Positions 1 through 34,912 of a stretch of DNA of 34,912 nucleotides are shown here, in pieces (positions within the stretch are counted from its first letter, which is position 1; each line of letters begins with the position of its first letter). Position numbers and translations under genes: made by a program. The notes beneath the pieces are model-generated. The model was not told the origin of the DNA. It worked only from the letters and a program-made list of their open reading frames with translations, and made no database searches. The DNA comes from Rickettsiales bacterium. Lineage in GTDB: Bacteria; Pseudomonadota; Alphaproteobacteria; Rickettsiales; CAIPFW01. The stretch covers positions 1-34,912 of the forward strand of contig JBIKUW010000001.1 of NCBI GenBank assembly GCA_044347385.1, in the 5' to 3' direction.

Positions 1-7832: not shown

Positions 7833-9854
7833 ATGAACCAACATATGGAATACAATCATCAAGAACTAAACAATAAAATTTCTTCTATGCAAACAGATAA
7901 TAAAAAAAAATATGATTATAAAAAATTAGCCGCTGGAATTATATCGATAGGAATAGATGCAGTAGAGCAGGCAAAATCTGGACATCCAGGAGCTATTCTT
8001 GGAATGAGTGATTTTATAACAGTACTATTTGCAAAACATCTACGCTTTTCTGCAAAAAATCCTCACTGGGCTCAAAGAGATAGATTTATTCTCTCAAATG
8101 GTCATGCATCAATGCTTTTATATTCAATATTATATTTAACTGGATATGAACGCCCAACAATTGATGATATAAAAAAATTTCGACAACTTGGATCTGTCAC
8201 CGCTGGACACCCTGAGTACGGTCATTTGAATGGTGTTGAAGTAACAACTGGACCACTAGGTCAAGGATTTGCAAATAGTGTTGGAATGGCAATAGCACAA
8301 AAAAAAGCAAATCACACTGAAAGCAAAATATATGTTGCAATGGGAGATGGATGCATGATGGAAGGAATTTCTCATGAAGCAGCAAGTCTCGCTGGACATC
8401 TAGGTTTAAATAATTTGATAGCACTTTTTGATAGCAATCAAATTTCAATTGATGGATCAACTGATCTAGCAGATTCAACAAATACAAAAAAACGTTTTGA
8501 AAGTTATGGCTGGAAGGTAATTGAAGCTGATGGGCACGATTATAATGAAATAGAAAAATCTTATGAAGACGCATTATCAGAGATAAATAAACCAACTTTG
8601 ATAATTTTCAATACAGTAATTGCAAAACACGCAAATAAAAAACGTGGAAGCGCTTCATCCCATGGTGCGCCACTTGGATCAGAAGAATTAAATTACGTAA
8701 AAGAACAAATTGACTATCAAGACTATCAACCATTTGAAATTCCAGCAAAAACTCTAAGCGATTGGAGAGAAATTGGCTCTAAATATGATTCCATTGCAGT
8801 TGAAAATCAAAAAATGTTTGAACTATCAGACGAGGCAAAAAAACAGCTAGAAATTATAAAAACTGAAGCTTTCAATTATGGGAAAGAAGAGTCAACTCGC
8901 AAGTCATCTGGTAATTTTTTAGAAAAAATCGTACCATTTGCACCTGAAATAATTGGTGGATCAGCTGATCTAAGCGAATCAAATTGCGCGATAACTAAAG
9001 AATCAAAAGCAATCACAAAAAATGATTTCAGTGGAAATTACATTCATTATGGAATTAGAGAGCACGCAATGGTTGCAATCACAAACGGTCTTGCTTGTTA
9101 TGGAAATTTTCTACCTTATGGAAGTAGTTTTTTGATCTTCTCAGATTATGCAAAACCATCAGTTAGACTCTCAGCACTGATGAACTTGCATGTTGTACAA
9201 ATTTTCACACATGATTCGATAGGACTTGGTGAAGACGGCCCGACACATCAACCCATTGAACAACTTGCTGGCCTGCGTTCTATTCCCAACCTACTAGTTT
9301 TTCGCCCTGCTGATGTTTTTGAAACAACATGCGCTTGGAATTTCGCTTTAACAAATAAACGCCCTAGCATTATAGTTTGTTCAAGACAAAACTTACCTCA
9401 AATTCCAAAAATTCGCTCTCAATCAGAAATTGAGCAAGATATATACAGGGGAGCTTATATTGTAAAAGATTACAGAAATTCAGATGCAAAAACAAAAATA
9501 AATTTAATATCAACAGGTTCCGAATTACACTTAGCACTTGATATTGCAAATGAATTAGAGAAAACAAGCTCTGATATTTCATTACGTGTAGTATCAGTAG
9601 TTTGCTCAGACTTGTTGGATGAGCATGAGGGTTTTATAAAAGAAATTTTTGATGAAAATGCACAATTAAGAGTTATAATCGAAGCTGGCTGCTCTTTTGG
9701 ATGGCATAAATATTTGAATAAAAATGATTTATTCTGCGGACTAGATAATCATTTTGGAGCTTCCGGTAAAGCATCTGATCTGTACAAACACTTTGGACTT
9801 GATAAGAAAACTATCACAAAAAAAATAACAGATAAAATAACTATGGATTCTTAA
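7833..9854 (+). CDS. tkt: transketolase
   Basis: Signature segments are SGHPGA, LSNGHASMLLYS, TTGPLGQG, GDGCMMEG (ThDP/Mg site), SIDG, REHAM and THDSIGLGEDGPTHQPIE. The 673-aa length is consistent with transketolase. Confidence 0.93.
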   Translation: MNQHMEYNHQELNNKISSMQTDNKKKYDYKKLAAGIISIGIDAVEQAKSGHPGAILGMSDFITVLFAKHLRFSAKNPHWAQRDRFILSNGHASMLLYSILYLTGYERPTIDDIKKFRQLGSVTAGHPEYGHLNGVEVTTGPLGQGFANSVGMAIAQKKANHTESKIYVAMGDGCMMEGISHEAASLAGHLGLNNLIALFDSNQISIDGSTDLADSTNTKKRFESYGWKVIEADGHDYNEIEKSYEDALSEINKPTLIIFNTVIAKHANKKRGSASSHGAPLGSEELNYVKEQIDYQDYQPFEIPAKTLSDWREIGSKYDSIAVENQKMFELSDEAKKQLEIIKTEAFNYGKEESTRKSSGNFLEKIVPFAPEIIGGSADLSESNCAITKESKAITKNDFSGNYIHYGIREHAMVAITNGLACYGNFLPYGSSFLIFSDYAKPSVRLSALMNLHVVQIFTHDSIGLGEDGPTHQPIEQLAGLRSIPNLLVFRPADVFETTCAWNFALTNKRPSIIVCSRQNLPQIPKIRSQSEIEQDIYRGAYIVKDYRNSDAKTKINLISTGSELHLALDIANELEKTSSDISLRVVSVVCSDLLDEHEGFIKEIFDENAQLRVIIEAGCSFGWHKYLNKNDLFCGLDNHFGASGKASDLYKHFGLDKKTITKKITDKITMDS

Positions 9855-9855
9855 A

Positions 9856-10284
9856 ATGGGAACAGTTTTAGAAAAAATTGCCTCTGCATCTACTGGAAAA
9901 TTTCGTTTTTCAAATCCTGCAACTATAGTAGTAACATTAGTAGTAATAACTATCATAGCAACGACCACCTTTACAATATTGATTGCAAAAAACGAACATT
10001 ATGCTCCTCAAAAACTCAAAAAACTTTCAAACTTTCTTCGGGAAAACTTTGATAAAATTTATAATATTGTAAAAAATTTTGTATACAAGCAGAATGATGA
10101 TTTAAATACCAAGCAAAATAATGACATTCCGTATGTTGATACATTCGATATCAAAAATGGCACTACACAAAACCAATCAACAAATTATAGGCAAGAAACT
10201 CAAAGCGTTACAATAAACAGTGAAATTGAAATGAAAGCTTTTTTAAAAAATAAAAAAATTTCTGATACCAAGACAACTCATTAA
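9856..10284 (+). CDS. small single-pass membrane protein, paralogue of 10436..10792
   Basis: The ATG lies 1 nt after the tkt stop, suggesting coupled translation. TM segment ATIVVTLVVITIIATTTFTILIA. Colinear similarity to the next ORF. Confidence 0.55.
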   Translation: MGTVLEKIASASTGKFRFSNPATIVVTLVVITIIATTTFTILIAKNEHYAPQKLKKLSNFLRENFDKIYNIVKNFVYKQNDDLNTKQNNDIPYVDTFDIKNGTTQNQSTNYRQETQSVTINSEIEMKAFLKNKKISDTKTTH

Positions 10285-10435
10285 AATTAAAATTTCTAGT
10301 TCAATCAATTATTACGATTTAACTAAATTCATATATAAAAATTCCAACATCAAAAATTGATATAAATCAAATAATAAATGTTTCCTGAATCAAAGATTAA
10401 AACATAAAATAATTATTCATTATTTTAAAAATCAA

Positions 10436-10792
10436 ATGGGAAATATAAATATTAGAAACAAAGCAATATATGCAGTTACAGAATGGAGATTTTTCGTTAC
10501 AGTAGCTGTTACCATAACAATTATCACATCAATCGCTATAATAGCGATTGAAAAATCAGGGCATCATCCAATACAAAAATTTGGCATGATTAAAGATCTT
10601 TTAAAGAAAAATTTCTATCAAATTATTGATGCTACTAGAGACTATCTATCAAAAAAAGAAAATCCTGATATTAATATCAAAGGACAAACACAGCGAGAAG
10701 ATGGTATTCCAAATGCAGAAACATTCGAAATCAGCGAACAGAATCCAAAAAATAATAATACAAAATATGGCTTGACAAAACCTTCATCTTGA
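10436..10792 (+). CDS. small single-pass membrane protein, paralogue of 9856..10284
   Basis: Shares the MG start, a T/I/V-rich TM segment (FFVTVAVTITIITSIAIIAI), K(N/S)(E/G)H..P.QK, and then IP...TF(D/E)I...N....Y with the preceding ORF. Confidence 0.55.
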   Translation: MGNINIRNKAIYAVTEWRFFVTVAVTITIITSIAIIAIEKSGHHPIQKFGMIKDLLKKNFYQIIDATRDYLSKKENPDINIKGQTQREDGIPNAETFEISEQNPKNNNTKYGLTKPSS

Positions 10793-10859
10793 ATAAAATT
10801 TCCTTAACGAGAAAGATAAAAATAATAATATATTAAATTTTTTCTAAACAAGGTACTAA

Positions 10860-12158
10860 ATGTTGAGTGATTATAAATATACACAAAACTTACTGAACGA
10901 ATTTCAAGAATGTGATCCGGAAATCTTTTCCTTGATCAACAAAGAACTACACAGACAACACGAGCAGATTGAGCTTATAGCTTCAGAAAATTTTGTCTCC
11001 ACTGCTGTGCTAGCTGCAATGGGATCAATTTTTACAAACAAATATGCTGAAGGATATCCAGGAAAACGCTACTATGCTGGATGTCATAACGTTGATGTTG
11101 CGGAGAATCTCGCAATTGAAAGAGCATGTAAATTATTTAAATGCAAATTTGCAAACGTACAACCACACTCTGGCGCTCAAGCAAATACAGCAGTTTTCTT
11201 GGCTTTCTTGCAACCTGGAGATACATTTTTAGGAATGGATCTCGCAGCTGGCGGGCATTTAACTCATGGCGCAAAACCTACAATTTCTGGAAAATGGTTT
11301 AATCCTGTTCCATACGGTGTACGTGAAGACAATGGATTGATTGATTACGATAAAGTTGCAGAATTAGCTGAAAAACATAAGCCAAAATTGATAATTGCAG
11401 GCGGTTCATCTTATCCACGAATAATTGATTTTAAAAAATTTCGTGAAATAGCTGATAGTTGCGGAGCAATCTTAATGGCAGATATCGCGCATTATGCAGG
11501 ATTAATTGCAGTTGATGAATACCCAAATCCTTTCCCATATGCGCACGTTGCTACAACAACAACGCACAAAACTTTAAGAGGACCTCGTGGTGGAATGATT
11601 TTATGGAATGAGGAAGAATTTGGTGATATCAATATAACAAAAAAGATTAACTCTGCTGTTTTCCCTGGCGCACAAGGCGGACCATTAATGCACGTAATTG
11701 CCGCTAAAGCTGTTGCTTTCGGTGAAGCTTTGAGACCTGAATTCAAACAGTATATAAAAGATGTAAAAATTAATGCAGAAGCTTTAGCAGAATCTCTAAA
11801 AAATCATGGGGCTAGAATTATCACTGGCGGCACTGACTCGCACATGGTTGTAGCTGATATTTATAACAAGTGGTCTGTTACTGGTGCTGACGCTGATCAA
11901 TCTCTAGAAAATGCTGGAATCACTTGTAACAAAAATGCAATTGCCTTTGACAAACTACCTGTAACCAAAGCTTCTGGAATCAGATTAGGATCTCCAGCTG
12001 CTACAACACGCGGATTTAAAAAACATCACTTCGAACAAATTGCTGGATTAATAGTTAGAGTTTTAGAAGGTTTGCAAAAAAATCCTTCTGATAATTCGTC
12101 TGTTGAGCTAGAAGTTTTGAAAGAAGTACATAAGATGTGTAAAGAAATTCAAAATTAA
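10860..12158 (+). CDS. glyA: serine hydroxymethyltransferase
   Basis: [30 protein letters not shown], the PLP-lysine motif [14 protein letters not shown], and [14 protein letters not shown]. Confidence 0.95.
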
Positions 12159-12212
12159 AGTATATGCTATCTTGCAATATAATTTATTTTTATAAATTAA
12201 ATAAGATAGCAA

Positions 12213-13424
12213 ATGAATGATATAAATATAAATTTCGTTCGAAATATAAATCCAGAAATTTTAAAAAACCCACTTTCAATATATATTCATTGGCCATTTT
12301 GCCTTTCAAAATGCCCATACTGCGATTTTAACAGCCATGTTTCCAAAAAAATTAATACTAAAGAGTGGATCAATGCATATCTCACAGAATTAAAATTTTT
12401 TCAAAACTATTTTTTTAATAGAAAAATAAACTCAATATATTTTGGAGGCGGAACACCAAGCCTTATGGACCCAGAAATTATATACGAAATATTAAATTTT
12501 ATAAAAAATAATGCAATTTTTGATAAAAACATCGAAATAACTTTAGAGGCAAACCCAACATCAAGTGAATATAAAAAATTTCAAGCATTTAAAAATTCTG
12601 GAATAAATAGAGTTTCGATAGGAGTGCAATCTTTAATTTTAGAAGATTTAAAATTTTTAGGTAGAGAACATAACAAAACTGAGGCAATTGAAACAATCAA
12701 AATTGCTCAAGAGGTTTTTCCAAGATATTCATTTGACTTAATATATGCGCGACCGAATCAAACCTTGGAATCTTGGGAACAAGAATTAAGAGAAGCGATG
12801 AATTTGGCTAAAGATCATATCTCACTATATCAACTTACAATTGAAAAAGGAACAAAATTCTACCAAATGTATAAACAAAATCAGTTTGCACTACCAAAAG
12901 ATGATTTAAGCAATGACCTATACTTTCTAACAGACAAAATTCTATCTGAATATAGTTTTGAAAAATATGAAATCTCAAATTACGCAAAAAACAACCAATA
13001 TTCTAGACATAACATGTGCTACTGGTTTTATGATGACTATCTAGGAATCGGGCCGGGTGCACACGGAAGATTACGTAAAGATTTTAACGAATATTATGCT
13101 TTCAATCAGACATATCAACCACAGAATTGGTTAAATTCAATTCAAGAAAAAAAACATGGCCTTCAAAAATTGGAATTACTCTCAAAACATGAAGTAATTT
13201 CTGAGATAATATTAACAGGTTTACGATTACAAGATGGCATTCAACAAAAAAAAGCTATCGATAAAATCGGTGATAAAATTGAGTCATTTATAAGACCAAA
13301 TATACTAAATTTCCTCATTAACGAGGATCTAATAAAATATGATGATGAAAAATTTTGCACAACTCAAAAAGGTTTTCGAATTCTAGATTATGTTATATCA
13401 ACTATTATTAATAATTTAGAATAA
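12213..13424 (+). CDS. hemW: radical SAM family haem chaperone HemW (HemN-like, oxygen-independent coproporphyrinogen oxidase family)
   Basis: YIHWPFCLSKCPYCDF (CxxxCxxC radical SAM cluster), FGGGTPS, EANP, NR.S.GVQS, and DLIY..P.QT. The roughly 400-aa length is typical of HemW/YggW. Confidence 0.85.
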   Translation: MNDININFVRNINPEILKNPLSIYIHWPFCLSKCPYCDFNSHVSKKINTKEWINAYLTELKFFQNYFFNRKINSIYFGGGTPSLMDPEIIYEILNFIKNNAIFDKNIEITLEANPTSSEYKKFQAFKNSGINRVSIGVQSLILEDLKFLGREHNKTEAIETIKIAQEVFPRYSFDLIYARPNQTLESWEQELREAMNLAKDHISLYQLTIEKGTKFYQMYKQNQFALPKDDLSNDLYFLTDKILSEYSFEKYEISNYAKNNQYSRHNMCYWFYDDYLGIGPGAHGRLRKDFNEYYAFNQTYQPQNWLNSIQEKKHGLQKLELLSKHEVISEIILTGLRLQDGIQQKKAIDKIGDKIESFIRPNILNFLINEDLIKYDDEKFCTTQKGFRILDYVISTIINNLE

Positions 13425-13429
13425 ATAAA

Positions 13430-14380
13430 TTATGCTTTATCTCTACTATCACTTGAAAAAGGATTTTTAAACATATTAAAAATATTTTTTTTGCCACTCG
13501 TCGTATCCAACTTTGAATTCGGAATACCACCTTCAGTATTAAAACTAACACCGCTATCATTACTACCATCACTCTCCACACTCATATTATCAAAATTAAC
13601 TTTTTCAACACTATCATCACCAAAATCAATAATATTTTTAACTATTTTTCTAGCGCGCAATCTTTTATTCTCCTTTTCCAAAGTCTTATTTTTCTCAGTA
13701 AGTTCAGCATTTTTTGTAATAGCACTTTGCAAAGACTCAACGCAAGACTCGACTGTCTCATTCTCAACTTCTTTAATTTTCTTTTCTAATCCTTTATTTA
13801 ACTTATCTAATTCTAATCTTTGTCTTTCACTCTCATCTAATTTCTTCTTCAAATCATCAATCTTAATTTTATCTTCTCCCATCTGTTTAGATAATTCAAC
13901 ACTAATACTACCACCATCATCAACAGATCTATTCAATAGATCGTTTCTCGCTTTTAATTTACTAATTTCTTCTATTAATTTTTTCTCATTATTTAATAAC
14001 TCAAGATTTTGCCAATGCAACATTTCATTCTGCCTTTCAAGTGCAGACAATTTTTTAACATTCTTAATATTGTCACTAACTCTAATCATCAAACTATCAA
14101 TCTCTTTTTGTAACTTTTCAACTTCTAACTTCAATCTTTCTATCTCACTATTTTTTAATAAAATTTCCTCATTCTGGTCCTCAATAAACTTATCTTTATT
14201 ATCTAAACGATGTAAAAATTCTAAATTCTCTTTATTAAAACCACTACGCAGCTCTTCCAATTCCTTCTTTGCTACCTCAAGCATTTTTCTATTTTTGATC
14301 AATTTGTAGAACAAAAACGCAATTGCGCCTAAGAGACACAAAATAATTATAGATACTGATAGAGCTACTCCTATGACCAT
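13430..14380 (-). CDS. hypothetical N-terminally membrane-anchored coiled-coil protein
   Basis: N-terminal TM segment VIGVALSVSIIILCLLGAIAFLFY, followed by about 200 aa of heptad-like K/E/L-rich sequence. The C-terminal tail contains NIFNMFKNPFSS. The 272-aa antisense ORF 13491..14309 is a low-complexity mirror frame. Confidence 0.6.
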   Translation of the reverse strand: MVIGVALSVSIIILCLLGAIAFLFYKLIKNRKMLEVAKKELEELRSGFNKENLEFLHRLDNKDKFIEDQNEEILLKNSEIERLKLEVEKLQKEIDSLMIRVSDNIKNVKKLSALERQNEMLHWQNLELLNNEKKLIEEISKLKARNDLLNRSVDDGGSISVELSKQMGEDKIKIDDLKKKLDESERQRLELDKLNKGLEKKIKEVENETVESCVESLQSAITKNAELTEKNKTLEKENKRLRARKIVKNIIDFGDDSVEKVNFDNMSVESDGSNDSGVSFNTEGGIPNSKLDTTSGKKNIFNMFKNPFSSDSRDKA

Positions 14381-14490
14381 AAAATCTCCTAAATTTTAAA
14401 ATATTAAGAAATTTTATTAAAATAAAATTAATTCTTTATTAAGTATTAATAATTTGATTATATTATCAATATAATAATCACATTAGACAA

Positions 14491-15114
14491 TTAACATCTT
14501 TCCATGCTAGACAATTTTTTTAATTTTGGATCTAACATAATTTTTCTAATATCTTTGGAAACTTTATCTATAATCATAATTCCATTTAAATGATCGATCT
14601 CATGCTGAACGCAACGACCAAGGAGTTTTGACATTGTAAAAATTTTCTCTTCCAACTTCTCATCCAAAAATTTCACTTTCACAGAAATTGGACGCTTAAC
14701 CTTCACTTTAATTCCAGGCAACGACAAACAACCCTCATCGCAACTATCAACCTCATCGCTTAAATGAAGAATCTCAGGGTTTATCATAACAATTTTGTGT
14801 TGATCAACATTGCAAGATTTTTTTTCATCAAAGCAATGCCAATATGGATTTTCTTTTTCTTCAACGCAAAGATCAACAACCAAAATCCTTTTTCCAACAT
14901 TCGCTTGAGGACCAGCTAAACCTATTCCACCAAAATAATTCATCACTTTGAACATCGTGTCCTGAATATTATTAATAAGTTCTAAATTTTCTAACTCCTC
15001 GTCGATAAAATCACTCGCTCTCTCAGATAAAATCTCATCTGGATAAATCGCTAAGTTTTTTAAAAGCTCTCTATGCTCTGGAGTGTTTTCTAAATCTGCA
15101 TAAACTCTAATCAA
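14491..15114 (-). CDS. def: peptide deformylase (with N-terminal extension and a Cys/His-rich insertion)
   Basis: All three deformylase motifs are present: GIGLAGPQ, EGCLSLPG and QHEIDHLNG. Overlaps the murD stop by 8 nt. Confidence 0.88.
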   Translation of the reverse strand: MIRVYADLENTPEHRELLKNLAIYPDEILSERASDFIDEELENLELINNIQDTMFKVMNYFGGIGLAGPQANVGKRILVVDLCVEEKENPYWHCFDEKKSCNVDQHKIVMINPEILHLSDEVDSCDEGCLSLPGIKVKVKRPISVKVKFLDEKLEEKIFTMSKLLGRCVQHEIDHLNGIMIIDKVSKDIRKIMLDPKLKKLSSMERC

Positions 15115-16516
15115 AATTTTCCTCTATAATTAAATTCTTAACAATATTAATAAACTGCTCGCCACGATCCTCAAAATCTCTAAACTGATCAAAGGATGCG
15201 CAAGCAGGCGATAGTAACACTACTTTCTTTCCATTATAATTACTTTTCAAGCTATCTGCAAGAGAATTTCTGCAGGCAGCCTCTAGTTTTTCGCAAAATT
15301 CAAAATCACAATTATAATCTTTCAAAAAACTACCAAAATCTCCACTAGCCTCACCAATTAAATAAAATTTCTTCACATCGTGCAATAAATTCACTAATCC
15401 TTTCAAACCATCAGATTTTGGCACACCCCCAACAATCAAGTATATCTCGTGATTTTCATTCAAAGCATTTATCGCGCTTCCGGTAGAATCGCCAGTTGTT
15501 GACTTGCTATCATTAATAAAATCAATATTTTCATAACTACAAACAAATTGCAAACGATGAGCAAGCCCCTTAAAACTCTCAATTCCGCTTATAGTATCAC
15601 TTCTATTCACATGCAATAAATTACAAATAGCAAAGGCCGCAGCAATATTTTCTCGATTATGAGCTCCAATCAAATTTGATTTACAATCCATAACCTCGCC
15701 ACTATCCTTAATTTTGATTACATCACGATCTTTCTCAATTTGACAAACAAAATCCGCATTCTGATCACCAACGGAAACTGTCTTAATTTTTTTCAAACTA
15801 CTTTTCAAATCATAGTAAATTTCATTCGTAATATCAGAATCAATTCCGAAAACAATTTCCTCACTTATCTCAAAAATTTTTTCCTTAGAATGAATATAAT
15901 TTTCTATCTTAAAATTATACCTATCTAGATGATCAGGAGTGATATTTAGCAAAACACCGACATCAAAACGAGTTCTACTCAACAAATCAAGCTGATATGA
16001 CGAAATCTCAAAGATATAAAACTTAGAATCAAAATTCAAGTCAAAAACTGGAATCCCAATGTTACCACCAATTTGAACATCTAAATCAGCACTTTTCAAA
16101 ATATGACCAAGCAAGGCAGTTGTCGTAGACTTTCCATTTGTACCAGTTATTCCAACAATTTTCGCATCTGAATTATTCTCTCTCAAAAATAAATAGAATA
16201 ACTCTATATCAACCACAATCTTTACGCCATAATTTTTCGCAGAATCAGTCACTACATGACTTTTTCTAATATCAATACCAGGCGACATAATCAAAAAATC
16301 TATTCTATTCCATTCAATCTCATCTGCACCGCAAATTACAACATTCTTCTCATCACGAAATTTCTCAAGTCGCTCAACATTATCATCAAACAAATATATC
16401 TTTATATCAAAATTTTTCTGCAGAAAATTCTTCAAAGAAATTCCACTTCTAGCTAAACCAAAAATCGCTACACTATTTTTTATAACTATCATTTCTAAAT
16501 ATTTTTTACCATACAA
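15107..16516 (-). CDS. murD: UDP-N-acetylmuramoylalanine--D-glutamate ligase
   Basis: N-terminal Rossmann GLARSG, the Mur ligase P-loop GITGTNGKSTT, the NITPDHLDRY motif, and C-terminal DSKSTT. The track start at 16516 is a TTG. An ATG at 16492 (MIVIKNSVAIFGLARSG) is an equally plausible start. Confidence 0.9.
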   Translation of the reverse strand: MYGKKYLEMIVIKNSVAIFGLARSGISLKNFLQKNFDIKIYLFDDNVERLEKFRDEKNVVICGADEIEWNRIDFLIMSPGIDIRKSHVVTDSAKNYGVKIVVDIELFYLFLRENNSDAKIVGITGTNGKSTTTALLGHILKSADLDVQIGGNIGIPVFDLNFDSKFYIFEISSYQLDLLSRTRFDVGVLLNITPDHLDRYNFKIENYIHSKEKIFEISEEIVFGIDSDITNEIYYDLKSSLKKIKTVSVGDQNADFVCQIEKDRDVIKIKDSGEVMDCKSNLIGAHNRENIAAAFAICNLLHVNRSDTISGIESFKGLAHRLQFVCSYENIDFINDSKSTTGDSTGSAINALNENHEIYLIVGGVPKSDGLKGLVNLLHDVKKFYLIGEASGDFGSFLKDYNCDFEFCEKLEAACRNSLADSLKSNYNGKKVVLLSPACASFDQFRDFEDRGEQFINIVKNLIIEENFD

Positions 16517-16703
16517 GATGCTACCATTAAGATTAGATATTGCAAGGATTCAACGTTAGTTATTCAAAAATTCACTATTTTATAAATTGACAATGTTAAA
16601 TTTTTTAAATATTATCTAAACTCTTAAATTAATATAACATCACCTTATACAAATTTTCCATAAAAATATTAATCACCAAAAAATACTATTAGCAAATTAA
16701 AAA

Positions 16704-16714
16704 TGTGCTATAAT
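16704..16714 (+). promoter_or_regulatory. extended -10 promoter element (TGtgcTATAAT) for rnpB
   Basis: A perfect TATAAT at 16709..16714 is preceded by TGn. It ends 6-7 nt before the predicted RNase P RNA 5' end. Match by eye only, in an AT-rich genome. Confidence 0.4.
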
Positions 16715-16720
16715 GAAAAT

Positions 16721-17083
16721 TGGATGTTGAAGTGCTTGCTAATTAATAATTAGAGGAAAGTCTGGACTTCACAGAAGAAAAGTTGCAGATAACGTCTGCC
16801 GGGAGTAATCCTAGGGAAAGTGCCACAGAAAATAACCGCCATTCATAGTGAAAACTATAAAATGGTAAGGGTGAAAAGGTGCGGTAAGAGCGCACCGAGT
16901 TTTCAGTAATGCGAACTGCAAGGTAAACCCAACTTGAAGCAAGACTAAACGTGATAAGGAAATTTTTTCATTAAAATTTCGCAGCCTCTTCTGGCTAATA
17001 TCAGGGTGAGTCGCTAAAATCTATTAGTGATAATAGATTTAGATAAATAAGCACATAAACAAAATTCAGCTTACCAACATCCA
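16721..17083 (+). ncRNA. rnpB: RNase P RNA, bacterial type A
   Basis: Universal conserved regions can be read directly: GAGGAAAGTCTGGAC (CR-I), CACAGAAAATAACCGCC, GGTAAGGGTGAAAAGGTGCGGTAAGAGCGCACC, and ATAAACAAAATTCAGCTTAC (CR-V). The P1 helix closes GGATGTTG...CAACATCC. The ends are accurate to within a few nt. Confidence 0.9.
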
Positions 17084-17097
17084 CAATCTACAACATT

Positions 17098-17400
17098 TCA
17101 TTCAACAGGCTCTTTTTTTGAATCACTCAAAATATACTCCATAATCTTTTTCTTGTCTCTTTGGCTAATCTCAACATCAACACCATTTCTCAAAAGCAAA
17201 TTAGCAATATACTTCGCATATTCATAACTGTTTTTATCTTCCGGCTCTGGATGCCCCCAATCTACATCTGAAAATAAATCTTCAACATCATCTTCCTCTT
17301 TTACTCTACGCTTTGAATCACTAAATTTTCTTTTCTTACCATTCGTAGAGTCAGTAGATTTATTATTAAAAAAATCAAAAATTTTATTTTTTTCTGTCAT
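17098..17400 (-). CDS. hypothetical small charged protein, last gene of the iscR-desulfurase transcription unit
   Basis: 100-codon ATG ORF starting 9 nt after the desulfurase stop. Has a basic patch GKKRKFSDSKRRVK, then an acidic stretch with DVDWGHPEPED. No family recognised. Confidence 0.45.
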   Translation of the reverse strand: MTEKNKIFDFFNNKSTDSTNGKKRKFSDSKRRVKEEDDVEDLFSDVDWGHPEPEDKNSYEYAKYIANLLLRNGVDVEISQRDKKKIMEYILSDSKKEPVE

Positions 17401-17409
17401 ATTATCTTT

Positions 17410-18576
17410 TTACTTAAACCTCTCATACAATTGTTGTAATTTTTCTAACAAAATATCAATATCTTTCTTTTTGGAAACAACACTCAAGCTCACGCGAACT
17501 GCACATTTCCTAATCTGTTCATCAAATCCCATAGCGGACAAAACATATGAATCTTCATCAAGGCCAGCAGAACAAGCAGATCCGGTCCCAACATAAACTT
17601 TATTTGAGTTATAAAACATCAGCTGAGTTTTCGCATCCAAACCAGAAATTGCGAAATAACTAGTGTTCCAAATCCTTTGACCATTCTCTGAAAAAATTGT
17701 TAAATCTTTTGGTGAAACTATCTCTTTCAATTTCCCCTCAAAATATTTTATCAGATTTTCTTCGCAATCTATTTTCTCCTCATAAATTTCATTCAAAGCC
17801 ACTTTCATGGAATAAATCGCCATCACGTTCTCCGTCCCAGCTCTAAGATTATATTCCTGAGATCCACCAAGAATCATTGGCTTCATAGCTATCGTTTTTC
17901 TATAAATCAAAGCTCCAGCACCAACCATCGCACCAAATTTATATCCTATAACTGTCGCTAAATCAATATCAAGTTTTTGAAAATCTAGATCATTTAAATC
18001 TCTCAACTTCCCCAGCCCCTGCGCAATATCACTATGAATCACAACGTTATCATGAACTAATCTAACATGTTTCACAATTTCAGAAAGATTATTAATAACA
18101 CCAGTCTCATTATTAACATAAATAATACTAAGAAAAATTTTCTTATTTTGATTATTCTTTAAAATTTCAATCAGCTTTTCTAGATCAATATTTCCGCAAG
18201 AATCCACCGAAGCGATCAAAAAATTTCTCTTGTTTTGAATTGGATATAAAACAGATTTGTGTTCCGCCGCACTACATATATGCAAATCAAAGTCACCAAA
18301 ATTCGCTCTCTCAATTGCTAAATTATTCGCCTCGCTACCACCACTTGTAAAAATCACATCGTAATCATTTTTGCAATTCAAATATTTTTTCAAACAATCA
18401 CGTGTATCCTCAACAAAACCGTTTGCTTGCTGACCCAAATAATGAATTGATGATGGATTCAACGGATGATCAATAAAATTGATTACCATCTCACGAACTT
18501 TTGGCAAAACTTTAGAATATGAATTTGAATCTAAATATATATAATTGTCTTTTATTATTTTCAAATCATTTATCAT
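17410..18576 (-). CDS. cysteine desulfurase (NifS/IscS family, class V aminotransferase fold)
   Basis: FTSGGSEANN, the D..Q motif HSDIAQGLG, the PLP-lysine region IGYKFG..GAGALIYRK, RAGTEN, and the active-site Cys loop GTGSACSAG. Its start abuts the regulator stop (TAGATG). Confidence 0.85.
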   Translation of the reverse strand: MINDLKIIKDNYIYLDSNSYSKVLPKVREMVINFIDHPLNPSSIHYLGQQANGFVEDTRDCLKKYLNCKNDYDVIFTSGGSEANNLAIERANFGDFDLHICSAAEHKSVLYPIQNKRNFLIASVDSCGNIDLEKLIEILKNNQNKKIFLSIIYVNNETGVINNLSEIVKHVRLVHDNVVIHSDIAQGLGKLRDLNDLDFQKLDIDLATVIGYKFGAMVGAGALIYRKTIAMKPMILGGSQEYNLRAGTENVMAIYSMKVALNEIYEEKIDCEENLIKYFEGKLKEIVSPKDLTIFSENGQRIWNTSYFAISGLDAKTQLMFYNSNKVYVGTGSACSAGLDEDSYVLSAMGFDEQIRKCAVRVSLSVVSKKKDIDILLEKLQQLYERFK

Positions 18577-19050
18577 CTACAACTTCAATCCAAATTTGTC
18601 CAAAATCTTTTGCCTATAATCCCCACCTTCTTCAAGCCACACAATCATCTCCTCCATAGTTATATTTTTCAAAAAATGACTAAAATAGATTGTTAAAGCG
18701 CCCCAAACACCATGATTCAAACATCGATCTCCTTTCTGTTTGTGATTGCACGGATAATCCTTTCCTTTCATGCTACACATAGTCATTTTTACAGATTCAC
18801 CACTTGCAAGAACAATATCAAACATTGTCATGTCTTTTGGATCTTTTATCAGCTTGTAACCTCCGCCTTTTCCTCTAAAAGATTCCAAAAAACCAGCATT
18901 CTTCATAAAATTACAAAGTCTCTTCACATATTCTAACTTGATCTGCTGTCTTTCAGAAATATCAACAGGACTCACAACTTCAGAATTGCCATACTTTGCA
19001 ATATCTGTTAGAATCATGAGAATATAACGAGCCTTTGATGTCAAAAACAT
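18577..19050 (-). CDS. iscR: Rrf2-family transcriptional regulator, IscR-like
   Basis: N-terminal winged-helix segment (SKARYILMILTDIAKY...ISERQQI...Y.....C..MKNAGF.ES.RGKGGGY.L). Three Cys (CSMKGKDYPCNHKQKGDRC) are followed by LNHGVW, resembling the IscR cluster-ligand region but with wider spacing. Confidence 0.75.
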   Translation of the reverse strand: MFLTSKARYILMILTDIAKYGNSEVVSPVDISERQQIKLEYVKRLCNFMKNAGFLESFRGKGGGYKLIKDPKDMTMFDIVLASGESVKMTMCSMKGKDYPCNHKQKGDRCLNHGVWGALTIYFSHFLKNITMEEMIVWLEEGGDYRQKILDKFGLKL

Positions 19051-19173
19051 GGATATAAAAATATTAATAAAAAGTTATACAAGAAGTTTAATATAGCTAA
19101 TCCGATTGGTCAATTATTTTCTAATAAAATAAATCACAATATCTCTCAAAATATAAACAAACTTTAAATCAAT

Positions 19174-19680
19174 ATGGGACCAAGTTCTTCAAAAAATAAA
19201 AATATACAAATATCTGAAATAGAATCTTTAGAAGAAAAATTAAAAATCCATAAAGTAAAACATAATTTGGAACTCGGCCTTGGAATATCAGGAATGATCA
19301 ATGAGATGGGTAAAATCCCACTTCACGAATATACAAAAAATTTCACTGACGAATCAAACGTAAAATCTACCTTTATCTCGCGCTACATTCAATTTTTAAT
19401 TGAATTTTGCGATGATTTGCAAAAATTAATAAACAAACAATATTCTAACATCGAAGATCATGATGAAAAAATAAAATTTTTACACGAAGAAACTCAAGAG
19501 GAAAACTTCCTTAGAACAACAAAAGAAATGCATCTTGATAAAATAGAAATTTTTTCATTCAGATCAGTGAATTGCAAATCTTGGCTTGAAGAAACTCTTG
19601 AATATTGCAAAACTCATGTCAATTCAACATTAACTTTGAGAGAAGCAATTTTAAATGAAGAATTTCAAATCCCTCTTTAA
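19174..19680 (+). CDS. hypothetical soluble protein
   Basis: 168-codon ATG ORF in an otherwise ORF-free interval. No motif recognised. Confidence 0.45.
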   Translation: MGPSSSKNKNIQISEIESLEEKLKIHKVKHNLELGLGISGMINEMGKIPLHEYTKNFTDESNVKSTFISRYIQFLIEFCDDLQKLINKQYSNIEDHDEKIKFLHEETQEENFLRTTKEMHLDKIEIFSFRSVNCKSWLEETLEYCKTHVNSTLTLREAILNEEFQIPL

Positions 19681-19694
19681 TTGATTAAAATGTA

Positions 19695-19770
19695 TTGTCA
19701 TCCTATAATTAGAATTGTCATCCCAGTGCTTTTCAACTTTTCATCCTAGTGTGATACACACGCGTAGAAG
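19695..19770 (+). repeat. degenerate fragments of the TTGTCATYCCAG palindromic element (solo 5' ends)
   Basis: TTGTCATCCTAT at 19695, TTGTCATCCCAGTGCTT at 19715, and TCATCCTAGTGTGATACACACGCG at 19741. The last resembles the 5' end of the copy at 23608. Confidence 0.5.
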
Positions 19771-19774
19771 TAAA

Positions 19775-19874
19775 TTGTCATCCCAGTTGAACGAAGTGAA
19801 ACGTGGAATCCTTTGATGTTTGAGAAATGCATCCCTAATTCCTGCTAAGATCCTATGCTTAATAACAAGGACAA
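19775..19874 (+). repeat. RPE/MITE-like palindromic element, short form
   Basis: TTGTCATCCCAGTT...AACGTGGAATCC...CATCCCTAATTCCTGCTAAGATCCTATGC...AAGGACAA, with a degenerate 3' terminus. Confidence 0.75.
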
Positions 19875-19917
19875 CGTCCTTATAAATGTCATTTCAGTCT
19901 TTTCAAAATAATAAATA

Positions 19918-20002
19918 TTGTCATCCCAGGAATTTATTCCGTGGGATCCATTAAGGTCATTCCCCAAACAGCTAAATAACAAGTATCTGCCTGAAATGAC
20001 AT
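19918..20002 (+). repeat. RPE/MITE-like palindromic element, short form (AGGTCATTCCCC subfamily)
   Basis: TTGTCATCCCAGG...CGTGGGATCCATTAAGGTCATTCCCCA...CTGAAATGACAT. It shares its core with the copy at 24053..24150. Confidence 0.7.
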
Positions 20003-20106
20003 TTATATTAAAAAAAAATATTCTCACCCCCTCTCCGAACATCAATATTAACAAGATTTTACCTTCAATAAATTAAAATAAGCGCACTACTATTTTCTTG
20101 TGAAAA

Positions 20107-20967
20107 ATGCATTGCTTGCTAAAATACATTCTCATATTACTATTTCCATCGTTATTTTTAGTGAGCGTTTTACTACTACCACACCATGAATTAATTGACA
20201 TTCATGAAGATTGCTACATTTACAAAGTGAAAAGAAGTTTTCAAAACGAAAAAATTTGCCTACGATTCACCAGATTGTCCGATGATTCGCAAAGCTTCCA
20301 AGGATGCGTTTATTCAGATTATAATAATAAAGAATTGGCCTGCAATTACACTAAATTAACTCTAGCATCTCTATATTTTTCCCCTAAACCAAAAAACATT
20401 CTTATCTTAGGTCTTGGAGTTGGAACTTTACCAAGAACATTTTCTGAAATATTTCCAAATTCTCGCATCGATGTTGTTGACATAAACAAAAACTTGAATT
20501 ACGTCAATCAAAAATATTTCAATTTTAATATCAATGACTATTCAAATATTTTTTTTCATCTAGCAGATGGTTTTGATTTCGTTAAAAATACAAAAATTGA
20601 AAATAAAAAATATGATCTGATCATCAACGACATGTTTGGTGAAGATTACATTCCAAAAAAATTTTTGACAAATGAGTATGTCAATGATTTGAAATCAATC
20701 ATTTCCGATGATGGAATCGTTGTTTATAACAGTTTTACAAAAAGCAAAACACGTGAACTTGAAGACAAGTTAATCAATGACAATTTTGGTAAACATTATG
20801 TCTATTTGGACAACAATAATAAAATTATTATCACAAATAAAGATAATGAAAAAATATCAATGAAAAAGATTGATAAAAATGATCAAAATTTTTCATATTT
20901 CAAAGAAATTCTGATCAAATATGGCGTGAATGGTGAGAAATTAATAGAAGAAATTAAATATAATTAA
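20107..20967 (+). CDS. class I SAM-dependent methyltransferase fold protein, spermidine-synthase-like, with N-terminal TM anchor
   Basis: ILILGLGVGTLP (motif I), the acidic-loop residue in IDVVDIN, and ADGFDF...YDLIINDMF. This spacing is typical of spermine/spermidine synthase-like proteins. The N-terminus LLKYILILLFPSLFLVSVLLL is hydrophobic. Confidence 0.55.
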   Translation: MHCLLKYILILLFPSLFLVSVLLLPHHELIDIHEDCYIYKVKRSFQNEKICLRFTRLSDDSQSFQGCVYSDYNNKELACNYTKLTLASLYFSPKPKNILILGLGVGTLPRTFSEIFPNSRIDVVDINKNLNYVNQKYFNFNINDYSNIFFHLADGFDFVKNTKIENKKYDLIINDMFGEDYIPKKFLTNEYVNDLKSIISDDGIVVYNSFTKSKTRELEDKLINDNFGKHYVYLDNNNKIIITNKDNEKISMKKIDKNDQNFSYFKEILIKYGVNGEKLIEEIKYN

Positions 20968-20971
20968 TCTT

Positions 20972-22174
20972 TTAAAGAGAACCACTTTTCTCACTTCCAC
21001 ATCCTTTACGAAACCCACTAAGAAAATTCATCATAACCGATGGTTTATTTGCTCCCCTCCCATTGGTGATAAGTTCCTTATTATTTGCATCTTTATTCTG
21101 TGCTTTGCCACCATTTTCTACTGATTCGCTTTTAGATTCAGAAGCTTCAGAAGTGACTTTATTATCCCAACTACTTGTTGTACTATCACTTCTTACCTTG
21201 GAAACGCTCTTTTGCGACCAAGTACTGGTATCAAATATAGAAAATTTCTTTTCTCCGTTTTCGTCCTTTTTTGTTTCTACTTCCACTTCAGAACCTTTGC
21301 CCTGTACTTGACCTAATGCATCAGTGCTTTTTAATTCTATACCATTAGGAACTGCAACATCAGAAGCGTTGCTAACTTTAGCTTTAACTTTAGCTTTTGT
21401 ACCTGCTTCTGGACCTTTGTTCGCATTTCTAAAAAAAGAAAAAAGTCCGCTCTTTTCATTATTTGCAGTTAATTTAGCTAATTCTTTCTCTGCTTCTTCT
21501 TTTGCTTTATTTGCTTCAAATAATTCTGCTTTCAATTTTTCTATTATTTCTTGACTACTTTCAACAACTACTGCAACACTTGCATTTGCACTTGCACTCT
21601 CAGCTCCTGTAACTTGAGCACTAGTCATCGAACCAATATTTGAATTATTGTCAATCTTAGAAGTATCAACTACTGCTATAGGAGCAGCAACTACTACTGT
21701 AGGAGTAGAACTCTTAAATCCAGCGCTAGAAGTAAAAATCTCAAATCCAGCTTTACTAATCTCAATAGTTGGAGCATTTGTTTCTTCTTGTTTGTTCTGG
21801 CCCCCCAACACTTTGATTTCTTCTATATTAAGATCTTGATGATCAACATCTTCATCAAATGAAACATGATCTTTAAACTCCTCGTCTGTTTCGACAACTG
21901 ATTTGCTGTGTTCGTCTACTAAATTTTTAGCTTCATCTAAATTATTATCTACACCACCACTCACTTGAGCTTGATTTTCTGCTCTTGCATTCTCATCAAT
22001 AATTTCAGCAGTTGTTTCAATAACATCGCTGTTATTTGCATTTTCAACTGAAACTTCCTTTGAACCTCCCGTAGCAGGACCATCATTTACATTATTAGAT
22101 TGAGCGCTACTCGCATCACCAGAAATCGTTTGCGTCAATTGTTTGTCATTTTGTACTTGTACTTGTGTCTCCAT
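20972..22174 (-). CDS. hypothetical acidic A/S/V/G/E-rich low-complexity protein
   Basis: 400-codon ATG ORF, visibly more G+C-rich than its surroundings. No TM segment or signal peptide. Short coiled-coil segment IIEKLKAELFEANKAKEEAEKELAKL. The antisense ORFs 21063..21839 are mirror frames. Confidence 0.55.
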   Translation of the reverse strand: METQVQVQNDKQLTQTISGDASSAQSNNVNDGPATGGSKEVSVENANNSDVIETTAEIIDENARAENQAQVSGGVDNNLDEAKNLVDEHSKSVVETDEEFKDHVSFDEDVDHQDLNIEEIKVLGGQNKQEETNAPTIEISKAGFEIFTSSAGFKSSTPTVVVAAPIAVVDTSKIDNNSNIGSMTSAQVTGAESASANASVAVVVESSQEIIEKLKAELFEANKAKEEAEKELAKLTANNEKSGLFSFFRNANKGPEAGTKAKVKAKVSNASDVAVPNGIELKSTDALGQVQGKGSEVEVETKKDENGEKKFSIFDTSTWSQKSVSKVRSDSTTSSWDNKVTSEASESKSESVENGGKAQNKDANNKELITNGRGANKPSVMMNFLSGFRKGCGSEKSGSL

Positions 22175-22342
22175 ACTCGTTACTAATTAAATTTTTCTTA
22201 ATCATAGTTTATACTTAAAGAAAAGTCAATATTTCTTTAATAATTGTTATTATTTTTTTATTTACTGAATTAACCTTTACCATTTTATGATTTTTTACAA
22301 ACTATGTTATAATAGTTTTATTGTTATTAAAATCTTTCTCCA

Positions 22343-23326
22343 ATGATGAAGAAAATATTGTTTGCGATCTTATTTTTGCTAATTGTTTTCGGCGGTGGAG
22401 CTGGATATGTCATTTATCAAAATGTTGTACAATTTCAAAATAACCTTTCGGAACCAGTAATTTTCGTCATAGAAAAAGGAGATTCCATAGATCAAATTAG
22501 TTGGAAAATGGTCAATGCTGGTGTCGCCCATGATCTTTCATCAACAAAATATTTTCTCAAAGCTGTCTCTGTACAAAAACATTTACAATTTGGAGAATAC
22601 ATCGTTGAACCTCACGAAAAGTTCACTAATGTTGTCAATAAAGTTGTAAACGGAAGAGTCTATATCAGGAAAATGAGAATTTCCAGTGGTTTGACCAATC
22701 GTGAAATCTTCAAAATTATAGACAGCAATAAACATCTTTCAGGAACATATGATAAAAAATCTATTATTGAAGGAACTATTTTTGCTGATACTTATACCTA
22801 TCGTGCTGGTGAATCTCGTCAAAAACTTGTTGATCAAATGGTTCAATCTACAACGAAAAAGCTATGGCAAGAGTGGCGCGCACGCGATCGATCCGTCCCA
22901 TACACTTCAATGTTCGACGCATTAATTCTCGCATCTATAATCGAAAAGGAAGCTTTTTATTTTGATGATAAAAAAAGGGTTGCCTCAGTTTTTATAAATA
23001 GATTGCGCGTTGGTCAAAAACTTCAATCTGATCCCACAGTTCAGTATCACGTTGACCTCATTCACGGTAAAAAGATGAAGCTTTTAAAAAGTCATTTTTC
23101 TCTTCCATCTCATCACAGCACCTATTATAAAAATGGTCTTCCATTAACCGCAATTTGCAATCCAAGCATTGCATCAATTCATGCAGCTCTTCATCCTGAG
23201 AAAACGAGCTATTATTATTTTATTTCAATGCCGAACAACCTACGTCTATTTTTTAGTAAAAATGGTCGTGAGCATTTGAATTATGTAAGTAAGATGTATC
23301 AGATGAGAAGAGAATTTGGGGAATAG
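22343..23326 (+). CDS. mltG: endolytic murein transglycosylase MltG (YceG family)
   Basis: N-terminal TM segment. YceG signatures are EG.IF.DTY, LILASIIEKEA (catalytic Glu), VF.NRL..G..LQSDPTV.Y, and YNTY-like STYYKNGLP..AICNP. Confidence 0.88.
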   Translation: MMKKILFAILFLLIVFGGGAGYVIYQNVVQFQNNLSEPVIFVIEKGDSIDQISWKMVNAGVAHDLSSTKYFLKAVSVQKHLQFGEYIVEPHEKFTNVVNKVVNGRVYIRKMRISSGLTNREIFKIIDSNKHLSGTYDKKSIIEGTIFADTYTYRAGESRQKLVDQMVQSTTKKLWQEWRARDRSVPYTSMFDALILASIIEKEAFYFDDKKRVASVFINRLRVGQKLQSDPTVQYHVDLIHGKKMKLLKSHFSLPSHHSTYYKNGLPLTAICNPSIASIHAALHPEKTSYYYFISMPNNLRLFFSKNGREHLNYVSKMYQMRREFGE

Positions 23327-23364
23327 ATTTATCATTTTTTATTGTCATTCCAATGTTTTTTAAC

Positions 23365-23596
23365 TTGTCATCCCATTGCTTCAGCACGTGACCAACGAGA
23401 GAGCAACATAGGTTGCGACATATTGGAGTTACTCGGGGAACAAAGAATTCTTTAGAATTCGTAGTGAGGACGAGAATCCATTGAGTCATTCCAGTTTCAT
23501 TTATTAAACGTTGAATCCTCTGAGAAATTAGTAATCTATTTATCACATTCCTCTTTTCTGATAAGATCCTACGCTTTTACAAAGCTAGGATGACAA
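23365..23596 (+). repeat. RPE/MITE-like palindromic element, long form carrying a nested insertion
   Basis: TTGTCATCCCATTG...CACGTG [84-bp insert 23391..23474] AATCC...CATTCCTCTTTTCTGATAAGATCCTACGC...CTAGGATGACAA. Confidence 0.75.
23391..23474 (+). repeat. nested second-order element (GAGAGAGCAACATAGGTTGCGACA...GAGTTACTCGG...CGAG)
   Basis: It interrupts the ACGTG|AATCC junction, which is contiguous in short-form copies. Contains the GCAAC-ATAG-GTTGC hairpin. Has an expanded loop relative to the 59-bp copies. Confidence 0.6.
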
Positions 23597-23607
23597 CGAC
23601 TTTTAAC

Positions 23608-23929
23608 TTGTCATTCCAGTGTGGCACACACGTGGGATCCATTCAGTCTTTTTCAAATGTATCAGAAATGTTCTGATGGAATCCTATGCATTTCTCTTTG
23701 TGGCTTTGCCATCGATTTTAATGTCATATGATTGATGAGGAATTCCAGTGGACTTACGCAAGGGATTACCAACAACTTTAGTTGTTGAATAGTAATCAGT
23801 CAACTGGAGTGAGCTTTTATATTGCCCGAAGAGTTTGAGAGATTGAATCTCTCAAATATCCGTCCCATTTAAGAAGGGACTCTCTAGTTCCAATAAGCGA
23901 CTCTTTTGCTTTCATGCTTAGGATGACAA
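23608..23929 (+). repeat. composite repeat: short-form 5' part (23608 to about 23719) followed by a variant element with a hairpin-dense core, ending CTTAGGATGACAA
   Basis: Begins TTGTCATTCCAGTGTGGCACACACGTGGGATCC. The junction string AGGATGACAACGACTTTTAACTTGTCATT occurs identically at both of its boundaries (23587.. and 23920..). The internal boundaries are uncertain. Confidence 0.55.
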
Positions 23930-23940
23930 CGACTTTTAAC

Positions 23941-24044
23941 TTGTCATTATAGTTGAGTGTAACGAAGGTGTGTAATCTCTTCAGGCCATCCCTAATTCCT
24001 CATAAGATCCTACGCCACTAGCAAGTACGTGGCTAGGATGACAA
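23941..24044 (+). repeat. RPE/MITE-like palindromic element, short form
   Basis: TTGTCATTATAGTTG...CATCCCTAATTCCTCATAAGATCCTACGCCACTAGCAAGTACGTGGCTAGGATGACAA. The 3' 50 nt are identical to the copy ending at 24333. Confidence 0.75.
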
Positions 24045-24052
24045 AACATTAA

Positions 24053-24150
24053 TGTCATTCCAGTGCTTTAGCACGTGGAATCTTTACAGGTCATTTCCCC
24101 ATCCTGACAAGATCCTACGTTTAATAACAGGTATTAAACTAGGATGACAT
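24053..24150 (+). repeat. RPE/MITE-like palindromic element, short form
   Basis: TGTCATTCCAGTGCTTTAGCACGTGGAATCT...AGGTCATTTCCCCATCCTGACAAGATCCTACGT...CTAGGATGACAT. Confidence 0.75.
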
Positions 24151-24158
24151 TTTGCCTT

Positions 24159-24333
24159 CGTCATTCCAGTTGTGAGCTTGATCACAACGTGGAAAAGAGA
24201 GAGCAACATAGGTTGCGACACACGAGTTACTCGGCGAAGAATGAGGCCGAGAATCCTGTTAGCTCTTTACAGATGCATCACTAATTCCTCATAAGATCCT
24301 ACGCCACTAGCAAGTACGTGGCTAGGATGACAA
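24159..24333 (+). repeat. RPE/MITE-like palindromic element, long form with 59-bp nested insertion; near-identical inverted twin at 27741..27915
   Basis: CGTCATTCCAGTTGTGAGCTTGATCACAACGTGG [insert 24193..24251] AATCCTG...CATCACTAATTCCTCATAAGATCCTACGCC...CTAGGATGACAA. Confidence 0.85.
24193..24251 (+). repeat. nested second-order element, 59-bp form
   Basis: AAAAGAGAGAGCAACATAGGTTGCGACACACGAGTTACTCGGCGAAGAATGAGGCCGAG, with two internal perfect hairpins (GCAAC/GTTGC and CTCGGC/GCCGAG). It splits ACGTGG|AATCC. Confidence 0.65.
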
Positions 24334-24465
24334 TACTTTTTCACTCTTACAACCCACTGCCTGTCGATTATGTAATAATTATTATTATATAAAAATAATA
24401 CATCACCTCAAAATAAATAATCTAAACTCCTAAAACACTTCTTCAATTTTTTCCAATAAATTACT

Positions 24466-25050
24466 TTAAGATGATAACATTTCAACCGTTAAATTATTAT
24501 TCGTATAAATACATAAATCCCCAGCTATTTTCATAGATTTTCTAACAATTTGCTCAGCATCAAAATCAGTATTTTCAAACAAAGCTAGAGCTGCAGAAAA
24601 CGCATAATTTCCACCAGAACCTATAGCAGAAATTCCATGCTCTGGCTCCATAACATCACCATTTCCACTCAAAGTTAAGATTTCTTCAGTATTTGCAACA
24701 ATAAGCATCGCCTCTAAACGACGCAAAACTTTATCATTTCTCCAATCTTTCGCCAACTCAATACAAGCTCGAGTCAACTGCATAGGATGTTTTTCCAATT
24801 TCGCTTCTAATCGTTCTGCCAAAGCAAATCCATCAGCAGCCGAACCAGCAAAACCAATTAAAACGTTATGCTTTTCCAATTTTCTCACCTTCTTCGCCGT
24901 ACCCTTCACAACAGTATGGCCAAGAGTAACCTGACCATCACTACACATTACAACTTTATTCCCCCTCTTCACGCATAAAATCGTTGTGGAATAAATCTCA
25001 TTTGGATTTTTTTGCATACGCAAATCTTCAATTGAAAAACTCATAATCAA
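24466..25050 (-). CDS. hslV: ATP-dependent protease HslVU, peptidase subunit HslV
   Basis: [23 protein letters not shown] (catalytic Thr region), [24 protein letters not shown], and GSGGNYA. The catalytic Thr lies 21 codons after the track start. Alternative starts are Met3 (25044) and Met12 (25017). Confidence 0.92.
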
Positions 25051-25102
25051 TACTATTATAATTAATATTATATTAATTGATTTTTCTCAATTATCAAGTG
25101 TC

Positions 25103-25528
25103 TTATTTTTTGACGGTCTCACTCTTTCCATTACTACCATATTCAAAAGTTTGATCTAGAGGTTTTTCACTTGTATCTGAATCAGAACTCATTGCATTAA
25201 ATCTTTTCTCTAAATCTTCTTGACTTAATTCTTGGTCTTTATTCCAGTCAAATTTTCCTTCTGCTCTTTTTGCAACCTTTTTATTACTATTTTCTTCAGA
25301 TCTATAATTCATACCCTGACTTGTTGTAATTTCATCTTCCCACGCAGGACCTTGCAAATCATCTATCTGACCCTCTTTCCGCTCTATATTATTTTTTCGA
25401 CGACTTAGAAATACAGCAGTAAATATCACACCGACGATAATAAGTGCAATAGAACCACTAATAATTAATCCTGATGCAACAGGATTATCTTTAATCAAAA
25501 GACCAAATTGTTCAATATCTTTTTTCAT
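25103..25528 (-). CDS. hypothetical single-pass membrane protein with acidic, Ser-rich tail
   Basis: 141-codon ATG ORF. TM segment SGLIISGSIALIIVGVIFTAVFL is followed by RRKNN (positive-inside). Confidence 0.5.
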   Translation of the reverse strand: MKKDIEQFGLLIKDNPVASGLIISGSIALIIVGVIFTAVFLSRRKNNIERKEGQIDDLQGPAWEDEITTSQGMNYRSEENSNKKVAKRAEGKFDWNKDQELSQEDLEKRFNAMSSDSDTSEKPLDQTFEYGSNGKSETVKK

Positions 25529-25673
25529 AATTTCTTAATTTAACTTAACACATTATCTATGATGCACTAAATAAATTAAAAATACAAATTATTTTTAAAA
25601 AAATATTAAAAATTTTCCAAAATTTTAAAAACAAGTGTATTATCATCAACTACATCATACAATAAATAAAAAT

Positions 25674-26288
25674 ATGCGAGTTTTTATCACTGGAACAGGA
25701 ACAAACATAGGAAAAACGATCATTTCTGGATGGTTGCTTTCTCACCTAAAACATTATTACTATTGGAAGCCTATACAATCAGGCACTTCTGAAAATAGCG
25801 ATATTGATTTTATTCGCTCAATCACGAATCGCATCTTTCAACCAATCTACTCTTTCCCAGAACCTCTTTCCCCACATCTCGCTGCAAAAATCAATCACAC
25901 ACAGATAGATTTGAGCAAAATTCAAAATCAAACTACAAATGAGGAAAATCTAATTATTGAAGGAGCTGGAGGAGTTCTTGTCCCGCTAAATGATGAATTC
26001 ATGATGATTGATTTGATCAAACTATTGAACATTCCTACAATTATCATCACTCAGTCTTCTCTTGGAACGATTAATCACACCTGCCTCACGATAGAAGCTC
26101 TAAAAAATAGAGGCATAAAAATTCTTGGTGTGATTATGAATGGGGAGAAAAATGAAGAAAATAGAAAGGCTATTGAAAAGTTTGGTAATGTCAAAGTTCT
26201 TGATGAAACAAAAACTTTCGATCTCAGCAATATAAATGATAGTTTTTTGAAAAAAGAAATTAGTCAGGGTTTGAAGGAGATTTTTTAG
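25674..26288 (+). CDS. bioD: dethiobiotin synthase
   Basis: N-terminal MRVFITGTGTNIGKT P-loop, YWKP.Q.G, EGAGG..VP and GVI.NG. The track ORF begins at a GTG at 25635. The ATG at 25674, immediately before the P-loop, is the more likely start. Confidence 0.8.
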   Translation: MRVFITGTGTNIGKTIISGWLLSHLKHYYYWKPIQSGTSENSDIDFIRSITNRIFQPIYSFPEPLSPHLAAKINHTQIDLSKIQNQTTNEENLIIEGAGGVLVPLNDEFMMIDLIKLLNIPTIIITQSSLGTINHTCLTIEALKNRGIKILGVIMNGEKNEENRKAIEKFGNVKVLDETKTFDLSNINDSFLKKEISQGLKEIF

Positions 26289-26327
26289 TTTTGTAGTTTT
26301 TGTCATCATAATAATAAATTATCTAAA

Positions 26328-26430
26328 TTGTCATTCCAGTGCTTCAACACGTGGGATCCTTTGATGTTCAAGAAATACATTCCTAATCCCTGACAAGATC
26401 TGACGCCTACTCCCTAGTCTGAGATGACAA
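26328..26430 (+). repeat. RPE/MITE-like palindromic element, short form (CCTACTCC..TGAGATGACAA subfamily)
   Basis: TTGTCATTCCAGTGCTTCAACACGTGGGATCCTTTGATG...CATTCCTAATCCCTGACAAGATCTGACGCCTACTCCCTAGTCTGAGATGACAA. Confidence 0.8.
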
Positions 26431-26557
26431 TATTTTTTAGAATGACATTAATAAAAAAATAAAAAAATCACTTTATTGCATAAATTTCACAAAAACCCCA
26501 AAATTCTGCTTCCAACAAAAATTCCAATCTATTAAACTTTCAATAACTTAATAATTT

Positions 26558-27721
26558 TTGAAAAAAATGTCTTTTAATTTAACTCCATCACTAAAAAATC
26601 ACGAGGATGCTCGCGCGAAAGCTCTTGTATCTGCTGTGAAGTTGTTGGAGAGACATCTTTTTCAATTCACACCAACAGAAATTATTGCCACCAAAATCAA
26701 AAAACAGACTTTCTGGTTAATGAATTCTCTTGTAACTTACAACACTCGTCGTGCAAAACTTTTCAAGAAAATCCTTCAAACCGATCTAACGGAAGATGAA
26801 TGGATCGAGTTCACCACTCACATCACAGCTGTTGAAAATAAAATCGTCGATGCTATTAATAAGGGGCACGTTGATAATGAGTGTATCAATTTTCTTAAAA
26901 ATAATTTTTGGTTCATTGACGGTTTCATAAGACATAAATTGAAATATTGTAAAATGTTTATGATTCAAAATGACATCGAATGCTCTGATATCTCAGAATC
27001 TGATATTGAAATTGATTCAAAAGACTTAGGAAATCCATTATTTCAAGGTTGCACAGAAGAAAAATTCAACAAAGATTCTATACAAAAAGTTTTTGGCTCA
27101 AAGGTTGTAAATTCACTTGATCAGGAGGTTTTCGATGAAATTTCTCTAGATTGCCAAAGCCTAGATGATCTTAAAACTATTGTTGTTCCTCACGTTCCTG
27201 GATATATTGCGAAGGATATCGATTTTAACGCAAAAATAAATGAAGCTACTGGTCTTGATAACGTATCTATCGAGGTTAAAAGTTCAAATCCTTTCACAAC
27301 GAATGAAAAAAACGACATCACTTCGAGCAATCACAACCCTTTAATTGATCACAACACGTTTTTACGTGGAAATAAAATGTTTTCTAACAAAGATGAAGAA
27401 ACAAAAATTAAAAATCAACAGATTGAAAAAAAATTGGAGAAAAGTTTGATTGAACAAATACAAAAAGAAAAAAATAATCGTGGGAATATATTAAATAAGA
27501 TTTACGACAACGATGAAAATAAAATATATAATAATTTGCTTGATTGCCAGAAAAATCCAGAAAAATCTGGAATACAAAATCAGTCGCAATCTCCTCCTCC
27601 GTATCACGAAGCCATTCTAACTCATGCAGAAATTAGAAGAAGAGGCGATATTCCGTTCATACCTGGTGAACCAAATCCATATGACTTTATTAATTATGGC
27701 GATCCTGGTGTTAAGAAATAG
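26558..27721 (+). CDS. hypothetical protein with helical N-terminal domain and disordered C-terminal half bearing PPPY, NPF and RGD short motifs (candidate effector)
   Basis: 387-codon ORF. The first codon is TTG, and the first ATG is at 26567 (MSFNL...). No TM segment or signal peptide. Bracketed by repeat copies. Confidence 0.55.
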   Translation: MKKMSFNLTPSLKNHEDARAKALVSAVKLLERHLFQFTPTEIIATKIKKQTFWLMNSLVTYNTRRAKLFKKILQTDLTEDEWIEFTTHITAVENKIVDAINKGHVDNECINFLKNNFWFIDGFIRHKLKYCKMFMIQNDIECSDISESDIEIDSKDLGNPLFQGCTEEKFNKDSIQKVFGSKVVNSLDQEVFDEISLDCQSLDDLKTIVVPHVPGYIAKDIDFNAKINEATGLDNVSIEVKSSNPFTTNEKNDITSSNHNPLIDHNTFLRGNKMFSNKDEETKIKNQQIEKKLEKSLIEQIQKEKNNRGNILNKIYDNDENKIYNNLLDCQKNPEKSGIQNQSQSPPPYHEAILTHAEIRRRGDIPFIPGEPNPYDFINYGDPGVKK

Positions 27722-27740
27722 TATTGTCATCTTAAAAGTT

Positions 27741-27915
27741 TTGTCATCCTAGTTTCGTACTTGTTAGGAGCGTAGGATCTTATGAGGAATTAGTGATGCA
27801 TTTGTAAAGAGCTAACAGGATTCTCGGCCTCATTCTTCGCCGAGTAACTCGTGTGTCGCAACCTATGTTGCTCTCTCTTTTCCACGTTGTGATCAAGCTC
27901 ACAACTGGAATGACG
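27741..27915 (-). repeat. RPE/MITE-like palindromic element, long form with nested insertion; inverted twin of 24159..24333
   Basis: The reverse complement matches 24159..24333 over the full 175 nt. By eye there are about 7 mismatches, 6 of them in the last 30 nt. Confidence 0.85.
27823..27881 (-). repeat. nested second-order element, 59-bp form (reverse orientation)
   Basis: The reverse complement is identical by eye to 24193..24251. Confidence 0.65.
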
Positions 27916-27924
27916 GAGGCAAAA

Positions 27925-28033
27925 TGTCATCTCAAACTACGGAGTAGGCCTGAGATCCCATCAGAATGTAGGAATGCATCGGAAAAGGATTAAAGGGATC
28001 CCACGTCTTCGTTTTACTCGACTGGGATGACAA
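27925..28033 (-). repeat. RPE/MITE-like palindromic element, short form, reverse orientation (same subfamily as 26328..26430)
   Basis: The plus strand reads TGTCATCTCAAACTACGGAGTAGGCCTGAGATCCCATCAG...GGGATCCCACGTCTTCG...GACTGGGATGACAA, the reverse complement of the family architecture. Confidence 0.75.
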
Positions 28034-28065
28034 AGACTTAAAAATATTTTATTATTTTTAAAAAC

Positions 28066-28085
28066 ATGCTTCCACACATAAGCAT
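28066..28085 (-). terminator. weak intrinsic terminator candidate downstream of serS
   Basis: On the minus-strand RNA: AUGCUU-AUGUGUGG-AAGCAU (6-bp stem) followed by GUUUUUAAAAAU. It lies 75 nt past the serS stop. The stem is short and AT-rich. Confidence 0.3.
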
Positions 28086-28159
28086 TTATAATATATTATA
28101 ATATATACAAAGATCTAATGTGGCGCTAAAACACAAATATTATATTTTGAAAAAATAAA

Positions 28160-29542
28160 TTACATAAACTTTTTCAAAACCTCTGGAATATCAAAGTCAC
28201 CATCCTCCCTCTGATAATTCTCCATAATAGCAGCAATCAAACGCCCTATTGGCAATGCAGAGCCATTCAGAGTGTGAACAAATTTGTTCTTTCCATCATC
28301 GTCTTTATATCGGGCATTCATTCTCCTTCCCTGGAAATCCCCGAAATAAGAACAACTAGAAATCTCACGGTAGCGATTCTGCGAGGCCATCCAAACCTCA
28401 ATATCGTAAGTAATTCTAGAGGAAAAACCAGTATCACCAGTTGGCAAACAAATAACTCTGTATGGAAGACATAGCTCTTCAAGGAATTGAGTTGCACAAT
28501 TACGCATTCTGTGGAGTTCATTGTCTAACTTATTCTGTGGATTTTTTCTGTCAATCAATGTATCAATGATTTTCTTCTCCTCTTCGCTATCAACTATACT
28601 TACAAGTTCTATCTTCATAAACTGATGCAAACGAATAATACCAGTCACATCACGACCAGCAGAACCAATCTCTGAACGGAAACATGGAGTCACAGAAACA
28701 TATCTAATTGGTAGATCTTTCTTAGCAACTATCTTATCAGCAACAAGATTTGTCAGTGGTACCTCCGCAGTAGGAATCAATCTATATCCATCATTGAAAT
28801 CTATTACCTTCTTCTCACCGTACTCCGCACCTGAATCTGCAATGAATGACTCCTCTGAAAACTTTGGCAACTGCCCAACACCATACATCGCACTGTTACG
28901 AACAAGGTATGGAGGAGATACAAGCTCGTAACCATTCTCCTTCACATGCCTATCAACCATGAAGCGAATCAATGCCTGCTCTAGCAACGCAACCTTACCC
29001 TTCAGAGTCACAAACCTTGAACCAGATATCTTTGCCGTCTGAACGAAATCTAAATAATCATTCCTCTCCCCAATCTCTTCATGAGTCAATGTTTTGAAGG
29101 AAAAATCTTTAGGAGTACCAAAAATCTTCACAACCTTGAAACTTTCTTCATCCCCTTCTGGAATAAACAAATAACCATCTGCGTCAGACAGAGGAACATT
29201 TGGACAGTTGTCTAGCAAGAACTTAATCTCTCTCTCACACTCATTCAACTCCTCAATCAACTCCTTTACCCTTACATTGTTACTCTTTACAATCTCAATG
29301 TTACTCATCACTTTATCATTCTCACCAGCTTTCTTCAAATGTGGAATCTCTGCGTTGATCTTATTATTCTCTGATTGCAGATGTTGCTTACTATCTTCCA
29401 AACTCTTTCTCTTCTTATTCAACTCTGGTAATCTCTTCAACTTCTCTAGAAACTCTTCATCCAACTTGCGCGTTGAAATCAATTTAGAAAAGCTATCAAA
29501 ATGTTTAGTTATATACTCTATATCAAACATATTTTTAATCAT
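28160..29542 (-). CDS. serS: seryl-tRNA synthetase
   Basis: N-terminal coiled-coil arm. Class II motif 2 is TPCFRSEIGSAGRDVTGIIRLHQF. Motif 3 is LNGSALPIGRLIAAIMENYQ. TAEVPLTN is also present. Confidence 0.93.
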   Translation of the reverse strand: MIKNMFDIEYITKHFDSFSKLISTRKLDEEFLEKLKRLPELNKKRKSLEDSKQHLQSENNKINAEIPHLKKAGENDKVMSNIEIVKSNNVRVKELIEELNECEREIKFLLDNCPNVPLSDADGYLFIPEGDEESFKVVKIFGTPKDFSFKTLTHEEIGERNDYLDFVQTAKISGSRFVTLKGKVALLEQALIRFMVDRHVKENGYELVSPPYLVRNSAMYGVGQLPKFSEESFIADSGAEYGEKKVIDFNDGYRLIPTAEVPLTNLVADKIVAKKDLPIRYVSVTPCFRSEIGSAGRDVTGIIRLHQFMKIELVSIVDSEEEKKIIDTLIDRKNPQNKLDNELHRMRNCATQFLEELCLPYRVICLPTGDTGFSSRITYDIEVWMASQNRYREISSCSYFGDFQGRRMNARYKDDDGKNKFVHTLNGSALPIGRLIAAIMENYQREDGDFDIPEVLKKFM

Positions 29543-29707
29543 TATACTTTAATAAATTATATGATATCAAATGTCTATTATGCTTACTACTATAATCTTT
29601 ATGTTGTATATTAGTTGTATAACATATTTTTATTTATCAAATATATAAAAAACATCTTCTATATCTAATAGAAAATAAAAATAAACATCCTTCATGCTTC
29701 CACAGGA

Positions 29708-30607
29708 ATGTATATAGATATCATAATGAAGCAAATATTTATAATAAACAACCTCATGTTAATATTGCGTGGAGATCCAACTGATTCCTATATCAAAGGT
29801 GGCACCAAAGACTCAGAAATCAGTCTAGAAGAAAATTATAGAGTTCAAATATATTATGATGAAAAAGATAAAACAAAATTAAAAGAAGTAAGTGTTGGTA
29901 AAGAGATAATAAATAACACTCAAAGAGACATCAAAGCAACAGGATTTTACATAAGTACTCCGAGTTTGGGAACTAATGGAGCAAAAGCCTTCATCAGAAC
30001 AATAAACTGCGTTTTCATCATAACAAGATTTATGATCATCTTTATGGAAAAAGATCCAGGAAAAGATGCAATCTTAGAACTTATCAATCCTACTTTCGGA
30101 TTTCTGAATGATAAAATGCTTAAGGACGATAATAAGTATAAAAATACTGAAATTAAATTATCATTTCGAAACGAAGATGAGGAAGATTTCGATCCAGCAA
30201 ATTTGGAAAACGAATTACTACTCAATAACAAATCAAGTAAAATAACTAAACAAATAAACAAATATCTAAAAGTGCATGATTCAGTGAAAGGAAAACGAAA
30301 CTATATAATCGATTTCTCATTCCCAACAAAATCTACTAACGCTTTTCATTTTAGTATAGAACCAGTCCTAAAAGACAAATTAGAGGAATCAGCATTATCA
30401 ATGAATTTTGAAAAATTAGTTGACATCTTTTCAAAATCTCTACTAGAAGATGATGACTTTGAACTATCTGGAAGCGCAGGAGAGCTAGCCCTTTTAAAGA
30501 AGAAAAACGCAAATCTATTAAAAGCAATACAGAAATCAAAGGAATATTTAGAAAATGCAAACAAAAATTTGACAAAATATTCAAAGAATATGCCAATCAT
30601 TAAATAA
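29708..30607 (+). CDS. hypothetical protein (beta-rich N-terminal part, coiled-coil C-terminus), distant paralogue of 30618..31526
   Basis: 299-codon ORF with several in-frame ATGs near the 5' end, so the start is uncertain. Shares patchy colinear similarity with the next ORF. Confidence 0.5.
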   Translation: MYIDIIMKQIFIINNLMLILRGDPTDSYIKGGTKDSEISLEENYRVQIYYDEKDKTKLKEVSVGKEIINNTQRDIKATGFYISTPSLGTNGAKAFIRTINCVFIITRFMIIFMEKDPGKDAILELINPTFGFLNDKMLKDDNKYKNTEIKLSFRNEDEEDFDPANLENELLLNNKSSKITKQINKYLKVHDSVKGKRNYIIDFSFPTKSTNAFHFSIEPVLKDKLEESALSMNFEKLVDIFSKSLLEDDDFELSGSAGELALLKKKNANLLKAIQKSKEYLENANKNLTKYSKNMPIIK

Positions 30608-30617
30608 AGAGGTAAAA

Positions 30618-31526
30618 ATGTTTATATTGAAATTTGACAATACAACAATTAACAACACAAATATAATCAACGAAATTTCTAAAACCACATACGAAAATAG
30701 AAAGATTATTGCAAAAGGAAAAACAAAACATAATACAAATGTTGAGTCTGCAATAAGTTGGACATTCATCCCAAACAAAAAAGATCCAACAACTTTTAAA
30801 CCAATTGCTGAAAAAATAATACTAAATGATGGAAGTGAAATTGATGCAACTATATTTAATATTACATATACTGGAAATACTTCTGGAAGCGGCGCAATAA
30901 CAAGTGGTAGAAAAAGCTTTTATATCCGAATAATCGGAGCAAAGGCAATACTTGGTAAATCTTTTATAACTATAACAGAAGATCATGTAGACCAAGAAGA
31001 TGGCAAAGCAACAATTGAATTTCTAGAAGAATACAACTCCCATCTTTTAATTAATGAATCTAATAATCAATTTAAAATTGATGATATTAATAACAATGCA
31101 GTTACACCACTAAACATTACAAATAAATTTTTCTTTATAAACGAAGAACTAAAACAGTTCAATGTTATAACATTTTATATGTTCTCAACTGCACAAAAGA
31201 CAGATTTTATGGCAAAGTATGACTACCTAAAGTTAAAAAAAAATCCAGAAAACAGCGATACCACTAAACCCGTGGGACAAGAAAACATACCAGATAAACT
31301 TAGTCCAACATTCCAAGACTTTATTTCAATATATCAAAATATGCTTCGCGCAGATCCAAATGCGATGTTAGAAGATCTTCAAAAACAAATTGATAAAGAA
31401 AAAGAAAAAAGAAAAAAATATGAGAAAATTTTGAAAGAATTTATAAAATATCTAGGTAAGTATAATACAAGAATTAACGATCACAGCGACAATATGGAAA
31501 AAATTATTAATGGCAATAACTCATGA
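30618..31526 (+). CDS. hypothetical protein, distant paralogue of 29708..30607
   Basis: The ATG is preceded by AGAGGT 6 nt upstream and lies 10 nt after the previous stop, consistent with an operon. The K/E-rich coiled-coil tail is LEDLQKQIDKEKEKRKKYEKILKEFIKYL. Confidence 0.55.
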   Translation: MFILKFDNTTINNTNIINEISKTTYENRKIIAKGKTKHNTNVESAISWTFIPNKKDPTTFKPIAEKIILNDGSEIDATIFNITYTGNTSGSGAITSGRKSFYIRIIGAKAILGKSFITITEDHVDQEDGKATIEFLEEYNSHLLINESNNQFKIDDINNNAVTPLNITNKFFFINEELKQFNVITFYMFSTAQKTDFMAKYDYLKLKKNPENSDTTKPVGQENIPDKLSPTFQDFISIYQNMLRADPNAMLEDLQKQIDKEKEKRKKYEKILKEFIKYLGKYNTRINDHSDNMEKIINGNNS

Positions 31527-31539
31527 AGTTAATGAAAAA

Positions 31540-31610
31540 TGGACAATACTGGAATCGAACCAGTGACTCTTGCACGTCAAGCAAACGTTTTACCCCTGAA
31601 CTAATCGTCC
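31540..31610 (-). tRNA. tRNA-Val (anticodon GAC)
   Basis: The minus strand reads GGACGATTAGTTCAGGGGTAAAACGTTTGCTTGACGTGCAAGAGTCACTGGTTCGATTCCAGTATTGTCCA. It has a 7-bp acceptor stem, anticodon stem TTTGC/GCAAG with loop TTGACGT, and a T arm ACTGG-TTCGATT-CCAGT. CCA is not encoded. The ORF 31523..31720 that overlaps it is spurious. Confidence 0.85.
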
Positions 31611-31667
31611 TTATGAGCAAATATAATATAGAAAATTTAAAAAATCAAGATATCTGTAAAATAAATG

Positions 31668-32711
31668 TTATATATCATCAAAAGTTATTGGATATTCTTG
31701 AAAATGTTGTTTTCTACTGAATGGATTAAAATTGGAAAAAATATTTCCTGGCTTGGCGATACTTTTGAGTAGTTTAGAATTCTCCTCATTACCTCGATTT
31801 ATATTAACAACACTATTCTTAGGAACTATTAAACTTTGTATCTTGTTAAAAAGCTTTGTAACAGTATCTAAAATATTATCCTCTCTAGGAACAACTTCAT
31901 CTGAAAATCTGAGTTTTGTATTCTTAAAATTTTTACTCTCACCATGATCTTCACTGCACAACAAACGCTCATCATTTGAATATAAAGATGAAGTCTCAAC
32001 ACCACTATCACTCTCAACGTATTCACTCTCAGCAAGAATTGCTCTGACTTGATAAGGATCTGATTTTGCAACACTTGTTTGTGAAGGAATATTATATCCA
32101 ATAGATACAAGACTTTTCGAAGATGTACTTTCAGAAGATGCAATACTATCTCTGGAAGAAATACTGCCTGATTCGCTAGGTTGAAATAGATTTGTTAAAG
32201 ATGAATTATCATCCGCAACATCTTCGTTTGTATACTGCTGATAACTTTCATTGTTATTACCAATATACTCTTGCTCAACAACCTTTGGACTGCTAGTTAT
32301 AGCCATATAACTCTTCTTGATATCACCTGACAAAAGACCACTCTTCTCTGTTGTTTTCTTTTGATTTGAAACTTCTTTTGCTTCCTTCGCACTTACATCC
32401 ATATTATTAGAAATAACATTGGTGGGTGTAGAACTTTTATTTTGCTTTTTTTGTTTTTCTTTCGTTATTTCTTCTTCTGACAATGTCATGTCTATCTTCA
32501 AGATTTTAGATTGATCAACTAATTTAATTTTAAAATCTTCTTCTGTAATTTCAAAATTTCCTCTTGTACATTCAGCAATGCCCACCTGATTGTTTGAATG
32601 AGAAACAGAAAAGCCAGTCATTTTTCTAATCTTGAAAATTAAAAAAGTGATAAATGCTAACAATGCTACTATACCTAATATTAATGTAGGTATTAAATTA
32701 TCTTCCAACAT
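31668..32711 (-). CDS. hypothetical N-terminally anchored membrane protein with Ser/Glu-rich disordered body
   Basis: TM segment LIPTLILGIVALLAFITFLIF followed by KIRK. 347 codons. The C-terminal tail contains NIFSNFNPFS. Confidence 0.55.
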   Translation of the reverse strand: MLEDNLIPTLILGIVALLAFITFLIFKIRKMTGFSVSHSNNQVGIAECTRGNFEITEEDFKIKLVDQSKILKIDMTLSEEEITKEKQKKQNKSSTPTNVISNNMDVSAKEAKEVSNQKKTTEKSGLLSGDIKKSYMAITSSPKVVEQEYIGNNNESYQQYTNEDVADDNSSLTNLFQPSESGSISSRDSIASSESTSSKSLVSIGYNIPSQTSVAKSDPYQVRAILAESEYVESDSGVETSSLYSNDERLLCSEDHGESKNFKNTKLRFSDEVVPREDNILDTVTKLFNKIQSLIVPKNSVVNINRGNEENSKLLKSIAKPGNIFSNFNPFSRKQHFQEYPITFDDI

Positions 32712-32729
32712 ACAAAATCACTAAAATTA

Positions 32730-33854
32730 TTAAATAAGTCTTCCAAGAACTGGAACGCCACGCAAAACAGACTGAACAGATTTTAAAACATATTCCGCTG
32801 TAACTTCTTCTTCTGGCTGACCATTTTTCCCAAATTTAATTCCTGTTGTTTCACCATTTATATTATTAAAAACATCCTGATTAAATTGATCTCTATAATT
32901 ATCTGCTATAAAAAATAATGAGCAAGTAAAAAACTTTGTGTTTCTATCAACAAAACCATCTTTTTTTCTATGACTATCATCACTTAATTCGTTTTTTGCA
33001 AAATCAATCATAGAAACTAAATATTGAACACGACGATTCAAACCATTATATTCCTTCTTAAATCCACCCGGAGCAGTATACGGACCATTAATATCATCAA
33101 CACCGAGAATATTAAAATCCCTGCATAACTCATACACAGTTCCATATAAAAATGATGCTATTATCAGCCTTTCCTTGCTATCATTATCTATATCGGTAAA
33201 ATCTTTACCTATATTTTTACTTATAATATCCCTCACTTCTTCTAAAACAAACAACTCAAGATTCTTAATAAGCTCATCTCTATTTGTTTTTACAGCATCC
33301 CTCCTTTTACATAAAACGAAAAGAAGCGCAGCAATTGAAGCAGCTAACACAACAAAACCAACAATCATTAATGTAGGGTCTGGCGCCATTGATGCAGAAG
33401 CCGATTTACTACCAATATATATCAATGGAATTGATAAAAATAATGCACCAAATAATGTATATAATGCCATATTAGACAACAATATATGCAATATTATATT
33501 TGAAGATCTTCTTCCTTTCTTATTACTCAATTTACTTATGTAATTATGAATATTCTCTAGTTCCTTGCTTTTAAAGCCACCATTCAAGACATTATCGGAA
33601 TTATCATCAACACCTGCAACCTGCCCTTCATTATTTGCATTACGATCATCCGAAACTGTTTGAATCAAAGGAGTAGTACTACTATTATCCAAATTTTCAT
33701 ATTCTATATCTTCAGATGGCGCGGAATATCCACTACTTGAAAGACTCGATACATCATCATTCCTAACAGCATTCAAAGAAGCTTTTCTCGTAGCTATTTT
33801 ACTATCTGTGAACTCCACAAACTCTAATAATTTTTCTATATTTATTTTATTCAT
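32730..33854 (-). CDS. hypothetical membrane protein with a central two-helix hydrophobic hairpin
   Basis: 374-codon ATG ORF. Hydrophobic segments at residues about 119-147 and 161-182 are separated by a 13-aa loop (SKSASASMAPDP). Both flanking domains are hydrophilic. Confidence 0.55.
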   Translation of the reverse strand: MNKINIEKLLEFVEFTDSKIATRKASLNAVRNDDVSSLSSSGYSAPSEDIEYENLDNSSTTPLIQTVSDDRNANNEGQVAGVDDNSDNVLNGGFKSKELENIHNYISKLSNKKGRRSSNIILHILLSNMALYTLFGALFLSIPLIYIGSKSASASMAPDPTLMIVGFVVLAASIAALLFVLCKRRDAVKTNRDELIKNLELFVLEEVRDIISKNIGKDFTDIDNDSKERLIIASFLYGTVYELCRDFNILGVDDINGPYTAPGGFKKEYNGLNRRVQYLVSMIDFAKNELSDDSHRKKDGFVDRNTKFFTCSLFFIADNYRDQFNQDVFNNINGETTGIKFGKNGQPEEEVTAEYVLKSVQSVLRGVPVLGRLI

Positions 33855-34025
33855 ATTAAATTAATGACTTCTTTAACTAATTCACATCTTACTACTCCTA
33901 ACTATTAAAGTCAATTTTTTTCATTAAATTAAATTAGAATCTCTATTTTTTATAAAATAAAGCACTTAAATGCGGAAGCAAATTGCAAATAAAATCTTCA
34001 ACTAAAAGCATCTATTAAAAAAGAT

Positions 34026-34547
34026 TTAAAAAACTTTACAAAAATTTGGAAATAAATCCAATATAGACTCATGAAAATTCACAGATTCAAAATCAAAATT
34101 TTTTATATCACTTTTGCTCGAAAGATCACCAACACATCTTGCAATAAAATCACTTCTATCAACAAGATTATTTTCATTCAGATAATTTCTGTAAAACTCA
34201 AAAACTTTTTTTGCAACTAGAAAAAGTTTCTCATCGCTAATTGTCAAATCATCATGATATTCAAATGGTTTATCAAAATCGCCACACAAATATGCATCAT
34301 CAAATAAATTACACATTCGCTTCACTACATCCATTTTTGCAAACTTACTATTTACCTGACTTGTTAAATCTAAACAAACCAACTGCCTATCATAACTATC
34401 AATTATCTTTCTATCATGAAATTCAGAATTGCAAAAAGCACTATTCACTTTCTTCAGAAAATCTACTATATCCAAAACAACATGCTGACTTTTAACAATT
34501 CCCCATATATTTTTCTGAACTTCGTTCATCACAACAAACATTTTCAT
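34026..34547 (-). CDS. hypothetical soluble protein
   Basis: 173-codon ATG ORF. No motif recognised. The antisense ORF 34241..34495 is less plausible because it is His/Tyr/Gln-rich. Confidence 0.45.
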   Translation of the reverse strand: MKMFVVMNEVQKNIWGIVKSQHVVLDIVDFLKKVNSAFCNSEFHDRKIIDSYDRQLVCLDLTSQVNSKFAKMDVVKRMCNLFDDAYLCGDFDKPFEYHDDLTISDEKLFLVAKKVFEFYRNYLNENNLVDRSDFIARCVGDLSSKSDIKNFDFESVNFHESILDLFPNFCKVF

Positions 34548-34581
34548 TTATCTATTTTTATAAAAATACAATAAAACAATA

Positions 34582-34749
34582 TCAACCTTCTTTATTTGTC
34601 GTACTAAATGAAGAACTAGAACCTGATGTAGAAGGCATCTTTACATTCAAAGTTTTTGTAATACTATTCACGTAGTACATAACTTGCTTTTTAATTGCAG
34701 GATTTTGCATTAAAAGAAAAATTATTAGAATTATTAGAATAAATTTCAT
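34582..34749 (-). CDS. possible small membrane/secreted peptide (55 aa)
   Basis: Hand-translated and below the ORF-track cutoff: MKFILIILIIFLLMQNPAIKKQVMYYVNSITKTLNVKMPSTSGSSSSFSTTNKEG. Has a hydrophobic N-terminus, but there is no supporting evidence. Confidence 0.2.
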   Translation of the reverse strand: MKFILIILIIFLLMQNPAIKKQVMYYVNSITKTLNVKMPSTSGSSSSFSTTNKEG

Positions 34750-34912
34750 AATTATTCATATTTTATAAAATTACCCGATACTATACCATATTTAAATAAA
34801 ATAAGCATTAATTTTTACTCATAATGATTTGAAAAATCTTTATTAATTTAATTTTATATTACAAAATCATAATATTTTCATACTTACTTTTTCAATCTTA
34901 TATATTATAATC

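Follow-up and report, generated by a model that had tools for sequence, protein, structure and literature searches.

A dispersed family of TGTC-tagged hairpin dimers, probably of REP type, in a Rickettsiales-like genome

We find that the palindromic repeats in a 34,912-nt stretch of DNA (the window) are probably REP-type elements of the CGTC/TGTC-tagged superfamily described by Di Nocera, De Gregorio and Rocco in 2013 (PMC3733652). They form a new, lineage-specific family within this already described REP class. They belong to an uncultured, Rickettsiales-like alphaproteobacterium of low GC content, whose SerS is ~47% identical to that of Rickettsiales and other alphaproteobacteria and whose relatives bear ankyrin-repeat genes and a type IV secretion system. 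The original prediction of a dispersed ~100-nt palindromic, non-coding and probably non-autonomous repeat family in a Rickettsiales-like genome is supported, while its fold and its apparent confinement to one locus are revised below.

Repeat clusters and unit anatomy

Termini matching TTGTCATYCCAG with at most one mismatch number 15 in the window, compared with 0.31 expected from shuffling, and across the whole window all 15 fall in 19715–28033, within four intergenic clusters. An nhmmer profile built from six units of the window returned 10 non-overlapping hits, every one inside these clusters, and none in the remaining ~26 kb or in the 4.6 kb past the window end. The at least 11 copies or fragments originally predicted in four intergenic clusters are thus real, and the rest of the window is free of copies, as had been claimed. 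A looser terminus pattern, TGTCATYYYA[GA], has 20 occurrences in the window, and counting short terminal stubs makes cluster edges slightly wider (26301–26449 and 27724–28046). The architecture first read from the copies by eye was reproduced by a MAFFT consensus, TTGTCATTCCAG..ACGTGGGATCC..CATTCCTAATTCCTGATAAGATCCTACGC..CTAGGATGACAA. From a stop codon to the start of the cluster, the distances in the window are 15, 16, 13 and 3 nt (gaps of 2–15 nt).

A unit spans ~85–125 nt and comprises two stem-loops in inverted orientation around a conserved ~40-nt spacer; tags point outward in 53/53 full-length units, which share a common ~40-nt core (..CATTCCTAATTCCTGAYAAGATCC). The basic module, or half-element, of ~35–50 nt consists of an unpaired 5' (T)TGTC tag, a 6-bp stem base (ATYCYA/TRGRAT), a G-C pair beside one bulged G, a variable apical stem-loop of ~10 types and an unpaired tail. 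Apical modules measure 5–20 nt, with a stem of 3–7 bp that brings the total to ~10–16 bp and loops of 2–10 nt. In CCCAG-type halves the tail is CC plus T or A, in CCTAG-type halves it is CT, similar but not identical to the CCA consensus of published CGTC REPs.

TGTC precedes the stem in 134/134 termini, but the search pattern itself requires it; among 95 half-elements found with one mismatch allowed it is kept in at least 90%, and a few copies (e.g. at 24158 and 27915) carry CGTC instead. Stem pair 5-31 is A-U in 89/95 half-elements and pair 6-30 is U-A in 95/95. Three subfamilies had been proposed, and their markers do exist; these are interchangeable apical stem-loop modules, freely combined between unit halves, and not lineages. 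In intergenic DNA, units, solo hairpins and short stubs stack beside and within one another to form mosaics, composed in the window as follows.

19695–19714 and 19715–19737, plus strand: two terminal stubs, tag and stem base (TTGTCATCCYA..) then a ~10-nt AT-rich spacer, beginning 15 nt past the stop of a 168-aa ORF
19738–19774, plus strand: solo degenerate monomer hairpin, TTTTCATCCTAG-TGTGATACACA-CGCGTAGAAG
19775–19884, plus strand: dimer unit with intact 5' hairpin (module TTGAACGAAGTGAAA) and spacer (nhmmer 19775–19871, 70 bits); 3' hairpin degenerate, without the CTAGGATGACA end
19885–19917, plus strand: stub ATGTCATTTCAG and AT-rich spacer
19918–20002, plus strand: short head-to-head dimer, 85 nt (nhmmer 54 bits), with 5' hairpin ATCCCAG-GAATTTATTC-CGTGGGAT and the CAGCTAAATAACAAGTATCTG module in the 3' half; the DNA fold shows a local 5' hairpin
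23342–23364, plus strand: cluster-edge stub TTGTCATTCCAATGTTTTTTAAC, 15 nt past the stop of mltG
23365–23484, plus strand: 5' monomer hairpin, its 3' stem arm broken by a variant of insert C (23390–23470)
23485–23596, plus strand: complete dimer unit, 112 nt (nhmmer 33.6 bits)
23608–23929, plus strand: long unit, 322 nt, with TGTC-tagged hairpins at each end around a family-B element
23673–23869, plus strand: the family-B element, a second conserved non-coding repeat
23941–24044, plus strand: complete dimer unit, 104 nt, 3' module CCAC-TAGCAAGTAC-GTGG (nhmmer 81.5 bits)
24052–24149, plus strand: complete dimer unit, 98 nt, the best folder (DNA folding z-score −5.7), folding as DNA into two local hairpins closed by tag-to-tag pairing
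24158–24333, plus strand: long dimer unit, 176 nt, with insert C
24196–24253, plus strand: insert C, 58 nt, within a stem arm at CGTGGAA^TCC
26301–26327, plus strand: stub-like edge TGTCATCAT and AT-rich spacer, 12 nt past the bioD stop codon
26328–26430, plus strand: single complete dimer unit, 103 nt, 3' module CCTACTCCCTAG (nhmmer 75 bits)
26431–26449, minus strand: inverted stub, reverse complement AATGTCATTCTAAAAAATA
27724–27740, plus strand: stub TTGTCATCTTAAAAGTT, 2 nt past the stop codon of a 387-aa ORF
27741–27915, minus strand: long dimer unit with insert C (27822–27879), an inverted copy of 24158–24333
27925–28033, minus strand: complete dimer unit, 109 nt, 127 nt downstream of the serS stop (nhmmer 71.9 bits)

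Two local hairpins per unit

The two termini of a unit had been read as the arms of a single long imperfect hairpin, and covariation rejects this fold in favor of two local ones. Across 95 distinct half-elements, 90.2% of cells pair within the local hairpins compared with 72.8% in shuffles, a figure inflated at invariant positions, not at covarying ones, by the use of regular expressions on both conserved motifs to pick the half-elements. Double changes occur in 229 cells compared with 79 in shuffles, and the covariation score is 0.51 compared with 0.18. None of 500 shuffles reached any of these values, a statistic that overstates independence as the copies are related, and slid controls pair at only 20–43%.

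In 35 full units, the two-hairpin model scored 0.243 against 0.157 in shuffles (0/500 reaching the score), while end-to-end pairing showed no covariation (0.105 against 0.126, with 495/500 shuffles reaching the score). Watson-Crick pairing at the variable Y/R positions is 79% with the local partner and 35–40% with the distal one. What is maintained is the pair of local hairpins: they have the backing of compensatory changes, and end-to-end pairing does not. Whole units vary in folding energy, their z-scores spanning −5.7 to −0.1.

Dispersal through the host genome

Confinement of the family to four clusters proved to be a window-edge effect. Two extra clusters lie 150–470 nt and ~6–7 kb upstream of window position 1 (contig L045, 9508–9757 and 3149–3870), and ~21 other contigs or loci of the same organism also bear copies, so that local duplication restricted to this locus does not hold. 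Scanning the metagenome gave 22 low-GC contigs; every one derives from sample Ga0315906, in which this organism is present: over the repeat region, contig L020 and the window have identical sequence. In ~105 kb we counted 96 non-overlapping HMM hits (53/96 full length) and 134 termini, distributed over at least 27 clusters or loci. The exact DNA pattern of the family is absent among 185,579 reference genomes.

A single strain difference was observed: contig L010 is short of 289 nt between direct repeats of 58–64 nt, a loss that could reflect recombination or assembly collapse. The sampled DNA yielded no clean presence/absence polymorphism, excision footprint or enzyme.

Other elements are nested within the repeats. 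Copies of family B in L045, L019, L023, L027 and L032 are 86–92% identical to 23673–23869, and insert C is an internal-deletion derivative of family B; both always sit at one position of the REP stem arm, CGTGGAA^TCC. Read on the minus strand, insert C has a terminator-like hairpin with a T-rich run after it. The unit at 24158–24333 with its flanks is 95% identical, in inverted orientation, to 27734–27931; this 198-nt pair takes in junction sequence of the neighboring unit, and segmental copying or gene conversion explains it as well as transposition does. The 198-nt pair, the fixed stem-arm position of family B and insert C, and stub-plus-hairpin arrays conserved with Wolbachia are hints of possible continuing activity.

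Possible mobility

Dispersal and synteny together suggest that the elements are or once were mobile, probably via folded single strands. By analogy with GTAG REPs and RAYT tyrosine transposases, a hairpin-recognizing enzyme would cut and rejoin the folded single strand; the elements themselves would be non-autonomous, spreading now or formerly. The ~100-nt unit is a head-to-head dimer analogous to a REPIN.

It is unlikely that the units are instead classical MITEs, internally deleted derivatives of a DDE-transposase IS that are mobilized in trans via TTGTCATYCCAG/CTRGGATGACAA inverted repeats and make target-site duplications, even though they are ~100 nt, non-coding, AT-rich and multi-copy and their termini are mutually inverted repeats that pair in 88% of cells. 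At the flanks of 50 units no direct repeat recurs consistently, and the preference for T at −1 and A at +1, which would suit a MITE, is inverted, not direct, and extends the inverted repeat. Variable terminus positions covary with the local partner and not with the opposite terminus, and solo half-elements and stubs are common. As originally stated, the window contains no transposase or integrase, by Pfam scans of 20 window ORFs and by the precomputed Pfam labels of called genes. The wider search of ~115 kb (window, flanks and ORFs beside repeats on other contigs) likewise revealed no transposase domain, and no parent IS was seen in the sampled DNA.

REP-type elements remain our preferred reading, and within it we regard it as rather unlikely that this lineage has CGTC-class REP dimers that are still active as a population and are served by an unrecognized hairpin-specific enzyme. 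If it does, a complete genome could expose the long-missing mobilizing enzyme for CGTC REPs and RPEs, and REP stems could prove to be specific landing sites for other non-coding elements.

Genomic setting

Clusters begin 2–60 nt past stop codons. Because they are located in 3' untranslated regions, the elements are probably transcribed, and their RNA hairpins may affect mRNA 3'-end stability. Many REPs have been argued to act as RNA (PMC3733652), and the repeats could be functional RNAs (3'-UTR stabilizers, attenuators/terminators or processing sites) kept by selection at gene ends and not selfish mobile DNA; the compensatory changes that maintain the stems and a mild excess of G.T over A.C mismatches on the tag-first strand (49 vs 29) fit this account. 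Yet we judge it improbable, as orientation relative to the nearest ORF 3' end is unbiased (17 same, 17 opposite), the two L045 clusters lie between divergent gene starts, and many copies are truncated or nested. The REP hairpins carry no T-runs, terminator-like sites in the clusters occurring only inside insert C and the family-B element, and an Rfam search gave no matching family. In addition, orthologous sites are empty in a relative with 81% SerS identity, whose serS-X-bioD spacers are 3 and 55 nt long and repeat-free, a sign of gain or loss between lineages; at a different locus this relative has TGTC-tagged hairpins of divergent sequence.

RPEs are marked out by inserting in frame into protein-coding genes, to which they add a peptide segment. 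RPE-1 to RPE-10 are reportedly palindromic repeats of ~100–150 bp in Rickettsiales genomes, said to have been described by Ogata and colleagues in 2000 and 2002. That the units are RPEs in this strict sense is highly improbable: the Rickettsiales-like host, the size and the palindromic nature agree, and 37/53 units have at least one open frame, with peptides (VIPV.., CHPS..) resembling REP-encoded peptides in PMC3733652, but none of the 96 copies lies within a credible ORF and the exact DNA pattern is missing from the reference genomes. Three copies sit in stop-free frames of at least 120 codons, and those frames are mostly repeat sequence. Against a library in which the presence of RPE models is unconfirmed, 65 peptides encoded by the units matched nothing in NCBIfam, and in Pfam only five isolated weak hits appeared, all to unrelated families (best E = 0.011). 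Two units are spanned by a called ORF of 71 aa, whose only homologue among 5.8 billion protein clusters is itself.

Comparison with known systems

In REPINs and BIMEs, GTAG REPs are mobilized by RAYT (TnpA-REP) tyrosine transposases (Bertels and Rainey 2011, PMC3116915; PMC6006769). The window family shares with REPINs two inverted REP hairpins and a spacer, a conserved unpaired tetranucleotide at the hairpin foot, the lack of target-site duplication, and extragenic copies in mosaic clusters. It differs in its tag, TGTC as opposed to GTAG (GTRG), and the sampled DNA showed no RAYT gene. Y1 transposase genes are few or absent in alphaproteobacteria, Rickettsiales among them (PMC6006769). The stacking of units, hairpins and stubs also recalls the mosaics of E. 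coli BIMEs. As in the NIMEs of Neisseria (dRS3/CGTC-1), tagged hairpins alternate with other repeats in intergenic mosaics with nested families (here family B and insert C), whereas they differ in host and in the sequence type of the hairpin; the comparison is at the level of description (PMC3733652).

The originally noted resemblance to Rickettsia palindromic elements and MITEs stands in part. The RPE link is real through a shared superfamily, as RPE-4, RPE-6 and a Wolbachia repeat are members of the CGTC/TGTC-tagged REPs (PMC3733652), and the ~100-nt palindromic units occupy a Rickettsiales-like host; a MITE in the strict sense and an invasion of genes fall away. By description, and not by consensus sequences, RPEs differ in their in-frame gene insertions, of which the window family has none.

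CGTC REPs often carry TGTC as their tag (variants TGTC/CCTC), begin their stem with A-T then T-A, and end in a 3-nt tail with consensus CCA; they occur mostly as head-to-head dimers with spacers of 20–100 bp that are often conserved, mainly in intergenic DNA within 20 bp of ORF 3' ends, and are present in Wolbachia, Rickettsia and Neisseria mosaics with no dedicated transposase (PMC3733652). The window family matches this description in its unpaired TGTC tag, A-T/T-A stem start and alphaproteobacterial host, and in its head-to-head dimers with a conserved spacer, extragenic near ORF 3' ends and with no linked transposase; its short CC(A/T) tail is similar. Published families CGTC-1 to CGTC-4 have stems of 8–9 bp and loops of 4–5 nt, and clusters are rare (PMC3733652), whereas stems here are bulged and ~10–16 bp long with loops of 2–10 nt, clusters are frequent, and no copy is intragenic. 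The family fits none of these four as defined by stem and loop size; it is already described as a class but not as a sequence family.

The two top half-element HMM hits outside the host are both sites in Wolbachia wRi (E = 0.013 and 0.019). The wRi copy TTGTCATCCCAGTGCTTGACACTGGGATCC aligns with window half-elements, including the same stub-plus-hairpin layout, and shares with them all of the first six pairs of the stem (ATCCCA/TGGGAT). The dimer spacer is 1–2 bp in Wolbachia CGTC-4, in contrast to ~40 nt in the window family. The closest relative of the window family is the CGTC-4 type of Wolbachia and Rickettsia.

A dispersed repeat family of an uncultured alphaproteobacterium

The repeats of the original prediction form a genuine family, and the architecture described there was recovered almost letter for letter. 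With at most one mismatch allowed, the window holds 15 occurrences of the terminal motif TTGTCATYCCAG compared with 0.31 expected from dinucleotide shuffles, and every match lies within 19715-28033. Repeat detection together with MAFFT alignment of nine units gave the consensus TTGTCATTCCAG..ACGTGGGATCC..CATTCCTAATTCCTGATAAGATCCTACGC..CTAGGATGACAA, and a profile HMM trained on six window units returned ten non-overlapping window matches, all in four intergenic clusters, with zero in the remaining ~26 kb:

19695-20002, cluster 1, between a 168-aa ORF and a spermidine-synthase-like gene
23342-24333, cluster 2, between mltG and hslV
26301-26449, cluster 3, between bioD and a 387-aa ORF
27724-28046, cluster 4, between the 387-aa ORF and serS

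Restriction of the family to this locus, which would have spoken against the original prediction, was not seen. A 10-kb walk outward from the window uncovered two extra clusters upstream (none within 9 kb downstream), and scanning JGI metagenomes with the pattern TGTCATYCCAGN{8,18}ACGTGGRATC identified 31 loci, of which 22 are contigs of low GC content that all come from one sample (Ga0315906). Contig L020, which overlaps the window, shows no difference from it throughout the repeat region, indicating that the Ga0315906 contigs are further loci of the same organism; among the matches listed, genes flanking their repeats are housekeeping genes such as class I LysRS, GlyRS alpha, COQ7, DnaB and enolase. 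Over ~105 kb the count came to 134 termini and 96 non-overlapping HMM matches, of which 53 were full length.

Beyond this organism, the same pattern matched only eight times among 185,579 reference genomes, each time by chance in unrelated high-GC taxa, and blastn of plasmids (consensus unit) and phages (a window unit) returned no matches or chance matches only. No described Rfam family matched the repeats, whether the window was searched at the gathering threshold, 19600-28100 at E≤1 or cluster 2 at E≤10; the window also holds an RNase P RNA and a tRNA-Val.

A 129.8-kb JGI contig from a freshwater metagenome (3300008264 Ga0114353_1000017) contains the window at 100% identity, and the window recurs in several other samples and one NCBI assembly; the organism is present in several lakes and years. 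Its SerS is 81%, 66% and 53-63% identical to those of uncultured relatives, and identity then falls to ~47% for Rickettsiales, Pelagibacterales and Brucella. A 394-kb contig representing the 66% relative carries virB9-11 and ankyrin-repeat genes. Together with a GC content of ~31%, these features point to a Rickettsiales-like alphaproteobacterium that is probably intracellular.

Two 486-aa ORFs lacking a Pfam domain bracket the region, one at 150-1610 (+) and the other ~4-5 kb past the window end (contig L047, 3363-4823, -). Further window ORFs without a recognisable domain lie at 1615-2352, 3288-3965, 4037-4630, 13430-14380, 19174-19680, 20972-22174, 25103-25528, 26558-27721 and 29708-33854.

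The individual stem-loop is the maintained structure

Reading of the 53 full units revealed that each half is a hairpin of its own, the 3' half mirroring the 5' half. A half-element comprises the tag (T)TGTC, an ATYCYA/TRGRAT pairing, a G-C pair with a single bulged G at its side, an apical stem-loop that varies between copies and a CC(T/A) or CT tail. The apical stem-loops fall into about ten discrete modules, among them:

TGCTTTAGCA; TGTGGCACACA; CCAC-GTACTTGTTAG-TGG; TTTAAT-(TT)-ATTAAA
GGATTTATCC; TTGYGA-GCTTGA-YCRCAA; ACTRCGGAGTAGG; TYGARYGAARYGAARA

The markers of three previously described subfamilies exist, but they are three of these modules, freely combined between halves: the 3' module CCACTAGCAAGTACGTGG, for instance, accompanies one 5' module at 23941 and another at 24158.

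The complementary unit ends had been taken to allow one long imperfect hairpin. We compared the two folds on ungapped pseudo-alignments in which stem arms were joined by an AAAA linker and loops removed, then counted pairs, selecting half-elements by regular expressions on both conserved boxes, a choice that raises pairing at the invariant positions but leaves the covarying ones unaffected. Across 95 distinct half-elements the local hairpin paired in 90.2% of cells (72.8% in shuffles, 20-43% in slid controls), with changes on both sides in 229 cells compared with 79 and a covariation score of 0.51, reached by 0 of 500 shuffles, compared with 0.18; as the copies are related, the shuffles overstate independence, which leaves the slid controls and the local-versus-distal contrast unaffected. 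For 35 complete units the model of two local hairpins scored 0.243 against 0.157 (0 of 500 shuffles as high), whereas a single long hairpin, in which the two termini pair with each other and so do the two inner boxes, scored below its shuffles (0.105 against 0.126, with 495 of 500 as high). Variable Y/R positions formed Watson-Crick pairs locally in 79% of cases and distally in 35-40%. The end-to-end complementarity thus follows from a single conserved motif being present in two inverted copies, and no such helix is maintained. The covariation evidence that selection acts on the individual stem-loop, and not on the whole palindrome, is unusually clear. Whole-unit DNA folding z-scores were uneven (-5.7 to -0.1); in the units that fold best, a short helix between the tags closes the two local hairpins.

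Location, stubs and nested inserts

The family is extragenic: none of the 96 copies lies inside a credible ORF, and the in-frame gene insertion typical of RPEs was not seen. The starts of the window clusters lie 15, 16, 13 and 3 nt beyond a stop codon (gaps of 2-15 nt); at other loci, copies often sit 29-60 nt away from the 3' end of an ORF. There is no orientation bias relative to the nearest ORF 3' end (17 units the same way, 17 opposite), and two clusters sit between divergent genes. We found no target-site duplications; the sole flank signal, T at -1 and A at +1, extends the inverted repeat. A search for intrinsic terminators detected no T-runs after the hairpins.

By eye, ~25-30 termini have a same-orientation stub of 17-33 nt in front of them, consisting of tag, stem base and AT-rich spacer. 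The stubs adjoin complete hairpins on the outer side, for the most part at the edges of clusters, and the same arrangement occurs in a Wolbachia wRi record (L057):

Window stubs: 19695-19737, 19885-19917, 23342-23364, 26301-26327, 26431-26449, 27724-27740
Wolbachia wRi: L057 19666-19745, 26171-26228

Possible origins of the stubs are arrays of binding sites, split hairpins and self-targeted insertion.

Some units carry inserts of two types, located in the window, the upstream contig L045 and other contigs of the organism:

Family B, nested inside TGTC-tagged units: window 23673-23869; L045 3625-3821; L019 ~831-1029
Family B, further copies: L023 ~1807-1937; L027 1-185 and 2162-2305; L032 1143-1201
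Insert C: window 24196-24253 and 27822-27879 (reverse orientation), both in long units; 23390-23470 (a variant)

Family B is non-coding, and its ~150-190-nt core is 86-92% identical between loci, making it better conserved than the REP units themselves. It is predicted to fold into several hairpins; its copies are too alike to test covariation and show no compensatory pairs, and Rfam returned no match. Insert C (58 nt) shares both ends with family B and looks like an internal-deletion derivative of it. Both are always placed at the same REP stem-arm site, CGTGGAA^TCC, which suggests site-specific nesting. Insert C contains a terminator-like hairpin, GCAACCTATGTTGC then TCTCTCTTTT, and in both intact copies the orientation of this hairpin places it downstream of the neighbouring gene, hslV in one case and the 387-aa ORF in the other.

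Presence differs between related lineages

In the relative with 81% SerS identity the orthologous serS-X-bioD spacers measure 3 and 55 nt and are repeat-free, and the full-unit HMM found no match on the contigs of the 81% and 66% relatives. Inspection by eye of another intergenic region on the contig of the former (L049, 9200-9560) revealed divergent TGTC-tagged hairpins missed by that HMM, such as TGTCATTCTCCGCGTAGTCGGGGAATCC ... GGAGGATGACAAG, and a spacer motif, GCATTGCTAATTCCTATACAAGATCC, resembling the core of the window family. The superfamily thus predates the species and shows rapid sequence turnover.

As to strain polymorphism, Ga0315906 holds the same organism, and the L010/L011 differences fall within the repeats. 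One assembly (L010) lacks 289 nt, comprising two units, between direct repeats of 58-64 nt, and in another the long unit of cluster 4 is present in its cluster-2 version; these differences are ambiguous, as each is a possible assembly artefact. Inside family B, at window ~23771, L010 (GCA_031546665.1, JAVQIF010092279) also passes from bacterial sequence into a highly AT-rich stretch of 2.2 kb (15484-17653) that shows no relation to the window, contains an N/K-rich 134-aa ORF and resembles DNA of a eukaryotic host; this junction is either a chimeric assembly at the repeat or a host-symbiont junction. The repeats disrupt metagenome assemblies, as many contigs end in them and chimeric joins arise.

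Upstream of the window, contigs L045 and L046 are versions of one locus (L045 ~3900-8030) that differ in short indels only. These split a 676-aa ORF into 524 and 125 aa and a 359-aa ORF into 230 and 134 aa; PNPase is called at 869 versus 995 aa. None of this coding length variation relates to the REP units.

Candidate mechanisms and alternatives

Consistent with the original prediction, no transposase or integrase domain was found in the window, and the same was true of 20 kb of flanks and of ORFs next to repeats elsewhere, among the family matches listed; on other contigs, the adjoining ORFs among those matches were housekeeping genes. Peptides encoded by the units gave nothing relevant in NCBIfam and Pfam, and a 71-aa ORF called across two units matched only itself in a protein search.

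We propose that the elements are non-autonomous DNA that would spread through recognition of a folded single strand (tag plus stem foot) by a putative enzyme, in analogy to GTAG REPs and RAYT. Mosaics could grow through recombination between copies and through new copies landing beside or within existing ones. Given the position of the elements just 3' of genes, their transcription is probable and a role as RNA hairpins possible; an excess of G.T over A.C (49 versus 29) is at best a weak sign of this.

Among alternatives, the GTAG-REP/RAYT class itself is at odds with the TGTC tag, RPEs sensu stricto with the lack of in-frame intragenic copies among the 96, and MITEs with the lack of target-site duplications. 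Integron attC sites were ruled out by the lack of cassettes and of an R'/R'' consensus. CRISPR arrays and local tandem duplication were rejected.

Comparison with CGTC/TGTC-tagged REPs

Prokaryotic REPs comprise two superfamilies, GTAG-tagged and CGTC-tagged (Di Nocera, De Gregorio and Rocco 2013, PMC3733652). The CGTC class, which is predominantly alphaproteobacterial and has no associated dedicated transposase, has 4-5-nt loops and a 3-nt tail near CCA; its members are mostly head-to-head dimers with tags outward and conserved 20-100-bp spacers, found within 20 bp of ORF 3' ends (PMC3733652). It includes Wolbachia wRi CGTC-4 (peptide VIPVLDTGI), Rickettsia CGTC-1 and CGTC-4, which are RPE-4/RPE-6, and Neisseria CGTC-1, with copies inside intergenic mosaics (PMC3733652).

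The window elements match this class in tag, stem start, dimer type, spacer, location and lack of a linked transposase. They differ in their longer, bulged and modular stem, variable loops and frequent clusters. A Wolbachia wRi sequence recovered by blastn in a 'phage WO' record, TTGTCATTCAAGTAGCTCCCCTTC / TTGTCATCCCAGTGCTTGACACTGGGATCCAG, shares the tag, the first six stem pairs and even the stub-plus-hairpin layout, and two wRi sites are the best half-element HMM matches outside the host (E = 0.013 and 0.019). A second motif, GTCATTGCGAG..GCAATC, is present in Aulosira, Halomonas, Methylosinus and Legionella plasmids; we take it, as context, to be the more widespread type of the same REP class.

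The repeats are a new lineage-specific family inside a known class, a known kind of system whose structure is here sharpened to two hairpins. Taking this classification together with a mechanism of single-strand recognition, we regard the combined reading as likely, with the residual doubt attached mostly to mobility and mechanism rather than anatomy. With its dense and in part young copies, its modular hairpins and its site-specific nesting, such a genome would be a sensible one in which to seek how the class moves. The CGTC/TGTC REP class, represented by some Rickettsia RPEs, Wolbachia CGTC-4 and the NIME hairpins of Neisseria, is thereby extended to a deep uncultured freshwater Rickettsiales-like lineage.

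Follow-up and report, generated by a model that had tools for sequence, protein, structure and literature searches.

Lineage-specific hairpin-ended repeats probably accumulated in a gap left by an older separation of hslV and hslU in a Rickettsiales bacterium

REPINs or BIMEs are doublets of REP sequences that are mobilised by RAYT transposases, and the largest cluster of them in SBW25 is made of four REPINs and spans just over 700 bp (Bertels & Rainey 2011, PMC3116915; PMC3337134). A second point of reference is the canonical hslVU operon, in which hslU lies directly downstream of hslV. The window analysed here is a stretch of 34,912 nucleotides from a draft Rickettsiales genome (1.18 Mb, about 81% complete, broken at repeats), 2.7% of which is repeat. 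Where hslU could be expected, the window has its largest intergenic region, as an earlier note on this DNA had claimed, and this tract consists of the following features together with its neighbours.

22343..23326, plus strand: mltG (endolytic transglycosylase; PF02618 E 1.8e-63, TIGR00247), convergent left neighbour of the array
23343..23365, plus strand: duplicated outer head terminus of E1 (TGTCATTCCAATG + TTTTTTAACT); direct terminus doublets occur genome-wide
23366..23596, plus strand: element E1, complete from head to tail, its head hairpin containing module B; defined by termini, 16-35 other genomic copies per bin
23394..23479, plus strand: module B, copy 1 (AACGAGAGAGCAAC..GAGTTACTCGG..CGAGAATCC); repeat families D7/D8/D10, 28 blastn matches genome-wide
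23587..23615, plus strand: 29-nt junction string, copy 1 (E1 tail, head extension and E2 head); exact match
23609..23929, plus strand: element E2, complete from head to tail, containing module C and B-like flanks; 78% over 393 nt to C99:10719-11084
23724..23869, plus strand: core of module C, a third repeat type, hairpin-rich; 29 copies, 86-93% identical, most of them within module B
23920..23948, plus strand: 29-nt junction string, copy 2; exact match
23942..24044, plus strand: element E3, degenerate head hairpin and intact tail; DNA fold z -0.7, with folding limited to the tail hairpin
24053..24150, plus strand: element E4, canonical 98-nt unit; DNA fold -18.2 kcal/mol, z -5.96, 0/200 shuffles as good
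24159..24333, plus strand: element E5, in which module B occupies 24194-24256; forms the left arm of an inverted pair of 95% identity (24143-24340 vs 27931-27734)
24334..24465, no strand: AT-rich spacer from the array to the hslV stop, not element-built; at most 11 other copies over 24347-24406, 0 from 24407
24466..25044, minus strand: hslV (192 aa); NF003964 276 bits (cut-off 137 bits), exact product in 13 public contigs
27734..27931, minus strand: right arm of the inverted element pair, which brackets hslV-orf141-bioD-orf384

The array is composed of five complete hairpin-ended elements, all co-oriented, and one duplicated terminus within 23343-24333. The element termini are TGTCATYC...GRATGACA(A), the gaps between elements measure 8-13 nt, and two further repeat modules (B and C) are nested in the elements. 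The element coordinates proposed earlier were right to within 1-2 nt, but the count of at least six abutting elements was too high, as five are complete and 23343-23365 is a duplicated head terminus and not a sixth element. Direct terminus doublets of this kind number about 40 genome-wide (15+25), at a spacing of 17-45 nt, mostly 21-24 nt. The description of the gap as almost wholly repeat DNA is borne out by the 5-95 other copies that each 20-nt bin across 23327-24350 has in the genome; the only stretch of the gap with no other copy is 24407-24465, beside the hslV stop. The convergent neighbour is MltG, as had been proposed. No credible ORF exists in the gap: table 11 gives a stop-free run of at most 83 codons, and reading through TGA raises the maximum to 135, in both cases across repeat DNA. 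Under tables 4 and 25, and with each stop read through in turn, no run exceeded 135 codons and no gene hidden under another code was found. For hslV itself ATG at 25044 is a likelier start than TTG at 25050, public gene calls giving the 192-aa product. In the genome as a whole the tract is the largest of 171 repeat blocks (973 nt vs 572 nt for the next) and holds the most element termini (10) among 1005 intergenic regions. The identical string seen earlier at 23587 and 23920 is a 29-mer, AGGATGACAACGACTTTTAACTTGTCATT, with exactly these two copies, where none is expected by chance, and the rest of the assembly lacks it. Since it is confined to the array, local duplication or gene conversion is a plausible origin of the pair. 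Its right-hand 13 nt (TTTAACTT-GTCAT) are a recurrent extension of the terminus, with 30 occurrences genome-wide.

A canonical unit measures about 85-115 nt and has a closing stem TGTCAT/ATGACA, two inverted terminal hairpins and a central linker; E4 folds into two terminal hairpins, a central hairpin and the closing TGTCAT/ATGACA stem. Each terminal hairpin has the form GTCATCC-YAG-(variable apical stem-loop)-C-G-TRG-GATC with a bulged G. The apical stems average 4.4 consecutive pairs vs 0.66 in shuffled sequence and come with no fewer than 15 distinct arms. The stems that close the conserved loop GTACYTGTTA are CCAC/GTGG, TTCC/GGAA, CTCT/AGAG and TTGC/GCAA. The motif GT(A/G)G, which was built into the search pattern, occurs in 167/167 hairpins and is partly paired with a bulged G. 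The terminal inverted repeats read TTGTCATYC...GRATGACAA, the A after GAC being conserved at 94%, and among 83 simple elements, 70 pair a head-type end with a tail-type end.

Modules B (about 63-86 nt) and C (about 135-146 nt) both nest inside these units. It could be imagined that they are genes for a structured non-coding RNA, of guide or ribozyme type, belonging to an undescribed mobile element, so that the array would be an RNA gene cluster. Module C exists in 29 copies at about 90% identity, far above the roughly 70% of the host elements, it sits at a fixed position within module B, and it is densely paired, better on the plus strand than on the minus strand (alifold -38.7 vs -27.7), with two-sided changes in 7/48 pairs. 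However, most of the covariation comes from a single variable terminal hairpin, the module C alignment shows some predicted pairs lost with no compensating change, and no associated protein gene was found. Rfam gave no match on the gap, either at the gathering threshold or at E <=5, and none at E <=1 on three other loci with modules B and C. The higher identity of module C may simply reflect a younger burst, and we consider the RNA explanation improbable.

Element termini number 432-443 genome-wide vs about 60 expected. A strict hairpin pattern gave 167 matches in the draft genome (G000) and 0 for the reversed control, and 0 matches in each of G001 (the only congener), G002, G003 and G022; blastn of the array among 31 genomes matched G000 alone. 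When the exact tail-type hairpin pattern was run against 185,579 species genomes, only 10 singletons were found, in unrelated and mostly much GC-richer hosts; their inner segments are not hairpin-like and they were read as chance. A literature search by the terminal motifs returned unrelated primer sequences only. On this comparison of sequences the repeat family appears to be confined to one species among the genomes scanned. Within that species about 98% of the repeat bases (31.4/32.2 kb) are intergenic, and the elements are clustered, occupying 129 intergenic regions vs 167 +/- 5 in simulation. Abutting element pairs are co-oriented in 47 of 53 cases (p = 6e-9), and the identity of neighbouring elements is barely above that of random pairs (72% vs 67%). 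No excess of identical flanks, as a target-site duplication would give, was detected around 82 complete elements (k = 2-8, offsets 0-4), and no insertion polymorphism in the form of an empty site was seen in public contigs. A gene for the large subunit of terminase (C4:1825-4569) has been colonised in frame and stop-free by at least four elements, giving an insert of about 330 aa flanked by Terminase_6N and Terminase_6C, the sole in-frame case seen.

A six-frame search of the 81%-complete assembly for RAYT/Y1_Tnp (PF01797) gave no match at E <=0.01, the control being positive in 6 genomes. The TnpB zinc ribbon (PF07282), DDE_3 (PF13358), DDE_Tnp_1 (PF01609), IS110 (PF01548) and rve (PF00665) were all absent from the assembly; Y2_Tnp (PF04986) does not count among these negatives, its controls having given no match. 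Extra metagenome contigs with the hairpin carry housekeeping genes only (glmS, ribF, an ankyrin protein) and no transposase. The adjacent orphan genes of 400 aa and 141 aa are low-complexity or disordered, and were rejected as candidate enzymes. Because the genome is 81% complete and broken at repeats, we only infer that the elements are mobile, together with the mechanism of their transposition and its enzyme.

A genome search located hslU as a single intact gene of 482 aa at C49:1003-2451 (TIGR00390 431 bits, full length), divergent from zapE and coding for a product that keeps the C-terminal ...FIL tail. hslV is on contig C101; each gene is single-copy and intact and has its own neighbours. 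It had been suggested that hslU was either lost or relocated and the gap colonised; loss has to be given up, and relocation with a repeat-filled gap stands. A tblastn search of 23201-24600 for a decayed HslU under the repeats found no remnant, the best hit (E 0.098, 20% identity) falling within repeat DNA. On its upstream side, which is the true former junction, hslU has neither repeats nor an HslV remnant. The congener is divergent (HslV 75%, HslU 68%) but shares the hslU-zapE pairing; 14 nt beyond its hslV lies a convergent methyltransferase gene, with fumC next in line, and the gene order around hslV and mltG is wholly different between the two genomes. As this repeat-free congener has hslV and hslU unlinked too, the split appears to predate the array and to be older than the repeat family as a whole, though loss of the family in the congener may be an alternative to its later origin in the present species. 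Such a relative, repeat-free and with the genes unlinked, is what the earlier note had held to speak against a tie between split and array. Of 22 relatives outside the genus with both genes, all from other families of the order, 15 have the two side by side and 7 have them unlinked; with the congener included they are unlinked in 8 of 23 related genomes. hslU has different neighbours in each of the 7 other families with unlinked genes, and for that reason one shared ancestral split across the order was rejected. Since hslU is intact elsewhere and was apparently separated before the repeats came, the repeats would have filled a harmless gap and not broken the operon. The absence of hslU beside hslV would thus be neither gene loss nor repeat damage, the two genes being often unlinked in this small-genome order, and HslV and HslU presumably work in trans. 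The region 3' of hslU also ranks in the top ten for repeat load, which may hint at a link or be chance.

Freshwater samples that contain this organism include JGI 3300008117 and 3300042470. Six independent public assemblies cover all or part of the array, and over what they cover they agree with the window at 99.85-100%. Two public contigs depart from the array. In contig L042 the hslV segment is inverted, with the crossover inside the inverted element pair (24143-24340 vs 27931-27734, 95.5% over 198 nt) that lies around the 3.4-kb hslV-orf384 segment. Contig L049 is without the 231 nt at 24045-24275, two elements lying between 64-nt direct repeats (23987-24050 and 24276-24339). Either variant may be real or an assembly artefact, and for the assembly of metagenome-derived genomes there is a warning here, as these repeats are points where contigs of this draft genome break off or switch. 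The high-identity copies would serve as substrates for homologous recombination; the inverted pair may flip the 3.4-kb segment, and direct repeats within the array may delete elements. On such grounds it could be proposed, as the earlier note did in one of its two readings, that repeat activity broke the operon, with repeat-mediated recombination moving hslU or hslV away and leaving the array as a mark of the breakpoint. Recombination between high-identity copies does seem to take place here, as both contigs indicate, the surroundings of hslV and mltG have been completely reordered relative to the congener, and the 3' flanks of both hslV and hslU are repeat-rich. This explanation is largely refuted, however, by the congener, which shares the hslU-zapE pairing and an hslV without hslU and yet has zero copies of the family. 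The former junction upstream of hslU is free of repeats, the L042 inversion, when undone, puts serS and not hslU after hslV, and the split recurs in 7 other families without these repeats. We regard a repeat-made breakpoint as very improbable.

The array might be host-selected as a BIME-like transcription insulator or terminator, as a stabiliser of mRNA 3' ends or as a platform for nucleoid proteins between convergent genes, roles of a kind that REP and BIME elements have in enterobacteria. The covarying hairpin stems with their conserved loop, the near identity of the array across the public assemblies and the enrichment of elements in convergent spacers (16% occupancy vs 9.5% in other spacers) would be consistent with a function for the host. 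The array also holds two weak terminator-like sites in the nested modules, one per strand, vs 0.6 +/- 0.8 in shuffles, but their stems are just 5 bp; the spacer 24334-24465 has no terminator-like site. Against host selection, the orientation of elements relative to transcription is unbiased (17 vs 24), the congener does without the family, element E3 has decayed, and elements are also present in divergent (promoter) spacers and inside one coding gene. A host-selected role is improbable.

It is quite likely instead that the tract is a passive accumulation site for lineage-specific, non-autonomous, hairpin-ended selfish repeats, in a gap left by the older split of hslV and hslU. The almost wholly intergenic location of the repeats, the higher occupancy of convergent spacers and the unbiased orientation relative to transcription speak for a selfish or neutral family. 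New copies would preferentially insert into, or next to, copies already present and point the same way, and so build head-to-tail arrays. Copies would persist where insertion costs nothing, and the convergent mltG-hslV spacer could be such a place, since in this lineage no cistron follows hslV; the array itself would then be neutral. A bolder proposal, which we hold to be rather unlikely, is that the family represents a kind of hairpin-ended mobile DNA not described before, which leaves no target-site duplication, depends on an enzyme that is neither RAYT nor a common transposase and recognises a conserved loop on covarying stems, inserts in fixed orientation beside its own ends, tolerates translation within genes and carries an RNA-like module C, while the 3.4-kb hslV-bioD segment is actively flipped in natural populations. 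The family could be a natural system for following the spread of such elements in reduced genomes and the small inversions and deletions that go with it.

In comparison with known systems, the locus resembles the canonical hslVU operon in that both subunits are present, single-copy and intact, and differs from it in that hslU is not directly downstream of hslV, here and in the congener. The elements are like classical bacterial MITEs and clustered pneumococcal repeats (Correia/NEMIS, ERIC, BOX/RUP/SPRITE; PMC10969869) in having terminal inverted repeats and an intergenic location, and in their bunching, mutual insertion and potential for inversions and deletions. Unlike classical DDE-type MITEs they have no target-site duplication (k = 2-8, 82 complete elements), and the assembly yielded no candidate parent IS whose ends match theirs. 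From IS200/IS605-derived elements they differ by the absence of Y1_Tnp and TnpB here and by end hairpins that are inverted and not direct. With the Rickettsia palindromic elements (RPEs, PMC10969869) they share small size, palindromic form, a GC content above that of an AT-rich reduced genome, the lack of a known transposase and in-frame, stop-free presence in protein genes, here in one case, the terminase. About half of RPEs are intragenic (PMC10969869), whereas a single in-frame case exists here; the present elements also form head-to-tail arrays, and their hairpin shows no sign of occurring in other species, the exact tail-type pattern having given only chance singletons among 185,579 species genomes. 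REPINs are similar in their unit of about 100 nt, with two inverted short palindromes folding into one long hairpin, in an almost exclusively extragenic location in non-random clusters with no target-site duplication, and in ordered clusters formed by insertion into or beside existing copies, here with five elements over about 1 kb. A GT(A/G)G motif at the foot of each hairpin may be common to both as well, having here been part of the search pattern. They differ in that no RAYT (PF01797) was found in this 81%-complete assembly, that GTAG/GTGG is unpaired in REPs and here partly base-paired with a bulged G, and that many interchangeable apical-stem cassettes, extra nested modules and one in-frame colonisation of a gene occur here. 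The family, abundant and with a strong orientation rule, combines a REPIN-like architecture with an RPE-like in-frame colonisation of a gene.

The split between hslV and hslU was found to be older than the repeats that now lie beside hslV. In the draft genome G000 (1.18 Mb, 122 contigs, 81% complete, 30.6% GC), of which the window is contig C101, hslU is single and intact, codes for 482 aa at C49:1003-2451 (TIGR00390, 431 bits, full length) and is divergent from zapE. The hslU-zapE pairing is also present in G001, the only congener genome. There, hslV has ribD on one side and on the other a convergent methyltransferase gene, which starts 14 nt past the hslV stop and is followed by fumC, while mltG is followed by restriction-modification genes. 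Since hslU is paired with zapE and hslV stands apart in G001 as well, the two genes were already separate when the two species diverged, and the repeat family exists in only one of them, G000. The earlier note had offered two options: hslU was lost or relocated and the gap colonised by repeats, or repeat activity broke the operon. It had held that repeat-free relatives with hslV and hslU unlinked would argue against a role of the array, and G001 is such a relative. No HslU remnant was found in the gap, and neither an HslV remnant nor repeats were found upstream of hslU. Because G001 shares the split without the repeats and both places are free of remnants, breakage of the operon by repeats is unsupported. 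The first option fits as relocation followed by colonisation; its alternative form, loss, is contradicted by the intact gene on C49. Outside the genus, the two genes are adjacent in 15 of the 22 related genomes that have both and unlinked in the other 7, where hslU has different neighbours each time. With 7 element termini, the 3' flank of hslU (C49:252-1002) ranks among the ten intergenic regions richest in them, perhaps by chance or through a shared permissive context. The HslV N-terminal extension ahead of the catalytic Thr looks alphaproteobacterial, and the ATG at 25044 is the better-supported hslV start.

Reading of the sequence over 23000-25200 together with a repeat finder resolved the array, flanked by the genes for MltG and HslV, into five complete elements, all in the same orientation.

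23366-23596, element E1
23609-23929, element E2
23942-24044, element E3
24053-24150, element E4
24159-24333, element E5

The elements start with TGTCAT(T/C)C (the head), end with G(G/A)ATGACA(A) (the tail) and are separated by gaps of 8-13 nt. An earlier count of at least six abutting elements thus holds for these five, the sixth piece (23343-23365) being only a duplicated outer terminus, a form that occurs about 40 times genome-wide. The 29-mer junction string is indeed present exactly twice in the window, where no copy is expected by chance, and nowhere else in the assembly; its right-hand portion, TTTAACTT-GTCAT, recurs as an extension of termini, with 30 copies. Each 20-nt bin of 23327-24350 has 5-95 other genomic copies. 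The absence of a credible ORF from the gap was borne out under table 11, and an intact gene was likewise not found with tables 4 or 25 or with read-through of any single stop codon. A 97-codon GTG ORF (23253-23546, minus strand) overlaps the mltG end and E1, and some public gene calls annotate ORFs of 55-78 aa there; in all likelihood repeat DNA has given rise to spurious frames here. Elsewhere in the window, three smaller clusters of this family occupy intergenic spacers (19695-20002, 26328-26447 and 27741-28033), and contigs often end inside such repeats in G000 and in public assemblies. Three orphan proteins without a Pfam or NCBIfam match are also encoded around the array.

20972-22174, minus strand, 400 aa, low-complexity
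25103-25528, minus strand, 141 aa, low-complexity, with a membrane anchor; no match in G001
26567-27721, plus strand

The canonical unit, exemplified by E4, adopts as single-stranded DNA a fold with a closing stem, a hairpin at each end and another in the centre (z = -6). The two terminal hairpins are built alike, with ATCC-YAG followed by an apical stem-loop, C, a bulged G and TRG-GAT. In 159 of 167 cases, Y and R change together (T with A, C with G), which may be a mere consequence of there being two hairpin types. Apical stems have a mean of 4.4 consecutive pairs vs 0.66 when shuffled, with at least 15 different arm sequences, and one conserved loop, GTACYTGTTA, is found on four different complementary stems. 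It is the hairpin shape that is kept and not its sequence. Further modules are nested inside the elements. Module B (28 blastn matches) lies within the head hairpin of E1 and of E5, in its descending arm. Module C, hairpin-dense and ~135-146 nt long, is not unique to the array, having 29 copies of ~90% identity (one at 23724-23869 in the window, the others at 28 sites elsewhere in the genome). In most cases its place is a single, constant position within module B, between ..CCGAGTAAC and GATCGCAACC.. sequences. It has no Rfam match, folds better on one strand and shows modest two-sided covariation.

Genome-wide, 432-443 termini were counted vs ~60 expected from base composition. The strict hairpin pattern GTCATYCYRG-N6-30-GTRGRATC gave 167 matches in G000 and 0 in the reversed control, in G001 and in three further relatives; the exact tail-type pattern brought up only ten chance singletons in 185,579 species genomes, and blastn with the array against 31 genomes matched G000 alone. 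Repeat DNA amounts to 2.7% of the genome and is spread over 171 blocks, of which that of the window is the largest (973 nt), ahead of one of 572 nt. Some 98% of its bases fall between genes, and occupancy is 16% in convergent spacers vs ~9.5% in tandem or divergent ones. The elements are clustered, occupying 129 intergenic regions vs 167 +/- 5 simulated. Of 53 pairs of abutting elements, 47 share one orientation (p = 6e-9), and the spacers between them are preferentially ~8-15 or 27-39 nt long. As neighbours are only slightly more alike than random pairs (72% vs 67%), the arrays are not recent tandem duplications. No target-site duplication was found at the elements. No transposase of the six testable families was found in the 81%-complete assembly, and none on further metagenome contigs from this organism; in a seventh search, for Y2_Tnp, the controls gave no signal.

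Several freshwater metagenomes hold contigs identical to those of G000, and where six independent public assemblies cover the array, in whole or in part, they agree with the window at 99.85-100%. In one public contig (L042, JGI 3300008117; L042:5948-6208), the array is joined to the 3.4-kb hslV-orf141-bioD-orf384 segment in opposite orientation. This segment is bracketed by a 95% identical inverted pair (24143-24340 and 27734-27931), and the switch from left-arm to right-arm type falls inside its ~125-nt identical core. The orientation may reflect a genuine inversion or else a switch made in assembly; hslU is not adjacent to hslV in either orientation. L042 also lacks 212 nt of bioD, out of frame (window 25984-26195; L042:7700-7710), and on other public contigs BioD is called at 204 or 212 rather than 217 aa; the gene may be undergoing decay in some of the population. 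A second contig (L049, GCA_031546665.1; L049:6700-6990) lacks 24045-24275, and with it E4 and the greater part of E5; the crossover falls within a 64-nt direct repeat (23987-24050 and 24276-24339). It diverges at window 23771 into unrelated AT-rich DNA absent from G000 and may be a chimera. Both variants are the expected product of homologous recombination between copies, but could also come from short-read assembler error.

Outside the window, the terminase large-subunit gene (C4:1825-4569) carries a stop-free insert of ~330 aa, composed of at least 4 palindromic elements, between its ATPase and nuclease domains.

aa 102-252, Terminase_6N
aa 760-892, Terminase_6C

In-frame colonisation of genes is a hallmark of Rickettsia palindromic elements (PMC10969869). 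The present family resembles RPEs in this in-frame insertion. A classical MITE was also considered, but neither target-site duplication nor a parent IS was found. REPINs and BIMEs are like the family in their architecture, their extragenic bias, the absence of target-site duplication and the formation of clusters (PMC3116915, PMC3337134). However, the RAYT gene that defines REPINs was not found in G000, and for this reason the family is not filed as a REPIN. It is a new, lineage-specific addition to the broad class of small palindromic selfish repeats, and its array occupies a permissive spacer beside an hslV whose operon partner had left long before.
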